From Chromatiales bacterium (GTDB taxonomy: Bacteria > Pseudomonadota > Gammaproteobacteria > Steroidobacterales > BM003), in assembly GCA_002868855.1 (NCBI GenBank), contig PKUM01000212.1, forward strand, positions 1 through 58,494: a stretch of 58,494 bases of DNA, written 5' to 3'. Below, one piece after another: positions 1-58,494 of this stretch. Made by a program: the position numbers and the translations under genes. A model generated the notes under the pieces. The model was not told the DNA's origin. It searched no databases and was given only the letters and a program-made list of their open reading frames with translations. The number at the start of each line of letters is the position of its first letter. The first letter of the stretch is position 1.

Positions 1-213
1 AATGCGCCAACACCGTTCAACTATAGTCGGGGCTATCCGGCGCGACCGCCGCGCCCGGATTGCACAAGCTCAGGCGACCGCGCGCGTCCTCACCGGCGTC
101 GAGGCTGCGTGGATTGGCGGGGCGGTGCAACGACAACGGGCAGGCGGCGGTTGACCCCCGCACGGCCACGGATACTAATCCGGGTTCCGGTGGCACCGAC
201 GCCTGTTTAGAAT

Positions 214-828
214 GTGACGCTGACCGTTAATCGAAACCCAAAAAGGACGTCTACATTGGCTGACGAACGCCCATTCCCCTTGCCGTTGCCGTGGTCGTGG
301 CGACGCATTTCCCTGCGCCGACTGGAGGTGGACGATCTCGCCGCATTCCAGGCCTACCGCCGCGATCCAGAGGTCGCTCGCTACCAGGGCTGGAAAATCG
401 TGGATGACGATGCCGCCCGCGCATTCCTTGCGGAAATGCGCACCGCGCCCATGTTCCTTCGCGATAAGTGGTTCCAACTCGGTATCGCATTACGCGAGAC
501 TCAGGAACTGATCGGCGATGTCGGGGTCTGCGTAGATGGCGAGAGATCAAGCGCCGAAATAGGCTTTACGGTAAACCCGCGGTTTCAGGGCCAGGGGTTG
601 GCGTCGGAGGCGATTCAGGAGATCACGTCGCGAACCATGCAGTTTGGCGCAGTAGATAAAGTTGTAGCGCGGCCCGATGCACGAAACGAGCGTTCAATTC
701 GACTTCTGGAGCGCATCGGCTTCGAACCCGAAGGCGAGGCGACCTTCCAGGATGAAGACGGCGAACAACGGGAGATCATTTACGCGCGCATACGTCCCAG
801 GCAGAAAAAGCCCGCGCGCCGACGCTGA
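214..828 (+). CDS. GNAT-family N-acetyltransferase (RimJ/RimL-like)
   Basis: 204-aa ORF with a GTG start. The GNAT acetyl-CoA-binding signature is visible (NPRFQGQGLASEAI = R/Q-x-x-G-x-G/A), followed by ERIGF. Confidence 0.8.
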   Translation: MTLTVNRNPKRTSTLADERPFPLPLPWSWRRISLRRLEVDDLAAFQAYRRDPEVARYQGWKIVDDDAARAFLAEMRTAPMFLRDKWFQLGIALRETQELIGDVGVCVDGERSSAEIGFTVNPRFQGQGLASEAIQEITSRTMQFGAVDKVVARPDARNERSIRLLERIGFEPEGEATFQDEDGEQREIIYARIRPRQKKPARRR

Positions 829-866
829 GCGCGGGCTTACGCGGATAGTGACGAATCGCGACTTCA

Positions 867-1658
867 GTGTCAGTGCCCGGTCCCAAACAACGCGTTTTGG
901 TATTCATGCCTAGTCACCTGAGACTTACTCCCCTGGTGTCTCTGTGCGCCTTTGCGTTGCCGGCGATCGCCACCGACTGCGTGATCCTGCTGCACGGGCT
1001 CGCACGCACCACAGCTTCGATGGAGAAGGCGGCGGAGGCTTTCGCTGAGCAAGGGTACGCGGTCGTCAACATCGGTTATCCGTCGCGCGACCACCGGATT
1101 GAGGATCTGGCGCCGATAGCAATAGAGAGAGGTCTCGATGCCTGCCCCGATGAAGGCAAGATAAACTTCTATACGCATTCGCTCGGCGGCATACTCGTAC
1201 GCTTTTATCTCGAGCACAACGAGATCGACCGACTCGGCCGGGTCGTAATGGTCGCCCCGCCAAATCGTGGCAGCCAGGTCGTTGACAATTTCAAGAGCAT
1301 GCCCGGCTTCGGGGTTCTCAATGGCCCTGCTGGCGCACAACTCGGCACCGGCGCGAACAGCGTCCCGCTAAGCCTCGGCCCGGTAGAGTATCCGGTTGGC
1401 GTCGTTGCCGGCACCCAGACATTCAACCCGATTCTGTCGCAGTTCCTTCCCAACCCGGACGACGGCAAGGTCTCAGTCGAGAGCACGAAAATCGACGGGA
1501 TGACCGACTTCATCGCACTGCCACACTCCCACCCGTTCATCATGAAAGCGCCCGACACGATCAGCCAGGCGATCGCATTCATCGAAACAGGAAGCTTCCT
1601 TCACGGCGTGGAAGCTGGCGCGGAATCGCAACCGCCGGACCAGCGCCTTAGACCGTAA
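867..1658 (+). CDS. alpha/beta-fold hydrolase (esterase/lipase-like), probably exported
   Basis: 263-aa ORF with a hydrophobic N-terminal segment. It has an oxyanion-type HG (ILLHGLAR) and a nucleophile elbow THSLGG. Confidence 0.75.
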   Translation: MSVPGPKQRVLVFMPSHLRLTPLVSLCAFALPAIATDCVILLHGLARTTASMEKAAEAFAEQGYAVVNIGYPSRDHRIEDLAPIAIERGLDACPDEGKINFYTHSLGGILVRFYLEHNEIDRLGRVVMVAPPNRGSQVVDNFKSMPGFGVLNGPAGAQLGTGANSVPLSLGPVEYPVGVVAGTQTFNPILSQFLPNPDDGKVSVESTKIDGMTDFIALPHSHPFIMKAPDTISQAIAFIETGSFLHGVEAGAESQPPDQRLRP

Positions 1659-1925
1659 TCGGCGCAAAGAAAACCGATTTCGTAAAGAACCCTGATCAGT
1701 GATGCGGCAAGCGCACTGCGCGGTTGCCCGCGAACAGGAGCTCGTTTCGACAAGTTGTGCCGTTGTGCCGCACTCGGTGCATTAAAAATTGAGTCTCCAC
1801 CACCTCCCCCGGGCCGCAAAAAAAGTGGGGTTTGTGCTGTGCTAACATCTTCGCGATTGTCCGCCGCGGTGTATCAAGTGCCTGACAGCCGCAATCGCCT
1901 AACGACGACATTGAACGGAGTTGCC

Positions 1926-2303
1926 ATGGACCTGAGCTGGTTTTTGTTTTCCTTTAATGGCCGCATCAACAGAAAACCGTACTGGATTTTCCTTGTCCTC
2001 ATGGTCGTGCTGCTCGCCGCCGTCGAGGGATTTACCGGTGACGTAAACACCGAGGAATTCAGTAGCGCAACCTATTTGGTGTCGCTGTTGTCCGTTTGGC
2101 CGACTCTGGCGGTTCAGGCCAAACGCTGGCATGACGTGGACCGTTCAGCGTGGTGGCTTTTGATAAACCTCGTGCCATTTATTGGTGGGATATGGGTGTT
2201 GATCGTATGTGGTTTCTTCCGCGGCACCAGTGGCATGAACAGATTTGGACCGGACCCACTCGGGAATGATACCGCGGCAGTGGACGTGTCCGGCCCAACC
2301 TGA
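1926..2303 (+). CDS. DUF805-family inner-membrane protein
   Basis: The ORF is open from 1755. The ATG at 1926 gives MDLSWFLFSFNGRINRKPYW, and RWHD..SAWW follows later, both typical DUF805 motifs. Several TM segments are present. Confidence 0.75.
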   Translation: MDLSWFLFSFNGRINRKPYWIFLVLMVVLLAAVEGFTGDVNTEEFSSATYLVSLLSVWPTLAVQAKRWHDVDRSAWWLLINLVPFIGGIWVLIVCGFFRGTSGMNRFGPDPLGNDTAAVDVSGPT

Positions 2304-2486
2304 TGAGTTATCGTCCGTTTCGGCGCATTGGCGCGAGGATCGTTTTCTGAATGCTGAAACACCGGCTTTTCTCAAAATGCCACGCCTCTTTTTTGGCCGG
2401 CTCGTTACGGCAGAATCGCTAGGCGACCAAGTGCGTCGCGACCATCGCCGACTGCGGCGCGACAACTTTTTAGAGCGAATATTCCC

Positions 2487-2756
2487 GTGAAACTTTACGC
2501 ATTACTTTACCCCCTTCTCGCCTGCATTCTGATTGGCTGTAGCACAGATAAACCCGCAGAGACACAAACCGACACGCAAGACGTTCCGCATATCGTTGGC
2601 GCCGATCGCGACTTGCATGGCTGCATCCGCTCCGCCGGTTACTCATGGTGTGCCCGCACAGAGCAATGCGAACGCCCGTGGGAACTCGCTGCAAAACACG
2701 GATTCGAAAACACTGCGGAGGCGTTTGCGACCTTTTGTGATGAGACGGACGACTAG
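2487..2756 (+). CDS. small Cys-rich lipoprotein, function unknown
   Basis: 89-aa ORF with a signal peptide and lipobox (LIGC). The mature part carries several Cys (HGCIRSAGYSWCARTEQCERPWE). Confidence 0.6.
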   Translation: MKLYALLYPLLACILIGCSTDKPAETQTDTQDVPHIVGADRDLHGCIRSAGYSWCARTEQCERPWELAAKHGFENTAEAFATFCDETDD

Positions 2757-2894
2757 ATGATCCTCGCACGAGCCGGGCAGGGTTCACCGGCACTCGCATT
2801 CGCAACGTCAGAAACGCGGAATTTGTCCCGGCCTGCCTCAGACCCGGCGCTAAACGGCGCAGACCTTATTGCAATGATCTCCCGGGTTTGACGC

Positions 2895-3467
2895 ATGAGT
2901 GAAACAAACCCGTTGCCGTTTGCCCTGATAGTCGTCGATGTGCAGCAGGGATTTGACGATAGCGTCCACTGGGGACCGCGCAATAACCCCGATTGCGAAA
3001 CCAATATTGCCGTATTGATCGAAGCGTGGCGCGAACACCGGCAACCGGTGGTATTCGTACGTCACGATTCCACGGAACCGGACTCGCCGCTGCGCCCTGG
3101 CACACCCGGCAATGCATTCCAGCCGTTTCTGACCGGGACCCCGGATTTGCTGGTTTGCAAATCGGTGAACTCGGCATTCTATGGCGAACCGGATCTCCAC
3201 GCGTGGCTGCAGCAGCGAGGCATTCGTGACATCGCCGTTTGCGGTATTACTACGAATCATTGCTGCGAGACCACCGCGCGAATGGCTGCGAATCTCGGGT
3301 ACAACGTATATTTCGTGCTCGACGCGACTCATACCCATGACCGTCGCGCGCTCGACGGCACGACGCTGAAAGCGGATCACATTGCCACGGTCACTGCCGC
3401 GAACCTGCAGGATGAATTTGCCGAGGTCATTACAACGCAGGAAGCGGTCTACCTGGCAATCGCCTGA
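2895..3467 (+). CDS. isochorismatase-family cysteine hydrolase
   Basis: 190-aa ORF. It has an N-terminal ALIVVDVQ strand and the catalytic-Cys region VCGITTNHCCETTAR typical of the isochorismatase/nicotinamidase fold. Confidence 0.85.
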   Translation: MSETNPLPFALIVVDVQQGFDDSVHWGPRNNPDCETNIAVLIEAWREHRQPVVFVRHDSTEPDSPLRPGTPGNAFQPFLTGTPDLLVCKSVNSAFYGEPDLHAWLQQRGIRDIAVCGITTNHCCETTARMAANLGYNVYFVLDATHTHDRRALDGTTLKADHIATVTAANLQDEFAEVITTQEAVYLAIA

Positions 3468-3604
3468 CCGAGCAAACCTTCCGCAGCGCCGGGTCATCTA
3501 ATTGGCTGCAATTTACCCTCAAGCCCGGCCACCGTCGTGCGCCCGCATGCCGCTACCGCCAGGCTCCGGGCCATCCATGACTCGATGTTCAACCGGAGAT
3601 CATT

Positions 3605-4681
3605 TTGAATACTCGCACTGCAAAATTCTTCATCGTCGCACTGTTGTTCTGTGTCGGGCTAACCTCCGTTTCTGCCCGCGAACCCGGATGGACCGCTGAC
3701 GACGCGGCGACGCTTTCAACGCTGGTCGCCAACGGTCAATATGGCCGGGTCACCAGCTTGTGGATCGAGCGTCACGGCGAAGTATTGTATGAGCAGTACT
3801 TCAATGGCGGCGATGCCATGACGCATCACAACATGCGAAGCGCCGGTAAGACCGTGACCGGCATGCTGGTCGGTATGGCCATAGCCGACGGATACATCGA
3901 CGACGTTAATGTCAATGCCGCAGATTATTTCGAGGAACTCAAGCCCTTCGCCAACGACGATCCACGCAAACAGGACATCAGGCTCAAAGACCTTTTGACG
4001 ATGAGCGGTCCGCTCGAGTGCGACGACTGGAACAACTTCTCACGCGGCAACGAGGAGCGGATGTACCTGGTCGAGGACTGGTCGAAATTCTTCTGGGACC
4101 TGCCGATCAAAAACCGGCCATCGTGGGAGATACCGGAGGACGACGGCGGCTTCGGACGATTGTTCTCCTATTGCACCGCCGGCGTTCAGCTGGCCGGTGA
4201 AATCGTCGAACGGGTAACCGGCCGAACGGCGCCGGAGTATGCCGCGCAACGCCTGTTCGCGCCAATTGGCATCGACGACCCGCGGTGGAATTTCGCCGCA
4301 ACCGGCAAGGCTCATCTTGGCGGCGGTCTCGAATTGATGACCGCGGACTGGGCCCGACTGGCCAGGCTTTACGTCAACGCCGGCAAATACGTTGATACAA
4401 AGGTCGTTCCAGAAAGCTGGATCGCCGCATCGTTGACCGATTACGTGCGCGTAGACGAGAACACAAACTATGGCCTGCTTTGGTGGCGGCCCCGATACAG
4501 GGTCGATATCGAGAGCTTCAGCGCCAACATGATGAACGGCTCGGGCGGCAATCGCGTCTATGCATTGCCTGAATTCGGAGTCGTAATAGTCATCAGCAAG
4601 AACGATTTTCGTGACCGCGAGGCGCATCCGAAATCCGACCGCCTGTTCGCCGAAATCCTGACCCGGCTGGGGCTCGATTGA
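3605..4681 (+). CDS. serine hydrolase of the beta-lactamase/PBP (class C-like) fold, exported
   Basis: 358-aa ORF with a signal peptide and an S-x-x-K motif (SAGKTV). Confidence 0.8.
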   Translation: MNTRTAKFFIVALLFCVGLTSVSAREPGWTADDAATLSTLVANGQYGRVTSLWIERHGEVLYEQYFNGGDAMTHHNMRSAGKTVTGMLVGMAIADGYIDDVNVNAADYFEELKPFANDDPRKQDIRLKDLLTMSGPLECDDWNNFSRGNEERMYLVEDWSKFFWDLPIKNRPSWEIPEDDGGFGRLFSYCTAGVQLAGEIVERVTGRTAPEYAAQRLFAPIGIDDPRWNFAATGKAHLGGGLELMTADWARLARLYVNAGKYVDTKVVPESWIAASLTDYVRVDENTNYGLLWWRPRYRVDIESFSANMMNGSGGNRVYALPEFGVVIVISKNDFRDREAHPKSDRLFAEILTRLGLD

Positions 4682-4830
4682 GCTGTTACCTTCGGACCAG
4701 TCAGCCAGGGATCCAATGCGAACGACCGGCAGCCCAAATCAGGTTGTTCGGCAGTGGATACGGCTACGGCGAAAATGCAGCCGCTGAACACGTGCTGGTC
4801 ACGGTCAGGGTCGGGCCGATTCGGCAGGCC

Positions 4831-5625
4831 CTATTTGGCGTCCTCTTCCAGCGCCGCGACAACGTGTGACCAGACGGTCGGGTTAAAGCCCATACCGAGG
4901 TGCGGTGCGTCCACCTCGATATGGCGGACTCTGTCGCTATAGCGATCGATGGCGGCCTCCCAGCTTACAATAGCGTCACTCTTGCTATAGATCGCAGTGA
5001 TTGGCTGGCCTATTCGGCGCAATTCGCGTTTCTCGATCCCGTCCTCAATCCAGTGGAGGTCCATACCTCGCTTGCGAAAGAAGCCGGCGGCGGCCGTGTA
5101 TTTGGGCCCACCGACTGTTGGCGAACCCATCGTAATGACGCGGTCGACGATATCGGGAAGGTCGCGCGCGGCCTCGCGTGCAAGATAGCCACCGAGACTC
5201 CAGCCGATCAGCGAGATCGGCTGGCCGACCTCTGCATGACGTTCTCGCAGGCGATCCATCAGGCGGTCGCACAGATACGGCACAGAACCTTCGCCACAGT
5301 ATTCCGCCTTGGGCGTAAAGACCCAACCATCTGAAAGATCGTCGAGTTCGTGGGGCAGATCAACACCAGCCATATTCTTCCCGAGACCCCATCCCTCTGT
5401 ATTGAACCCGCGCCTTTCGAGGTAGTGGCGCAGCGGCGCAGTCGAGCGATCACTTGCGCCGAAGCCCGGCACGACCATGACGTATGCGCCCGCCCGCGCG
5501 GAAGGCGGCAACCGCCTCGCGTTCAGCAGTGGCACCATCATTCGCGCCAGTTCAAGCGCGGTGCGCGACTCCCACAGGAGCGCACTGCGTCTTGGCGGTG
5601 ACAGGGAAACAATCGTATCGCTCAT
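4831..5625 (-). CDS. alpha/beta-fold hydrolase
   Basis: 264-aa ORF with nucleophile elbow GWSLGG and a PGFG oxyanion region. Its start overlaps the stop of the upstream MarR gene by 4 nt, so the two form an operon. Confidence 0.75.
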   Translation of the reverse strand: MSDTIVSLSPPRRSALLWESRTALELARMMVPLLNARRLPPSARAGAYVMVVPGFGASDRSTAPLRHYLERRGFNTEGWGLGKNMAGVDLPHELDDLSDGWVFTPKAEYCGEGSVPYLCDRLMDRLRERHAEVGQPISLIGWSLGGYLAREAARDLPDIVDRVITMGSPTVGGPKYTAAAGFFRKRGMDLHWIEDGIEKRELRRIGQPITAIYSKSDAIVSWEAAIDRYSDRVRHIEVDAPHLGMGFNPTVWSHVVAALEEDAK

Positions 5626-6137
5626 TGGTTTGCGGCCTCCTGGCCTGCGGTGCGGCTGCGCCCTGGCAGGGCGCGCGCGATTTCGTCCGGATTCATGGAC
5701 TGCAGATGCAGTCGCATGCGGTTCATCTGGCGCTCGGTCTCCTGAAGCTCCCGACTGGCGAATGGCTCGAGCTGGGCCGTGATAAAACGCGCGGCGGCAA
5801 GCCGCGCTTCACCGAGCAGTCTTTCTCCGCCCGATGTCAGGATACAAACGAACGAGCGACCATCGTACTCGTGGTGCCGGGTGTCCAGTAATGCACGTTC
5901 CTGCAAACGACGCAGCACTCCAGTGATGTTGCCGCGAGTAACCACGAGTTCGTCGGCAATGGCTCGAGGCGTTGCGTCCATTCCAAGCTGGCGGACCGCG
6001 TTCAAAACGTCGAACTGCGGGATTGTCAGGTCGAAGCATTTCAAAAGCTGAGCGTATCGCCGATTGCACTCCTGGTAGGCACGTACCACGGCAAGCCACG
6101 AAGTCGTCTCCAACTTGCTGCGCTGGTCTCTCTTCAC
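5622..6137 (-). CDS. MarR-family transcriptional regulator
   Basis: 171-aa ORF with a winged-helix region typical of MarR (LTIPQFDVLNAV.....IADELVVTRGNITGVLRRLQERALL). Confidence 0.85.
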   Translation of the reverse strand: MKRDQRSKLETTSWLAVVRAYQECNRRYAQLLKCFDLTIPQFDVLNAVRQLGMDATPRAIADELVVTRGNITGVLRRLQERALLDTRHHEYDGRSFVCILTSGGERLLGEARLAAARFITAQLEPFASRELQETERQMNRMRLHLQSMNPDEIARALPGRSRTAGQEAANQ

Positions 6138-6164
6138 TGTCCATGCTCCGGCAGATCGATACGA

Positions 6165-6197
6165 TTGAAGCCTAAACTATTATTGTTTATGCTTCAA
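6165..6197. promoter_or_regulatory. candidate MarR operator (inverted repeat)
   Basis: Perfect 7-bp inverted repeat TTGAAGC-N19-GCTTCAA in AT-rich DNA, about 30 bp upstream of the MarR start codon. Confidence 0.3.
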
Positions 6198-6976
6198 CTT
6201 CTTCGCGGCAAGCGATTTGTACGACCACCACGCAGAATAAGCTCCGGCGGCGCTTAGGCCACGGTTCCATGCCGAACGACGAGATGCATCAGCAATATGC
6301 GTACGAAGCCGGACTGCAATTCAACCCCGGCAGCACGAGAGCCCCTTTTAACAAACTGACCCGCTCCGGCCAGCCGGCCAGTCAATTCAGTACTCGCTTT
6401 TTGCGGCGTGCTTCATTTCTGCTTTTCCTCCCTGCAGCCAATCATTTGCCAAATGCAGACACACGGATGTCCATGCCAGTATTTGCGTAGACTGGGAGTA
6501 ACCACTGCGCGATATCATGTGCCGCAACGAGGAGTAACGGAAACGAGCGGAATATCGGTAGCGGCTTTGATCGCTTTACCACTGATCCGGGCGGCCATAC
6601 CCACCGCATTAATGCGGCTGGTACAAACAATGCCGAAGTTCGAACATCGGAAATTCCGCTTCTGGCAGTAGTTGCGGATGCAATTGATTGCAGTCTTTCT
6701 GTGGGCGGCCGCGGTGGTCATCGACTTTGCCTCGTAATGCATCCGCACTGTCTCGCCGGGATCACGCGACCGGGCCAACAACAGCGTTTATGCTTCACAC
6801 CAGGGCGCTCGTTTTTTTCGCCTGAGGCTGGCCGTATCTGGCTGATCGAATAATACAATAACAACATCGGAGTTAGCGGAAACCACGGGCAACTATCTGC
6901 CGCCAGAAATCCGCCAGCCATGCGCTACGGGGCGAATCCCCATGTACAAAAATTCAGATGAAAGGAACGTAAAAAT

Positions 6977-7321
6977 ATGAATAAAAACGTAGTCGCCTAT
7001 AGTCTGTTCCTTGCCGGAGCTATTATTGCAACGACCGCAATAGCGACAAATATGCAGGACTCCTTCGCATCCTCGATGCTGGCCCCGGTGCTGATGAGCT
7101 TCGCGATAGTCGTCGTCGGCGTTCGGTCGAAGCGCCGCAACGGCGGCGCGTTCCGTCCTGCGTTGTTGCTTGGCGCCGTGCTGACGCTGGCGTGTGCGAT
7201 CGTCGCAATGAAGAACCCGGCCAATGTAGCCGCGATGTTGCCGATACTGGCCGCAGCGGTGGTCACACCCCTGATCGTCAGGCTCTCGCGAGGCAGACAA
7301 GACGGCACTGAGAAGTCGTGA
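6977..7321 (+). CDS. hypothetical small membrane protein
   Basis: 114-aa ORF preceded by AGGAA. It has several hydrophobic TM-like segments and no recognisable motif. Confidence 0.45.
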   Translation: MNKNVVAYSLFLAGAIIATTAIATNMQDSFASSMLAPVLMSFAIVVVGVRSKRRNGGAFRPALLLGAVLTLACAIVAMKNPANVAAMLPILAAAVVTPLIVRLSRGRQDGTEKS

Positions 7322-7470
7322 CCGCTGAGATGTCATCTCAGCCGAAAGGCTGTCCAGCGGCGCTTCCATGCATCCGGGCAGATTTCCTCGGATTGACTGC
7401 GTAATAGACGGTCCGGCTGCTCTGCCGTTGGTGCCCGCATTGACAACCGTGTTGGGTTGCGCCAGCGGGC

Positions 7471-8163
7471 CTAGTTGCTGGCCGTTACGGCCCGCGCCAC
7501 CGGCAATACATATTCGGCCACCGCGACGAAATGGCAAAATCCGCCGGCCAACACGAACAAGTGCCAGATCGCATGATTGAAAGGCAGCTTCTTGGCTGCG
7601 TAAAACACTGCGCCCAGTGTATAACTCAGCCCCCCGGCCACCACCCATGTCATGCCGGTTGGGCCTATTGCGGCGGCGATCTGCGGCGCCGCAATCACGG
7701 CGAGCCAACCCAGTCCCAGATAACTGGCAAGCGAGAGCCGCGGATAACGATGACGGAACCACAGTTTTGTAATAATGCCGGCCGTTGCGAGGACCCAAAT
7801 GGTGCCGAACAGCCACCAGCTGCCGCTATCGCGTGTTGCGACCAGCATGAACGGCGTATAAGAGCCGGCGATCAGCACGTAGATTGCACAGTGATCGACC
7901 ATTTTCAGAAGTCGTTTTCTCGGCGACACCGGCCACGCGTGGTAAAGCGTCGACGCCAGAAACAACAGAATCAGACTGAGCCCGTAAATGATGCTGGCGG
8001 CGATCCGCCATGGATCACCCGCGTCGATCGACAGGTACAACATCCAGCTCAGACCCGCGATGCTCAGGATGACCCCCGCGCCATGAGTAATTGCATGTGC
8101 CAGTTCTTCGGCGAAAGTGTATTCGGGTGGGTGATCGTGCATCTGCAACCGTCCATGGGCCAA
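7471..8163 (-). CDS. hemolysin-III / PAQR-family membrane protein
   Basis: 230-aa ORF with seven hydrophobic segments. Family motifs are visible (EELAHAITHGAG near the N-terminus, DHCAIY, HAIWHLFVL). Confidence 0.85.
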   Translation of the reverse strand: MAHGRLQMHDHPPEYTFAEELAHAITHGAGVILSIAGLSWMLYLSIDAGDPWRIAASIIYGLSLILLFLASTLYHAWPVSPRKRLLKMVDHCAIYVLIAGSYTPFMLVATRDSGSWWLFGTIWVLATAGIITKLWFRHRYPRLSLASYLGLGWLAVIAAPQIAAAIGPTGMTWVVAGGLSYTLGAVFYAAKKLPFNHAIWHLFVLAGGFCHFVAVAEYVLPVARAVTASN

Positions 8164-8300
8164 TTGTCGGGCCCACGGGGCGCGAGACCGTCTTGAAAAG
8201 ACCGAGTCAGAGTACCCTAGTTACTCCGTAAGGGACAGAAAACACGACAATAAACCGCGGTAAGTCACAGCCTCGGCAGGAAGTTACCGCTCGCGATCCA

Positions 8301-8336
8301 AAGAAAAAGCCCACGTTCCGGGGACCGTGGGCTTTT
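8301..8336 (-). terminator. rho-independent terminator downstream of tRNA-Gly
   Basis: Stem GCCCACG (8309-8315) pairs with CGTGGGC (8326-8332). On the minus strand it is followed by TTTTTCTT. Confidence 0.6.
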
Positions 8337-8353
8337 GGCTTATCTCCAAATTC

Positions 8354-8429
8354 TGGAGCGGGATACCAGATTCGAACTGGCGACCTACACGTTGGCAACG
8401 TGTCGCTCTACCAACTGAGCTAATCCCGC
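8354..8429 (-). tRNA. tRNA-Gly (anticodon GCC)
   Basis: The reverse complement reads GCGGGATTAGCTCAGTTGGTAGAGCGACACGTTGCCAACGTGTAGGTCGCCAGTTCGAATCTGGTATCCCGCTCCA. This gives a cloverleaf with anticodon loop TTGCCAA, a GTTCGAATC T-loop and an encoded CCA. Confidence 0.95.
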
Positions 8430-8481
8430 CGCATAGACAAGACTGGGTATTGTATTCGGCGCGCCAGCCCTGTCAACCACC

Positions 8482-9054
8482 CTAACCTTCGGCCGTGAAT
8501 TTCGGCCAGGCATCTTTCAGGTAAACGAACATCGACCACAAAGTAAGTCCGGCGGCAATTACCAGCAACCACAAACCGAATTCATAAACGGGTATACCAA
8601 ACAACAAGTTACCTTTGCCATGCAGCATGAATGCAACACCAAACATCTGCGCCAGTGTCTTGTATTTGGCGACATCGATTACCGCAACCTTGCCGCGTTC
8701 GCCGATACCGGCCATCCACTCACGCAGAGCGGATATCGTAATCTCGCGACCGATGATGACAGCTGCAACCAGCAGGACGATGATCCGGCTGTCGGTGTGG
8801 GTTACCAGCAGCAATGCAACCGCGACAGTGACCTTGTCCGCCACCGGGTCGAGAAAGGCGCCGAATTTGGACATCTGATTGAGCTTGCGGGCGAGGTATC
8901 CGTCGAGACCATCGGTAATGGCCGCCGCGCCGAAGATCCACGCAGCAGCCGGCTGAGCCCACGGGTATGGAAGGTAATACACCAGCACTACCAGTGGGAT
9001 ACAGGCGATTCTGAACCAGGTCAGGGTATTCGGGATATTAAAGGCAACACTCAC
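8482..9054 (-). CDS. pgsA: CDP-diacylglycerol--glycerol-3-phosphate 3-phosphatidyltransferase
   Basis: 190-aa ORF with the CDP-alcohol phosphatidyltransferase motif DGLDGYLARK....G..LDPVADK. It lies between uvrC and tRNA-Gly, the conserved synteny. Confidence 0.9.
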   Translation of the reverse strand: MSVAFNIPNTLTWFRIACIPLVVLVYYLPYPWAQPAAAWIFGAAAITDGLDGYLARKLNQMSKFGAFLDPVADKVTVAVALLLVTHTDSRIIVLLVAAVIIGREITISALREWMAGIGERGKVAVIDVAKYKTLAQMFGVAFMLHGKGNLLFGIPVYEFGLWLLVIAAGLTLWSMFVYLKDAWPKFTAEG

Positions 9055-9058
9055 GTCG

Positions 9059-10897
9059 TCAGGATTCCGGATGCAGAGTTTCGTAAATCAAACTGGCCAG
9101 CTTGCGGCTGATACCTCGCACTTCGACCAGATCGTCTATGCCGGCCTGCTTTACGCCTTGCAGGCCGCCAAATTGTTTCAGCAATTCCTTGCGTTTTTTC
9201 GGTCCCAGGCCCGCGATCGACTCGAGAACCGAGCTGTTGCGACTGCGGGCGCGTTGCATCCGGTGCCCGCCGATAGCGAACCGGTGCGCCTCATCACGGA
9301 TACGTTGGATCAAATGCAGAGCCCGCGAGTCTGAAGGCAGTATAGAGGGGCGCCTCTGGCCCCTCAAGAACAACTGCTCGGCCCCTGGGCGCCGCGACGG
9401 TCCCTTGGCCACCGCGACCAGCTCGACGTTATCTATCTGCAGCTCTTCAAGCACTGCCACGGCCTCGCCAAGCTGACCTTTGCCACCGTCCACCAGCAAT
9501 ACGTCCGGCATAACCGCCTCGCCCTTTTTTAGCCGGGTGTAGCGGCGGGTCAGCGCCTGTCGCATAGCGCCGTAATCGTCCCCCGGCGCAAGGCCTTTGA
9601 TGTTGAACCGCCGGTATTCATTCTTGAGCGGACCCGCCGTGCCGAAAACCACACACGACGCCACCGTCGCTTCACCATGGCTGTGGCTGACGTCGAAGCA
9701 CTCGAGCCTTTCGGGCCGCTGCTCGAGCCCGAGCGCCTCCTTCAGCTCTTCGAGCTGGTCCGCGACGCTGGAGCGTTCGTTGCGCCGGGTCTCGATACCG
9801 TATGCGGCATTGGTCCGCGCCAGTTCGAGCCAGTGCGCCCGGTCTCCTCTCACCCGTTGCCGAATTCTCAGCCTGCGCCCGGCCCGCTCGCCGAGCAATT
9901 TCTCCAGCAACTCCACGTCGTCCACCGGATCGCTGGTAATGATCTCGGCCGGCAGGTCGCGACGAATATAGAACTGACTGATAAACGCCGCGAGCACCTC
10001 TCCCGTTCCGGCACCGGGAGCGGCCGTGGGAAAGTACGAGCGCGAACCGAGACTGCGCCCGCCGCGTACGAACATCACCGCAACACAATACAGACCGGCT
10101 CCGATCGATATTGCGAGCACATCTGTGTCGCCGCCCGACCCCGCTACGTACTGGCGCTGATCTACGCGCTTTAACGCAGCGATCTGGTCTCGATAACGCG
10201 CAGCCGCTTCGAACTCTAGCTGCTCCGAAGCGGCCTCCATCCTCATGCCAAGCCGATCGATAATTTGCTTGTTCTTTCCCTCCAGAAATTTCACCGCATC
10301 GTCAATATCCGCGGCATAGTCCTCTTTCCCGATCAGTCCGACGCATGGCGCCGAACAGCGCTCGATCTGGTACTGTAGACACGGCCGGCTGCGATTGGCA
10401 AAGAAACTGTCCTCGCAAGGGCGGATGCGAAAAAGCTTCTGCAACAAGTTCAATGTCTCGCGCACCGCATGCGCGGACGGGTACGGACCGAAGAATCGCC
10501 CGGGTTTGCGGGTCGAACCTCGATAAAAGCTCAATCTCGGAAAATCGTGATCGCCACCAATGTGCAGGTACGGAAAACTCTTGTCGTCGCGCAAGAGAAT
10601 ATTGAATCGCGGCTTCAGCTGTTTTATCTGGTTGTATTCGAGCAGCAGCGCTTCAGCCTCTGAACTGGTAATCGTCACCTCGACCCGCGCCACCTGTTTC
10701 ATCATCGCCGCGGTTTTGGCGGAGCCGGGGCGTTCGCGAAAATAGCTCGAGACACGCTTTTTCAGATTGCTCGCCTTGCCCACATAAATGACTTCTGATT
10801 CGGCGTTGAGCATGCGGTAGACGCCCGGGCGCGCTGTCAGGTTGCGAAGGAATTCCCGGGCATCGAACACGTTGCTGGTTTCGTCAGGCGCAGACAT
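9059..10897 (-). CDS. uvrC: excinuclease ABC subunit C
   Basis: 612-aa ORF with an N-terminal GIY-YIG domain (PGVYRM...VIYVGKA), a UVR domain (FEAAARYRDQIAAL), an endonuclease V-like domain and a C-terminal HhH2. Confidence 0.95.
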   Translation of the reverse strand: MSAPDETSNVFDAREFLRNLTARPGVYRMLNAESEVIYVGKASNLKKRVSSYFRERPGSAKTAAMMKQVARVEVTITSSEAEALLLEYNQIKQLKPRFNILLRDDKSFPYLHIGGDHDFPRLSFYRGSTRKPGRFFGPYPSAHAVRETLNLLQKLFRIRPCEDSFFANRSRPCLQYQIERCSAPCVGLIGKEDYAADIDDAVKFLEGKNKQIIDRLGMRMEAASEQLEFEAAARYRDQIAALKRVDQRQYVAGSGGDTDVLAISIGAGLYCVAVMFVRGGRSLGSRSYFPTAAPGAGTGEVLAAFISQFYIRRDLPAEIITSDPVDDVELLEKLLGERAGRRLRIRQRVRGDRAHWLELARTNAAYGIETRRNERSSVADQLEELKEALGLEQRPERLECFDVSHSHGEATVASCVVFGTAGPLKNEYRRFNIKGLAPGDDYGAMRQALTRRYTRLKKGEAVMPDVLLVDGGKGQLGEAVAVLEELQIDNVELVAVAKGPSRRPGAEQLFLRGQRRPSILPSDSRALHLIQRIRDEAHRFAIGGHRMQRARSRNSSVLESIAGLGPKKRKELLKQFGGLQGVKQAGIDDLVEVRGISRKLASLIYETLHPES

Positions 10898-10912
10898 TAC
10901 CGCCGCACTCCG

Positions 10913-11560
10913 TTAACGACGGCTATCGAGCAGCTCCCGCGCCCGCTCGAAGACCGCCTGGAACATTGCATCGGTCAGCCGCCTGGTCTGGGTGTTGTAA
11001 CGGCTGCAGTGGTATGAATCGAGCATCGTCCGGGTGCCCGGCAAACAGTGTTCGCGGGCATGGCCAAAACCGAAGTCCTTTTGCCTGAGGCCCTGCGCTC
11101 TGACAACCGCACGGTGCGCTATGCCGCCCAATGCAACAATTACCGCACCCTCACCAAGCGATTCGAGTTCCCGTGCAAGGAAATCGTTACAGGCATTGAT
11201 CTCAGCACCGACCGGCTTATTCTGAGGAGGCAGGCACTTCACCGCGTTGGTGATGCGGCAATCGATGAGTTCGAGGCCGTCACCTGCATGACGGGACTCT
11301 GCCGCGGAGGCGAAACCGCAGTCATACAGGGTCTGGTACAGCAACACACCGGCGAAGTCGCCGGTAAAAGGTCGCCCGGTCGCGTTGGCGCCGTGCATAC
11401 CCGGCGCCAGCCCAACGACGAGCAAACGCGCATCGGCGGCACCGAACGGCGCCACCGGCCGCGCGTGATAGTCCGGATAGCGTTCGCCGACCTCATCCAG
11501 GAATCCCGCGAGGCGTTCGCAGCGCCGGCAGTTGATGTCGAAAAAAGGCCAGTCAGCCAT
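10913..11560 (-). CDS. uracil-DNA glycosylase superfamily protein (family 4/5-like)
   Basis: 215-aa ORF. Motif A GLAPGMHGANATGRPFTGD resembles the family-5 (UdgB) type. A late HCSRYN motif is also present. Confidence 0.75.
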   Translation of the reverse strand: MADWPFFDINCRRCERLAGFLDEVGERYPDYHARPVAPFGAADARLLVVGLAPGMHGANATGRPFTGDFAGVLLYQTLYDCGFASAAESRHAGDGLELIDCRITNAVKCLPPQNKPVGAEINACNDFLARELESLGEGAVIVALGGIAHRAVVRAQGLRQKDFGFGHAREHCLPGTRTMLDSYHCSRYNTQTRRLTDAMFQAVFERARELLDSRR

Positions 11561-11598
11561 GTCGATGCGGGTGCGCGCCGGGCAACGTGGCGGCGCGA

Positions 11599-12933
11599 TC
11601 AGTCATCCATGTGGCGAATCAGCGCGTCACCGAATCCCGAACACGTCATCAGGGTCGCGCCCGGAATCAATCGCTGCAGGTCCTTTTCGACGCCCCGCTG
11701 TCCGGGCGGATGGACGCCGGGCTTCTTTATCGCCTCCTGCAGACGCGCCAGATCGTAGGTCAACTCTTTCGCATCGATGGTATTCGAGATGCCCTTTACG
11801 ATCAGATCGGCCGCCTCGGTCCAACCGATATAACGCAGCAGCATCTCGCCCGATAGAATCAACGAACCCGGGTTGACTCTGTTCTTCCCGGCGAATCCCG
11901 GCGCTGTCCCGTGGGTCGCCTCGAATACTGCAAGCCCGTCACCGATGTTTGCACCCGGAGCGATGCCGATTCCGCCGACCTGGGCGGCAAGCGCATCCGA
12001 AATGTAGTCGCCGTTAAGGTTAAGGGTCGCAATGACATCGAAATCCTGCGGGTTTAACAGGATCTGCTGCAGAAAATTGTCGGCTATGATGTCCTTGACG
12101 ACTATCTCGCGTCCGCTGCCCGGGTTGCGAAAGCTCATCCAGGGACCGCCGTCAACTTCGCTGGCGCCAAACTCCTCGCGCGCAACTTCGTAACCCCAGT
12201 TGCGGAAAGCGCCCTCGGTGTATTTCATGATGTTGCCCTTGTGGACGATACTCACCGATTCGCGATCGTTGTCCACCGCGTACTGCAGGGCTTTACGTAT
12301 AAGGCGTTCCGATCCCTCGCGCGAGACCGGCTTGATACCGATACCCGAGCTCGACGGGTAGCGTAACTTGTGCACACCAAGCTCGGTCTGCATGAAGTGA
12401 ATGAGTTTTTTCACCTGCTCCGAGCCAGCCGGCCATTCGATACCTGCATAAATATCCTCGGTGTTCTCGCGAAACACGACCATGTCCACCGAATCGGAAT
12501 CTTTCATCGGCGTCGACACGCCAGTGAAATATCGAATCGGACGCACACAGGCATAGAGGTCGAGGGTCTGGCGGATCGATACATTGAGAGAGCGGATACC
12601 GCCGCCAATAGGCGTCGTCAACGGCCCCTTTATCGAGACGACAAACTTGCGCAGTGCATGCAATGTCTCTTCCGGCAGCCACTGGTTTTCACCGTAAATT
12701 TCGGTCGACTTCTCGCCGGCGTAGATTTGCATCCACGCGATTCGGCGTTTGTCGCCATACGCTTTTTCAACTGCGGCCTCCACCACTTTCAGCATGACCG
12801 GACTAACATCGATGCCGATTCCGTCGCCCTCTATGAACGGGATGATCGGCGTATCGGGAACGTTGAGACTGGAGTCTTCGTTCAGCGTTATCGCTTCGCC
12901 ATCGGCAGGCTCGCTGATGTGCTCGTATTTCAT
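11599..12933 (-). CDS. icd: NADP-dependent isocitrate dehydrogenase (homodimeric type)
   Basis: 444-aa ORF recognisable along its whole length as the E. coli Icd type ([37 protein letters not shown]). The C-terminal region appears to contain an extra segment. Confidence 0.95.
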
Positions 12934-13016
12934 GGTTGTTCGGTCCCTGGCAATAATGGACGGGCCGGCGGCCCCGCGGGCCGCACATGATACCAGAGCC
13001 GTGGACCCAATCGGCG

Positions 13017-15056
13017 TCAGGCGCCCGCGTGTGCCACCAGCGTCAGGAGGTCATAACTGGCAACGATCGCATCGTCCTGGTTCGTGACCTCGGCATCCCA
13101 CCGCACCTCGCCATATTCCTCTCCCTCACGCGCGGTTTTCTGCTTGCACGTCAGGGCCACCTTGATCCGGTCGCCGGGGTATACGGGCTGGATAAAACGC
13201 AGATTGTCGAGACCGTAATTGGCGAGAACCGGACCGGGATCGGGATCGACGAACAAACCGGCCGCCGCCGAGAGGATGAAATAGCCGTGCGCCACTCGGC
13301 CGTCAAAAAACGGATTGGCGGCGGCCGCCTCCTCATCCATGTGTGCGTAAAAGGTATCGCCGGTGAACTCGGCGAAATGCTCGATATCCGCGAGCGTCAT
13401 CTCGCGTTCGCCGCTGAACAGCGTGGCGCCGAGTTCCAGTTCTTCAAAATTCAACCGGAATGGATGGCGTTCGCTTTCGTTACGGCTGGCATTCGGCATC
13501 CATTTACCGGCGATCGCAGCAAGCGTATCCGGCGAACCCTGCAACGCCGTGCGCTGCATATAGTGAAGCACTCCCCTTATGCCGCCAAGCTCTTCACCGC
13601 CGCCGGCTCGACCAGGGCCGCCGTGCACCAGATGCGGCAGCGGCGATCCGTGACCGGTTGATTCCGCGGCGCAATCGCGGTTAATCAAAACCAGGCGCCC
13701 ATGCCAGGCCGCGGTGCCCAGCGCAAGTTCACGCGCGGTGTCCGTGTCGTTGGTGAATATCGAGCCGGCGAGACTTCCCTGCCCATACTTTGCCAATGCA
13801 ATCGCTTCATCGAGATCGGCATACGTGATCACCGAACTGACCGGACCGAATGCCTCGACCCGGTGTACCGGGTGGTCGCGGCCGGGGCGTTCGCAGTGCA
13901 ACAGCACCGGCGCAAAAAATGCGCCGCGTTCGGAGTCGGCGTCGACGACATCGAAACCTTCGAGCGCGCCGAAGACTATCTCTCCGGCCGCGGCAAGTTC
14001 GTTGACACGTTCGCGTACCTCGTCGCGTTGCGCGAGGCTCGCCAACGCACCCATATCGACCTCCTTGCTTGCAGGATTGCCGGTACGAACCCGGGCAAGC
14101 GCGGACTGCAATGCAGTGACGACATCGGCCGCCAGATGCTGCGGAACGATCGCGCGCCGAATGGCGGTACATTTCTGCCCCGCCTTGCTGGTCATCTCAC
14201 GCACGATTTCCTTTATATAAAGCTCGAACTCAGGGGCATCCGGTGTCGCATCCGGGCCGAGGATCGAGCAGTTCAGTGAGTCCGTTTCCGCGGTGAAACG
14301 TACCGACTCGGATATCACTCGTGGATGGGTGCGAAGCATCGTCGCGGTCGACGCCGAACCGGTGAACGCGACCACGTCCTGGCACCCGAGGTTGTCAAAC
14401 AGGTCTCCGGTCGAGCCGCAGACGAGTTGTATCGCCCCTCTTGGCAGCACCCCGGATTCGATCATGCGATGAAACACGAGTTCGGTCAGGTACGAGGTGC
14501 TGGTTGCCGGCTTGACGATCACCGGCATGCCGGCAAGCAATGCGGGAGCGAGTTTTTCGAGCATGCCCCAGACCGGAAAATTGAAGGCGTTGATGTGAAC
14601 TGCGACGCCCTCGAGCGGAACGCAGACATGCTGACCGATAAAACTCCCGCCGCGTGAAATCATCTCCGGGTTGCCATCGATATAAACCGTATCGTTGGGC
14701 ATTTCGCGCCTGCCCTTGCCGGAGTACACAAACAGCGTCGCAATTCCGCCGTCGATATCGATCCATGAGTCGGCCCGGGTGGCACCGGTGTGGGTGGACA
14801 GCGCGTAAAACTCGTCCTTGAACTCCCCGAGAATCTTGGCGAGCGCTTTCAGCATCAACGCCCGTTGATGAAACGTCATCGCCCGCAGTACGGGCCCGCC
14901 AACCTCACGCCCGAAGTCGAGCATCGCCGCAAAGTCGAGACCGGCCGAACTGGACCGGGCCAGCGGTTCGCCGTCAACCGCACTGTGCAGCAATGCACCG
15001 TCATCACTACCACTGTGCCACTCGCCATAGGCAAAGCTTCTCAATACTTTACTCAT
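13017..15056 (-). CDS. paaZ: bifunctional oxepin-CoA hydrolase / 3-oxo-5,6-dehydrosuberyl-CoA semialdehyde dehydrogenase
   Basis: 679-aa ORF. The N-terminal aldehyde dehydrogenase domain has an N-terminus close to E. coli PaaZ (..GEW.SG....L.....GE.L......GLD....[16 protein letters not shown]). The C-terminal MaoC-like hotdog domain carries [11 protein letters not shown]. Confidence 0.9.
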
Positions 15057-15096
15057 TTATTTTCCGACAGTTATGCTGTTTTATTTGCGTAATTTA

Positions 15097-16212
15097 TTAG
15101 ACTTTTGACGCTTGGCGATTCGCGACAAACCGTTCCAGCACATCGACCATACGTCGATTTTCGTCCTCAATCCCGATTGTGGCCCGGAGCGCTGCCGGCA
15201 GACCGTAGTTGGCAACTGGACGCAGGATGATCCCGGCGCCACGCAGCGCCTGATCCAGCGCGACCCGCTCTTTCTCGTCCGCACAATGGAATAACAGAAA
15301 ATTGCCGGCACTCGGCGTCACCTTGAATCCCAGCGCCGCAATCCTCTCCTCAAGCCATGGCAGCCAGCGGTCATTGTGGTCGCGCGCTTTGGCAATATGC
15401 GAGGCATCTCCCAACGCCGCAATCGCGGCCAGCTGTGCCGGCGTCGACACATTGAATACACCGCGAACCCGATGCAGCACCATCGCAACCTCGCGCGGAC
15501 AACGGGCCCAACCTACGCGAAGCGCCGCAAGACCATAGATCTTGGAAAAAGTGTGCAGAACGACCGTGTTGCCATCGACAGGCTGCACCAACTCTGCACC
15601 GAAACTGTAGTCGGGCGTGTCGATGTACTCGCAATAGGCCGCGTCCACGACCAGTAGCACATTCTCCGGAAGGCCCTCGCGCAGACGGTGCAATGCGGCG
15701 CGGTCGATCACCGTTCCGGTCGGATTGTTCGGATTGGCGATGAATACGATTCGGGTCTGCGGTGTCACCGCCGCAAGCATCGCGTCGACGTCCGCGGTGT
15801 ATTCGACCTCCGGCACCCGCACCGGTGTGGCACCGCAAGCCAGTGTGGCAACGTGATACATGATGAAGGCATGCTCGGTGAACACCACCTCATCGCCGGG
15901 CCCGGCATAGGCGCGGCACAAACCATCTATAAGTTGCTCGGACCCGGTACCGCATACGACCTGGTCGCTCGCCAGTCCATTCGCCCGGGCGAGCGTCTCG
16001 CGGAGTTCGATTGCTGCCCCGTCCGGGTATCGCTCGAGTTCGGCGCCCGCCTTCATATAGGCGTCGAGCGCGGCAGGACTCGGTCCCAATGGCGACTCGT
16101 TGGACGACAGCTTTGCAGGGTGATCGAAGCCTGGCAGCTTCGCTTCACCGGCGATATAGGGAACGATCTCGAGGACGTGCGGATTAGGCGCGACAATAGG
16201 CATAGAATTCAC
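15097..16212 (-). CDS. HisC-family (class II) PLP aminotransferase, histidinol-phosphate/aromatic type
   Basis: 371-aa ORF with the PLP-lysine motif FSKIYGLAALRVGW and the NPNNPTG motif. Confidence 0.8.
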   Translation of the reverse strand: MNSMPIVAPNPHVLEIVPYIAGEAKLPGFDHPAKLSSNESPLGPSPAALDAYMKAGAELERYPDGAAIELRETLARANGLASDQVVCGTGSEQLIDGLCRAYAGPGDEVVFTEHAFIMYHVATLACGATPVRVPEVEYTADVDAMLAAVTPQTRIVFIANPNNPTGTVIDRAALHRLREGLPENVLLVVDAAYCEYIDTPDYSFGAELVQPVDGNTVVLHTFSKIYGLAALRVGWARCPREVAMVLHRVRGVFNVSTPAQLAAIAALGDASHIAKARDHNDRWLPWLEERIAALGFKVTPSAGNFLLFHCADEKERVALDQALRGAGIILRPVANYGLPAALRATIGIEDENRRMVDVLERFVANRQASKV

Positions 16213-16245
16213 TTTAAATTGATTTAGTTAGTATCTGTTTTATAG

Positions 16246-17445
16246 CTATTTATAATTCTCAATAGTCTCAACCAGAATGGTGAGAAAGCGGTTGGTCTGA
16301 TACGCATCAAGGACACGATGATCGATTGTCAGGCTGATATAGCACATTGGCCGAACCTGGATGACGTCTTCGCCGTCTAATTCGCGGACGACGACCCGCT
16401 TGGTGATTTTGCCAACGCCGAGAATTGCGCTTTGTGGCTGGTTAATAATGACGGGCGTTGCGATCAGGCTGCCACTTACCCCGTGATTGGAAATGGTAAA
16501 TGTGCCGCCGCGAACATCTCCCGGCGCCAGCGCATTGTCGCGGGCCTTGCGTGTCAGCAGATCGAGGCCCGCGGAGATGTCAAACAAATTCAGGTCCTGA
16601 ACCCGGCGCAGGACCGGCACGATAAGACCCTTGTCATCGAGCGCGGTACCGATGCCTATGTTGATGTCATCGAATAGCTCGAGCGCATCATCGTGCCAGC
16701 TACTATTGACCTCCGGCACCGCGGCAAGCGCCCGGGCAGCGGCTTCAAGCAGATAGGCGGTCACGGTCAGTGATGCGCCTCGGGCAGCGAAGTCGGCCTT
16801 GTGCGCACGACGATGGTTCATTACCGCACTCATGTCTGCCTCGAACACGGCTGTCACGTGCGGCGCGGTTTGCATCAGGCTTTCGACCATATGCCGCGCG
16901 ATCGACAGCCGCATGTTGTCATGCGGAACACGTCGGCTCTCACCCGCGCCCGCGGCGCGCCCGACGGCGGCGCTCTTCGCCGTCTTGCGAGATGCAAGAT
17001 GGCGTTCGATGTCGCGCGCGGTCACCCGTCCATCGCGCCCCGTTCCATCGATATCAGAACAATTGAGCTGATGCTCCTTGAGCATTCGGCGCACCGCCGG
17101 GCTCAGCCTCGGCCGCTGTTCCGGAGTCGCGGCAGCATCAGCGCCGGCTGCGGCCGCGGCGCTGGTGTCCGCGCTCTCCGGACATTCCCCTACCGATGCT
17201 TCGGTCCGAATTCGGGCCACAACGTCATCGGGCAACACTTCCTGACCGGCTTCTTTCAGCAACTCGACCAGCACACCGTCGGCGGGAGCAGCGAGTTCCA
17301 CCACGACCTTGTCTGTTTCAAGTTCGGCGATAGGCTCGTGTGCGCGGACCGGGTCATCTGCCTGCTTTAGCCACCGAGACAGAACAGACTGGGTGCCCTC
17401 CAGACTCTCGGCGTCGAGTCGCACATCGATCAAACCGGTCATCAA
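16246..17445 (-). CDS. 2-oxoacid dehydrogenase E2 (dihydrolipoyl acyltransferase)
   Basis: 399-aa ORF. It has a single lipoyl domain (ELETDKVVVEL), a peripheral-subunit-binding domain (SPAVRRMLKEH....IDGTGRDGRVT..DI) and a catalytic DHRVLDA motif. Its start abuts the E1 stop with no gap. Confidence 0.85.
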   Translation of the reverse strand: MMTGLIDVRLDAESLEGTQSVLSRWLKQADDPVRAHEPIAELETDKVVVELAAPADGVLVELLKEAGQEVLPDDVVARIRTEASVGECPESADTSAAAAAGADAAATPEQRPRLSPAVRRMLKEHQLNCSDIDGTGRDGRVTARDIERHLASRKTAKSAAVGRAAGAGESRRVPHDNMRLSIARHMVESLMQTAPHVTAVFEADMSAVMNHRRAHKADFAARGASLTVTAYLLEAAARALAAVPEVNSSWHDDALELFDDINIGIGTALDDKGLIVPVLRRVQDLNLFDISAGLDLLTRKARDNALAPGDVRGGTFTISNHGVSGSLIATPVIINQPQSAILGVGKITKRVVVRELDGEDVIQVRPMCYISLTIDHRVLDAYQTNRFLTILVETIENYK

Positions 17446-19557
17446 TCAGACCTGACACAACGCGCCGATGGCCGCGGCGATATCTTCCTCGCCCGGGACC
17501 ACCGCATCGAGCAGCACCGGACTGTGCGGACTCGGCACGTCGGCTACCGCAAGCCTGCGAACAGGCGCATCGAGATCGAAAAAGCACTCGTCCGCTACTC
17601 GCGCGGCTATCTCGGCGCCAAACCCGGCCGTGAGCGTATCTTCGTGAACGATCAGGCAACGCCGGGTGCGGCGGACCGACTCGAGCACGGCCTCGTCATC
17701 CCATGGGCTAAGTGTACGCAGATCGATCAATTCTGCGTCCGCCTTCACCCGCTGCAGCGCCGCCTCGCAACGTGGCACCATCGCGCCCCAGGTAATAACC
17801 GAAATCTCGCTACCCTGACGCAACGTGGCCGCCTTGCCGAACGGCACAACGTAGTTGTCGCCCGGGTACGATCGCCGTGCCCACGCAAGATCGAGCAGGT
17901 TGCGATGCTCGAAAAAAATGGTCGGATTGTTGTCGCGTAATGCAAATCGCAACAGGCCAACCGCGTCTTCGGCATTAGAAGGCATTGCCACCTGCCATCC
18001 CGTTGCATGAACCCATTTCACCTCGTTGCACTGACTGTGCCACGGGTCGCCGCATTTAAAGAATCCTCCGGCCACACGCACAACCATCGGCGCCGCAAAA
18101 CGGTTGGCGGTTCGCCAGCGCATCGTGCCGCAATCGTTGAGTTGCTCCTCGGCCGGGTCGGCATATTTGCGAAACTGCAACTCCGGAACCGGCAACAAAC
18201 CCGCCGCGGCCATGCCGAGCGAACGCCCAATGATGCCCTCCTCGGAAAGACTGGTATCGAAGACCCGGTCGGAGCCATGTTTCTCAGCGAGCCCGAGCGT
18301 GACCGCATGAACACCACCTTTCGCGGCGACGTCTTCGCCAAACACCATCATCCGCGCGTTAAGCGCCAACTCGGCATCCAGCGTCCGCCGCACCGCGGTA
18401 ACCAGGTTGATTCGGCCCGGCTCTGTGGCGGCTTCCGTCGTGGCAGGCCCGAAGTCATGGCCCGAAGGTCCAAGTCCGCCTTGTTGCTGCATGACGATAT
18501 CGCCGTGCTCGTCTCGCTCGCTGAACACGAACCGCGTTATCCCGGCCGGGTCCGGCAACGGCCGAGCGAGTGCCGACTCCAGCGCGCCCTCGACATCGGC
18601 GTTCGCGCGATTTTCAAGGTCGCGCCACTCAGTAGCCGTCAAGCTGTTGGGCACAAGGAAACGCCGCAGTTTCGGCAGCGGGTCACGCGCCCGCTCCGCC
18701 GCGATCTGTTCTTCGCTTTTGTATGCCTGAGTATCCTGCCCCGAATGGCCACACAGACGCGGCACCGTCAGGCGCACCAGTGCCGGCCCGCCGCCCGCGC
18801 GAATCTGGCCAATCGCACTGGCGATGGCGTTGGCCGCATCGCGAGCCTCGGTACCGTCGCCATCGAAGATCGCCAACCCCGAAAAAGATTCGAGGTTCGC
18901 GGCAATGTTTCGCCCAGGGGTTTGCATGTCGGAGGTTACCGAGATGCCATAGCCGTTGTCCTCGATAAAAAACAACATTGGCAACTGCAGCGTCGTTGCG
19001 ATCGTGAGCGCCGACCAGAATCCGTTCGTGGCCACCGACGCATCGCCGCCAAGCGCAACCGCCAGCGCGCCGCGCCACGACTCGTCCTGCAACGTGTCGC
19101 GATGATAAAGAATGGACTGGGCCCAGCCGGCCACCGGGGTATATTGCGCGCCAACGCCGCCACTCATCGGCAGAACCGTTGCCGCTTCATGACCCGGCAT
19201 GTTGTAGACGACACCGATATCCCGTCCATCGCTGAACGAACCCGAGCGCATCATTGGCCCGGCTATCGCATCTTCCAGAGCCAGCCCCAGCGACAACATG
19301 AACGGACGGGATCGATAGTAGCCGCTGGCCGCGTCATGTCGATGATCGAGGAGTTGCCCGAGCAGGACCTGGCCCAGTTCGTGACCGCGCGCCGAGAACT
19401 GATACAGAATTTTTTTCTCTTTCAGCAGCCGCTCTTCTTCGAGCTTGTCTACCGCGCGGGACAGAAGGCACTTGTACGCGACCTGGCGCCAGTCGATCGC
19501 CGCCGCCGCCGCGTTGTCAAAAGTCTGTAGTCGACCAAAATCGCTGGCGGTGGCCAT
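17446..19557 (-). CDS. 2-oxoacid dehydrogenase E1 with fused alpha and beta subunits (TPP-dependent)
   Basis: 703-aa ORF. The N-terminal half has the TPP motif GDAS...IEDNGYGIS. The C-terminal half is E1-beta/transketolase-like (FGEDVA..GGV...T.GL..KHG..RVFDT.LSEEGIIG). Confidence 0.85.
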   Translation of the reverse strand: MATASDFGRLQTFDNAAAAAIDWRQVAYKCLLSRAVDKLEEERLLKEKKILYQFSARGHELGQVLLGQLLDHRHDAASGYYRSRPFMLSLGLALEDAIAGPMMRSGSFSDGRDIGVVYNMPGHEAATVLPMSGGVGAQYTPVAGWAQSILYHRDTLQDESWRGALAVALGGDASVATNGFWSALTIATTLQLPMLFFIEDNGYGISVTSDMQTPGRNIAANLESFSGLAIFDGDGTEARDAANAIASAIGQIRAGGGPALVRLTVPRLCGHSGQDTQAYKSEEQIAAERARDPLPKLRRFLVPNSLTATEWRDLENRANADVEGALESALARPLPDPAGITRFVFSERDEHGDIVMQQQGGLGPSGHDFGPATTEAATEPGRINLVTAVRRTLDAELALNARMMVFGEDVAAKGGVHAVTLGLAEKHGSDRVFDTSLSEEGIIGRSLGMAAAGLLPVPELQFRKYADPAEEQLNDCGTMRWRTANRFAAPMVVRVAGGFFKCGDPWHSQCNEVKWVHATGWQVAMPSNAEDAVGLLRFALRDNNPTIFFEHRNLLDLAWARRSYPGDNYVVPFGKAATLRQGSEISVITWGAMVPRCEAALQRVKADAELIDLRTLSPWDDEAVLESVRRTRRCLIVHEDTLTAGFGAEIAARVADECFFDLDAPVRRLAVADVPSPHSPVLLDAVVPGEEDIAAAIGALCQV

Positions 19558-19693
19558 GCTGTGCTCCCCGGTATTTTGTGATCAGTAAATCCTATACCGG
19601 TTCAGTGGGTACATTGTGCCTTTCTTCACATCTTCGGGACTATTTATGGCAATATAATTGCTCAATTAGGAAATTAATCGGTATTTTATTTCT
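19558..19693. promoter_or_regulatory. divergent AT-rich control region between E1 and the Lrp-family gene
   Basis: 136-bp AT-rich spacer between divergent start codons. This geometry is typical of Lrp/BkdR-type regulators and their target operons. No individual site was assigned. Confidence 0.4.
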
Positions 19694-20170
19694 ATGCAAT
19701 CGAATCTCACCCTGCCCGATGTAGAAATACTCGAAGTCCTGCAGGCAGACGGGCGTATCTCTAATCGCGACCTTGCCGCAAAGGTGGCCCTCTCGCCATC
19801 GCCGTGCTGGCGCCGGGTACGCATGCTGGAGGAAGACGGCGTCATAGAGCGCTACGTGGCACTGCTCGCTCCCGAAAAACTGGATCTCGCGGTGATTGCC
19901 TTCGCCCATGTTTCGCTAACCGACCACCACCCGGAGTCGGTTGAGGAATTCGATGCCGCCGTCGACCGCGCCCCCGAGGTCCTCGAGTGCTACATGACCA
20001 GCGGCGAACACGACTACATGTTGAAAGTGATCACTGCAGACATGGCGAGCTACGAACATTTTCTTTCGGAAAAAATGCTGCGCCTGCCATCGGTACGAAC
20101 GGTAAATACCGGGTTCGTCCTCCGCCGTAAGAAATACACGACCGCGTTGCCTTTGCCGCATCCAGCCTGA
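19694..20170 (+). CDS. Lrp/AsnC-family transcriptional regulator
   Basis: 158-aa ORF with an N-terminal HTH (LDVEILEVLQADGRISNRDLAAKVALSPSPCWRRVRMLEEDGVI) followed by a RAM/AsnC-C domain. Confidence 0.85.
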   Translation: MQSNLTLPDVEILEVLQADGRISNRDLAAKVALSPSPCWRRVRMLEEDGVIERYVALLAPEKLDLAVIAFAHVSLTDHHPESVEEFDAAVDRAPEVLECYMTSGEHDYMLKVITADMASYEHFLSEKMLRLPSVRTVNTGFVLRRKKYTTALPLPHPA

Positions 20171-20180
20171 CGGTTGGTGT

Positions 20181-21245
20181 TCAGACCTGATCGTAATCCA
20201 CGGTGACGTTGTCGCTGCAGGGCCGCGCCTGACAGGTCAATATGAAACCCGCCTCGACTTCCCAGGGCTCGAGCGCATGATTGACGTCCATTTCGATTTT
20301 GCCCTCCACCAGTTGGGCGCGGCAGGTTGCGCATACCCCGCCCTTGCATGAAAACGGCAGTTCGAGTCCGTGCCGCAAGCCTGCCTCCAGCACCGTTTCG
20401 CCACTCGTCGCAATCGGGAATTGCCGGCGCCGACCATCCACTATGGCAGTAACCGTGGCGGATGCAGTGGTGGCCGCCGCTCGTGCCGCCGCCGGCTTTG
20501 CTTTCGCGCTTCGGAATCGTTCGAAGTGCACGCGATCTTCGGCCACATCGAGCGCGGCGAGCGTCGCTCGCACATCGTCGATCATGCTGCCGGGACCGCA
20601 GACGTACCAGTTGTCCACTCGCTGCGTATCGCAAAAACTCTCGATCAGCTTGCGGCAATGGCGGGCATCGATCCGCCCGTTCAGCAACTCCACGTCCTGA
20701 ACCTCACCGCTCAACACGTGGTACAACGAAAAACGCTGCAGATAGCGGTCCTTGAGATCTGCAAGTTCGCGCCGGAACATCACCTCTTCGGCACTACGGT
20801 TGCCATAGAACAGCACAACCTGGCTCTCGGGTTCGCGTTGCAACAGGGTTTTGACTATCGAGAAAATCGGCGTAATCCCGCTGCCCGCCGCAAACGCAAC
20901 ATGAGTGCGCGAGGACGACGGATCCGGCTGAGCGACAAAATGCCCGGTCGGAGTCATGACCCGCAGTCGCTGTCCTTTGGCCAGGACGCTATTGGCGAAA
21001 TCTGAAAAACGCCCGCCCGGATGGCGTTTGATACCGACCCGCAGACTCTGATCGTCGACGCTGCTACAGATCGAGTACGGCCGGCGAATGCGCTTGCCGT
21101 CGATCTCCGCCTCCAACGTGATGTGCTGACCCGGCAGGTAGGAAAACTCATTGCACAAATTCTCGGGAACGGCGAAACGAACGCACACCGCGTGATCGGT
21201 TTCAGGCCGCACATCGTCGATTTCGAGCTCGTGAAATTTAAGCAT
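20181..21245 (-). CDS. paaE: phenylacetyl-CoA 1,2-epoxidase reductase subunit
   Basis: 354-aa ORF. It has FNR-like FAD/NAD domains (RPYSICS, AGSGITP) and a C-terminal plant-type 2Fe-2S domain (CKGGVCATCRAQ). Confidence 0.9.
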   Translation of the reverse strand: MLKFHELEIDDVRPETDHAVCVRFAVPENLCNEFSYLPGQHITLEAEIDGKRIRRPYSICSSVDDQSLRVGIKRHPGGRFSDFANSVLAKGQRLRVMTPTGHFVAQPDPSSSRTHVAFAAGSGITPIFSIVKTLLQREPESQVVLFYGNRSAEEVMFRRELADLKDRYLQRFSLYHVLSGEVQDVELLNGRIDARHCRKLIESFCDTQRVDNWYVCGPGSMIDDVRATLAALDVAEDRVHFERFRSAKAKPAAARAAATTASATVTAIVDGRRRQFPIATSGETVLEAGLRHGLELPFSCKGGVCATCRAQLVEGKIEMDVNHALEPWEVEAGFILTCQARPCSDNVTVDYDQV

Positions 21246-21251
21246 GATGGG

Positions 21252-21758
21252 TTAGAGGCACTTGAAGTAGTCGAAGGGTTCGGCACAGGCGCCGCATTGG
21301 TAATGGGCCTTACAAGGAGTAGAGCCGAACTCGCTGACGCGGCTGGTTGCCGTTGAGCCACAGCGTGGGCAGGCGATAGCAAGCCCGACGCCACCGAACA
21401 ACCCACGCCCGCGCGCGGCGCTGGCTGCAGGCGGGGCAATACCGTACTCGCGTAACTTGCGGCGGCCGTCGTCGCTGATCCAGTCGGTGGTCCATGCCGG
21501 GCTGATCACGGTGCGAATCTCGGCATCCGGATGGCCGGCCTCGTCCAGAACCTCACGTACGCTTTGCTCGATCATCTCGGTGGCCGGACAACCCGAGTAG
21601 GTCGGCGTGATGGCCACGACGGGATGGCCCTCATCGAAAACATCGCGAACGATACCGAGATCGACAATGCTGATAATCGGAATTTCCGGATCGGGCACCG
21701 ACTGCAGCAACCGCCATATCTCTTCGGTGGCAGTCGTTTTCCCACGCGTGCGGGTCAT
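21252..21758 (-). CDS. paaD: phenylacetyl-CoA epoxidase subunit PaaD
   Basis: The ORF is open to 22040. The ATG at 21758 lies just after the paaC stop and gives a 168-aa protein with VPDPEIPIISIVDLGIVRDV and a C-terminal Cys cluster. The longer form would overlap paaC. Confidence 0.85.
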   Translation of the reverse strand: MTRTRGKTTATEEIWRLLQSVPDPEIPIISIVDLGIVRDVFDEGHPVVAITPTYSGCPATEMIEQSVREVLDEAGHPDAEIRTVISPAWTTDWISDDGRRKLREYGIAPPAASAARGRGLFGGVGLAIACPRCGSTATSRVSEFGSTPCKAHYQCGACAEPFDYFKCL

Positions 21759-21768
21759 GAATGCTGAA

Positions 21769-22545
21769 CTACCATGATGCCCCGGGGTAGGCGCGTTGCA
21801 GAAACTGCATCTCTGCCAGCATGTAGCCGAGGTGCTCGGTATGGCGGCCGTGGCGCCCGCCACTGGCCATCCCGTCGTCAGCGGGCCGGGTAATCGTGGC
21901 TTCGCGAAGAATACGGTCGAGTTGGTTATCCCATTCGCTGCGCAGCACAGCCGGGTCAGCCGCAATCCCCTCGGCGACCAGCGCGGTCTCGACGTCGTCG
22001 GTTTCGAAAAGTTCACCGGTATACCGCCAGATGCGATCAAGCGCGGCCTGCACTCGCTGATGGCTTTCGGCAGTGCCGTCGCCTAGCCGTACGAACCAGC
22101 CCGCGCTGTGCTGCAAATGGTAGCGGCTTTCCTTGGATGCCTTGGCGGCAATTTCTGCAAGCCGGCTGTCGCCTGAGCGCTGCAACTCCTCATACAGCCC
22201 GCACTGGTACAGATCGAAAAGACATTGGCGCACGATCGTGAATGCAAAATCACGGTTCGGCAGCTCGACCAGCAGCAGATTGCGAAAGTCCATGCCGTCG
22301 CGCAGAAACGCGAGGTCGTCTTCGCTGTGCCCGGCTCCCTCGAGTTCGGCCGCGTACGACAACAACATGCGCGCCTGGCCAACCAAATCGAGCGCGAAGT
22401 TGACGAGCGCCATTTCCTCTTCGAGCGCCGGCCCCTTGCCGCACCACTCTCCGAGACGCTGACCCAGGACGAGCGCGTTATCGGCGAGCCGCAACACATA
22501 TTCGAGGCGCGGCTCGGCAGCACGGACATCGATACTGCCGGTCAC
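21769..22545 (-). CDS. paaC: phenylacetyl-CoA epoxidase structural subunit PaaC
   Basis: 258-aa ferritin-like ORF in the conserved position between paaB and paaD. It overlaps paaB by 4 nt. Confidence 0.9.
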   Translation of the reverse strand: MTGSIDVRAAEPRLEYVLRLADNALVLGQRLGEWCGKGPALEEEMALVNFALDLVGQARMLLSYAAELEGAGHSEDDLAFLRDGMDFRNLLLVELPNRDFAFTIVRQCLFDLYQCGLYEELQRSGDSRLAEIAAKASKESRYHLQHSAGWFVRLGDGTAESHQRVQAALDRIWRYTGELFETDDVETALVAEGIAADPAVLRSEWDNQLDRILREATITRPADDGMASGGRHGRHTEHLGYMLAEMQFLQRAYPGASW

Positions 22546-22829
22546 AACACCTCGACCTCGTCAGGGATGTCGTAAAAAGTGGGATGGCGATAAATCTTGT
22601 CGTCAGCCGGATCGAAGTAGGCGTCACGCTCGGCCGGGTCGGAAGCATGGATCGCTGCTGAGGGTACGACCCAGATACTGACGCCCTCCTGGCGCCGGGT
22701 ATAGAGATCGCGCGCGTTCTGCAGCGCCATTTGCTGGTCGGCCGCATGCAGGCTGCCAACGTGCTTGTGACTCAATCCGGTGCGCGAGCGAATAAACACT
22801 TCCCAAAGCGGCCAGTCCTGCTCTGCCAT
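22542..22829 (-). CDS. paaB: phenylacetyl-CoA epoxidase subunit PaaB
   Basis: 95-aa ORF with WPLWEVF.R...G..H.H.GSLHA, characteristic of PaaB. Confidence 0.9.
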   Translation of the reverse strand: MAEQDWPLWEVFIRSRTGLSHKHVGSLHAADQQMALQNARDLYTRRQEGVSIWVVPSAAIHASDPAERDAYFDPADDKIYRHPTFYDIPDEVEVL

Positions 22830-22840
22830 CGAGTTTCTCC

Positions 22841-23869
22841 TCAGGCGGCTTGCGCCGCGGCTCTCTTAGCTTGCTTGCGGGCATAAGCGCGTGCCGCATC
22901 GCGCACCCATCGCCCCTCTTCGTGGGCGCTGCGACGCGCTTCAATCCGCTCCCGGTTACATGGGCCGTTTCCTTTGAGGACGGCAAAAAACTCTTCCCAG
23001 TCGATCGCTCCGAAACGGTAATGACCGCTTTCTTCGTCAAAAGCGAGGTCGGGATCCGGCACCTCAAGACCGAGGTATTCGGCCTGCGGCACCGTGGTGT
23101 CGACGAATTTCTGACGCAGTTCATCGTTGCTGAAGCGCTTGATCTTCCAGGCCATAGACTGCGCAGTGTGGCGCGATTCATTGTCGGACGGGCCGAACAT
23201 CATTAGCGATGGCCACCACCAGCGATTCAGCGCATCCTGGGCCATGCGCTTTTGTTCATCGTTGCCACGGCACAGCGCAAGCATCAACTCGTAGCCCTGG
23301 CGCTGATGAAAACTCTCTTCCCGGCACACCCGCACCATCGCCCGCGCATAGGGACCGTAGGAGCAACGGCACAACGGGATCTGATTCATGATGGCGGCGC
23401 CGTCAACGAGCCAGCCGATCGCACCTACGTCAGCCCAGGTCAGCGTAGGGTAGTTGAAGATACTCGAGTATTTCGCACGGCCGTCGAGCAATTGATCGAC
23501 CATGTCGGCGCGCGAGGTGCCCAGCGTTTCCGCTGCGCTGTAGAGATACAGGCCATGTCCGGCCTCGTCCTGGACTTTGGCCATCAGGATCAGCTTGCGT
23601 TTCAGCGTAGGGGCACGGCTGATCCAGTTGCCCTCCGGCAGCATACCGACTATCTCGGAATGGGCATGCTGCGATATCTGTCTGACCAGCGTCTTGCGGT
23701 AAGCCTCCGGCATCCAGTCGCGCGGTTCGATTTTCTCTTCGCCGTCGATTCGAGCCTGGAATGCGGCTTCGCGCTCACGATCGGCATTCGCGTGCTCTGT
23801 ATTGTCCTGGCTGCCCTGCTGATCCAGTCCCTGCGTATACATGACGGCTATCCCGTAATTGGAAAACAC
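22841..23869 (-). CDS. paaA: phenylacetyl-CoA epoxidase catalytic subunit PaaA
   Basis: 342-aa ORF close to E. coli PaaA ([66 protein letters not shown]). The true start may be the second ATG at 23842. Confidence 0.9.
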
Positions 23870-23919
23870 CCGATATGATACAGATTCCTGATTATCTCAG
23901 CCAATCTTGTAATGCTTTA

Positions 23920-25125
23920 TCAGACCCGCTCCAGAAGCATCGCAATACCCTGCCCCACCCCGATACACATCGTGCAGATGGCATAACGGGCATCGCGATC
24001 CGCAAACTCGTGGGTCGCAGTCGTAACCAGCCTGGCGCCACTCATCCCCAGCGGATGACCGAGTGCGATCGCGCCGCCATTCGGGTTTACATGTTCTGCA
24101 TCGTCGCCGAGACCCAGCCCCCGCAGTACCGCGAGGCTTTGCGCGGCAAACGCCTCGTTGAGTTCGACGATACCGACCTCCTCGAGCCGCAACCCGGTAT
24201 GCACCAGCAACTTGTTGACCGCCGGTATCGGACCTATCCCCATGATCCGTGGGCTAACTCCAGCGACCGTGGTCGCGACGATACGCGCCCTCGGTTCGAG
24301 TCCGTGCACCGCGGCGGCGGTCTCCGAGGCGATCAGCAACGCACAAGCGCCATCGTTGACTCCCGATGCGTTGCCCGCTGTCACCGTGCCATTTTCGCGA
24401 AACGGAGTTCCGAGCCGGGCCAACTGCTCGGGGGTCGTCGATGGTCGCGGATGTTCATCGTGGGTCACGACAACAGGATCTCCTTTCCGCTGCGGCAGGG
24501 TGAGCGGCACGATCTCGCGGGCGAGGCGGCCCGACTCGATCGCACGTTTGGTCTTCTGCTGGCTGCGCCACGCAAATGCGTCCTGATCGTCGCGGCTGAT
24601 GTTGAACTCCGCGGCGACGTTTTCCGCGGTTTCCGGCATCGAGTCGATACCATATTGTTTCTTGAGCAACCGGTTGACGAATCGCCAGCCGATTGTCGTG
24701 TCATAGATTTCCGCGCGCCGACTGTACGCGGTATCGGCCTTGGGCATCACCAGCGGTGCGCGAGACATTGACTCGACGCCACCCGCAACAACGAGCTCGG
24801 CCTCACCACATCGTATGGCACGCGCCGCCATCGCGACTGCATCCAGGCCAGATCCACATAATCGGTTCACTGTCACGCCGCCGACCTCGACCGGTAACCC
24901 AGCAAGCAATCCGGCCATACGCGCCACATTACGATTATCCTCACCGGCCTGGTTGGCGCAGCCGTAGATCAGATCTTCGATCCGGCTGGCATCGAGGCCG
25001 GGATTGCGCGCCACCAATGCCGAGATTGGTATAGCCGCAAGATCATCGGCCCGTACCGCGGCGAGAGCCCCGCCATACCGCCCGATCGGCGTGCGGATCG
25101 CATCGCATACGAATGCATCAGTCAT
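23920..25125 (-). CDS. paaJ: 3-oxoadipyl-CoA / 3-oxo-5,6-dehydrosuberyl-CoA thiolase
   Basis: 401-aa thiolase-II ORF with active-site regions NRLCGSGL, NASGVNDGA and CIGVGQG. Confidence 0.9.
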   Translation of the reverse strand: MTDAFVCDAIRTPIGRYGGALAAVRADDLAAIPISALVARNPGLDASRIEDLIYGCANQAGEDNRNVARMAGLLAGLPVEVGGVTVNRLCGSGLDAVAMAARAIRCGEAELVVAGGVESMSRAPLVMPKADTAYSRRAEIYDTTIGWRFVNRLLKKQYGIDSMPETAENVAAEFNISRDDQDAFAWRSQQKTKRAIESGRLAREIVPLTLPQRKGDPVVVTHDEHPRPSTTPEQLARLGTPFRENGTVTAGNASGVNDGACALLIASETAAAVHGLEPRARIVATTVAGVSPRIMGIGPIPAVNKLLVHTGLRLEEVGIVELNEAFAAQSLAVLRGLGLGDDAEHVNPNGGAIALGHPLGMSGARLVTTATHEFADRDARYAICTMCIGVGQGIAMLLERV

Positions 25126-25573
25126 TGCAAGATTCCCCCTCGCGGATCACGGCCGCATCGGTGCTCACAGTTTCCCCGCGAAACAACGCGATCAGGCGGG
25201 TTTTGTCATCGCGCAATTCGACATCGTAGCTGGACTTGCGGCGACCATGGAACCGCTCCATCGCACTGGCAATAACTACCGTGCCCGCTTCAGCCGAGCG
25301 CAGGAAGTCGATAGTGCAAATCGATGCGACGCTCAGCTTGTTGCGGCTGTTGCTGGCATGCGCCAGCGCTGTGTCCGCGAGCGCAAAGAGAAGACCACCA
25401 TGGCAGACGCCGTGGCCATTCAGCATTGCCGCCGTCACTGCCATCGCCAGTTCGCAATGGCCCGGGCCGCACTCGAGAATTCTGATTCCGAGCATCTGTG
25501 CCGCGCGATCGCGGCTGTGCAGCGATTCGCTGCACTGATGCGCGAGTCGTTCCTGCTGCGTGGGGGCGTTCAT
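25118..25573 (-). CDS. paaI: hydroxyphenylacetyl-CoA thioesterase
   Basis: 151-aa hotdog-fold ORF with NGHGVCHGGLLFALADTA. It overlaps both neighbouring genes. Confidence 0.85.
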   Translation of the reverse strand: MNAPTQQERLAHQCSESLHSRDRAAQMLGIRILECGPGHCELAMAVTAAMLNGHGVCHGGLLFALADTALAHASNSRNKLSVASICTIDFLRSAEAGTVVIASAMERFHGRRKSSYDVELRDDKTRLIALFRGETVSTDAAVIREGESCND

Positions 25574-26358
25574 CGACCTTTGAAGACAGCCGCTCGTTTT
25601 TGCTGGAACGCGGCTACGCCCTCATCGAAATCCTCGGAGAATCCTGCCTTGCGTTGCAAATCGCGCTCGAGATCGAGTTGCGTATCCAGGTCGTTACCGA
25701 GCGACGCATTGATGGCTTTTTTGATCAGCCCGAGACCGTGAGTCGGCGCAGCCGCGAGATGCCTGCTGAGCGCCGCGGTCTCCCCCGCCAGCGCCTCGTC
25801 GTCGACACAGCGCCAGATCATCCCGTATTTTTCCGCCTGTTCGGCCGTAACGGTATCGCCGAGCAACGCAAGCCCCATGGCGCGGGCGTGACCCACCAGT
25901 CGCGGAAGCGCCCACGTCCCGCCGGCGTCCGGAATCAAACCGATTTTGCAAAATGCCTGAATAAACCTGGCCGAACGCGCGGCAAGGACCAGGTCGCATG
26001 CCAGGGCGAGGCTCGCGCCGGCCCCGGCGGCAACGCCGTTTACCGCCGCGACAACCGGCATCGGGAGGTTCTTGAAACGACGGATCAGCGGGTTGTAATT
26101 GTTGTCCAGGCTTTCACCGAGGTCCATTTTTTGCGTTGCAGCGGGATCGCGCTCGTTCAGGTCCTGGCCCGCGCAGAAACCCCTGCCGGTACCGGTGATC
26201 ACAAGGCAGCGAACGGACGCGTCACTCTCTACGATATCCATCGCTGCACGCAGCTCCGCGTGCATCCCGGCGGTAAAGCTGTTCAGGCTGTCCGGCCGGT
26301 TCAGCCTGATCGTTGCGATGCCATCGGCGGATTCGAAAACTATGGTGTCAAAACTCAT
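25570..26358 (-). CDS. paaG: 1,2-epoxyphenylacetyl-CoA isomerase (crotonase family)
   Basis: 262-aa ORF. The segment AVNGVAAGAGASLALACDLVLAARSARFIQAFCKIGLIPDAGGTW closely resembles E. coli PaaG. Confidence 0.8.
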   Translation of the reverse strand: MSFDTIVFESADGIATIRLNRPDSLNSFTAGMHAELRAAMDIVESDASVRCLVITGTGRGFCAGQDLNERDPAATQKMDLGESLDNNYNPLIRRFKNLPMPVVAAVNGVAAGAGASLALACDLVLAARSARFIQAFCKIGLIPDAGGTWALPRLVGHARAMGLALLGDTVTAEQAEKYGMIWRCVDDEALAGETAALSRHLAAAPTHGLGLIKKAINASLGNDLDTQLDLERDLQRKAGFSEDFDEGVAAFQQKRAAVFKGR

Positions 26359-26459
26359 GCCCGCTCCCTGTGCCGGCTATGTGCCGGGGTCGTGCCAACC
26401 GAGACGCGAAGCTTAACGGAATTGTCAGCCCGATAAAAAAATGCGGTGACGGTTAACAG

Positions 26460-27431
26460 TCAAGCTTCAGAACCGCCAAACCGTATTGCCAGCCCGGCAC
26501 CCGCCGGCGGCATCTCGCCATCGATCGCCTGCAGGTTGCGATCGATCCAGTCTTCTGACGCCGGCACCAGGCGACGATAGATGGCGGCACCAAGATCGTA
26601 TGCGCGTTGCGCTGGCCAGTGCGCCGGCCACAGCTCCCGCGGCAGACGCGGATCGCGCAGAACCGCGCGCCGGTACTCATGGACAAGCTGGATACGGGCC
26701 AGCAAAGACGTCCTCGGGTCCGGTTTGCGCAGTCTTGCCAAGGCCGCATGAAGCGGTGAGAAACGCTCGATAAACGCGGTGTAACGTGTGCCGACCTCGG
26801 CCAGCCGGAGCCCCTGTTCCAGCAGCCCGCGTAGCGCCTGCGGCATTGTCTCGCCACCCGTCGTGGCAACCCAGTCGATCATCAGCGCACCGTCTACACC
26901 CTGACGCAATGCCGCAAGCGCTTCGCAATCGCGACGCGGGCTGGCCATCAGTCCCGGAGCAATCTGCGTATAGCCAAGCCATCTGAATTCGCGTTTTAGA
27001 CGCTCGCGCCGGTTCGCCGGTCCACGCAAAAATTGCACTAGACTCCACTTCCCGTCCCAATCGGTTTGCGGCGGGCCGTAAATTTTTCGCGCCGCGATGC
27101 CAAATCGGGATGCGCCGGCGTGGCTGAATCGATAGTAGCTCTGACGTCCGATCTTTTCGGACTCGAGCCAGCCCTCCGCCACCAGCCTGTGAACCGCGGT
27201 GCGCACAAGCCGCTCGCTCAGGCCGAACGGTTCGAGCAATCTGATCAGGCTGCCGAGCCAGACCTCTCCGCCACGCGCGGCGACGACGTCGCCAAATACC
27301 GTGACGATAAGTGAACCCGCGCGCAGCGGCCGCTGCGCGGCGAAGCGCGCCAACTCATGCGCACTCAACGTCTCGAACCGCGTGAGCCGTGTTTTGGGCC
27401 GCGCGGTGCAATGCCGACCGGGCTTGGTCAT
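26460..27431 (-). CDS. paaX: phenylacetic acid degradation operon negative regulator
   Basis: 323-aa ORF with the PaaX-family N-terminal signature SLIVTVFGD......GG.VWLGSLI.LLEPFG..ERLVRTAV.RLV.EGWL. Confidence 0.85.
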   Translation of the reverse strand: MTKPGRHCTARPKTRLTRFETLSAHELARFAAQRPLRAGSLIVTVFGDVVAARGGEVWLGSLIRLLEPFGLSERLVRTAVHRLVAEGWLESEKIGRQSYYRFSHAGASRFGIAARKIYGPPQTDWDGKWSLVQFLRGPANRRERLKREFRWLGYTQIAPGLMASPRRDCEALAALRQGVDGALMIDWVATTGGETMPQALRGLLEQGLRLAEVGTRYTAFIERFSPLHAALARLRKPDPRTSLLARIQLVHEYRRAVLRDPRLPRELWPAHWPAQRAYDLGAAIYRRLVPASEDWIDRNLQAIDGEMPPAGAGLAIRFGGSEA

Positions 27432-27484
27432 AATCGTGGGATTCCCCGATACATCACGCCGACTCTTTCATTCAGGATAAACCG

Positions 27485-28300
27485 ATGGATCTTGCCGCCT
27501 ACACTTCGAATTTTGCCAGCCTGCGCTTCGCGTCCCCCAGCGAACGTGTCCTTGAGATCATTCTCGGCTCCGGCGAGCGCCGCAATGCAGCCGATGCTGA
27601 TATGCATCGCGATCTCGCGCTGGTCTGGCGCCAGGTCGATGCCGACCCGGGCGTCGCCAGTGTCGTCGTTCGGGGTGAGGGTAACAGCTTCTCGTCGGGC
27701 GGCGATTTCACACTGATTCAGGAGATGATCGACGACGACCATGCCCTGCAACGCGTTTGGAAGGAAGCCCGCGACCTTGTCTACAATCTCATCAACTGCA
27801 GCAAGCCGGTGGTTTCAGCCATCCAGGGACCAGCCGTTGGAGCCGGTCTTGCCGTAGCTTTGCTGGCGGATGTCAGCATCGCTGCACCCGACGCGAAAAT
27901 CCTCGATGGGCATACCCGCCTCGGAGTAGCCGCCGGTGACCACTCCGCCATTATCTGGCCGCTGCTCTGCGGCATGGCCAAGGCAAAATATTATCTGCTT
28001 ACCAACGAACCACTGAGCGGCGAGGAAGCCGAACGTATCGGGCTGGTGTCGCGGTGCGTAGCGGCGGAACGGCTCATTGACGAAGCACGGCGCATCGCAA
28101 TGAAGCTGGCCGCGGGAAGCCCGAGCGCCCTGCGTTTTACCAAGTACGCGCTCAACAACTGGCTGCGTATGGCCGGACCGACTTTCGATACGTCGCTGGC
28201 TCTGGAGTTCATGGGTTTTCGATTCGAGGACATTCGAGCGGGTCTCGAGGCGGTGCGCAACAAATCCGCGGCCGAATTCGACCGCGACTGTCCGCTTTAG
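27485..28300 (+). CDS. crotonase-superfamily (enoyl-CoA hydratase/isomerase) protein, atypical
   Basis: 271-aa ORF with the crotonase oxyanion region ([25 protein letters not shown]). By eye, the positions of the two catalytic Glu of canonical hydratases are not Glu. Confidence 0.7.
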
Positions 28301-28333
28301 TCTGCTTCAACCAAACGGTCAAAGGGATTCGAG

Positions 28334-29323
28334 ATGTACATGAATGCGATGGTCATGGAGAAACCCGGCCAGCCTCTGGTGCACAGGTCCCTGCCCGTCC
28401 CGCAACCGGGACCGGGCGAGGTTCTGATTCGAGTCAAAGCGTGCGGGGTATGCCGCACCGATCTGCATATCGTCGACAACGAACTCGATCAACCAAAGCT
28501 GCCTCTGATACCCGGCCACGAGATTGTCGGGGTTGTCGCCAAAACCGGGGAGGCCGTCACAGAGCTTGCGACAGGCGATCGGGTCGGAGTCGGATGGCTG
28601 GGACACACCTGCCAGAATTGTGATTTCTGCAGCCAGAACCACGAGAATCTGTGCGCGGCGGCGCGTTTCACCGGATATCAAATCGATGGCGGATACGCCG
28701 AGTACAGCGTTGCCGAGGCGCGCTATTGTTTTCCGATTCCGGATTGCTACAGCGACACCGAAGCGGCACCGTTGCTGTGCGCCGGCCTGATCGGATTCAG
28801 AACCCTGAGGCTGGCCGGACCTTGTGAGACGGTCGGCATCTACGGATTCGGTGCTGCCGCCCACATCGTCGCCCAGATCGCGCGCTACGAGGGCAAGCGG
28901 GTCTATGCCTTTACCCGACCCGGTGACAGGATTGCGCAGGATTTTGCAATGTCACTGGGTGCCGAGTGGGCCGGCGACTCCAGCCAGACACCACCAGTCG
29001 AGCTCGACAGCGCCCTGATCTTCGCCCCAGCGGGGGAACTGGTACCGGTCGCCCTGTCGCGGTTGCGCAAGGGCGGAACCGTGGTATGCGGTGGGATCCA
29101 CATGAGTGATATCCCGTCATTTTCCTACGACCTCTTGTGGCACGAGCGCAGCGTCTGCTCGGTTGCCAACCTCACTCGGCGCGACGGGCGCGACTTTTTT
29201 CAAATTGCTCCACGCGTCCCGGTACGCACGTCGGTCACCCCCTACTCGCTTCAGGAGGCTAACGCCGCGCTGGCCGACCTACGCGCCGGGAATCTCAGCG
29301 GAGCTGCTGTTTTAAATATATAA
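28334..29323 (+). CDS. zinc-dependent medium-chain alcohol dehydrogenase
   Basis: 329-aa ORF with catalytic-zinc region CGVCRTDLH and GHEIVG, a structural-zinc cluster C..C..C..(7)C, and a GxGxxA Rossmann motif (IYGFGAAAH). Confidence 0.85.
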   Translation: MYMNAMVMEKPGQPLVHRSLPVPQPGPGEVLIRVKACGVCRTDLHIVDNELDQPKLPLIPGHEIVGVVAKTGEAVTELATGDRVGVGWLGHTCQNCDFCSQNHENLCAAARFTGYQIDGGYAEYSVAEARYCFPIPDCYSDTEAAPLLCAGLIGFRTLRLAGPCETVGIYGFGAAAHIVAQIARYEGKRVYAFTRPGDRIAQDFAMSLGAEWAGDSSQTPPVELDSALIFAPAGELVPVALSRLRKGGTVVCGGIHMSDIPSFSYDLLWHERSVCSVANLTRRDGRDFFQIAPRVPVRTSVTPYSLQEANAALADLRAGNLSGAAVLNI

Positions 29324-29479
29324 ATCATATATCTATAATCTATAGTTAAAGTTAAAATTTATTATCGGGGTGAGAATTTCCTGAGCCATCGGGGCGAGTA
29401 TCGAACAAGTTGACCGATAGCGTGTCTATCAAGACAGGCACATCGTTTTCAGAATTACACGAAGCGGCACACCGGGACC
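29324..29479 (+). promoter_or_regulatory. AT-rich leader / probable promoter region of the envelope cluster
   Basis: Very AT-rich DNA (TAAATCATATATCTATAATCTATAGTTAAAGTTAAAATTTATTAT) in an otherwise GC-rich window, immediately upstream of the first gene of the 17.5-kb co-directional cluster. No specific -35/-10 was assigned. Confidence 0.35.
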
Positions 29480-30940
29480 ATGAATCGGATCACCGCGTAC
29501 GCAGTCTTTTTGGTGTTGGCGGCGTCAGCGGCGTCGGCGTCCGAGCGCGCTCCTGTGCCGCTGTGGTGGCCGCTGGCCGAAGTCAGTAACGACTACCAGC
29601 TACTTTGTCAGCGGCGTCTGCGCGGCATGCTTGACCCCGGCTGGTTGATCGATCCGTTGTCACCGCCGGATGCAATGCGCTCGGCGCCCGATGACGCTCT
29701 CGATCCGTTGCATCGATCCCAGATCTATTTTTCGATCGCCCAGGCCGATTTTCTGGAGGGCGAAGCAGTCTCTGCCGCCGCGAATCTGCGCGCATCGCGC
29801 ACGCTGATCGAGCAGCGCGGCGACGGCTTTTCACTGGACCTGATCCCCATTCTGACGGCCCAGGCCCGTCTGGATATGGAGAACGGCGCCTACAGCCGCG
29901 CCATCGATACATTGCAGCGGGCGCGGGCAATTTTTCGCCGTGCCAATGGCCTCAACGAAGCCTGCCAGGGGCTGTGGCTGGAAGCGGAGGCCGAAGCGCA
30001 TGCCGCCGCGGGCGACCTGATGGCGGCAGACGGCGCGCAATTGCAGTCGCACCGACTGCGCCGGCATCCCGATATTGACCAGCATCAACTCCAGGTCGAC
30101 GCTCTGATCGACATGGCGGACTGGCAACGCGAATTGCATGCGGCGCTGCCCCCGGAGCAACGCGCCGGTCTCGCCTGCCTGATCGCCAGCAGTTTCAGTC
30201 CCGGGATTGGCGAACCGCGTCGTTGTCATCACCCGGGCATGCGCGAACTCTATAAACGTGCGGTGCGACTGCTGGAAGACAACGAGGGGAAGGACTCGCT
30301 GGGGCTGGTGGAACCGCTCCGCGGTCTGGCCATCAGCTATCTTTACGGCACCGTGCACTGGAAGCGATACGGCGACAGGATAGGGTTCCACGGCCCCTAC
30401 TACCGCGGTCGGCGTATGCTTGAGCGAGCACTGACGATCGCCGAAAAGGCGGAGTTTGGCGCCTCTGACCGCACTCTGGCGACCATCCTGGTCGATCTGG
30501 GCGACTGGCACTCTATCTACGACCATGGGCCAAAACGGGCGCGAGACTACTATCGCAGGGCCTGGACTCTGATGAAACAGGATATTCCCGATGACGAAGT
30601 TCCCGGTGCATTCGAGAACCCGGTCCGCCTGCTCTATCTTCCCGCCGGTTTTCAGCAACCTCAGGCACGCGGCCAAATCAGCGATAGCGGGCCGATGTTG
30701 CCGGGATGGGCAAGGGTCGAATTCACGGTGACGGCAGAAGGACGTGCCACGGACATTGAAGTTATAGAAAACAACCCGCCCTACTGGACCCGGCACAACC
30801 GCGATATAGAGCGGTCCATGGCAACCAGCAGATTCCGGCCGGCATGGCGCAACGGCGAACCCGTTCCGGTGAGAGCGGAGATTCTGTACCGCTTCAGATA
30901 CCCGGCTCCCAGCGAAAACATTTCCGCAGATAGTGGCTGA
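29480..30940 (+). CDS. exported TPR-like repeat protein with C-terminal TonB-C-like domain (paralog 1)
   Basis: 486-aa ORF with a signal peptide (AASAASA/SE) and helical repeat blocks. The C-terminal domain WARVEFTVTAEGRATDIEVIENNP.......SMATSRFRPAWRNGEPV...EILYRFRY fits the TonB_C pattern. Confidence 0.7.
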   Translation: MNRITAYAVFLVLAASAASASERAPVPLWWPLAEVSNDYQLLCQRRLRGMLDPGWLIDPLSPPDAMRSAPDDALDPLHRSQIYFSIAQADFLEGEAVSAAANLRASRTLIEQRGDGFSLDLIPILTAQARLDMENGAYSRAIDTLQRARAIFRRANGLNEACQGLWLEAEAEAHAAAGDLMAADGAQLQSHRLRRHPDIDQHQLQVDALIDMADWQRELHAALPPEQRAGLACLIASSFSPGIGEPRRCHHPGMRELYKRAVRLLEDNEGKDSLGLVEPLRGLAISYLYGTVHWKRYGDRIGFHGPYYRGRRMLERALTIAEKAEFGASDRTLATILVDLGDWHSIYDHGPKRARDYYRRAWTLMKQDIPDDEVPGAFENPVRLLYLPAGFQQPQARGQISDSGPMLPGWARVEFTVTAEGRATDIEVIENNPPYWTRHNRDIERSMATSRFRPAWRNGEPVPVRAEILYRFRYPAPSENISADSG

Positions 30941-32495
30941 ACAAAAAATTGTCGCTAAAATCGGGGCCATGGCCGAACCGCCAGCACAGAAAAAGGCATC
31001 GAGCGTCGGCCGGTTTGCGGCGCTTTACATAATTTGCGGGCTCGCATTGTCGGCCGCCGTCAGCCCGTGCGTGGGGGCCGATTTGGCGCTGCTCGCCGAG
31101 CTTACGGTACCCCCGGAACTCGAGGAGGCATCAGCCGACCAGTCGGTTGCGTCGGGCCTGTATGCAGAAATGCTCAGCGACGCCGCGTTCGGCGAAGTTG
31201 ACGAAGCCATCGAACCCGCGCAACGCCTTGTGGAGCTGACCGAACTTGAGTTCGGTCAGCAGTCCAAACGAATGGCGCGGCCGCTGACCAATCTCGCGCT
31301 GATCCAGGAGAGCCGCGGCGACCTGGATAATGCGGGACAAAATTATGCCGAGGCCGTAGGCATGCTGGAGCGCTTCAGCAGCCCCGTGGATCGAGACCTG
31401 GTCACTCCGTTGATGGGAATCGGCCGCGTACTCGACAAAACCGGGCGCCCGGGCGAAGCCGTTTTGGCGTACGAGCGCGCCCGCCAGATCCTGCGCCGGC
31501 ATGAGGGTCTCTATACCCTGGACCAGATCGCGATGCTGGACGCGATGGCCACGAGTTATGCCGCCGCCGGCAACGGCCTGGAAGCGGATCGCCAGCAGTT
31601 GCGCGCGTTCGATCTGAGATCGCGAGGCCGCGACGACAACAGCACCGAGATGGTCTCAGCCTTGCTCGATCTCGCCGAGTGGCAAATGGACATCTACCGT
31701 GGATTGTCGCCGCAGGACCAGGCCATCTACGGCTGCCTGATCGAAACCGACATGACATTCGCCGACGAGCGGCCCGCTCGCTGCCGCCGCCCGTCAAGTC
31801 GCGCGCTGTACAACCGCGCCATCCATATTCTCGAAGAGGAGTACGGCAAGGAAGACGTTCGCCTGGTCGCTCCTTTGCGCGGGCTTGCGAGCACCTACTA
31901 TGCCAGATCGGGACGCTGGATCTACAAGGGCCAGCAGGGGCAGGTCGGAGAGCCCGGATACGAATACCAGTCGCAGCACGCGCGCGCCCGGAGCTTGCTG
32001 GAACGGGCGCTCGACATCCAGCTCGCGCAGGACTCGATAGAGATCAGTGAAAAAGCTGAATTGCTGATGGACATGGGTGACTGGTACACGGTCTTCAGCC
32101 AGGATCGGGATCGCGGCATGGACTACTATCGCGAAGCCTGGTCGGTGCTGCGCGACGGCGAGGGCGAAGGTCCCGCTGCGGAGGCATTTGCCCAACCGAA
32201 GAGACTGGCCTATAGCCGATCGCCAGCCCCGCCGCGCAACAATACGGCCAACCTTTCTCTTGAATTGAAACCGGAGGAACAACTGGGCTTTGTGCTGGTC
32301 GAATATACCGTCACGCCGGATGGCCAGGCGCAGGATGTGCAAATAATAGAAACCTCTCCTCCTGGCTGGGTGGGACAGGAGCGTGCCGTTCTGAGATCGA
32401 TGCGTACGGCGCGGTTTCGGCCGCGGATGGAAGAAGGCGAACCAGTTGCCACTTCGGGGATACAAGTCAAACACGAGTTCCGATACGTTGAGTGA
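30933..32495 (+). CDS. exported TPR-like repeat protein with C-terminal TonB-C-like domain (paralog 2)
   Basis: 520-aa ORF with a GTG start overlapping the upstream stop by 8 nt (alternative ATG at 30969). It has a signal peptide and a C-terminal FVLVEYTVTPDGQAQDVQIIETSP....RSMRTARFRPRMEEGEPV. It shares conserved blocks with paralogs 1 and 3. Confidence 0.7.
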   Translation: MAEQKIVAKIGAMAEPPAQKKASSVGRFAALYIICGLALSAAVSPCVGADLALLAELTVPPELEEASADQSVASGLYAEMLSDAAFGEVDEAIEPAQRLVELTELEFGQQSKRMARPLTNLALIQESRGDLDNAGQNYAEAVGMLERFSSPVDRDLVTPLMGIGRVLDKTGRPGEAVLAYERARQILRRHEGLYTLDQIAMLDAMATSYAAAGNGLEADRQQLRAFDLRSRGRDDNSTEMVSALLDLAEWQMDIYRGLSPQDQAIYGCLIETDMTFADERPARCRRPSSRALYNRAIHILEEEYGKEDVRLVAPLRGLASTYYARSGRWIYKGQQGQVGEPGYEYQSQHARARSLLERALDIQLAQDSIEISEKAELLMDMGDWYTVFSQDRDRGMDYYREAWSVLRDGEGEGPAAEAFAQPKRLAYSRSPAPPRNNTANLSLELKPEEQLGFVLVEYTVTPDGQAQDVQIIETSPPGWVGQERAVLRSMRTARFRPRMEEGEPVATSGIQVKHEFRYVE

Positions 32496-32610
32496 GAATC
32501 GCTTTCGTTCCCGCACTGATGCGCCCGTAACATGTTCCGGGCCAACGAATTCCCGCGCGCCGGGATCAGGCCTCGGCCTGCTCCGCCGCAAACTGACCGA
32601 TAGCGCCCCG

Positions 32611-34092
32611 GTGCGGGTCGGTGCCCTGCTCGCCAGCGCCGTGCTGGCGTGGAGTCCGGCCTCCGCCCAGGACGACACGCTCGGCGCCGGCCGCACAGTT
32701 GCCGAAAATTCGTCGGTCACGGGCCGCCCGGTCAACCAAAACACGGTTGGCGCGTTACTGGGCGGTGAGGAGCTGACCGAACGCGAGCAGCAATATGAGG
32801 AGTACCTGTTCAAGTACGAGTCGCGCGAATACGAGGAGGCACTGGAACCGGCAACCAGGGTCGTTGACCTGACGGAGCGGGAAGCCGGTCGGGATACGCC
32901 GCTGTTGATCGATCCCCTGATTAACCTGGCAACGCTTCAGAGCATGACCGATCAACCAACTGAAGCGGTGGCGAACTACCAGAGAAGCATCGAACTGATT
33001 GAGGAAAACTACAGCGAGAACGACCCGCGGCTGGTGCGGCCGTTGACCGCGCTCGGCGAGATTCACAATGCAGTTGGGCATTACGAAGAGGCAATACCTT
33101 ATCTCGAGCGTGCTCAGCACATTACCCGCCGGCATGACGGCCTTTACAATCTCGAGCAAGTCAAACAACTCGAACAAATGGCCATCAGTTATCACGGGCT
33201 GGAAGACATTCGCATGTCCGTGACCAAACAGGCTTCCGCCTATCAGATTTACCAGCGCCAGTTCGGTGCAAATTCTCCGGAGATCCTGCCCGCGCTTTAC
33301 AACCTTGCGGAGCACCTCGGCAAAATATTCTCGACTCGTGACTCCTACGACCGGGTCCGGCTGACCTGCCTGGTAGAACGTAAAGTTACCTGGGAGGCCG
33401 ACGAGAAACAGATTTGCCCGGTTCCGGGGGAGCGCGATCTGTATCGGAAAGCGGTACACATCGTCGAGGACACTTACGGGCCCGAGGATATTCGCCTCGT
33501 GGAACCGTTGGTGCGACTGGCCGAGTCGTATCGCCACAAGTCGGTCGTCAGCGTTGGCGGACAGTATGTGCGTCAGGACCCACGCGCGAAGACCTATCTG
33601 TATCGCGCGCTGGAGATCATCGACCAGAACGATGATGTCGACCCGGTGTTGCATGCCAGCGCGCTGGTAGCGCTTGGTGACTGGTACCTGCGGTTTTCGC
33701 CGGTATGGGAAAAAGGCATCCAGTATTACGACCTGGCGTGGAGGATTCTTACTCCCGACGGCTCCCGCACGCCGGAGAGCGACCGGTTTTTCAAGGATCC
33801 TCATCTCGTGTTCATGCCAGCCATCCGGCCGGCGGTCCGGCGTCAGAATGGACAATTTGCCAGCATCGGGCAACTCGGGTCGGGGTACGTTGTCGTCAGC
33901 TATGACGTCGACCCCGAGGGATGGGCGCACAACGTCGAAGTATTACAGACGGAACCCGACGACTACCGGAGACAACAGAATTATGTCGCGCGAGCAGTGA
34001 AACTGGCGCGGTTCAGGCCGACCTATAAGGAAGGACAGCGTGACTGGGCCCATAACCAGAGACTGAGACATGATTTTTTCTACATGGAATAG
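32611..34092 (+). CDS. exported TPR-like repeat protein with C-terminal TonB-C-like domain (paralog 3)
   Basis: The ORF is open from a TTG at 32446, which would overlap paralog 2 by 50 nt. The GTG at 32611 yields a clean signal peptide (M)RVGALLASAVLAWSPASA/QDD. The C-terminal domain is YVVVSYDVDPEGWAHNVEVLQTEP....AVKLARFRPTYKEGQ. The start is uncertain. Confidence 0.65.
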   Translation: MRVGALLASAVLAWSPASAQDDTLGAGRTVAENSSVTGRPVNQNTVGALLGGEELTEREQQYEEYLFKYESREYEEALEPATRVVDLTEREAGRDTPLLIDPLINLATLQSMTDQPTEAVANYQRSIELIEENYSENDPRLVRPLTALGEIHNAVGHYEEAIPYLERAQHITRRHDGLYNLEQVKQLEQMAISYHGLEDIRMSVTKQASAYQIYQRQFGANSPEILPALYNLAEHLGKIFSTRDSYDRVRLTCLVERKVTWEADEKQICPVPGERDLYRKAVHIVEDTYGPEDIRLVEPLVRLAESYRHKSVVSVGGQYVRQDPRAKTYLYRALEIIDQNDDVDPVLHASALVALGDWYLRFSPVWEKGIQYYDLAWRILTPDGSRTPESDRFFKDPHLVFMPAIRPAVRRQNGQFASIGQLGSGYVVVSYDVDPEGWAHNVEVLQTEPDDYRRQQNYVARAVKLARFRPTYKEGQRDWAHNQRLRHDFFYME

Positions 34093-34296
34093 GACGCCGA
34101 AAGCTGTCGTGAAACGAGGCGCTCATGCCGGAGTAAGGAAGACCTTACAAGGAAGGCTCCGGGAATCCTCGGCTATTCCATGTACACTTGGCGAGGCGAG
34201 ACCGGCAACGCCGCGGCTGTTTTTTGCCGCGCACAGACCTGGTGCCGCGTCAGTGTAGCGAGGCCGTTGCGAAGGCAAATCGGACGAGGTGTCACG

Positions 34297-35490
34297 ATGA
34301 CCGACAATTTCACGACAAAACTCTGCCTTGTGCTCGCCCTGGCGCTGGCGGCCGGTTGTGCCAGTCAACAGACGCAGGAACAGGAGGAGCAGGAACAGCA
34401 ATCGTCCAGCACATCTTCGAGCACCTCCGAATCCTCCAGCCCGAGCAGCGGCAGTCCCTCGCAAGCGCCCAGCGAATCCAGCACGGAAAGCCAGTCACAG
34501 AGTTCCGGAAGCGCCGAACAGGATCCCTGGAGCAACCCGCCCGAGCAGTCCGAGTCTGGCGGAGAATCGAGTGCTCAGAGCCAGAGTTCGCCCCCGCCTG
34601 GCGGCGCACCTCAGGAAAGCACCGCGCAGGAGCAAGGGGGTGCCGAAGGCGCGGAACAACAAGGCGGACAACCCCCCGGTGGCGCGGAGAGCACGGCCCA
34701 GGAACAGGGTGGTCCTCCTCCGGGCGGAGCCGATGGCGAAGCGGAACAGCAGGGCGGCGCGCAGAGCACCGCCCAGGAACAACAGGGCGGCGGCCCTGAA
34801 GGTGGCGCCGAGAGTACCGCTCAGGAGCAAGGTGGCGGCCCCGCGGGAAGCGGCGAAAGCACGGCGCAACAACAGGGCGGACAAAATCCGGGAAGCACGC
34901 CGGGCGGCAGCGCCGGCTCCGGTGGCGCGCAAGGTCCCGCAGGCGCAGTGCCTGGTGGCAACATGCCCGGGGGCGCAAGTGGCGCACCCGGAGGCTCGAA
35001 TCCGGTCAGAGTCGCGGTCATTGGCTCGCCGCAAACCGGCGACGAGCAGGTTGGAGATCTCGACCGGGTTCTTGACGGCTCAATGGTGATTTTTGACGGC
35101 CGCATCCTCGAAGAACAGCAACGAGCGCGCGATGCGCGGCGCGGCAGCGAATCCGGCGCCGAGGGCTCGGTGTACGGCGAGGAAAGCGAAGGCGGCAGCG
35201 GTGCTACCGATGTCGGCGAAGACGGTGGAATGGGCGGGGAATCCGGCGACGGCGATTCGACCATCGAAGACGGCGGACCGGCCGATACCAGCGGTTTGGA
35301 ACGACCGATGCCTCAGGGCGGTGCAGGCAAGGAAGCCACGGGTTCGGCTCCGGAAGGTATTCCCAGTGGTGACGACGACGACATCGTCGCGCGCCAGTTG
35401 CGCGAAGCCGCTGAAACCGAGAGCGATCCGGTTCTGCGCGAAAAACTCTGGGAAGAGTACCGGCGTTACAAGGAAGGCACATCGAGGTAA
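34297..35490 (+). CDS. lipoprotein with long acidic Ser/Gln/Glu/Gly-rich repeat region
   Basis: The ATG at 34297 is preceded by GAGGTG. It has a signal peptide and lipobox (LAAGC). About 210 aa of low-complexity sequence follows, then two ordered-looking islands (VLDGSMVIFDGRILEEQ and DDDIVARQLREAAETESDPVLREKLWEEYRRYKEG). Confidence 0.7.
   Translation: MTDNFTTKLCLVLALALAAGCASQQTQEQEEQEQQSSSTSSSTSESSSPSSGSPSQAPSESSTESQSQSSGSAEQDPWSNPPEQSESGGESSAQSQSSPPPGGAPQESTAQEQGGAEGAEQQGGQPPGGAESTAQEQGGPPPGGADGEAEQQGGAQSTAQEQQGGGPEGGAESTAQEQGGGPAGSGESTAQQQGGQNPGSTPGGSAGSGGAQGPAGAVPGGNMPGGASGAPGGSNPVRVAVIGSPQTGDEQVGDLDRVLDGSMVIFDGRILEEQQRARDARRGSESGAEGSVYGEESEGGSGATDVGEDGGMGGESGDGDSTIEDGGPADTSGLERPMPQGGAGKEATGSAPEGIPSGDDDDIVARQLREAAETESDPVLREKLWEEYRRYKEGTSR
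34591..34887 (+). repeat. imperfect in-frame tandem repeats encoding GG..ESTAQEQGG units
   Basis: The peptide unit (E/Q)STAQ(E/Q)Q flanked by GG/PPGG recurs five times within roughly 100 aa. The DNA copies are diverged. Confidence 0.7.
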
Positions 35491-35496
35491 TTCGAA

Positions 35497-36729
35497 ATGA
35501 GGCGACTGACACTTCTCCCACTGTACCCGGCAGCTTTGTCGCTGCTGCTTGGCGGCTGCGTTCAGGAGTCCGTTCGCTCGGTCAACTCGACCGAGGCGAT
35601 ACAGGCGGTTGAGGCGATCCCCGAAGCCCAGCTACTCGACGTTGGGGTAGCGGTTTTCGATGCCGGCATTCCCGAAGACGAGGAAAGCTGGGAAAAGCTC
35701 CGAATTTTCCCGACAGTTCGCAAGGCCGAAGCCAGGTTTATTCCACTCATCCTGCAGGACACCCTGGAGAAAACCGGCCAGTGGGGCGCGGTCTGGGTCG
35801 TTCCCTCTGACTCAAATGCAGTCGATTTGCACGTGTCCGGAAAGATCCTCTATTCGGACGGCGAAACTCTCAAGCTCGATGTCCAGGCGGTTGACTCCAC
35901 GGGACGCGAATGGCTGGACAAGACTTACGAAGGCGTGGCAAGCAAATATGCCTATGTCGAGGAACTCGAGCTCGACAGCGATCCATTCCAGAACATTTAC
36001 AACCAGATCGCGAACGACCTGGTGCTGGCGAGGCAGTCGCTGGATGCCAAGCAACTGACAGACATCCGAACGATTTCGGAGTTGCGATTTGCAACAGAAT
36101 TTTCGCCCGAGGCTTTCGACCGCCATCTGAAGGTAAACGAGAGGACCGGCGAATACACAATCAACAGTCTGCCCGCGCGTGAAGAACCAATGATGGTTCG
36201 CATGAGTAAGATCCGCGAGCGTGAGTACATGTTCTTCGACACGCTGGACGAGTATTACGACAATTTCGAACGACAGATGGGCGAGCCCTATATGGATTGG
36301 CGCGCCTACAGCTACGACGAGACTATCGCGCTACGAGAGGTCAAGGACTCGGCGCGGCGGCGGATGCTGCTTGGCGCATTGGCAGTGGTGGGCGGCCTGT
36401 ATGTCGGCAGCCAGGGCGGCAGCTACACCGAGTCGGTCATAGCGAATACCGCCGTGATCGGCGGCGGTACTCTCGCATGGTCCGGATTCAAACGCTACGG
36501 AGAATCCAAGATCCATGTTGATGCGCTGCGCGAACTCGGCACTTCACTCGAAGCGGAAGTACGCCCCGTAGTCGTCGATATTGAAGGACAAACCGTGGAG
36601 CTCTCTGGCTCCGTTGAGGCCCAGTATGCCGAATGGCGGCGTCTGTTGCGGGATATCTATGAACTCGAAACCGGGATCGAGGTCGCCAGCGACAGTGCAG
36701 CACCAGGCGACGGCACCGAGGTCAACTAA
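35497..36729 (+). CDS. lipoprotein, function unknown, with C-terminal Gly-rich hydrophobic segment
   Basis: 410-aa ORF lying 6 nt after the upstream stop and preceded by GAGGT. It has a lipobox (LLGGC) and a glycine-zipper-like segment LLGALAVVGGLYVGSQGG...AVIGGGTLAW. Confidence 0.65.
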   Translation: MRRLTLLPLYPAALSLLLGGCVQESVRSVNSTEAIQAVEAIPEAQLLDVGVAVFDAGIPEDEESWEKLRIFPTVRKAEARFIPLILQDTLEKTGQWGAVWVVPSDSNAVDLHVSGKILYSDGETLKLDVQAVDSTGREWLDKTYEGVASKYAYVEELELDSDPFQNIYNQIANDLVLARQSLDAKQLTDIRTISELRFATEFSPEAFDRHLKVNERTGEYTINSLPAREEPMMVRMSKIREREYMFFDTLDEYYDNFERQMGEPYMDWRAYSYDETIALREVKDSARRRMLLGALAVVGGLYVGSQGGSYTESVIANTAVIGGGTLAWSGFKRYGESKIHVDALRELGTSLEAEVRPVVVDIEGQTVELSGSVEAQYAEWRRLLRDIYELETGIEVASDSAAPGDGTEVN

Positions 36730-36748
36730 ACAAAAGCAACACAGACCC

Positions 36749-38593
36749 ATGCGCGACCTCCGCCCCGACCAGATAGTGTTTGGCCGGTACACCCTTCTCC
36801 GGCCATTGCGCAGCGGCGCCCGCCATCCCGCATGGCTGGCAACGGACTCCCGTTCCGGTAAGCAAATCGGACTCTGGATATTGCCCGCTGCGGCACTCAC
36901 ACCCGATCTTGAAGCGCAACTGCACCAGGGAATCGCTGCGGCCGAGACAATTGGCGAACCCGAAATGGCCGGCATCGCGCTGGCGCAGTTGAATCCAGCT
37001 CAATTCTCGCGCGATGGCGCGCAGCTAGAGAGACTGATCGAACAATTCGCCGACGACAGTCTCGACATCGAGGCCGAGGAATTCGAGTCGATCGAACCGC
37101 TGAATTTCAGTAGTGCGGCCACTACGGCTCCCGTCGAATCGGAACACCGCAGTACGGTGTCGAAACCCGTAATCATTACGTTGTTTGCAGTCAGTATCAT
37201 TATTGCCTTCGGCGTAATTTTTTACCTCCCGGACCTGGTAAAACCACCGCCGCCGGAACAGACCGCGGCAACGCCCGAGACCAGCCAACGGGCAGCGCCA
37301 GCGACCGCGGCAAGAAGCGAACCGGAAGCACCTAAAGAACTGGCGCCGTGGCAGCGCGCCCAGATTCTGAAACAGAAAGAAGCAGCGGAAGCAGTTCTCG
37401 AGGAGTTCATCCGCAAGCAGTTCGATCTGGAAGAAAGCAATGTGACCGCATGGGCGGAAACCGAGTTCAACGCCGCCAAGGAACATGCACGCACCGGGGA
37501 CGGTCACTTCAGCATTCGCGAGTACGAGGCCGCGCAGCAGTCTTACCAGGCCGGGCTCGATCAACTTCTTGCACTGGAGGCTCTGGCCCCCGTGTTGTTG
37601 AGCGCGGCGCTTACGCGCGGCCAGGAGGCGCTCGACAGTTTTGATTCCGCCACGGCCACCGAAGCTTTTACCGCGGCGCTGGCGCTCGATCCCGATAACG
37701 CTACCGCAACTGCCGGCCTGCGCCGGGCCGAATCGCTGGACGCGGTTGAACGACTGCTGGCTGAGGCCCGCAGAGCCGAGAGTCGCGGCGAGTTCGCGGT
37801 TGCGCGCGATGCCTTTCGCGAGGCGCTGGCTCTCGATGCCGCGGCGAGCGAGGCAACAGAGGGACTCGACCGCGTGACAGCACGTCTCGCCAGCGATCAA
37901 TTCTCGGTACTGATGTCGCAGGGCTATGCGGCATTGTCGGCGGGACAATTGCAACAGGCAGACTCCGCTTTCAAGCGCGCGCGTCAACTCAAACCGGGGT
38001 CGCCCGAGGTGGCGGAAGCCCTGGCGCAAACCGATATGCAACGCCGATTGACCCGGATTGCCAGCTTGCGCAGCGAAGCGGAAAGATTCGAGAGCGAAGA
38101 GAATTGGCCGCAGGCACTGGATCGCTACGAGAAAGCGCTGGCGCTGGACGCAAATCTGGCGTTCGCAAAACGTGGCCGTTCGCGCAGCCAGGAACGGGCC
38201 GAGCTGGACAAGCGCCTCACCGAATACCTGGCGGCGCCGGCGCGCTTGTCCACTGACGCAGTCTATGCAGCCGCCGAGCAACTCATGTCGGTTGCCACCA
38301 CTGTCGAGCCGCGCGGACCGAAACTAACCGCGCAAATCCAGCAAATGCAGCAGGCAATGTCGGTCGCGCGAGTCCCGGTGACGGTGCGTTTCGAATCCGA
38401 CAATCAGACCGAAGTTACGTTGTTTCGAATCGGACAGCTCGGGAGTTTCGACGCGCGCGACATCGAGCTACGGCCCGGCACCTATACGGTAGTGGGAACA
38501 CGCTCCGGGTTCCGCGACGTGAGACAGCAATTTACGGTCGTTGCCGGCCAGCCCGCCGGTCCGGTCATCGTACGCTGCGAGGAGAAGATTTGA
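36749..38593 (+). CDS. bitopic membrane protein: short cytoplasmic N-domain, one TM, periplasmic TPR repeats, C-terminal PEGA-like beta domain
   Basis: The ATG at 36749 lies 19 nt after the upstream stop (ORF open from 36581). The TM segment is VIITLFAVSIIIAFGVIFYL. TPR-type repeats are present (ALALDPDN, ALALDAAA, ARQLKPGS, ALALDANL). The C-terminal part is VTVRFESDNQTEVTLF....LRPGTYTVVGTRSGF. Confidence 0.65.
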   Translation: MRDLRPDQIVFGRYTLLRPLRSGARHPAWLATDSRSGKQIGLWILPAAALTPDLEAQLHQGIAAAETIGEPEMAGIALAQLNPAQFSRDGAQLERLIEQFADDSLDIEAEEFESIEPLNFSSAATTAPVESEHRSTVSKPVIITLFAVSIIIAFGVIFYLPDLVKPPPPEQTAATPETSQRAAPATAARSEPEAPKELAPWQRAQILKQKEAAEAVLEEFIRKQFDLEESNVTAWAETEFNAAKEHARTGDGHFSIREYEAAQQSYQAGLDQLLALEALAPVLLSAALTRGQEALDSFDSATATEAFTAALALDPDNATATAGLRRAESLDAVERLLAEARRAESRGEFAVARDAFREALALDAAASEATEGLDRVTARLASDQFSVLMSQGYAALSAGQLQQADSAFKRARQLKPGSPEVAEALAQTDMQRRLTRIASLRSEAERFESEENWPQALDRYEKALALDANLAFAKRGRSRSQERAELDKRLTEYLAAPARLSTDAVYAAAEQLMSVATTVEPRGPKLTAQIQQMQQAMSVARVPVTVRFESDNQTEVTLFRIGQLGSFDARDIELRPGTYTVVGTRSGFRDVRQQFTVVAGQPAGPVIVRCEEKI

Positions 38594-40995
38594 CCGCCTC
38601 AGTCCGCCTCGTCGATGGAGAAACCAGCGAGCGCTATCAGGCAACGCGGCGGGTTGGCATCGGCGGTGCGGATGCCGAAGTGCCGTGGCCGGGCGCCGCC
38701 CACGGCGAGACCCTCGCCTACCTCGAATACACGAAAGCTGGCTGGGTAATGACCCCGGCCGGCGATGCGCTCATCCTGCGTAACGATTCGAACCTGGAAG
38801 AACCGGTTCTGGTCGCAGTCGGCGACACACTCGAACACGAGTCGAGGATTCTGGTTGTTCGCAAGACCGGGCCGGAGCTGGTGCTGGAAACGGAAACCGC
38901 GGACGACGTCATTGCAATGGACTTCTCGAGTGGCGGTGACGTTGAATCCGAGGGCGAGCTGATCGAGGCCGCCGTATTTGCGCCGTCCGAGCGCCGCACA
39001 CGAGGTTGGCGCAGCGTGCTGCGACCGGTGCCGCTACTGGTATTTGCGATTTTTGTCGTACTCGGCAGCGTAGCCTGGTTTATGCTCACCGCGCGCACCG
39101 TCGAATTACAGGTGGAGCCCGTCGCCGAGGAAATCGAGATTGACGGAGGGCTCTACGTTTTTGAACTTGGCGGTCGGTATTTGTTACGGCCTGGCGACTA
39201 TCGTCTGCATATGGCGCGCGAGGGCTATTACGACTTCGACGAAATTTTGAGCGTCGGCGAGGAACGCAACCAGTTCTTCGAGTTTGAACTGAAAAAACTG
39301 CCCGGTATTTTGCACCTTACGACAGAGCCTGGCGACGGTGTGCGGGTCTCGGTAAACGGGGAGATTGTCGGCACGACACCGATCGAGCCGCTGACGATCG
39401 AACCGGGCCCGCACGAGTTCACGCTCGATGCCGAACGATTCGATTCCTACAGCGTACAGGTCGAGATCGAGGGAGGTGGCGCGGAACAGTTCCTGGAGGC
39501 GAAACTTGAACCGCTCTGGGCCAGCGTCGCGATCAACAGCGAGCCGATCGGCGCAGAAGTACTCGTAGATGGCGAAGCAGTCGGTGTCACACCTATTAGC
39601 GCCGACATACTGGAGGGCGTACGCGAGGTACAGGTATCCCTGCCCGGCTACAAATCCTATAACGAAGAAATCGACGTCGTGCGCTCGGTTCCGCAAACTC
39701 TCGAGACCATCGTTCTTGAGCAGGCCGATGGTCTTGTCAGTCTGCGCAGCAGACCATCGGGGGCCAGCATTATGGTAAACGGCGCCTACCGCGGGCAGAC
39801 CCCGTCGGAGCTCGAACTTGCGCCCGGTATCACATATCGCATCGAATTCAGCAAGGCCGGATTTCAGAAAGTCACCCGCAACGTCAAACCCGAATCGGGC
39901 ACAAGCCGCCAGGTGGATGTGTCCCTGAAACCGTTTGTCGGAGAAATAAGTATCGTCGCCGATCCCGCCGATGCCGAGGTCCTTATAAACGGAAAGGTTC
40001 GCAGCGAACGGCGCCTGACGCTGCCCGCCGTGCCGCAACAGATAGAGATTCGCAAGCCCGGATTTGCGTCCTACCGAATTACCGTTACGCCGCGACCCGG
40101 GTTCCCGCAGGAAGTGTCAACTCGGCTGAAAACAGAAGCACAGGCCCGCGCCGACTCCCGGCCGAGACGTATAAAGACCGCCGCCGGTCCGGAACTCATA
40201 CTTGTTACTCCGGGTCGATTGAGTATGGGATCATCGCGACGTGAGCAGGGACGGCGTTCCAACGAGAGCCTGAGGCAGGTCGAACTGGTGCGCGCGTTCT
40301 ATTTTGGCGTACAGGAGGTCAGTAACGAGCAGTTTCGACAGTTTGCCGAGCAGCATAATTCGGGGGCGTTCGAGGGTGTCGATCTGAACCGGCCCGACCA
40401 TCCCGTCTCGGGTATAACATGGCAACAGGCGGCGGCATTCTGCAACTGGCTGAGCGAGCGCGACGGGCTTCCGGCAGCATACGTAGACCGCGGCGGCGTG
40501 CTGGTCGCTGCGGAACCGATGAACCACGGGTACCGGTTACCCACAGAGGCGGAATGGGCGTGGACCGGGCGCCAGGTTGCGGGTCGCGGCAGCGGTCGTT
40601 TTCCATGGGGCGATGACTGGCCTCCCCCGCCGGCTCCAAAAACCGGAAATTACGCTGACGAGTCGGCGCGCAGATTGTTCAACGACTACATCAAGGGCTA
40701 CAACGACGGGTATGCCGGGAGCTCTCCGGTCGGCAGTTTCGGCGCATCGCCCATCGGTCTGTTCGACATGGGCGGCAACGTGGCAGAATGGATTCACGAT
40801 CTGTACACCACCTACCCCTCGGCCGGTGCAAACCTCGAACGCGATCCGATGGGGCCATTGGACGGCAAGTTTCACGTTATCCGCGGCTCCAGCTGGCGAC
40901 ATGCAACAATCAGCGAATTGCGCTGGGCATACAGGGATTATGGAGAGGAAGCCCGACCCGACGTCGGCTTCAGACTCGCCAGGTACGCCGAGTAG
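38590..40995 (+). CDS. FHA-like / TM / PEGA-repeat / FGE-sulfatase-domain (SUMF1/PvdO-like) protein
   Basis: 801-aa ORF. The TTG start overlaps the upstream TGA and is preceded by GAGGAG. The TM segment is VPLLVFAIFVVLGSVAWFML. About five PEGA-like repeats follow (e.g. INSEPIGAEVLVDGEAVGVTP). The C-terminal part carries RLPTEAEWAW, GNVAEWIHD, VIRGSSWRH and VGFRLARY. Confidence 0.75.
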   Translation: MTASVRLVDGETSERYQATRRVGIGGADAEVPWPGAAHGETLAYLEYTKAGWVMTPAGDALILRNDSNLEEPVLVAVGDTLEHESRILVVRKTGPELVLETETADDVIAMDFSSGGDVESEGELIEAAVFAPSERRTRGWRSVLRPVPLLVFAIFVVLGSVAWFMLTARTVELQVEPVAEEIEIDGGLYVFELGGRYLLRPGDYRLHMAREGYYDFDEILSVGEERNQFFEFELKKLPGILHLTTEPGDGVRVSVNGEIVGTTPIEPLTIEPGPHEFTLDAERFDSYSVQVEIEGGGAEQFLEAKLEPLWASVAINSEPIGAEVLVDGEAVGVTPISADILEGVREVQVSLPGYKSYNEEIDVVRSVPQTLETIVLEQADGLVSLRSRPSGASIMVNGAYRGQTPSELELAPGITYRIEFSKAGFQKVTRNVKPESGTSRQVDVSLKPFVGEISIVADPADAEVLINGKVRSERRLTLPAVPQQIEIRKPGFASYRITVTPRPGFPQEVSTRLKTEAQARADSRPRRIKTAAGPELILVTPGRLSMGSSRREQGRRSNESLRQVELVRAFYFGVQEVSNEQFRQFAEQHNSGAFEGVDLNRPDHPVSGITWQQAAAFCNWLSERDGLPAAYVDRGGVLVAAEPMNHGYRLPTEAEWAWTGRQVAGRGSGRFPWGDDWPPPPAPKTGNYADESARRLFNDYIKGYNDGYAGSSPVGSFGASPIGLFDMGGNVAEWIHDLYTTYPSAGANLERDPMGPLDGKFHVIRGSSWRHATISELRWAYRDYGEEARPDVGFRLARYAE

Positions 40996-41009
40996 TCATG
41001 GAGCATCGA

Positions 41010-41261
41010 ATGAAAGAACTCGCTGTCGCTATCTTAATTCTCGGGCTGGGCGCATCAATGGCGCAAGCCCAGGATGAGGCACAGGAAACAGAGTCCGCCC
41101 CCGCTGCCGAGACGAGCGAAAATGCGGCGGAGACAACCGAAGCTCCGCCTGCCAGAGCCGAAGAAACCCAAACAGAATCGCGACGTGGCAGGCCGCAAAA
41201 ATTCGAGCCTTCCGAGGAAATCTCGGAAGATTTGTCCGTCTCGTTTCCTGTCGATATCTAG
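41010..41261 (+). CDS. small secreted acidic protein
   Basis: The ATG at 41010 is preceded by GGAG (alternative ATG at 40998). It has a signal peptide MKELAVAILILGLGASMAQA/QD. The mature part is Glu/Thr/Ala-rich and ends in SVSFPVDI. Confidence 0.55.
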   Translation: MKELAVAILILGLGASMAQAQDEAQETESAPAAETSENAAETTEAPPARAEETQTESRRGRPQKFEPSEEISEDLSVSFPVDI

Positions 41262-41282
41262 AGCCCTACAGAGAGCCTGAGA

Positions 41283-42083
41283 ATGGTAAAAAAGCAATTC
41301 CCTTTCGAGTTTACCTATCAGGTTTTCGCCCTGATCGTCGCGATAATCATCGTGCATGCGATATATGTCGCCGTCGTGCGCCCGAATGCTGAAGCGGTTC
41401 TTACCTATCAGGCCGAAATGATGGCGCAGGACAGCGACTATGTTGCCGATCGTTCGGTATGGGTCCTGATCAGGGATTTCGAACAGGAGTCGTGCTTTAT
41501 CCTGTTGTTTTGGGCGATGGCAATAATGGCCTACAAAGCGGTACTCGCCGTCCGTGAACGCGCCCTGCTGCAACAGGACCTCTTGCATATAACGGAGGGT
41601 ATGAGCGTGTTGCCGGAAGACACCCGGGAACTGTCGCGCCCGTTACAGGCGCTTCCGGACAAGGATCGGGAGAGTCTACTGCCGCGTGCGCTGCTTACCG
41701 CCCTGCACCGATTTCGTTCCACCCGGAATATTCAGGATACGTCTGACGCAGTTCGTTCGGTGTGCGAAGGTGAGTCGGAGCGTCTCGACTCCGAGCTTTC
41801 AATGGTCAGGTACATCGCGTGGGCGATACCGTCGGTCGGCTTTATTGGCACGGTCCGCGGTATTGGCGAGGCGCTTGGCCAGGCGCACAAGGCCGTCGAA
41901 GGCGACATCGCCGGTGTCACGGCCAGCCTCGGTGTAGCATTCAACTCCACGTTTATCGCTTTGATCCTGAGTATCGTGCTGATGTTCCTGCTGCACCAGC
42001 TGCAATTGCAACAGGAAAGACTCGTGCTCAAAACTCAGGATTATTGCGACGAACATCTGTTGCGCCACCTACAGGTACGCTAA
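41283..42083 (+). CDS. MotA/TolQ/ExbB-family proton-channel protein (divergent)
   Basis: 266-aa ORF with three TM segments. The family signature is in the TM2-TM3 region (YIAWAIPSVGFIGTVRGIGEALG ... GVAFNSTFIALILSIVLMFLL). Confidence 0.75.
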   Translation: MVKKQFPFEFTYQVFALIVAIIIVHAIYVAVVRPNAEAVLTYQAEMMAQDSDYVADRSVWVLIRDFEQESCFILLFWAMAIMAYKAVLAVRERALLQQDLLHITEGMSVLPEDTRELSRPLQALPDKDRESLLPRALLTALHRFRSTRNIQDTSDAVRSVCEGESERLDSELSMVRYIAWAIPSVGFIGTVRGIGEALGQAHKAVEGDIAGVTASLGVAFNSTFIALILSIVLMFLLHQLQLQQERLVLKTQDYCDEHLLRHLQVR

Positions 42084-42086
42084 CTG

Positions 42087-43493
42087 ATGACAGCCGTCCT
42101 CGAAATCAACGACATCGGATTGCTGCTCAGCCTCGATGCCGAGCCCATTTTCGAGTCGCCCGGCTATGCGATGCTGGATGACAGGGAAATTGTCGTCGGC
42201 GCTGATGCGCTGGCTCAGTCGCGCCTGCAGCCCAACCGGATCCAGAACCGGTTTTGGGACCAGCTGAGCATGGAGGAACTGCCCAAGCCGATGGGCCAAG
42301 CGCGCAACTATGCCGATCTCGCTTACGCTCACCTGAAAAGCTTGAGTAGCCGCCTGCTGGCCGAAGGCGAACGCAAGGTCATATTTTCCGTTCCGGGAAC
42401 CTACGACCGTCAACAACTGGCATTGCTGCTCGGAATGGCCAAGGAGTGCGGTCTCGACGTGGTCGGGCTCGTGGATACCGCAGTCGCCGCATCGCCGCAT
42501 GCGGTACCGGGTCACAACCTGTATTTTCTGGATATCTTCCTGCATCGCACGATACTGACGGAATTGCAGCAGGGCGTGCGGCTCAAACGCACCCGCGTCG
42601 ACGTCCTCGGCAATATTGGCATGTCGACACTCAATGACCGTTGGGCAAACCGAATTGCCGATCTGTTCGTTTCGGAGACGCGCTTCGACCCGATGCATGT
42701 CGCCCAGACCGAACAGGTTCTTTACGATCACCTGGGTGGATGGCTGCGCGAACTGGACAGCGTCGGCGCGGCAGAACTGGAATTGCCGACCGGCCGTAAA
42801 TCCTACCAGGTGACAGCCAAGCGAGAGCGCGTGCTCGAGGCGACCAATGCGCACTTTCGCCAGATCGCCGAACAGATCAACACCCGGATCGGCAGCAATG
42901 GTCCGGTCGCGTTGCAAATTTCGCATCGCGTAGCCGCCCTTCCCGGCTTGAGTAAAGAACTGGAACAGCAAATCGATTGCCAGATAATCGAACTCGAACG
43001 CGAGGCCGCCGCGCGAGGAGCGGTGCGCCATGGAGAACACCTAGTCCAGGGCGGCAAGGGAGTCCGGTTCGTGACCAGCGTGCCATGGTCGCTGGACTCC
43101 GCGTCGCCAATATCCACCACAACTCCCGGACCCGATCCCACGAGCACGGCGCAGACCGCCGTGCCTGCAGCAGCGGCATCACCACTTCCGCCACCTTCGC
43201 CGCCGCGGCCGCGACTGCCAAGTCATGCGGTGGTACATGGCATTGCCCATCCGTTGAACCGTCACGATACCCGGCTCGACGCACTGATAGGCCTGCCGGC
43301 CGGCTCTGATGCCGCAACGATTACGCTGCGTGTAGTGGAGGACGGCGTGCTGGTAGACCCTGGCACGGCACAACTGCACCACAAACGACGCCAATTAGAT
43401 GGCGTCGCCGTATTCGGGATCGGCGATCGGATTACGTTGCCCGACGGAGAGGAATTGCTGCTGATCGAAGTAGCCGGAGAAAATGGCTCGTAA
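42087..43493 (+). CDS. Hsp70/actin-fold (ASKHA) protein with degenerate nucleotide loops, Pro-rich linker and FHA-like C-terminal domain
   Basis: 468-aa ORF. The block FSVPGTYDRQQLALLLGMAKECGLDVVGLVDTAVAAS parallels DnaK [37 protein letters not shown]. The phosphate-1 and phosphate-2 loops are not conserved. A Pro/Ser/Thr/Ala-rich linker precedes a C-terminal beta-rich domain. Confidence 0.6.
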   Translation: MTAVLEINDIGLLLSLDAEPIFESPGYAMLDDREIVVGADALAQSRLQPNRIQNRFWDQLSMEELPKPMGQARNYADLAYAHLKSLSSRLLAEGERKVIFSVPGTYDRQQLALLLGMAKECGLDVVGLVDTAVAASPHAVPGHNLYFLDIFLHRTILTELQQGVRLKRTRVDVLGNIGMSTLNDRWANRIADLFVSETRFDPMHVAQTEQVLYDHLGGWLRELDSVGAAELELPTGRKSYQVTAKRERVLEATNAHFRQIAEQINTRIGSNGPVALQISHRVAALPGLSKELEQQIDCQIIELEREAAARGAVRHGEHLVQGGKGVRFVTSVPWSLDSASPISTTTPGPDPTSTAQTAVPAAAASPLPPPSPPRPRLPSHAVVHGIAHPLNRHDTRLDALIGLPAGSDAATITLRVVEDGVLVDPGTAQLHHKRRQLDGVAVFGIGDRITLPDGEELLLIEVAGENGS

Positions 43494-44580
43494 GAAACGA
43501 CAAACCAATGTTTTCAGCCTGTCCTTTCTGGACTGCATGTCATGTGGTTTTGGCGCCGTCGTTCTGTTCTTCATGATAATAAATCACGCCACCGAGGTTC
43601 GCTCGGACGAAGTCAATGAGAAACTCCTTGCCGAAGTCAGCCTGCTCGAGCGCCAGGTACTGGACGGCGAGCGCCATAAGGTCGAGTTGCGAAATTCAAT
43701 TGACGAGGTCGACAAGGAGTCCGCAATTACAGAAGGACTGTCGGCACAGGTATTGAGCGACCTCGAGGTCATTCAGGAACAACTCGCCGATCTGGATGCA
43801 TTGACGGTCGCACAACGCGAGCATATCAACAAGCTCAAGTCCGATCTGAAAACGATTGATGAAGAGAAGAAACGGCTGGAGGGTGCGCGCGCAAGCGAGG
43901 ATGATGAGGGCGGTGCGACGCGCTCGTTCGTCGGTCAGGGCGACCGCCAGTATCTTACCGGCCTCAAAGTCGGCGGTGAGCGAATACTGATCCTGGTTGA
44001 TGGTTCCGCCAGCATGCTCGATTCCAGCATTGTCAACATTATCCGCCGCCGCAACATGTCCGACCCCGAGAAACTCAAAGCGCGCAAATGGCAACGGACC
44101 ATCAATGCCGTCGACTGGCTGAGCACGCAGATTCCGGTGGAGAGCAAATTCCAGATTTACACATTCAATACGGGCGTGCAGGCGTCCATACCGGATACGC
44201 TCGGTGACTGGGTCGAAGTGGATTCGGGTCGCAATCTGAACGCCGCAATCGATGGGGTCAAAAGCCATGTTCCGGCGGGCGGAACCAGCCTCCATGCCGC
44301 TTTTGCCGCGGCACGCGCTCTGAAACCCATGCCCGACAATATTTATTTGCTTACCGATAGTTTGCCGACGCAGGGTGCTTCGGCGCCGCGGCGCACCACC
44401 GTCAACGGCAAAAACCGGATCAAACACTTCGAGGAAGCTGTCGCAACGTTGCCCCTGGGCATACCCGTCAACATCATTCTGCTGCCCATGGAAGGTGACC
44501 CGATGGCGTCAGCGGCGTTCTGGCAACTTGCACAAGTCACGGGAGGGTCATTCATGAGCCCATCCAAGGACTGGCCGTAA
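43483..44580 (+). CDS. ExbD/TolR-like TM anchor + coiled coil + vWA-domain protein (paralog 1)
   Basis: 365-aa ORF overlapping the upstream gene by 11 nt. It has a basic N-terminus, a TM helix FSLSFLDCMSCGFGAVVLFFMI with an embedded Asp, about 100 aa of heptad-like sequence, and a vWA domain with the MIDAS motif LILVDGSASM. Confidence 0.75.
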   Translation: MARKKRQTNVFSLSFLDCMSCGFGAVVLFFMIINHATEVRSDEVNEKLLAEVSLLERQVLDGERHKVELRNSIDEVDKESAITEGLSAQVLSDLEVIQEQLADLDALTVAQREHINKLKSDLKTIDEEKKRLEGARASEDDEGGATRSFVGQGDRQYLTGLKVGGERILILVDGSASMLDSSIVNIIRRRNMSDPEKLKARKWQRTINAVDWLSTQIPVESKFQIYTFNTGVQASIPDTLGDWVEVDSGRNLNAAIDGVKSHVPAGGTSLHAAFAAARALKPMPDNIYLLTDSLPTQGASAPRRTTVNGKNRIKHFEEAVATLPLGIPVNIILLPMEGDPMASAAFWQLAQVTGGSFMSPSKDWP

Positions 44581-44592
44581 GGTGAGGACAAA

Positions 44593-45621
44593 ATGAAGAA
44601 AAAGGGACGCAGGGACGTCGAGGCCTTCAGCATGTCTTTTCTCGATGCAATCTGTTGCGGTTTTGGCGCTATCGTGCTGTTGCTCGTGCTGTCAAAGACC
44701 GCGGAACCTTTTATTCTCGAAGAGACGACGCAGGAACTCGAGGCATTGATAGCCAACCTGCAGGAACAGCTTTATGAGATCCGTGGCGAGACCACGGTCA
44801 TGAACCGGACCATGGTTACACGCAAAGACCAATTGGCGGCGGAAAAGGAAAAACTCGCCCGGTTGCAGGGAGATCTGTCAAATATCCGCGGCGAATTCGA
44901 AGCCTCGCGCGACGCTTCCGACATTGCCGAGGTCATCGAAGGCCGGCTTGCCACCGCGCGTCAGAGCCTGTCGGCGGAGATGCAGAGACTGCTCGGCGAG
45001 AATTTCCGCCGCAAGCCGAAGGACCAGACTGTCGGTGGCATACCGGTAGACAGCGAATACATCATTTTTATTATCGACACATCGGGGAGTATGGTTAATT
45101 ACGGCTGGGATCTCATGATGCAGAAGGTAGAGGAAACCCTGCAGGTCTATCCCAATGTGAAAGGCATTCAGGTCATGAATGACATGGGTGACTACATGTT
45201 CAGCCGCTACGCCGGAAAATGGATCCCCGACACGCCCGCCAGGCGCAAGGCAATCATGACTCAGCTCAAATCGTGGACACCGTTTTCCAATTCAAGCCCG
45301 GTGGAAGGAATCACCAAGGCTATCCGTACATTCTATTCTCCGGAAAAGAAAATCAGCCTCTACGTGCTCGGCGACGAGTTCACCGGCGGATCGATTGAGC
45401 GGGTCATCGACACCATCGACCGCATCAATCGCGAAGACGACAAGGGCAACAGACTGGTACGCATCCACTCGATCGGATTTCCGGTTACGTTCCAGCGCGG
45501 CGCCGCGCTGGCAACTACAGGCACCCGCTTTGCCACACTGATGCGAATCCTGTGCGAAAAGAACGGCGGCACCTTTGTCGGACTCAATACGTTTGAACCT
45601 GAGTCGCACTACGGACTCTGA
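44593..45621 (+). CDS. ExbD/TolR-like TM anchor + coiled coil + vWA-domain protein (paralog 2)
   Basis: 342-aa ORF preceded by GGTGAGGA. It has a TM helix FSMSFLDAICCGFGAIVLLLVL, a coiled coil, and a vWA domain with the MIDAS motif FIIDTSGSM. Confidence 0.75.
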   Translation: MKKKGRRDVEAFSMSFLDAICCGFGAIVLLLVLSKTAEPFILEETTQELEALIANLQEQLYEIRGETTVMNRTMVTRKDQLAAEKEKLARLQGDLSNIRGEFEASRDASDIAEVIEGRLATARQSLSAEMQRLLGENFRRKPKDQTVGGIPVDSEYIIFIIDTSGSMVNYGWDLMMQKVEETLQVYPNVKGIQVMNDMGDYMFSRYAGKWIPDTPARRKAIMTQLKSWTPFSNSSPVEGITKAIRTFYSPEKKISLYVLGDEFTGGSIERVIDTIDRINREDDKGNRLVRIHSIGFPVTFQRGAALATTGTRFATLMRILCEKNGGTFVGLNTFEPESHYGL

Positions 45622-45627
45622 CCATAT

Positions 45628-46287
45628 ATGGGCGCAATGAAAAAGACCAACAACAGACACTTCATCCGGCCTCGCCCGAGCGCAATTCGAACACTGCCAG
45701 TCCTGGTGCTGGTAGCGCTAAGTGCCTGTACTCACAGCGTACCGGTCGATACCGAATTCCCGGAGCCGCTGATTGCGCCAATGCCGGTCGCGGTTGCTGT
45801 ATATTACGACGAGAGTCTCATCGACTTCGAACACACCGAGTTCATCGAGCAGGGCTCGGACTGGAAAGTAAAGCTGGGCGATGCCAACCTCAAGATGTTC
45901 GAACGCCTGTTCGGGTCGATGTTTGAGAATCTCGTACCGGTCGCATCGCCGGAAGCCGGTTTTGCCGAAGGAAGCAGATTCGAGGCAATAATCATTCCGG
46001 CGATCGAGGAAATGCAGGTCGCTCCGCCACGCTACGGAGAGTCAGAATTTTTCGAGGCCTGGATCCAGTATCGGGTCGAAGCATTCCACCCGAACCGGGA
46101 ACCGATCGTCAACTGGCTGGTGAGCGGGTACGGACGAAGCGAAGGATCGATGCTGCAACCGTCAAAGTCGTTGCAGGAAGCCACCGTTCTTGCCATGCGC
46201 GATGCGGCGGCCAATATCGTCATCAAGTTCAGGCAGCAACCACGCATTCGGGAGTGGCTTGACCAACAGGAAGGCGCCAATGAATAA
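45628..46287 (+). CDS. lipoprotein, function unknown
   Basis: 219-aa ORF lying 6 nt after the upstream stop. It has a signal peptide and lipobox (LSAC). Confidence 0.6.
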   Translation: MGAMKKTNNRHFIRPRPSAIRTLPVLVLVALSACTHSVPVDTEFPEPLIAPMPVAVAVYYDESLIDFEHTEFIEQGSDWKVKLGDANLKMFERLFGSMFENLVPVASPEAGFAEGSRFEAIIIPAIEEMQVAPPRYGESEFFEAWIQYRVEAFHPNREPIVNWLVSGYGRSEGSMLQPSKSLQEATVLAMRDAAANIVIKFRQQPRIREWLDQQEGANE

Positions 46288-46984
46288 GACACCTGGCATG
46301 CATTCGAGGGGCTACGGTATTCGTTTTGGAGCAATCTCTGTTGTTGTCCCGGTTACTCTGTTGCTGGCCGCAAGCGGCTGTGTCAATTCGAGAATCGAGC
46401 AGGTCCGACAAGGTTCGACCGTTTTGCAGGACGGTGAGGCCATCGTAATTCTCGCGCGTCGCCATGATCATGCCGGTGAGACCGAGTCGAGCTTTACCGA
46501 CTGTATAGAGGACAAGCTCGCCAAGGGTGACTCACCACTGAACGTACATCCGAACAAGGAGTTCATCGATGCGATGTTCCCCTGGTTCGAGCCAAGTGTG
46601 GCGCCTCTTTCTACCGACTCTCTGCCGCAATTGCTGGCCCACCCGGGAGTACGCGACAAGATCGAGCAAACCGGCGTACGCTATGTTGTCTGGCTGGACG
46701 GCAGTACCGAAAGGATCGACAGTGGCGGCAGCATGACCTGCGCAATCAGTCCCACCGGTGGCGGTTGCCTCGGTTTTGGCTGGTGGGAAGATGCCTCGGA
46801 TTACGAGGCAACCGTTTGGGATCTGAAGAGCTCGAGCGCCGCGGGGATGGTCAGCGCGGACGTCAGCGGCACGTCGTACATGCCTGCTTTCGTCGTGCCG
46901 ATCCCGCTCATAGCACGCACCCAGTCGGCCGCGTGTAGCGGTCTGGCACGTCAGCTCAGTCTTTTTCTCGCGCAGGCGCCCTAG
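46280..46984 (+). CDS. lipoprotein, function unknown
   Basis: The ATG at 46280 overlaps the upstream stop by 8 nt (ORF open from 46190). It has a lipobox (LAASGC). Confidence 0.6.
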   Translation: MNKTPGMHSRGYGIRFGAISVVVPVTLLLAASGCVNSRIEQVRQGSTVLQDGEAIVILARRHDHAGETESSFTDCIEDKLAKGDSPLNVHPNKEFIDAMFPWFEPSVAPLSTDSLPQLLAHPGVRDKIEQTGVRYVVWLDGSTERIDSGGSMTCAISPTGGGCLGFGWWEDASDYEATVWDLKSSSAAGMVSADVSGTSYMPAFVVPIPLIARTQSAACSGLARQLSLFLAQAP

Positions 46985-47006
46985 GCGCACGGGCTGCCAG
47001 CGCCTG

Positions 47007-48482
47007 TTATTCGATGACCTTGAAAAGCTGGCCCGTCGCAGGTTGATCGTGCGGCCCCAGGTCGTTCAGCAGGCGCAGCTGCTGCTCTACATAACCAGAT
47101 AAGGCGGAACGCCGCGCCAAGACTTCGATTGTAGTCCCCGGACCGATTTCGATCACTCTTACCGCAATCGGCCGCGTCAATGGACGCTCATTCCGCTTAA
47201 GATCGTCGAAGCTGAAAATGGTCGAAATGAACTCTCTGTCTGCAGCGATCTTTGACAGATCCTTGCGCCCTGCCCCGGAAAAAACGAAGGCCTTGCCTTT
47301 GCGTTGATCGAAAATTACCGCCGTGCGGACAGGTCGGGGACCGTAAGGCGAAGGTGCCCGCTCGGCAATTGCAATATAGGCCGGCTTGCCGGCAATTGTC
47401 AGCGCCTTGCCATCTTCGAGATTTTCCAGGCCGAGCTTGCCACGCATGAACTGTTCCGGCGACGTGCCGTCACGCGGCATTGGCAAACTGCGGACGTGAA
47501 GCGTGGCCTGATCACCCGGGGAGTGCGATACGATGGCACTCTGCGCCGACTCGACCCGCCAACCTTCCGGAAACGTGATCTTCATTCGCAGGCCGGCGTG
47601 ATAGAGCTTGTTACCGCGGATTACACCACCGGCTGCGCTTTTCCCCCACAACAGTCCATTGATGCGTTTCAGATATTCGTCGCGCCGAACCATATCCGGA
47701 CTGCCAAAGCCAACTTCGCTTGCCGCGTCAATTGCTTCGCTGAGGCGCGTGTCGTTGTCGGGGTGACTGGCAAACCAGCCGTGGTAGACCCTTGGCTCGC
47801 GCCCTTCGAGTCGCGCCCGTTCCAGTTCGAACTGTTCGCGACGCTTTAAAATATCAATCACTTCCAGCATGGACTGCGGCGGATAGTCTGTCTTCGCCAG
47901 GTATCGCGCTCCCAGGGAGTCCGCCTCGAGCTCCATGCCACGGCCATAACCACTCAGCAGCACACCACCGAACATATTCGTGAGATCGCCGGCGCCCCCG
48001 GTTCCCGTCGCGACGCTTGCAGCCGTGCTGACCGCGCCAACAACTTTGTTCTTGCTGTCCTGGCGAACTGCATGGCGGCCGGTTACATGACCTATTTCAT
48101 GACCTATGACCGCGGCAAGCTCGGCCTCCGAGTTCAGGTACGCCATCATGCCACGAGTGATGTAGATGAAACCGCCCGGGATCGCGAAGGCATTTACCGC
48201 ATCGTCATCAACCAGGGTAAATGTCCATTTCAGATTTGGACGTTCACTGACTGACGCAAGTCGCTGGCCGATGCTGTTCACGTAGTCCTGCAGATCCGGG
48301 TCCGGATAGACCCTGAATTGTTTCATCACTTGTTCATGCGAGGTCTCCCCGAGCTCAATTTCGGACTCTTCCGACATCAGCACGAAATCGACACCGCCGG
48401 TCGCCGGGTTACTGGCACAACCAGCAAGCCAGAGCGAAACGCCAACGATTCCGAGCAAGTTCACTGAATAAAGCATTTTCAT
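47007..48482 (-). CDS. M48-family zinc metalloprotease lipoprotein (possible C-terminal LysM-like segment)
   Basis: The ATG at 48482 gives MKMLYSVNLLGIVGVSLWLAGC, a lipobox. The zinc motif is HEIGHVTGRH. The last roughly 50 aa loosely follow a LysM pattern. Confidence 0.8.
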   Translation of the reverse strand: MKMLYSVNLLGIVGVSLWLAGCASNPATGGVDFVLMSEESEIELGETSHEQVMKQFRVYPDPDLQDYVNSIGQRLASVSERPNLKWTFTLVDDDAVNAFAIPGGFIYITRGMMAYLNSEAELAAVIGHEIGHVTGRHAVRQDSKNKVVGAVSTAASVATGTGGAGDLTNMFGGVLLSGYGRGMELEADSLGARYLAKTDYPPQSMLEVIDILKRREQFELERARLEGREPRVYHGWFASHPDNDTRLSEAIDAASEVGFGSPDMVRRDEYLKRINGLLWGKSAAGGVIRGNKLYHAGLRMKITFPEGWRVESAQSAIVSHSPGDQATLHVRSLPMPRDGTSPEQFMRGKLGLENLEDGKALTIAGKPAYIAIAERAPSPYGPRPVRTAVIFDQRKGKAFVFSGAGRKDLSKIAADREFISTIFSFDDLKRNERPLTRPIAVRVIEIGPGTTIEVLARRSALSGYVEQQLRLLNDLGPHDQPATGQLFKVIE

Positions 48483-48753
48483 TGCCAGTGGTCCTCTGCA
48501 CTCAACTGTCGCACCGGGGCGACTTTTACGGATTCGATTATATAGACAAGCCGCAAGGAAAATTGATCCTGTCATTTTCGAGAAGATTGGTGCGAAATTC
48601 TCGTGCCACTATCGCGAAAGCTCCGGCCGCGTTCCAGTCTGCGCTCGAGACCGGTGGGAGACACTAGACAGGTCAAACGGGGCCTGCACCGAGGCCACCG
48701 GGTTGGCGCTGCGGACAACGAGAGCATGGAGGCGGATCAGCACTCTTCCCTGC

Positions 48754-48759
48754 TAGAAT
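48754..48759 (+). promoter_or_regulatory. candidate extended -10 element (TGcTAGAAT)
   Basis: TGCTAGAAT lies about 55 nt upstream of the aminotransferase start. There is no convincing -35. Confidence 0.25.
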
Positions 48760-48812
48760 ATGCAGCTTAACGGCTAAAACACGCCAATGGTTGACACGCA
48801 GGAGTCGTTTAC

Positions 48813-50318
48813 ATGGCCACCGCTGTGGACACATTTGACAATAATGTTCTCTTAAAACTCGGCACGCTGCGCTCGGCGCCGGGGGAAATCGTGACCCAAG
48901 GGTTACCCGATTCGGATATCGAACGATTTGCGAAGACGGATCCTTCGCTTGTCAATGCAATTGACGGCGCACTTGAGGAGTTCGAACGATTTCGCGAACG
49001 CTACCCTGACCTTGCGGCTGCCGATGAAAGCAAACAAATTCATGATCTGCAGCAGGGAATCGTGAATTTCTACGCTCAGGACACGGTCAATCCTTACGTT
49101 GCGCTCGCTGCCCGAGGCCCATGGATCATTACCACGAAGGGTGCCGTGATACATGACTCCGGCGGTTATGGAATGCTCGGGCATGGGCATGCGCCGGAAA
49201 AGGTTTTGGCCGCAATGAGCAAACCGCATGTGATGGCAAATGTCATGACACCGAGCCTGAGCCAGATGCAGCTCGTCGATGCGTTACGCGAGGAGATCGG
49301 CCACACCCGCGAAAACGGCTGCGACTACGAAAGCTTCGTTTTCATGAACAGCGGTTCGGAGGCGGTAACCGTTGCGGCACGTATCTCCGATGTCAACGCA
49401 CGCGAACTGACCGATCCGGGAGCACGCCACGACGGCAAACCGATCCGCATGCTCGCGCTCGAGGGCGGCTTTCACGGCCGCACCGACCGACCGGCGCAGT
49501 ATTCGGATTCGACCTTGCAGACCTATTCCCGGTACCTGGCGTCGTTTCGTGACGGCAGCCGCCTATGGACGGTACCGCCCAACGATTCTGAAGCGCTTCG
49601 CAGAATTTTTGCGCGCGCAGACGAGGAAGGGGTATTTATCGAGTCGATGTTCCTCGAGCCGGTCATGGGCGAAGGCAACCCCGGCCTCGCCATAGAGCGG
49701 GCATTCTACGACCTCGCCCGCGAATTGACGCTGGCACACGGTAGCCTGCTACTGGTCGATTCCATTCAGGCCGGTTTGCGCACCCACGGCGTTCTCTCGA
49801 TTCTCGACTATCCCGGATTCCAGGATGCCGAGGCACCGGACATGGAGACCTACTCAAAGGCCCTGAATGCCGGTCAGTTTCCGCTATCCGTCCTGGCATT
49901 GACCAAGCGTGCTGCCGGGCTTTATCGACGCGGCGTGTATGGCAACACAATGACCGCCAATCCGCGCGCGCTGGATGTCGCCATTGCGGTACTCGCTGGC
50001 CTCAGCCCCGGGTTGCGGCGCAATATCTGCGATCGTGGCGAGGAACTTGTGACCAAACTCCGGCAAGTGGCGGCAGAAACGGACGGGATTATTACCCACG
50101 TGCAGGGAACCGGTCTGCTCGTAGCTGCCGAACTGGCCGACGGCTATCGTTCCAGTGGCCATGCGAGTGTCGAGGAAGACATGCGTCGTCATGGTATTGG
50201 GGTGATACACGGCGGCCACAACGCGCTGCGTTTTACGCCGCACTTTGCGATCACCAGCGCTGAAATTGATCTTATTGTCGGCCAACTCAAAAAGGCGTTG
50301 ATCCGGGCCAGCAACTGA
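48813..50318 (+). CDS. class-III PLP-dependent aminotransferase (ornithine/acetylornithine-type fold) with N-terminal extension
   Basis: 501-aa ORF with motifs FMNSGSEA, DSIQAG.RTHG and a PLP-Lys region YSKALNAGQFP. About 90 aa precede the usual core. Confidence 0.75.
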   Translation: MATAVDTFDNNVLLKLGTLRSAPGEIVTQGLPDSDIERFAKTDPSLVNAIDGALEEFERFRERYPDLAAADESKQIHDLQQGIVNFYAQDTVNPYVALAARGPWIITTKGAVIHDSGGYGMLGHGHAPEKVLAAMSKPHVMANVMTPSLSQMQLVDALREEIGHTRENGCDYESFVFMNSGSEAVTVAARISDVNARELTDPGARHDGKPIRMLALEGGFHGRTDRPAQYSDSTLQTYSRYLASFRDGSRLWTVPPNDSEALRRIFARADEEGVFIESMFLEPVMGEGNPGLAIERAFYDLARELTLAHGSLLLVDSIQAGLRTHGVLSILDYPGFQDAEAPDMETYSKALNAGQFPLSVLALTKRAAGLYRRGVYGNTMTANPRALDVAIAVLAGLSPGLRRNICDRGEELVTKLRQVAAETDGIITHVQGTGLLVAAELADGYRSSGHASVEEDMRRHGIGVIHGGHNALRFTPHFAITSAEIDLIVGQLKKALIRASN

Positions 50319-50424
50319 TTCGCGGCGAAAACGCGTACGCGATGGCGGTGGCCGCAGCGCAGGGCTTGCGAGATTTTCGTGGTCTGCGTATGTTCGCTTT
50401 TCACCTCCGGCCGGGTCGATTACG

Positions 50425-51249
50425 TTGCTGAAGCCGAAACTGTTCAAAGCGCGCCAGTTGGTGGGCAAATATCGCATTCAAAGAAGAATCGCGAATGGCC
50501 CTCTCGCCGCTGTCTACCAGGCTTTCGATACGGTTTTATGTCGCCGGGTTGCGTTGAAAATTCCGCACGCCGGCCTCGATCCGGCCATCCTCGAGGATTT
50601 TCGCAAGGAAGCGAGACTTGCGGTGCGCCTCGAACACCCGAATATTCTGCCCGTTTTCAATGCGAGCTTTATTGACGGCCGCTTCGTCATCGTGACGCCT
50701 CTCGGGGAACAGACTCTCGCCGACCGGCTAGTGAAGAGGATGGCGACGACGACCGCGCTGAACCTCATGGGCCAGGCACTCGCCGCGGTAGCGTTCGCGC
50801 ACAGCAAACGTGTGATTCACTGCGATATAAAGCCCGAGAACTTCATCCTGTTTCCCGGGAACCGGGTACGGCTCGGCGACTTTGCGTTCGCCAAGCGCTG
50901 TGTACGCACAATCAAGGCGTCCGGCTCGGGCACGCTCGGCTATATCGCTCCCGAGCAGGCGATGGGACGGCCCATGTTCCAGTCCGACGTTTTTTCGCTC
51001 GGCCTCGTGATGTATCGGGTGTTTGCGGGCACACTGCCCGAGTGGCCCTATAGCTGGCCGCCACCCGGGCTGAAACGCCTCGAAAACCGCCTTCCGGACG
51101 AATTTGTCGCTATTGTCCGGCGCGCTTTGAAGATCAAGCCGACGCAGCGCTTTCGCGACGCAATCACCATGGAAAAGGCTTTCACCAACGCCATCGAGAA
51201 GCTTTCCCCGGAAGAGTCGACCGCAAAACACCAGAAGCGGAGAAATTGA
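50425..51249 (+). CDS. stand-alone Hanks-type Ser/Thr protein kinase (non-RD, atypical loops)
   Basis: 274-aa ORF with a TTG start (alternative GTG at 50461). Motifs are VALKIP (VAIK), HCDIKPENF (catalytic loop, HCD instead of HRD), GDFAFAK (DFA instead of DFG) and GYIAPEQ. The glycine loop is degenerate (IANGPLAAV). Confidence 0.8.
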   Translation: MLKPKLFKARQLVGKYRIQRRIANGPLAAVYQAFDTVLCRRVALKIPHAGLDPAILEDFRKEARLAVRLEHPNILPVFNASFIDGRFVIVTPLGEQTLADRLVKRMATTTALNLMGQALAAVAFAHSKRVIHCDIKPENFILFPGNRVRLGDFAFAKRCVRTIKASGSGTLGYIAPEQAMGRPMFQSDVFSLGLVMYRVFAGTLPEWPYSWPPPGLKRLENRLPDEFVAIVRRALKIKPTQRFRDAITMEKAFTNAIEKLSPEESTAKHQKRRN

Positions 51250-52103
51250 TGAACTCGCCGCAGTCGATGCAGCCGCTCGTGCTGACTGGCGACGAGTTGA
51301 ACATACTGGCCCGGCTGGAATCTCCCGCTTTCGAGATTGTCGCTTTCAGCGATCGCAGCCCGGCCAAGATCACCGCCAACGAGGACTCCGCGCTGGCCAT
51401 GACATATGGCACCGATGCCGTGGTCGTCGCCGTTGCGGATGGCGCGGGAGGATTACCTGCGGGGCAACGCGCATCCAACACCGCCGTAGCCGCACTGCGC
51501 AATGCGCTGGAGCAGGCCGCGCGCGAAAAGGTATTGTTGCGCACCGCCATTCTCAATGGCATTGAAGCCGCCAACGCAGCGGTGATGGCGCTAAGCAACG
51601 GTTCGGCGACGACCTTGACAGTAGTGGGCGCCGACGAAGATTCCGCGCGTAGCTTCCACGTGGGAGATTCTTCCGCACTCCTGATAGGTCAGCGTGGCAA
51701 GCTCAAATTTCAGACCATCGCGCACTCGCCAACCGGATTTGCAGTTGAGGCCGGTTTTCTCGAAGAAACCGAGGCGCTGTTCCACTCGGAACGGCATGTC
51801 GTTTCGAATTTTCTCGGTGATAGCGAAATGCGCATCGATGTCGGCGCTTCAACCCGGTTTGCACAGTTCGACACGCTGGTAGTAGCCAGCGACGGTCTCA
51901 CCGACAACGTCAGGGTCGATGAGATAACAGAAGCGGTGCGCAAGGGGCCGATCACAAGCGCGCTGCAGCGACTGACCCTGGAGGCCCGCCAGAGAATGCT
52001 CGGCGCTGATAGCGGCCAGCCCTGCAAGCCCGACGATCTCACCGTGCTGTTGATGAGGCGCAGGCGGCCAGCAAAAAAGAAAGCGTCAGAGGCCGCCGAC
52101 TAA
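51246..52103 (+). CDS. PP2C-family Ser/Thr phosphatase
   Basis: 285-aa ORF overlapping the kinase stop by 4 nt (ATGA). Motifs are NEDSALA, AVADGAGG, VVASDGLTDN and KPDDLTVLL. Confidence 0.85.
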   Translation: MMNSPQSMQPLVLTGDELNILARLESPAFEIVAFSDRSPAKITANEDSALAMTYGTDAVVVAVADGAGGLPAGQRASNTAVAALRNALEQAAREKVLLRTAILNGIEAANAAVMALSNGSATTLTVVGADEDSARSFHVGDSSALLIGQRGKLKFQTIAHSPTGFAVEAGFLEETEALFHSERHVVSNFLGDSEMRIDVGASTRFAQFDTLVVASDGLTDNVRVDEITEAVRKGPITSALQRLTLEARQRMLGADSGQPCKPDDLTVLLMRRRRPAKKKASEAAD

Positions 52104-52789
52104 TCAATTCGAACGACTATTTCCCCAACGTTGACTCTGACATCAATGTCATCCTCGCCGTCACCTGACCAACTGAGGCGACTGCCAACGAACATTGACC
52201 TCTCCGACTCGATGTCATTCCCGTCCACGCGTAAAGAAACCTCGCCAATATTCGAATCGAGATCGACGTCGCCGATATTTTTCGCACCGTTGTGCACCGA
52301 AACCTCTCCTACCGAGGTATTCAAGCGCAACGCGCCGCCCGGCACATCGACCCGGGTCTCTCCGACACCGACTTTTGCCTCGACTCCGCCTTCGAGCCCC
52401 CTGACATCGAGCACGCCGACTCCCATTTCTATCATCGCCCCCAGCGCCTGCGGTGCATAAACTCGCCAATCTTGCTGGATATCCGAATCCTTGCCGCCAC
52501 CGGGAAAAACGACCTGGAGTTCGAGTCTTCCGTTGCTGCTCGAGGCCACGACTTCCGCTGCATCGATCAGGTCGTCGACATCCGCGCCCGCGTCATCCGA
52601 CGGTTTGAGTTCAATCTCAACCCGGATAGCGTCGTCACTACCCGATTCCAGCCGAATCTCGCCCACCCCCACGGTAATCTGTAGTTTTTCTATATCGACC
52701 GCCGAATAACTCGATTCGAGATCGCGCGCCTGCACGAAATCCGGAATCACCAGCGCCAGCACTATGGGTATGACCGCTCGGTTGAACAT
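52100..52789 (-). CDS. exported beta-helical repeat protein (DUF4097 / LiaG-like putative adhesin fold)
   Basis: The ATG at 52789 gives a signal peptide MFNRAVIPIVLALVIPDFVQA. Short beta-strand motifs recur (VGVGEIRL, VGVGETRV, SVGEVSV, NIGEVSL, NVGEIVV). Confidence 0.6.
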   Translation of the reverse strand: MFNRAVIPIVLALVIPDFVQARDLESSYSAVDIEKLQITVGVGEIRLESGSDDAIRVEIELKPSDDAGADVDDLIDAAEVVASSSNGRLELQVVFPGGGKDSDIQQDWRVYAPQALGAMIEMGVGVLDVRGLEGGVEAKVGVGETRVDVPGGALRLNTSVGEVSVHNGAKNIGDVDLDSNIGEVSLRVDGNDIESERSMFVGSRLSWSGDGEDDIDVRVNVGEIVVRID

Positions 52790-52980
52790 GGGTGCGCTCC
52801 TGAAGTTGTACTGACAATTTGACGCTTGCGCCGTGGAAAAGGTTTGAAAACCAAATGGGCAGGACAGAAATGTCACATCCCGGATCGGTTGCGTCGTCGT
52901 AACTCGTAAGCGAATTTAATTATAAATTAATATAAAACAAGTAATTATTATTAATTATTAGGTATTTACTTTAAGTATTA

Positions 52981-53265
52981 TTAGCCTGGCAAGCCACCCG
53001 CCTCTTCGATTGCCTCGCGAAAGTGCGCAGCGATGAGATGGTGCGGCACCAGAAACGGCTTATCGGTAATCCGAATTTCCAGCACTTCCTTGTCGCTGTC
53101 CCAGGCGTACTCACCAGCGACGCCAAATGCGCTGAGCTGGCCATGCGCCGTGTCCTCAACCGAGACGCCGTGTGTGTGCAGCTTCTTTCGCAGCCGCGCG
53201 AACACGTCGGGCGTAATCCCCGCATACACCATTGCCTCGCTGGTTTCCCGCTTGTCGAAAAACAT
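52981..53265 (-). CDS. hypothetical small protein
   Basis: 94-aa ORF with ordinary composition and no recognisable motif. Confidence 0.45.
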   Translation of the reverse strand: MFFDKRETSEAMVYAGITPDVFARLRKKLHTHGVSVEDTAHGQLSAFGVAGEYAWDSDKEVLEIRITDKPFLVPHHLIAAHFREAIEEAGGLPG

Positions 53266-53388
53266 ATTTGCCTTCCGTTCAGAAAATCGTTGCCAAGCCG
53301 CAATCCGGGCCTCAGTCCCGTAGCGCAGTCCTGCCGAAAGTATAGACAGTCGTGCGCCGGCGGCAATGCGACCCGCTGCCGATGAGCC

Positions 53389-53808
53389 TCACCAGGTACC
53401 TGTGTTGGGCATGGATGACCAGGGTTCCTGGGGCGGCAGTGCGTCGCCGGCCTGGAGTAACTCAATCGATATGCCATCGGGCGACCTGACGAACGCCATG
53501 TGACCGTCTCGCGGCGGACGATTGATCGTCACGCCCGCGTCCATCAGCTTTTGGCACAGCGCGTAGATATCGTCGACACGATAAGCCAGGTGGCCAAAGT
53601 TTCGCCCCGAGTCGTATTCCTGCGGATCCCAGTTGTAAGTGAGCTCAACCTGAGCTTCTTTGTCCCCGGGTGCGGCGAGAAAAACAAGCGTAAACCGGCC
53701 CGCCTCGACATCCACCCGGCGTAACTCCTCGAGGCCGAGCTTGTTGCAGTAAAAATCGATCGACGCGTCGAGGTCCGAAACACGGACCATCGTATGTAGG
53801 TATTTCAT
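53389..53808 (-). CDS. gloA: lactoylglutathione lyase (glyoxalase I)
   Basis: 139-aa ORF. It begins MKYLHTMVRVSDLDASIDFYCNKLG, and later has ELTYNW and GHLAY. It is close to E. coli GloA. Confidence 0.9.
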   Translation of the reverse strand: MKYLHTMVRVSDLDASIDFYCNKLGLEELRRVDVEAGRFTLVFLAAPGDKEAQVELTYNWDPQEYDSGRNFGHLAYRVDDIYALCQKLMDAGVTINRPPRDGHMAFVRSPDGISIELLQAGDALPPQEPWSSMPNTGTW

Positions 53809-53835
53809 TGCATCTCTCCGCGACGCCTTCTCAAG

Positions 53836-54726
53836 TTATGCCGGGTTTGCGGCTTGCAAAGCGGCGATCCGCTCTTCGATCGGCGGGTGCGACAAAAACA
53901 GCCTTGATATCCCCCCGGCTGCGCGCCCGGAAATCCCCATCGCCTCGATTTCCTCTGGCAGATGAGCCTTGTCACCGCCGCCTCCGAGGCGCTGCAGCGC
54001 AGCGACCATGTTGTCGCGCCCTGCAAGGCTGGCACCGCCCGCGTCAGCGCGATATTCGCGCTGGCGCGAGAACCACATGACGATCGTTGTCGCCAGAATT
54101 CCCAACACCAATTGTGCAACCAACGCACTGATCCAGTAACCGGGACCAAGACCGCGTTCGGTACGGAACACGACCCGGTCGACAACAAAACCGATTACGC
54201 GGGACAAAAATATCACGAACGTGTTGACGACACCCTGAATCAGGGTGAGCGTCACCATGTCGCCGTTCGCAACGTGGGTAACTTCGTGAGCAAGTACGGC
54301 CTCGACCTCGTTCTGCCGCATACTCGTGAGCAGCCCGGTACTCACGGCAACCAGCGCGGCGTCGCGTCTCGCTCCGGTGGCAAAGGCGTTCGGTTGCGGC
54401 GAATCATAGATCGCGACATCCGGCATGCCAATGCCGGCTGCGCTGGCCTGACGCTGGACCGTCTCGACAAGCCACCGCTCGGCTTCGTTACCCGGGTTCT
54501 TGATGATCTTCGCCCCGGTGCTTCGCAATGCCATCCATTTGGATATGGCAAGGGAGATAAACGAGCCGGTAAATCCGATTACCGCGGAATAAACGAGCAA
54601 CGCAGTAAGATCGAGATTGACTCCCTGTTCGTCCAGAATGCTTTCGAGACCGAGCAGCCGCATAACGACGCTTAGAACCAACAGCACTGCAATATTTGTC
54701 CCAACGAACAAAAGCACTCTTTTCAT
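53836..54726 (-). CDS. htpX: membrane zinc protease HtpX
   Basis: The ATG at 54726 ([15 protein letters not shown]) gives 296 aa. It has the [11 protein letters not shown] zinc motif and a four-TM pattern. Confidence 0.9.
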
Positions 54727-54754
54727 GGGGTCTCTCCGAAAGACGCAGATTGTG

Positions 54755-55303
54755 TCATAGGGCCGGATCAGCAATATTCAAGGCGCGGCTCACCATTCGC
54801 GCGAGGCCGGCCACATGTGAGTCGACGACCCCCATCCCGACAAGCGCCTGGTTGAGCCGCAATACGTAGTCGACATTCGTACCACTCGGTCCGACCGCGG
54901 TGCAAACCTGGCGCGCGATCTCGACAAGCGGTGCCGGACCGAGGTCTTCTGGATTCCCTGGTGGCGCGACGTAAAAAAGGGCGCGAATTCGCTGCTCGTC
55001 GGCGCAGAACACCCAGTCTTCGTAGCGCTCATAGCCTGCCTTCTCCCGGTGGTCGAGCTGTGCGAGCACTCGCTCTCCCGAGTCTCCTTGCAAACGATAC
55101 GCCACTCCCCAGCACACGCTTCCCGGCCTGCGTCTCAACGTCACCACCCGGCCGGGCGCCGCCGCGACACCGCGGTGATCGGGCGATGCCTGCCAGAACC
55201 GCCTGGCCCAGCCTCGCAGCTTCACCGCGCGCCGCTCCGCGAATGAAAACTCAGGCCGCCAGATCAGAGACCCGTAGCCAAAAATCCAACTCGCACTCGC
55301 CAT
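54755..55303 (-). CDS. chaC: glutathione-specific gamma-glutamylcyclotransferase (ChaC family)
   Basis: 182-aa ORF with [14 protein letters not shown] and [11 protein letters not shown], typical of ChaC. Confidence 0.85.
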
Positions 55304-55391
55304 TCTGCTCCTCCGGGAGCGTTCAGCGCCGATTCAGGCGTGTCCCGTTTTAATCAATCCCAGCCACCAGATAAAGCAACGGGAGAAAACC

Positions 55392-56090
55392 ATGTACCGC
55401 GCAAATTCTGTTCGTTGGGCGCTGATAACAGGTGTGATGTTCGGATTGACCGCAATTGCGGATGCAGTTGCCGCAACCACAACACCGGATTCTGCGCCCG
55501 TCACAACAGCCAAATCGAGCCGGAGTCATTCTTATTCGGCTGCCGGGCACGATGCAATCGTGCTTTCCGAGGCAACGCAGAAAGCGACCGGCAACAAGTT
55601 GTTCGAAGTATTTATTTACGACGCTGACGTCCACCTGTTGTACGACGATGACAACGACGGGTTCTTTCATGGACTCGAAGTCAACTTCGACGCCGATACG
55701 ACTCAATTTGCAACAACGCTCTATGCCCGGCTCTATTTGCGCCGTCATGAAGATCCCTGGACGCTGTATTTCCAGACCCCGGTCTTCTCGGTTTTCGGTA
55801 CCTCACCGGATGATGACTACTTCGTGGTGACGGAGCTTCTGAGCGGCTACGACCGCGCTCAGTACGACCTGATGATAGAGCTCTACGAAGCGAACGAGCA
55901 CACGCTGGTTGCCGAATTCGGCCCGTGGGACAGCCCCGCTCTCAGCCAGCTGCCCCTCGAAGCCCAGCAGCATGACCGGTATGCAACGTCGGCCGACACG
56001 ATCAGTTACTCGGGCGGCGGCGGCGGTCTGGGTTTGCTGGGCCTTGCGGTGCTATTCTTGGCGCGTCTACGCCGCGTCCCTATTTACTGA
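55392..56090 (+). CDS. secreted protein with GlyGly-CTERM-like sorting tail
   Basis: 232-aa ORF with a signal peptide. It carries a DDDNDG acidic loop. The C-terminus SGGGGGLGLLGLAVLFLARLRR has a Gly run, a TM segment and basic residues. Confidence 0.6.
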   Translation: MYRANSVRWALITGVMFGLTAIADAVAATTTPDSAPVTTAKSSRSHSYSAAGHDAIVLSEATQKATGNKLFEVFIYDADVHLLYDDDNDGFFHGLEVNFDADTTQFATTLYARLYLRRHEDPWTLYFQTPVFSVFGTSPDDDYFVVTELLSGYDRAQYDLMIELYEANEHTLVAEFGPWDSPALSQLPLEAQQHDRYATSADTISYSGGGGGLGLLGLAVLFLARLRRVPIY

Positions 56091-56100
56091 GACCGTCACC

Positions 56101-56325
56101 ATGAGCAACAACAGCAATGACATCGCCGGACTGCATCGCGAATTTTCCCGCTTCGACAGCGACAACAATGGTCGAATCGAGTACGAGGAATTTATCGAGC
56201 TACTTGGATCGGTAGGACCTCGCCCGACGGAAGAGGAGGCTCAGCTCGCGTTTTCAGTCATCGACTCCGACAATACCGGATACGTCGAATTTGAAGAATT
56301 CGTGCACTGGTGGCTCGATCACTGA
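56101..56325 (+). CDS. two-EF-hand calcium-binding protein
   Basis: The ATG at 56101 gives 74 aa with two canonical 12-residue loops, DSDNNGRIEYEE and DSDNTGYVEFEE. Confidence 0.75.
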   Translation: MSNNSNDIAGLHREFSRFDSDNNGRIEYEEFIELLGSVGPRPTEEEAQLAFSVIDSDNTGYVEFEEFVHWWLDH

Positions 56326-57407
56326 TCGCCGTCTGCCGCAGCCAGCGGCTCGGGCTCCGGGCCGCCCGCTCGCGGCCACACTCTTAGTATCGCCTGGATT
56401 ACTGTTGCCAGCGGGATAGCGAAGAAGACACCCCAGAAACCCCAAAGGCCGCCGAAAAACAGGATTGCAACGATAATTGCGACGGGATGAAGGTCAACGG
56501 CCTCGCTAAACAACAATGGAGCGAGCAGATTCCCATCGAGTGCCTGAATAATCAGGTAGGCCGCAACAGCCCAGTAGAAATCCGGCGTCAGACCCCATTG
56601 AAACAAGGCCACCAATGCGACCGGCACCGTCACCAATGCCGCGCCGATGTATGGAATCAGAACCGATACCCCGGTCAGCGCAGCAAGCAGAAGCGCGTAC
56701 TGCAGATCCAGTAGGGAGAAGGTCGTGTAAGCGAACGATGCGACAATTATGATCTCCCAGAATTTGCCGCGAACGTAGTTGGCGATCTGAACATCCACCT
56801 CATGCCACACGGTACTGCTCAGATGCCTGTCCTCGGGCAAAAACCCACTGAACCAATCGACTATCCGTTGCTTGTCCTTGATCATGAAATAGACCATTAA
56901 CGGCACCAGAATGAAGTACACGACAACGGTGACGAGAGTAACCAGCGAAGAAACGGAATAAGACAGGAGGGTCTGACCTACTCCAAGAATCTCGTTTCTG
57001 ATTGCAGCAATGAAATCGCTAATCTGCTGTTCTGTGAAAACAGTGGGGTATTCGTTTGGCAGACGCAGTAGCAAATCCCGCGCACGCGACATCATGGATG
57101 GAATCTGTTGCACGAGTTGGGTGAGCTGTCCGACCAGCAGCGGCATCAGGCCGAATACCGCTAACGACACTGTCGCCACAAAGGTGACAAATACCAGGTG
57201 AACCGCCACGAAGTGCGGCAGACCAATGTTCTCCAGCCGATTCACCAGGCCCTGCAGAAGATATGCAATCACGGTCGCGGCAAGCACCGGCGCCAAACTG
57301 TCCCCTGCCAGGTAAAGCGTCAGTACGACCGCGGCCAGGATCAGGATCAGCACGACCAGTTGCGGATTCGAAAATTGTCGGCGCAGCCAATCGGTAATGA
57401 TGTTCAT
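56319..57407 (-). CDS. AI-2E family transporter (PerM/UPF0118)
   Basis: 362-aa polytopic ORF with a conserved C-terminal block LFFGGLWGFWGVFFAIPLA. Confidence 0.8.
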   Translation of the reverse strand: MNIITDWLRRQFSNPQLVVLILILAAVVLTLYLAGDSLAPVLAATVIAYLLQGLVNRLENIGLPHFVAVHLVFVTFVATVSLAVFGLMPLLVGQLTQLVQQIPSMMSRARDLLLRLPNEYPTVFTEQQISDFIAAIRNEILGVGQTLLSYSVSSLVTLVTVVVYFILVPLMVYFMIKDKQRIVDWFSGFLPEDRHLSSTVWHEVDVQIANYVRGKFWEIIIVASFAYTTFSLLDLQYALLLAALTGVSVLIPYIGAALVTVPVALVALFQWGLTPDFYWAVAAYLIIQALDGNLLAPLLFSEAVDLHPVAIIVAILFFGGLWGFWGVFFAIPLATVIQAILRVWPRAGGPEPEPLAAADGDQ

Positions 57408-57501
57408 CGGGGTCCGGTTCCGGGAGGCAATGGGCTCCGTTGAAGCGAGAGCATAGCATGCGCTTCTTGCCAGCCGGACGGCCCTAGTTTAGGTTCTCTC
57501 C

Positions 57502-57867
57502 GTGGACACAACCGGGAAGCGCATGGTGGCAGCCGAAGAAAGCGAAAAAGACGCACGACCGAAACGGGGCGCAGGCAGTCGGGTACGACGCGAGCTTGTG
57601 TTACTTGGCATCGCGCTTTTGCTTGGCCTGCTCGTCGTTCCGGCAATGATTCATTACGTCGGACTTCAGGTCTTCGGCCCCGGTGAGGACAGCGCATCGC
57701 TGGCGGCATTTCTCGGCCGCTATCTGTCGGGCCTCGGCGCCATGAACATGATTGTTTGGCTACTGGTACTCTCGCCCTACCTGCTTCTAATCTGGTTGCG
57801 ACTCGTCCGACTGCCGTTAAGAAAAAAGCCCAAAGATACCCCGACCGCGTCAGAAACGGTTCTGTGA
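57502..57867 (+). CDS. hypothetical membrane protein
   Basis: 121-aa ORF with a GTG start (alternative ATG at 57523). It has a basic N-terminus and two hydrophobic helices. Confidence 0.4.
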   Translation: MDTTGKRMVAAEESEKDARPKRGAGSRVRRELVLLGIALLLGLLVVPAMIHYVGLQVFGPGEDSASLAAFLGRYLSGLGAMNMIVWLLVLSPYLLLIWLRLVRLPLRKKPKDTPTASETVL

Positions 57868-57984
57868 AGCTGATCACAACACGGCACCGCAACGCCGACT
57901 ATTATGTCGATTGACGGAAACCACTCCCGTCAATCTTATGAGCCTGCCGTATCGAACCGGCCCGTTTTGGAGGTAGCACGCTAT

Positions 57985-58221
57985 ATGTGGCTGCTCGGAA
58001 AAAAATCCGCCGCGAAAAGGAAAGCAGCGAAAACAGCTGTCCCCTCGCCCGCCGATCGTGCGCTGCGCCATTCGCGCAAGGCCGAGGCTTCCAAGGTAAT
58101 GGATGCCCTGGAAAACCCGGAACTCAACATCGCGGCCGAGGAAGAGTCCGGTTTCGATCCGTATAACTCGGGCGTCTTCGACCGCAGCAAAATCTGGCAG
58201 GACAAAAGGACCCGCGACTAA
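57985..58221 (+). CDS. hypothetical small basic protein
   Basis: The ORF is open from 57904. The ATG at 57985 is preceded by GGAGG about 10 nt upstream. It has a Lys/Ala-rich N-terminus and a C-terminal GFDPYNSGVFDR. Confidence 0.45.
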   Translation: MWLLGKKSAAKRKAAKTAVPSPADRALRHSRKAEASKVMDALENPELNIAAEEESGFDPYNSGVFDRSKIWQDKRTRD

Positions 58222-58369
58222 CGGTTCTTTTAGTTTTTGTCGGAGCGAGACCGCACCGACCCCGCGGCGTTTCATGCCGCATGCCAATCAGTTTTATGTC
58301 GAATACCCGGCCGCCAATCTGTGATCCCGGTCACAGAGTTGCGACGGCGGCGGAACTCACAATGGCTCC

Positions 58370-58494
58370 ATGACTGCGCCGAACTCTGTTCCATTGCACC
58401 GGATTGTCCGAACTCTCGGCACCACCTTGTGTCTGTATGCGATTACCACGCTGTCTCCTTCCGTGGCGCTGGCCGATTCCGCGGACAACGATCC
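58370..58494 (+). CDS. 5' fragment of an exported protein (runs off the window)
   Basis: The ATG at 58370 gives MTAPNSVPLHRIVRTLGTTLCLYAITTLSPSVALA/DS, which looks like a signal peptide. The ORF is truncated by the window end. Confidence 0.3.
   Translation, partial: MTAPNSVPLHRIVRTLGTTLCLYAITTLSPSVALADSADND

Follow-up and report, generated by a model that had tools for sequence, protein, structure and literature searches.

A block of four genes embedded in a paa catabolic cluster probably specifies a phenylpyruvate dehydrogenase complex for catabolism, with an aminotransferase and a regulator of its own, a reading that is drawn from sequence and to which we assign a probability of about 0.65. 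Within the window, by which we mean the whole 58,494-nucleotide stretch of DNA analysed here, the block comprises genes for a fused E1, an E2 acyltransferase and a HisC-family aminotransferase, along with a divergently transcribed gene for an Lrp/AsnC-family regulator. The proposed product of the complex, phenylacetyl-CoA, would be consumed by the PaaABCDE epoxidase, which is encoded in the same cluster.

Organization of the locus

The four open reading frames lie exactly where a preliminary description of this DNA had placed them. The gene for the fused E1 alpha/beta protein (17446–19557, minus strand; 703 amino acids) is followed by those for the E2 dihydrolipoyl acyltransferase (16246–17445, minus strand; 399 amino acids), the HisC-family class I/II PLP aminotransferase (15097–16212, minus strand; 371 amino acids) and PaaZ, the oxepin-CoA hydrolase/3-oxo-5,6-dehydrosuberyl-CoA semialdehyde dehydrogenase (13017–15056, minus strand; TIGR02278, 1014.6 bits against a cut-off of 562.8). 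As the same description had it, the first three run co-directionally with paaZ and paaE (20181–21245, minus strand) and lie between the two. The ORF map places E1, E2, aminotransferase and paaZ in one operon-like unit with tight spacing. The TTG start codon of E2 abuts the E1 stop codon with no base in between (17445/17446), an adjacency that had also been remarked on earlier, while gaps of 33 bp and 40 bp separate E2 from the aminotransferase and the stop codon of the aminotransferase from paaZ, the final gene of the unit. Terminator-like sites between 12800 and 20400 occur at chance level (9, against 7.1 expected from shuffled sequences) and all of them fall within coding sequence, so that there is no evident terminator between E1, E2, the aminotransferase and paaZ. 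Promoter-like sites were likewise no commoner than chance.

The paa catabolic genes in the window are paaABCDE, paaG, paaZ, paaJ, paaI and paaX, all of which score above their cut-offs. Those for the phenylacetyl-CoA 1,2-epoxidase, paaABCDE, occupy 20181–23869 on the minus strand (TIGR02156, TIGR02157, TIGR02158, TIGR02159 and TIGR02160), with paaE above its equivalog cut-off; upstream of them, in the same direction, lie paaJ (thiolase), paaI (thioesterase), paaG (isomerase) and paaX (repressor) at 23920–27431 (minus strand). Canonical paaF and paaH were not recognised within the window, and neither was paaK. The window also holds a gene for a zinc alcohol/aldehyde dehydrogenase, at 28334–29323.

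The regulator gene (19694–20170, plus strand; 158 amino acids) is transcribed divergently from E1 and converges on paaE, with a 10-bp gap between the two. Its product has the N-terminal winged helix-turn-helix (PF13412/PF13404) and C-terminal RAM/AsnC ligand-binding domain (PF01037) of the Lrp/AsnC family, and the structures nearest to it are 2P5V, 3I4P and 2GQQ (about 1e-37 to 1e-34 for 2P5V and 2GQQ). The 136-bp spacer between this gene and E1 (19558–19693), a candidate divergent promoter/operator, had been called AT-rich and measures 62% A+T in a window of about 60% G+C. It contains a perfect inverted repeat, GCAAT-N3-ATTGC, at 19649–19661, the single exact occurrence of this sequence in the window. 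Among related loci, a divergent Lrp gene lies no more than 400 bp from E1 in 71 of 87, the same palindrome is found in the Lrp–E1 spacers of 20 of 72, and the 8-mer ATATTGCC in those of 33 of 72. The Lrp-type regulator would bind the palindrome in the shared spacer and place the E1–E2–aminotransferase–paaZ operon under amino-acid-responsive control.

The E1–E2 complex, the aminotransferase and their paralogues

In the domain search, the fused E1 was found to carry E1_dh (PF00676), Transket_pyr (PF02779) and Transketolase_C (PF02780) domains in a single chain, all above cut-offs. Its halves align to the solved structure 1UM9 (alpha half against 1UM9_A, 1e-28; beta half against 1UM9_B, 1e-67), and its ThDP motif GDA..(x)..EDN, alpha histidine (CGHSGQD), beta glutamate (LSEEG) and beta histidine (WHSQ) align with the catalytic positions of 1UM9; by domain set and by ThDP and catalytic residues it is a heterotetramer-type (alpha/beta) 2-oxoacid dehydrogenase. 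The E2 consists of one lipoyl, one E3-binding and one catalytic domain (PF00364, PF02817 and PF00198), with a TDK lipoyl-lysine motif and a catalytic DHRVLDA motif. It has the lipoyl-lysine, the E3-binding domain and the catalytic His/Asp of a 2-oxoacid dehydrogenase complex, and its score falls short of the cut-offs for all named E2 equivalogs. An E3 gene had been reported as absent, and indeed there is no match on the window's contig. Elsewhere in the genome two lipoamide dehydrogenases exceed the TIGR01350 cut-off, one beside sucAB (contig C213) and one beside a pyruvate dehydrogenase (PDH) E2 (contig C81), so that candidates for the E3 such a complex requires are available.

Besides the complexes associated with these two genes (sucAB–lpd on C213 and PDH E2–lpd on C81) and a fifth E1/E2 on C175, the genome encodes a canonical split branched-chain 2-oxoacid dehydrogenase (BCKDH) of the Pseudomonas putida type on C206, with the E1 beta and E2 genes adjacent to that for E1 alpha. 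The window complex is additional to this BCKDH. The scores of the two alpha chains speak against its being itself the BCKDH orthologue, since the C206 E1 alpha reaches 538 bits to P. putida E1 alpha (1QS0_A) and the alpha half of the window E1 about 44–48 bits to BCKDH alpha (just ~1e-11).

The BCKDH group (P. putida bkdR-bkdA1A2B-lpdV; Thermus thermophilus E1b, PDB 1UM9) nonetheless supplies the best solved relatives of both halves of the window E1, and shares with the window system its enzyme class, its domain set and a divergent Lrp-family regulator. The window system differs in that E1 alpha and beta are fused, no E3 is linked, the alpha half is distant (1e-28 to 1UM9_A) and the paa pathway, rather than liu or ivd genes, is its partner in the genome. 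In a FastTree phylogeny with BCKDH as the outgroup, a branch of great length (3.7 changes per site) divides that outgroup from the fused E1 proteins. The ThDP, CGHSGQD, LSEEG and WHSQ motifs of E1 are invariant in all 88 family members and unlike those of BCKDH; these differences mark a distinct family, without pointing to a particular substrate.

These data bear on a suggestion in the preliminary description, that an ordinary branched-chain enzyme happens to be inserted here. The broader form of this idea, a second dehydrogenase for branched-chain or other aliphatic 2-oxoacids with a BkdR-like Lrp and with paa genes as mere neighbours, we regard as improbable: a canonical BCKDH orthologue is already present on C206, and although BCKDH beta subunits are among the best solved matches of the beta half (~1e-65), its alpha counterpart bears little resemblance to BCKDH alpha. 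In Pseudomonas, bkdR and bkdA1 are arranged with a divergent Lrp-type regulator, which the window resembles; homologues are labelled '2-oxoisovalerate dehydrogenase E1 component' or 'pyruvate dehydrogenase' in source databases; and AzlCD-type branched-chain amino acid exporter genes adjoin the module in Marinobacterium. A branched-chain role would, however, have to accommodate a paa linkage that has been kept through many rearrangements, and the several lineages that hold the module, a Phe-type aminotransferase and paaZ in one unit.

The biosynthetic hisC lies elsewhere in the genome, in a his operon (hisD-C-B-H-A) on C93 (TIGR01141, 329.9 bits), and the nearest solved relative of the window aminotransferase is 4R2N, annotated as a 'putative phenylalanine aminotransferase' (1.9e-53, nearly full length). 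The window gene is therefore a hisC paralogue that probably acts on another substrate, and the role we propose for its product is that of a Phe:2-oxoglutarate aminotransferase. Its likeness to the HisC-family phenylalanine aminotransferase (PDB 4R2N/4R5Z) is a relation by sequence only. In addition, the window enzyme (PF00155) passes the hisC equivalog cut-off (TIGR01141, 288.8 bits against 276.6), and for this reason it may retain histidinol-phosphate activity.

A proposed route from phenylalanine to phenylacetyl-CoA

In the route that we propose, the HisC-like aminotransferase would convert L-phenylalanine to phenylpyruvate, which the ThDP-dependent fused E1 would decarboxylate, with the phenylacetyl group moved reductively onto the lipoyl-lysine of E2. 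E2 would then pass the phenylacetyl group to CoA, giving phenylacetyl-CoA, and a shared lipoamide dehydrogenase, that of C213 or that of C81, would re-oxidise the lipoamide and yield NADH. Phenylacetyl-CoA formed in this way could go straight into PaaABCDE–G–Z–J, with no free phenylacetate formed and none of the ATP-to-AMP expense of the PaaK step, while a PaaK encoded elsewhere in the genome would be the entry for external phenylacetate. No 2-oxoacid is known to occur among the intermediates of the Paa pathway itself.

The preliminary description had put forward this sequence of phenylalanine, phenylpyruvate and phenylacetyl-CoA, in part as the explanation for a missing paaK. That part of the argument falls away. 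On contig C127 (36027–37286), unlinked to the window cluster, lies a paaK that scores 719 bits against a cut-off of 646; paaK adjoins E2 in 19 of 87 related loci; and three of the five relatives that lack a cluster-linked paaK have a copy elsewhere above the cut-off, with a fourth just below it at 592 bits. The complex would thus complement the ligase rather than replace it, and, as PaaK is present, the route is not needed to account for the supply of the paa pathway. What continues to favour the route is that the complex is extra to BCKDH, that it is linked to paa genes and accompanied by a Phe-type aminotransferase, and that alternatives were not found: in its own genome, whose assembly reaches 100% completeness by marker genes, no phenylpyruvate/indolepyruvate decarboxylase scored above the cut-off, and neither IorA or a fused indolepyruvate oxidoreductase (Ior) nor phenylalanine 4-hydroxylase was detected, which leaves the complex as the sole recognisable link there from Phe to the paa pathway. 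On these grounds (the linkage, the aminotransferase and the lack of other routes), an NAD+- and CoA-dependent acylating dehydrogenase that would turn phenylpyruvate into phenylacetyl-CoA is the best-supported assignment.

The presence of PaaK in the genome, and its position beside E2 in the 19 relatives, would also suit an E1 that acts mainly as a non-oxidative phenylpyruvate decarboxylase, its phenylacetaldehyde being oxidised (for which the zinc alcohol/aldehyde dehydrogenase gene might be a candidate) and then activated by PaaK, with E2 in a minor or different role. We consider this very unlikely, because E2 comes after E1 in 83 of the 87 loci, with zero bases between them here, and because the lipoyl-lysine, E3-binding domain and catalytic His/Asp are all kept in E2; an idle E2 with such conserved functional parts is hard to explain.

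A phenylpyruvate dehydrogenase complex would stand apart from the routes that reconstructions of aerobic Phe catabolism in textbooks and databases draw on, namely homogentisate, phenylacetaldehyde/phenylacetate with PaaK and, occasionally, an indolepyruvate oxidoreductase that depends on ferredoxin. The classical combination of phenylpyruvate decarboxylase, phenylacetaldehyde dehydrogenase and PaaK likewise brings Phe carbon into the phenylacetyl-CoA catabolon, but does so with three enzymes, through two free intermediates, an aldehyde and an acid, and at the expense of ATP. An E1-like two-subunit 'phenylpyruvate decarboxylase' is listed in a database pathway tool.

The sole literature precedent that we found for the proposed phenylpyruvate dehydrogenase is PglB/PglC of Streptomyces pristinaespiralis, a PDH-like pair from the pristinamycin cluster that is suggested to convert phenylpyruvate to phenylacetyl-CoA in L-phenylglycine biosynthesis (PMC7089894) and has been named 'phenylpyruvate dehydrogenase' (PMC10685826). 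Compared by E1 class and description, the two systems are alike in having an alpha/beta-type E1 that uses ThDP and in the conversion proposed for it. PglB/PglC is, however, biosynthetic where the window complex would be catabolic, is made of two separate E1 subunits in an operon without a dedicated E2 rather than of a fused E1 with an E2, and has a phenylacetyl-CoA dioxygenase and a thioesterase as its linked partners instead of PaaABCDE. In Phaeobacter, Ior1 takes Phe to phenylacetyl-CoA without free phenylacetate (PMC7497051). The Ior route (Ior1; IorAB or PPFOR in anaerobes) thus likewise turns phenylpyruvate into phenylacetyl-CoA overall and skips free phenylacetate, but its enzymes belong to an unrelated family that is ferredoxin-dependent, has Fe-S clusters and lacks lipoamide. 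Beyond these two systems, PglB/PglC and Phaeobacter Ior, our literature search found no catabolic phenylpyruvate dehydrogenase complex or paa-linked 2-oxoacid dehydrogenase, and it returned no enzyme assay, mutant or expression datum for any member of the E1–E2 family.

We favour, with some reserve, the more general proposal that a widespread lipoamide-type phenylpyruvate dehydrogenase, composed of a single-chain E1 and an E2 and served by a housekeeping E3, would constitute a third, energy-conserving aerobic entry of Phe into the phenylacetyl-CoA catabolon, with its own amino-acid-sensing Lrp and a conserved GCAAT-N3-ATTGC operator, and that here the same promoter would drive PaaZ. If this is true, an NAD-linked phenylpyruvate dehydrogenase complex would close gaps in the reconstructed pathways of many Proteobacteria from soil and sediment and alter the ATP/NADH accounting for Phe degradation. 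It would also be a natural catabolic counterpart of the PglB/PglC step in phenylglycine engineering, and a candidate enzyme for the direct supply of phenylacetyl-CoA in tropone or penicillin-G precursor pathways.

Related loci and distribution of the module

Whether the arrangement recurs beside other paa clusters was a check that the preliminary description had asked for, and it does so: paa genes lie within 10 kb of the Lrp–E1–E2 module in 38 of 49 well-flanked related loci (those with at least 5 kb upstream and at least 7 kb downstream), although the related loci (80) are mostly from Steroidobacteraceae and those behind the synteny counts are not independent of one another. The linkage takes about eight distinct gene orders. 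In four of these, E2 is followed by paaX-paaA, by paaK-paaX-paaA, by paaK-paaA or directly by paaA; in others paaK-paaZ precede Lrp-E1-E2, E2 is followed by a reversed paaEDCBA, or the genes run E1-E2-AT-paaZ-G-I-J-ABCDE; the window has its own arrangement. Orthologues of the window aminotransferase come after E2 in loci L006, L007, L045 and L094.

The module also occurs in Sedimenticola, where no PaaA scores above the cut-off, and in a Marinobacterium MAG and an Oceanospirillaceae MAG, where PaaA-like matches are weak (about 70 bits). Feeding the Paa pathway is therefore not the family's sole role, and the existence of this Sedimenticola/Oceanospirillaceae clade, with the module and without PaaA, suggests that the E1–E2 family may accept other arylpyruvates. 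Within 5 kb of the Marinobacterium module lie genes for a TyrB-type transaminase of aromatic amino acids (560 bits against a cut-off of 377) and for an ELFV dehydrogenase closest to tryptophan dehydrogenase, with paaX 10 kb away, a setting that favours the proposed phenylpyruvate route, and in Pokkaliibacter a class III aminotransferase neighbours the module. Such surroundings would also fit a dehydrogenase of broad arylpyruvate or general amino-acid-derived 2-oxoacid specificity, accepting phenylpyruvate, 4-hydroxyphenylpyruvate, indolepyruvate and perhaps others, for which the paa link is one of several uses; the paaI in the window's cluster could be read in the same way, its product clearing dead-end hydroxyphenylacetyl-CoA. 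We hold this to be possible but doubtful, since most lineages tie the module to paa genes rather than to homogentisate or indole catabolic genes, and since the window module shares an operon with paaZ.

When E1 was searched for across 400 genomes of the class (E ≤ 1e-100), the only match was in its own genome, a result that represents a floor because two candidates were scored per genome, and that points to a patchy distribution of this E1. A cultured carrier of the module is Steroidobacter agaridevorans (locus L040).

A putative phenylpyruvate dehydrogenase operon

The preliminary description had proposed that phenylalanine is converted via phenylpyruvate to phenylacetyl-CoA; linkage to paa genes, the accompanying aminotransferase and the lack of another route speak for this, whereas the argument from a missing paaK is lost. 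On sequence grounds, the most likely function of the E1, E2, aminotransferase and Lrp regulator is that of a phenylpyruvate dehydrogenase complex (probability about 0.65). When the window's open reading frames were re-checked, the earlier gene calls proved exact. The minus strand carries paaX (26460–27431) followed by paaG, paaI and paaJ, then paaA–E (20181–23869) and paaZ (13017–15056), all over NCBIfam equivalog cut-offs. The same strand encodes a 703-residue fused E1 alpha/beta (17446–19557; E1_dh, Transket_pyr and Transketolase_C in a single chain), a 399-residue E2 (16246–17445; lipoyl, E3-binding and catalytic domains) and a 371-residue HisC-family aminotransferase (15097–16212; hisC equivalog match), while the Lrp/AsnC regulator (19694–20170; HTH and AsnC ligand-binding domains) lies on the plus strand.

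No base separates the E1 stop from the E2 start codon, TTG, and the gaps after E2 and after the aminotransferase gene are 33 and 40 bp. Every terminator-like site in the scanned region falls within coding sequence, and their count is at shuffle level. Because of this tight spacing and the lack of a terminator-like site between genes, E1-E2-aminotransferase-paaZ looks like a single operon, whose promoter would lie in the 136-bp spacer (62% A+T) shared with the Lrp gene. The Lrp gene and paaE are convergent, 10 bp apart, and paaG to paaE and E1 to paaZ are therefore separate transcription units; the ring-opening enzyme PaaZ is predicted to rely on the E1 promoter.

The longest paaD reading frame (21252–22040, 262 residues) overlaps paaC by about 270 bp; since the PaaD match begins only at residue 115, translation probably starts near 21770. 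Neither a canonical paaF nor a canonical paaH was recognisable within the window. Divergent from paaX (27485–29323) are a PRK07327-type crotonase-family gene and a gene for a zinc alcohol dehydrogenase, which may or may not stand in for paaF and paaH.

An intact complex and the genome's branched-chain dehydrogenase

The E1 ThDP motif (GDA...EDN) is present, and the alpha histidine (CGHSGQD), beta glutamate (LSEEG) and beta histidine (WHSQ) can be aligned to 1UM9, the structure of Thermus E1b. E2 carries a TDK lipoyl-lysine motif and a DHRVLDA catalytic motif. Both enzymes are thus predicted to be intact, and a decarboxylase-only role for E1 is very unlikely. As described earlier, there is no E3 gene on this contig; the organism's genome encodes two lipoamide dehydrogenases over cut-off, adjoining sucAB (contig C213) and a pyruvate dehydrogenase (PDH) E2 gene (contig C81).

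Five E2 genes lie in this 3.6-Mb genome, which is assembled in 337 contigs and is 100% complete as judged by marker genes. One belongs to a set on contig C206 with split E1 alpha and E1 beta, whose E1 alpha matches the Pseudomonas putida branched-chain 2-oxoacid dehydrogenase (BCKDH) alpha subunit at 538 bits (E 1e-160). The alpha half of the window E1 matches Thermus E1b alpha at 1e-28, and BCKDH or PDH alpha subunits at about 1e-11. The canonical C206 set and the distant E1 alpha half rule out the module as the organism's own BCKDH, and a second BCKDH is improbable. When 88 family members were placed in a tree, a branch of 3.7 changes per site set the BCKDH outgroup apart from them. Furthermore, motifs near the cofactor are invariant in the fused-E1 family and unlike those of BCKDH, for instance GGVGAQYTP versus SGNLTTQVPQ, EDNGYGIS versus VNNQWAIS and FKCGDPWH versus GIRGGQTH. 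These comparisons show that the fused E1 forms a distinct orthologous family, the motif differences alone not naming its substrate.

The C206 bkd operon (locus L090; 17575–18846; E1 alpha, E1 beta, E2) has no adjoining Lrp/BkdR gene, and a homogentisate 1,2-dioxygenase gene lies about 3 kb from it. A fifth E1 alpha/beta and E2 set, at the end of contig C175 (L091), scores below every equivalog cut-off, its E1 alpha being truncated by the contig end.

Module, paa genes and regulator in related loci

The window E1 has thousands of homologues at 64–68% identity, mostly in Steroidobacteraceae and other Gammaproteobacteria, with a few in Allosphingosinicella. When the window proteins were mapped onto 87 related loci, 83 had E2 following E1, 71 a divergent Lrp gene within 400 bp, and 53 paa genes within 10 kb (38 of the 49 where flank sufficed); the loci are kin, and these counts are not independent. 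Recurrence of the arrangement, put forward earlier as a check, was borne out for module–paa linkage, though gene order varies by lineage: E2-paaX(reversed)-paaABCDE-G-Z, E2-paaK-paaX-paaA..., E2-paaK-paaA..., E2-paaA..., paaABCDE-G-I-K-Z then Lrp-E1-E2, E2 then reversed paaEDCBA-Z and, in one relative (2-Mb contig, E1 68% identical), E1-E2-aminotransferase-paaZ-G-I-J-ABCDE. The window's own order is found in two close relatives. That the linkage survives so many rearrangements argues, despite kinship, for a functional tie between module and paa genes. None of the intermediates of the Paa pathway is a 2-oxoacid, and the simplest link would be a 2-oxoacid dehydrogenase making the pathway's substrate. 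In one Steroidobacteraceae locus (L092, 13473–14138), a small Rieske/UCR_Fe-S_N-like gene lies between E2 and paaX.

The full-flank loci without paa genes group within one clade, of Sedimenticola, Marinobacterium, Pokkaliibacter and Oceanospirillaceae. No PaaA was found in Sedimenticola (L023/L088), and none over cut-off in two Oceanospirillaceae genomes (L013, L020; PaaA-like matches of only ~70 bits) or in Marinobacterium lacunae (L087), all of which carry the module. Because these genomes have the module without a PaaA over cut-off, supplying PaaABCDE cannot be the sole use of the module family. In M. lacunae, the 5 kb around the module encode an aromatic transaminase of the TyrB type (560 bits) and an ELFV dehydrogenase nearest to tryptophan dehydrogenase, and paaX lies 10 kb away. 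Aromatic 2-oxoacids thereby stay the likely substrates, and a broader arylpyruvate dehydrogenase is an unlikely but not negligible reading of the complex.

Among solved structures, the regulator, an ordinary Lrp/AsnC protein, comes closest to 2P5V, 3I4P and E. coli Lrp. The Lrp-E1 spacer contains a perfect inverted repeat, GCAAT-N3-ATTGC (19649–19661), the sole exact match in the 58-kb window. Of 72 related loci, 20 have this palindrome in the spacer between Lrp and E1 (L014, L015, L021, L035, L052–L054, L058, L066 and L076 among them), where it is often extended to TGGCAAT-N3-ATTGCCA, and the spacers sharing it are otherwise unalignable. We infer that it is a candidate Lrp operator. An 8-mer, ATATTGCC, occurs in the same spacer in 33 of the 72.

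Entry of phenylalanine and phenylacetate

The window aminotransferase passes the hisC equivalog cut-off narrowly (288.8 versus 276.6), and a better hisC (329.9 bits) lies within hisD-hisC-hisB-hisH-hisA on contig C93. Its closest solved structure is 4R2N (1.9e-53), deposited as a putative phenylalanine aminotransferase. Searches of the organism's genome returned no indolepyruvate/phenylpyruvate decarboxylase over cut-off (best 88 bits versus 554), neither IorA nor a fused indolepyruvate oxidoreductase, and no phenylalanine 4-hydroxylase; a homogentisate dioxygenase is encoded. As far as the models see, the E1/E2 complex would be the sole bridge from phenylalanine to a ring-cleavage pathway.

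In Phaeobacter, the phenylacetyl-CoA step is performed by an indolepyruvate:ferredoxin oxidoreductase, of a family unrelated to the E1/E2 complex. There, phenylalanine reaches phenylacetyl-CoA with free phenylacetate bypassed (PMC7497051). In the phenylglycine biosynthesis of Streptomyces pristinaespiralis, PglB/PglC have been proposed to convert phenylpyruvate to phenylacetyl-CoA (PMC7089894; PMC10685826); these are split, PDH-like E1 subunits of a biosynthetic pathway, whereas the window E1 is a single chain. In the open literature searched, 'phenylpyruvate dehydrogenase' in a bacterial-pathway context turned up for PglB/PglC only, and we came across no description of a lipoamide-type complex that is catabolic and linked to paa genes.

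The suggestion that the complex explains a missing paaK fails, given a PaaK on contig C127 (G000:C127:36027–37286; L001, L005; 719 bits versus a cut-off of 646) and paaK directly 3' of E2 in 19 related loci. Among five relatives that lack a linked paaK, an unlinked copy over cut-off is present in three and a match just under it (592 bits) in a fourth; no paaK was found in the fifth, a metagenome-assembled genome. In this lineage the complex is thus predicted to add to the ligase and not to replace it: the complex would serve as the entry for phenylalanine, and PaaK as that for phenylacetate. The C127 paaK stands alone, far from the paa cluster, beside unannotated reading frames and a ParA-like gene. 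As listed, its reading frame has about 88 surplus N-terminal residues, and the real start is probably internal.

Follow-up and report, generated by a model that had tools for sequence, protein, structure and literature searches.

The window (the whole stretch of DNA analyzed, 58,494 nucleotides) holds a conserved nine-gene module coding for two lipoproteins, a kinase/TPR protein, a PEGA/FGE-sulfatase protein, a small secreted peptide, a TolQ-like channel subunit, an Hsp70-like/FHA protein and two vWA proteins, all on the + strand. The acidic low-complexity lipoprotein (34297 to 35490; 48 of 50 loci) is conserved only in its C-terminal ca. 50 amino acids and, in some loci, in a middle segment. 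Its acidic repeats, which the first-pass annotation had considered as a possible donor of the carboxylate to a metal-ion-dependent adhesion site (MIDAS), are not conserved. Next come a conserved lipoprotein of 410 amino acids (35497 to 36729; 52 of 53 loci), with unassigned fold and no match in Pfam, NCBIfam or PDB, and a Ser/Thr kinase remnant with TPR (36581 to 38593; 58/58 loci). The following protein (38590 to 40995, 801 amino acids; 64/64 loci) combines an FHA-like N-terminus (a weak match), a single membrane helix (residues 140 to 171), four PEGA domains and an FGE-sulfatase fold, with Pfam scores of 150.6 bits for PEGA and 141.2 bits for FGE-sulfatase; NCBIfam GldK also matched it (1.6e-29), under the cut-off. 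It is a candidate periplasmic partner. Two further groups of + strand genes are lineage-specific accessories. Three paralogous secreted TPR proteins with TonB C-terminal-like domains (29480 to 34092; Pfam TPR_12 and TonB_C) head the same-strand gene run and are found near the module in 17 to 19 of 83 loci; TonB_C scored 35 bits for the gene at 30933 to 32495 (cut-off 24.6), the other two paralogs falling under the cut-off. Downstream, two lipoprotein-like genes (45628 to 46984; 219 and 264 amino acids), without a family match in Pfam or NCBIfam, are present in 27/71 and 17/68 loci, respectively. Between phyla, both the order of the genes and their sequences show strong conservation (the channel at ca. 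70% identity). The 80 loci of the genome scan (L004 to L083) are all fairly close orthologs, with at least 48% identity to vWA paralog A, so the synteny figures describe one clade.

The TolQ/ExbB-like channel subunit (41283 to 42083, 266 amino acids) was identified by Pfam, an AlphaFold2 (AF2) model and Foldseek. It matches Pfam MotA_ExbB (PF01618) at residues 134 to 251 (E 1e-14, 54.8 bits, cut-off 22.9), and both peptides quoted in the first-pass annotation as the signature of this family do lie in the last two transmembrane helices. Assignment to TolQ or ExbB proper was rejected, the scores of the NCBIfam TolQ and ExbB equivalogs being far under their cut-offs. Four hydrophobic helices are predicted, of which the N-terminal one is extra with respect to TolQ/ExbB. 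The AF2 model (pLDDT 88.5, pTM 0.80) has the ExbB/TolQ fold, and the best Foldseek matches were ExbB and TolQ (probability 1.0, TM-score 0.55 to 0.69). Both pore threonines are kept: T190 aligns with T145 of TolQ and T223 with T178 (T148 and T181 in ExbB), and the two residues are invariant in 76/76 orthologs.

The two vWA proteins are paralog A (43483 to 44580, 365 amino acids), recognized by Pfam, AlphaFold2/Foldseek and the ortholog alignment, and paralog B (44593 to 45621, 342 amino acids), recognized by the ortholog alignment and its homology to A. All the sequence features listed in the first-pass annotation were found where it had placed them: the basic N-termini (MARKKRQ in A, MKKKGRR in B), the helix Asp codons, which counted from the ORF starts fall at 43531 to 43533 (D17 of A) and 44644 to 44646 (D18 of B), and the MIDAS Asp of VDGSAS, derived likewise at 43999. 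That the pair are true paralogs is borne out by BLASTP (E 5e-13 across the first 181 amino acids), and the profile-profile comparison gave a probability of 99.5% (E 1.8e-22, 318 columns). Identity between them is 57% across the membrane helix and 23% in the rest of the protein. The helix peptides of the two ORFs are SFLDCMSCGFGAVVLFF and SFLDAICCGFGAIVLLL, and the helix motif consists of the Asp, a Cys at D+4 and then G-x-G. Among 83 orthologs of A and 80 of B, the Asp pointed out earlier is invariant (D17, 83/83; D18, 80/80) and the neighboring Cys nearly so (C21, 82/83; C22, 78/80), with an invariant Gly (G24, 83/83; G25, 80/80); the Asp is retained in 15/15 sampled divergent relatives as well (E 1e-70 to 1e-87). 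D17 and D18 are located ca. 7 residues into the hydrophobic segment. Because the N side of the helix is basic (net charge +4/+3) and the C side acidic (-2/-3), the helix is predicted to be N-in, C-out.

The ca. 100-residue heptad stalk described in the first-pass annotation appears in the model of paralog A as a single unbroken helix (residues 10 to 133), and in both paralogs the hydrophobic periodicity of the stalk is strongest at 3.5 residues. In A, a disordered linker (135 to 158) follows, and the spacing from the helix Asp to the MIDAS is fixed, at 151 to 158 residues in A and 141 to 146 in B. With 27.9 bits, paralog A is only just above the Pfam VWA_2 cut-off of 27, and its AlphaFold2 model resembles the solved vWA domains of CLCA1, BatB and ITIH1 (Foldseek E 6e-8 to 1e-6). 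Its MIDAS is intact as had been claimed, with D173, S175, S177, T268 and D292 all invariant (83/83). The vWA domain of paralog B is divergent: it scored 15.8 bits against Pfam vWA, under the threshold, and its profile found no vWA chain in the PDB, and we consider it a vWA because it is homologous to A and has invariant D-x-S-x-S, S and D positions. The MIDAS positions of B are invariant too, D162, S164, S166 and D261 being kept in 80/80 orthologs and an invariant Ser standing in for the MIDAS Thr. A basic insertion (residues 181 to 205) lies beside the MIDAS loop of paralog A and is absent from B. In some of the divergent relatives the MIDAS motif is changed, e.g., to E-x-S-G-G, so that metal-dependent binding may not be universal.

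Paralogs A and B co-occur in 76/76 loci, with the MotA-like gene adjoining in 74/74, and a conventional B subunit is lacking. No TolR/ExbD homologs were found among 10,004 ORFs of 83 loci plus the window, in a search whose positive control recovered ExbD at 1.5e-13, and the 83 related loci have no conserved MotB gene (two weak matches only). Pfam ExbD (PF02472) did not match the vWA proteins at E up to 0.1, the helix profile retrieved no TolR, ExbD or MotB chain from the PDB, and hhalign aligned D17 with D23 of TolR at a probability of just 1.6%. The helix had been called ExbD/TolR-type; what stands of this is a predicted N-in helix with an invariant Asp placed as in TolR, while homology is undetectable. 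Neither paralog has a His inside the hydrophobic segment, as in the SHLS motif of TonB/TolA. The reading of the output domain as a coiled coil plus vWA was confirmed, without an ExbD/TolR fold or an OmpA-like peptidoglycan-binding domain.

Directly upstream of the channel gene is a small secreted acidic protein (41010 to 41261, 83 amino acids, or 87 with the start at 40998), in which a signal peptide and an acidic linker of variable sequence precede the C-terminal 19-mer FEPSEEISEDLSVSFPVDI; this 19-mer is invariant and is directly followed by the stop. In 76/76 loci, the corresponding motif, F-x-P-[ST]-E-x-[IVL]-x-x-D-x-x-[VI]-[SA]-F-P-x-D-I-stop, was found at this position, and a reverse context check agreed, making the peptide a universal component of the module with invariant acidic residues. 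It matches no Pfam family. Elsewhere, the gene is called as a hypothetical protein. We regard the peptide as a candidate MIDAS ligand.

The remaining components form a kinase/FHA layer. The cytoplasmic protein at 42087 to 43493 has an Hsp70-like nucleotide-binding domain (NBD) and a C-terminal FHA; its ortholog profile retrieved FHA domains (EmbR, 5e-5) and Hsp70 NBDs (SSB1, 4.9e-4; DnaK, 2.4e-3) from the PDB. Pfam FHA matches 25 of 38 orthologs and not the window copy, in which the phosphothreonine pocket is degenerate, and the gene is missing from 5 of 75 loci. The kinase remnant keeps the N-lobe only, with one membrane helix and periplasmic TPR; Pfam sees TPR alone in the window copy, and the jackhmmer kinase profile covers just ca. 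75 of its residues. Many lineages carry a full kinase, and Pkinase was detected in the orthologs of L001, L002 and L088. Intact kinase and intact FHA pocket co-vary across lineages, both being degenerate in the window.

The first-pass annotation knew of no characterized stator with this architecture. However, both the architecture and the inference had been published, as a proposal made from sequence, for a "second family" of trans-pore-helix vWA proteins (Mol Biol Evol 2025, msaf138, Fig. 4c-d; PMC12204202). In its section on this family, the paper describes membrane-tethered vWA proteins in heterologous pairs, tightly beside a tolQ-like gene and without tolR or exbD, whose helix conserves an Asp and lacks the SHLS motif with its His, with AlphaFold 3 models that put the Asp pair within the Thr ring of the pentamer and Idiomarina loihiensis as reference species (PMC12204202). 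Judged from the features described there, the locus probably belongs to this family, since all those that can be checked in it are present: a heterologous vWA pair with a channel gene, no tolR, exbD or motB, the Asp, and no SHLS (PMC12204202). In the available part of the paper's text, "kinase" does not occur, "FHA" appears only within FhaC and the small peptide is unmentioned; the conserved nine-gene setting, omitted from its vWA-family section, is what is new here (PMC12204202).

Compared with the Tol/Ton 5:2 motors (TolQ-TolR-TolA and ExbB-ExbD-TonB), the locus has the same channel fold, the same pore threonines and likewise an N-in helix whose Asp lies close to its cytoplasmic end. In contrast, its B subunit has neither the TolR/ExbD periplasmic domain nor detectable sequence similarity, there is no obvious third subunit of TolA/TonB type, the coiled coil links the output domain directly to the axle, and the channel has one hydrophobic helix more at its N-terminus. 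With GldLM/PorLM (type 9 secretion and gliding), there is a resemblance by analogy only. The inner dimer would likewise reach far across the periplasm and, as with GldK/GldJ, an FGE-sulfatase-fold periplasmic protein is encoded with the motor, but no GldL, GldM or GldN homologs are found at the locus, and GldK/GldJ are outer-membrane lipoproteins, whereas the FGE-fold protein here appears inner-membrane-anchored on PEGA domains. MotAB/PomAB and ZorAB belong to the same channel family and have the Asp on the B-subunit helix, although their structural similarity to the channel is much lower (TM-score 0.31 to 0.50), the locus lacks an OmpA-like peptidoglycan-binding domain and flagellar or Zorya partners, and no plug helix was identified. 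As for control, the H1 type 6 secretion system (T6SS) of Pseudomonas is an envelope machine regulated by a kinase and an FHA protein, PpkA-Fha1. There too, one operon encodes a membrane machine together with a cytoplasmic FHA protein and a membrane-bound Ser/Thr kinase that has a sensor domain in the periplasm. Unlike that system, the locus has no T6SS genes, its FHA shares a polypeptide with an Hsp70-like domain, and many lineages can do without the layer.

On balance, we favor the view that the locus encodes a proton-driven 5:2-type motor with the heterodimer of the two vWA paralogs as its axle. The product of 41283 to 42083, a TolQ/ExbB-type proton channel, is presumably the pentameric part. 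The inner dimer would be formed not by TolR, ExbD or MotB but by A and B, each with a trans-pore helix, a coiled coil of ca. 100 residues and a vWA. If the solved 5:2 motors are a guide, the T190/T223 ring contributed by the five channel subunits would enclose D17 and D18. Protons flowing through would make the dimer turn or stroke against the pentamer, and the coiled coil would pass this movement ca. 15 nm into the periplasm, where the two vWA heads, through their intact metal-ion-dependent adhesion sites, would hold an acidic ligand. The best candidate for this ligand is the small secreted protein of 41010 to 41261, whose acidic C-terminal motif is invariant.

The same complex could instead be a mechanosensor or a gated proton channel and not produce rotary force. 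Proton flow would then be opened or closed, or a signal sent to the kinase/FHA layer, when the vWA heads bind ligand or come under tension. The presence in the module of a co-varying signaling layer (kinase, two FHA-type domains and Hsp70-like protein) would suit this option, and rotation itself is our proposal from sequence and predicted structure. We consider it unlikely, given that many lineages, that of the window among them, have lost the kinase and FHA or keep them in degenerate form, whereas the channel and A/B remain highly conserved; to our knowledge, moreover, all solved complexes homologous to the channel have been described as 5:2 motors. Less probable still is that A and B are periplasmic adhesion or scaffold proteins of BatA/BatB type with the helix serving just as membrane anchor, the MotA-like protein having its TolR/ExbD-type partner encoded elsewhere. 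The BatB vWA structure is indeed among the fold matches and the helix does not significantly resemble TolR/ExbD, but generic anchors are not conserved, and nothing else that A and B have in common is as conserved as this helix with its invariant buried Asp; besides, the pair always adjoins the channel gene, and no B-type subunit is encoded within 10 kb in 83 loci.

The linkage of kinase, FHA and vWA genes also recalls ArnA-ArnB and vWA-STK-FHA-PP2C operons, and a signaling module of this kind would have its vWA domains in the cytoplasm. This seems very improbable. The N-terminal charges of +3 to +4 and the acidic flanks after the helix predict the opposite topology, signal peptides, lipoboxes or periplasmic domains occur in the majority of the other proteins of the module, which contains no PP2C gene, and the vWA pair is kept where kinase and FHA have been lost. 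Least likely of all is a Zorya-like anti-phage defense built on a MotA-like motor, to which the weak partial ZorA matches could point (PADLOC, E 0.003 to 0.018; NCBIfam ZorA_4, E 0.043). These are confined to the shared channel helices, and there is no ZorA tail, ZorB peptidoglycan-binding domain or ZorC/D-type effector. Defense islands are patchy in distribution, unlike the gene order and sequence found here.

The genes of the putative 5:2 motor lie in the conserved nine-gene module, and the motor would be the core of this envelope module, under Ser/Thr-kinase and FHA control in most lineages and with that layer apparently decayed in the window. More tentatively, and with less confidence than in the motor itself, the whole might be an undescribed trans-envelope machine in which the channel/vWA core works with its own peptide ligand, the inner-membrane PEGA/FGE-sulfatase partner, the conserved lipoproteins and a eukaryote-like kinase/FHA/Hsp70-like clutch on the cytoplasmic side. 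In such a machine the MIDAS sites would capture the F-P-x-D-I end of the peptide, perhaps with help from the basic insertion of paralog A. If true, such a trans-envelope machine would represent a further functional class of 5:2 motor, beside the flagellar, Ton/Tol, gliding/type 9 and Zorya ones.

The 266-aa product of the gene at 41283-42083 (plus strand), read in the first-pass annotation as a MotA/ExbB-like channel, is confirmed as such by its match to the Pfam family MotA_ExbB (54.8 bits; cut-off, 22.9). Its AlphaFold2 model is confident (pLDDT, 88.5; pTM, 0.80) and has its best structural matches in ExbB and TolQ (probability 1.0, TM-score 0.55 to 0.69), with lower scores for ZorA, MotA and PomA. 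A gap-free alignment with Escherichia coli TolQ places channel residues T190 and T223 on T145 and T178, and both threonines are kept in 76/76 orthologs. T145 and T178 are the pore threonines around the TolR Asp, which is established knowledge and is also given in PMC12204202 (2025). A homolog search had 8,000 proteins among the matches listed, with ca. 70% identity across the 120 protein clusters listed, including Gammaproteobacteria and a member of the Verrucomicrobia.

Downstream lie the two vWA paralogs, A (43483-44580, plus strand, 365 aa) and B (44593-45621, plus strand, 342 aa), which are clearly related to each other (BLASTP E value of 5e-13; profile-profile probability of 99.5% over 318 columns). 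The ORF sequences bear out the basic N-termini, the S-F-L-D…C-G-F-G helices, the D-x-S-x-S motifs and the codon positions that had been described for both, and the heptads of the proposed stalk are reflected in a hydrophobic periodicity that peaks at 3.5 residues in A and in B. The AlphaFold2 model of A (pLDDT 78) consists of an uninterrupted helix (residues 10 to 133), a low-confidence linker (135 to 158) and a compact domain (160 to 365) similar to solved vWA domains, among them those of CLCA1, BatB, ITIH1 and the LapA vWFA domain (E values from 6e-8 to 1e-5). Paralog A passes the Pfam VWA_2 threshold narrowly (27.9 bits; cut-off, 27) and B stays under it (15.8 bits). Since the profile of B alone retrieved from the PDB only coiled-coil proteins and no vWA chain, its vWA label derives from homology to A and from the conserved metal-ligand positions. 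The distance between the helix Asp and the first Asp of the metal-ion-dependent adhesion site (MIDAS) is nearly constant, with 151 to 158 residues in A (156 in 59/83) and 141 to 146 in B. Next to the MIDAS loop, A has a conserved insertion of basic character, IVNIIRRRNM…K…KWQR (residues 181 to 205), that B lacks; it could complement the acidic peptide of the same module.

Conservation among orthologs, which had been proposed as a check on the helix Asp and Cys, was found for both. In A, residues D17, G24, D173, S175, S177, T268 and D292 are invariant (83/83) and C21 is kept in 82/83; in B, this is true of D18, G25, D162, S164, S166 and D261 (80/80), with C22 in 78/80 and the MIDAS Thr replaced by an invariant Ser. 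The family is large. Searching with A retrieved at least 7,964 proteins, and at least 593 species genomes carry it (one genome per species; 593 of the first 600 matches confirmed), while among 1.84 billion cluster representatives there were 3,235 relatives at an E value of ≤1e-3 and 566 at ≤1e-30. The best 80 loci belong to Gammaproteobacteria (Steroidobacter, Halieaceae, Lysobacterales and Pseudomonadales), Acidobacteriota and Desulfobacterales, and cultured carriers include Steroidobacter agaridevorans, Peristeroidobacter agariperforans, Parahaliea mediterranea and Halioxenophilus aromaticivorans. The window itself is ca. 95% identical to uncultured gammaproteobacterial genomes, near-identical proteins being labelled Chromatiales, and blastn with both vWA genes gave no match in plasmids. 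All 15 divergent relatives sampled keep the F-[LM]-D…C-G motif, some with altered MIDAS motifs. Five more distant relatives of the vWA proteins (P0490, P0494, P0498, P0468 and P0477) retain the helix Asp, have an altered first MIDAS motif (e.g., E-x-S-G-G-M or R-A-S-G-S-M) and carry short extensions past the C-terminal W-P; they may represent a third subfamily.

The first-pass annotation had left room for the helix being a generic signal anchor. The helix is far more conserved between A and B than the remaining protein (57% versus 23% identity), the opposite of the pattern of a generic anchor. The Asp lies about seven residues into the helix, as in TolR, and the flanks have a net charge of +4 (A) and +3 (B) before the helix and -2 and -3 after it. 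Neither paralog matches Pfam ExbD. Hhalign did place D17 of A on D23 of E. coli TolR, with a nonsignificant probability of only 1.6%, and the sole PDB match of the helix profile was NDUFB4, through a chance CGFG, with no B subunit found. By position and chemistry, the helix is of the TolR/ExbD type; no claim of sequence homology is made. Because position and chemistry fit and sequence similarity is not demonstrable, A and B are filed as putatively B-subunit-like in their working and set outside the ExbD/TolR family. No conventional B subunit accompanies them in the loci searched: no homolog of E. coli TolR or ExbD appeared among the 10,004 ORFs (≥70 aa) of 83 loci plus the window (E ≤1; up to 10 for TolR), in a search that recovered an ExbD spiked into the file at 1.5e-13. 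A MotB query gave two weak matches, each in a single locus, and the precomputed Pfam tables of four loci held no ExbD or OmpA family.

The channel and the vWA pair form part of a same-strand gene run that extends in the window from ca. 29.5 kb to 47 kb, and within it nine genes keep a fixed order in the loci with enough flanking sequence. Starting from the acidic lipoprotein (34297), which is present in 48/50 loci, these are a 410-aa lipoprotein (52/53), a kinase/TPR protein (58/58), a PEGA/FGE-sulfatase protein (64/64), a small peptide (76/76), the channel (74/74), an Hsp70-like/FHA protein (70/75), paralog A (the query gene for the loci) and paralog B (76/76); all loci are close orthologs, so these figures describe one clade. 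The profile of the 410-aa lipoprotein gave nothing usable against the PDB. In the 468-aa protein separating the channel from A, an FHA domain is joined to an Hsp70-like nucleotide-binding domain (profile matches to FHA domains at 5e-5 and to Hsp70 nucleotide-binding domains at 5e-4 to 2e-3), and 25 of 38 orthologs match Pfam FHA. In the PEGA/FGE-sulfatase protein (38590-40995), the cytoplasmic N-terminal part (residues 1 to 140) resembles a divergent FHA or YscD-type domain; an FHA profile derived from the module itself matched it only weakly, in two orthologs. At the head of the run are three tandem secreted TPR paralogs with a TonB C-terminal-like domain (29480-30940, 30933-32495 and 32446-34092), of which the middle one scores 35 bits with PF03544 and the other two fall below the cut-off; such genes lie near the module in 17 to 19 of 83 loci. 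Just upstream there is a promoter-like site (29311-29339), of a kind no commoner here than in shuffled sequence. To the left, the module is bounded by unrelated metabolic genes at 26460-29323, which encode a minus-strand PaaX-like regulator, an enoyl-CoA hydratase and a zinc alcohol dehydrogenase. Directly downstream of the module is an M48-family peptidase gene, on the minus strand and opposite to the module in the window (47007-48575) and on the same strand in H. aromaticivorans (L087, 13927-15462).

After its signal peptide, the small secreted acidic protein (41010-41261, with a possible alternative start at 40998) has a linker that is variable and mostly acidic and then an invariant motif at the C-terminus, its last 19 residues being FEPSEEISEDLSVSFPVDI. 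The motif, F-x-P-[ST]-E-x-[IVL]-x-x-D-x-x-[VI]-[SA]-F-P-x-D-I with the stop codon directly after it, was found in 76/76 loci, always in the interval that separates the PEGA/FGE gene from the channel gene; in 73 copies the end lies no more than 120 nt from the start of the channel gene, and the other three are placed slightly differently. The only other occurrence was a minus-strand match at the end of locus L071. With a profile of the 44 C-terminal residues, 213 proteins were retrieved (E ≤1), all unnamed and none with a Pfam family, and two of them, looked up independently, belong to the same module. Wherever the peptide is annotated, it is as “hypothetical protein,” with no Pfam family. The earlier idea that acidic partners might complete the MIDAS sites survives in one respect only: the peptide is a core component whose invariant acidic residues and fixed carboxy-terminus suit a candidate ligand. 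For the 34297 lipoprotein, whose acidic repeats are not conserved, the proposed role in feeding the MIDAS was rejected.

A kinase profile (jackhmmer) was used to score the upstream kinase/TPR protein, since strict motif patterns under-called it (as in L001, with Pkinase), and distinguished three states: a full domain, an N-lobe remnant or none. Intact kinase and intact FHA pocket co-vary, occurring together in 24 loci and being lost together (kinase none or remnant, pocket degenerate) in 21. A full-length kinase domain with a degenerate (6) or half (1) pocket was found in seven loci, most of them without H-R-D/D-F-G; with no kinase or a remnant, the pocket was half in three loci and canonical in two, and four loci had neither kinase nor FHA gene. 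These four (L056, L062, L070 and L077) and L064, which is cut off, lack the Hsp70-like/FHA gene, and their channel gene abuts paralog A. The window is in the decayed state, with only ca. 75 kinase-like residues (an N-lobe remnant) in the product of 36581-38593 and, in that of 42087-43493, an FHA tail without the S-R-x-H and S-x-x-G-x-x-x-N signatures, its phosphothreonine-binding residues being lost. Equal conservation of the channel and the A/B pair in both states indicates that phospho-control is an accessory layer and not the core. In the channel, the invariant H-R-F-R-S-T-R-N-I (residues 143 to 150) lies at the turn joining two long cytoplasmic helices of the model, and its T147-x-x-I150 resembles the pT-x-x-I FHA-binding motif; as it is invariant in kinase-less lineages too, its role may be structural.

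We consider it fairly probable that these proteins build a proton-driven complex of the 5:2 type, in which the A/B heterodimer would be the axle and a fixed-length coiled-coil shaft would bear two MIDAS heads, holding an acidic ligand in the periplasm. The motor interpretation of the first-pass annotation is partly supported. The main rival, that the same complex works as a gated channel or sensor and not as a motor, seems rather unlikely to us. Three lesser rivals are disfavoured, namely simple anchored adhesins combined with a B subunit encoded elsewhere, a kinase/FHA/vWA module in the cytoplasm and a Zorya-like defence system; the conserved helix, the topology predicted from the charges, the synteny and the absence of effectors speak against them. 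Defence as the main reading was also rejected from a PADLOC scan, which gave only weak ZorA and LmuB coiled-coil noise. The proposed motor has some similarity to the type 9 GldLM-GldK system, with its FGE-sulfatase-fold partner and periplasm-spanning dimer, by analogy only.

The architecture, for which no characterized precedent had been known in the first-pass annotation, was published in 2025. According to PMC12204202, such vWA proteins co-occur tightly with tolQ homologs, lack syntenic tolR/exbD genes, come mostly in heterologous pairs and have a TolR/ExbD-like trans-pore helix with a conserved Asp; its AlphaFold 3 models put the Asp pair within the Thr ring. All features testable here match the description of that family, whose reference in the paper is from Idiomarina, so that the central inference is sound but not new. 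Literature searches for the full module (kinase, FHA, PEGA, FGE, MotA and vWA) found this paper alone, and no later work on the family was found; other vWA systems were covered by Kaur et al. (2020; PMC7159879). Three findings at the level of the module appear to be new, namely the synteny of nine genes, the peptide motif and the co-variation of kinase and FHA; they open the system to experiment, the handles being the two Asp, the two Thr, the MIDAS sites, the 19-residue peptide motif and the natural kinase-plus and kinase-minus variants. To our knowledge, 5:2 ion-driven motors fall into only a few functional classes, and an axle bearing an adhesion domain would be a new way to couple membrane energy to the periplasm or the outer membrane.
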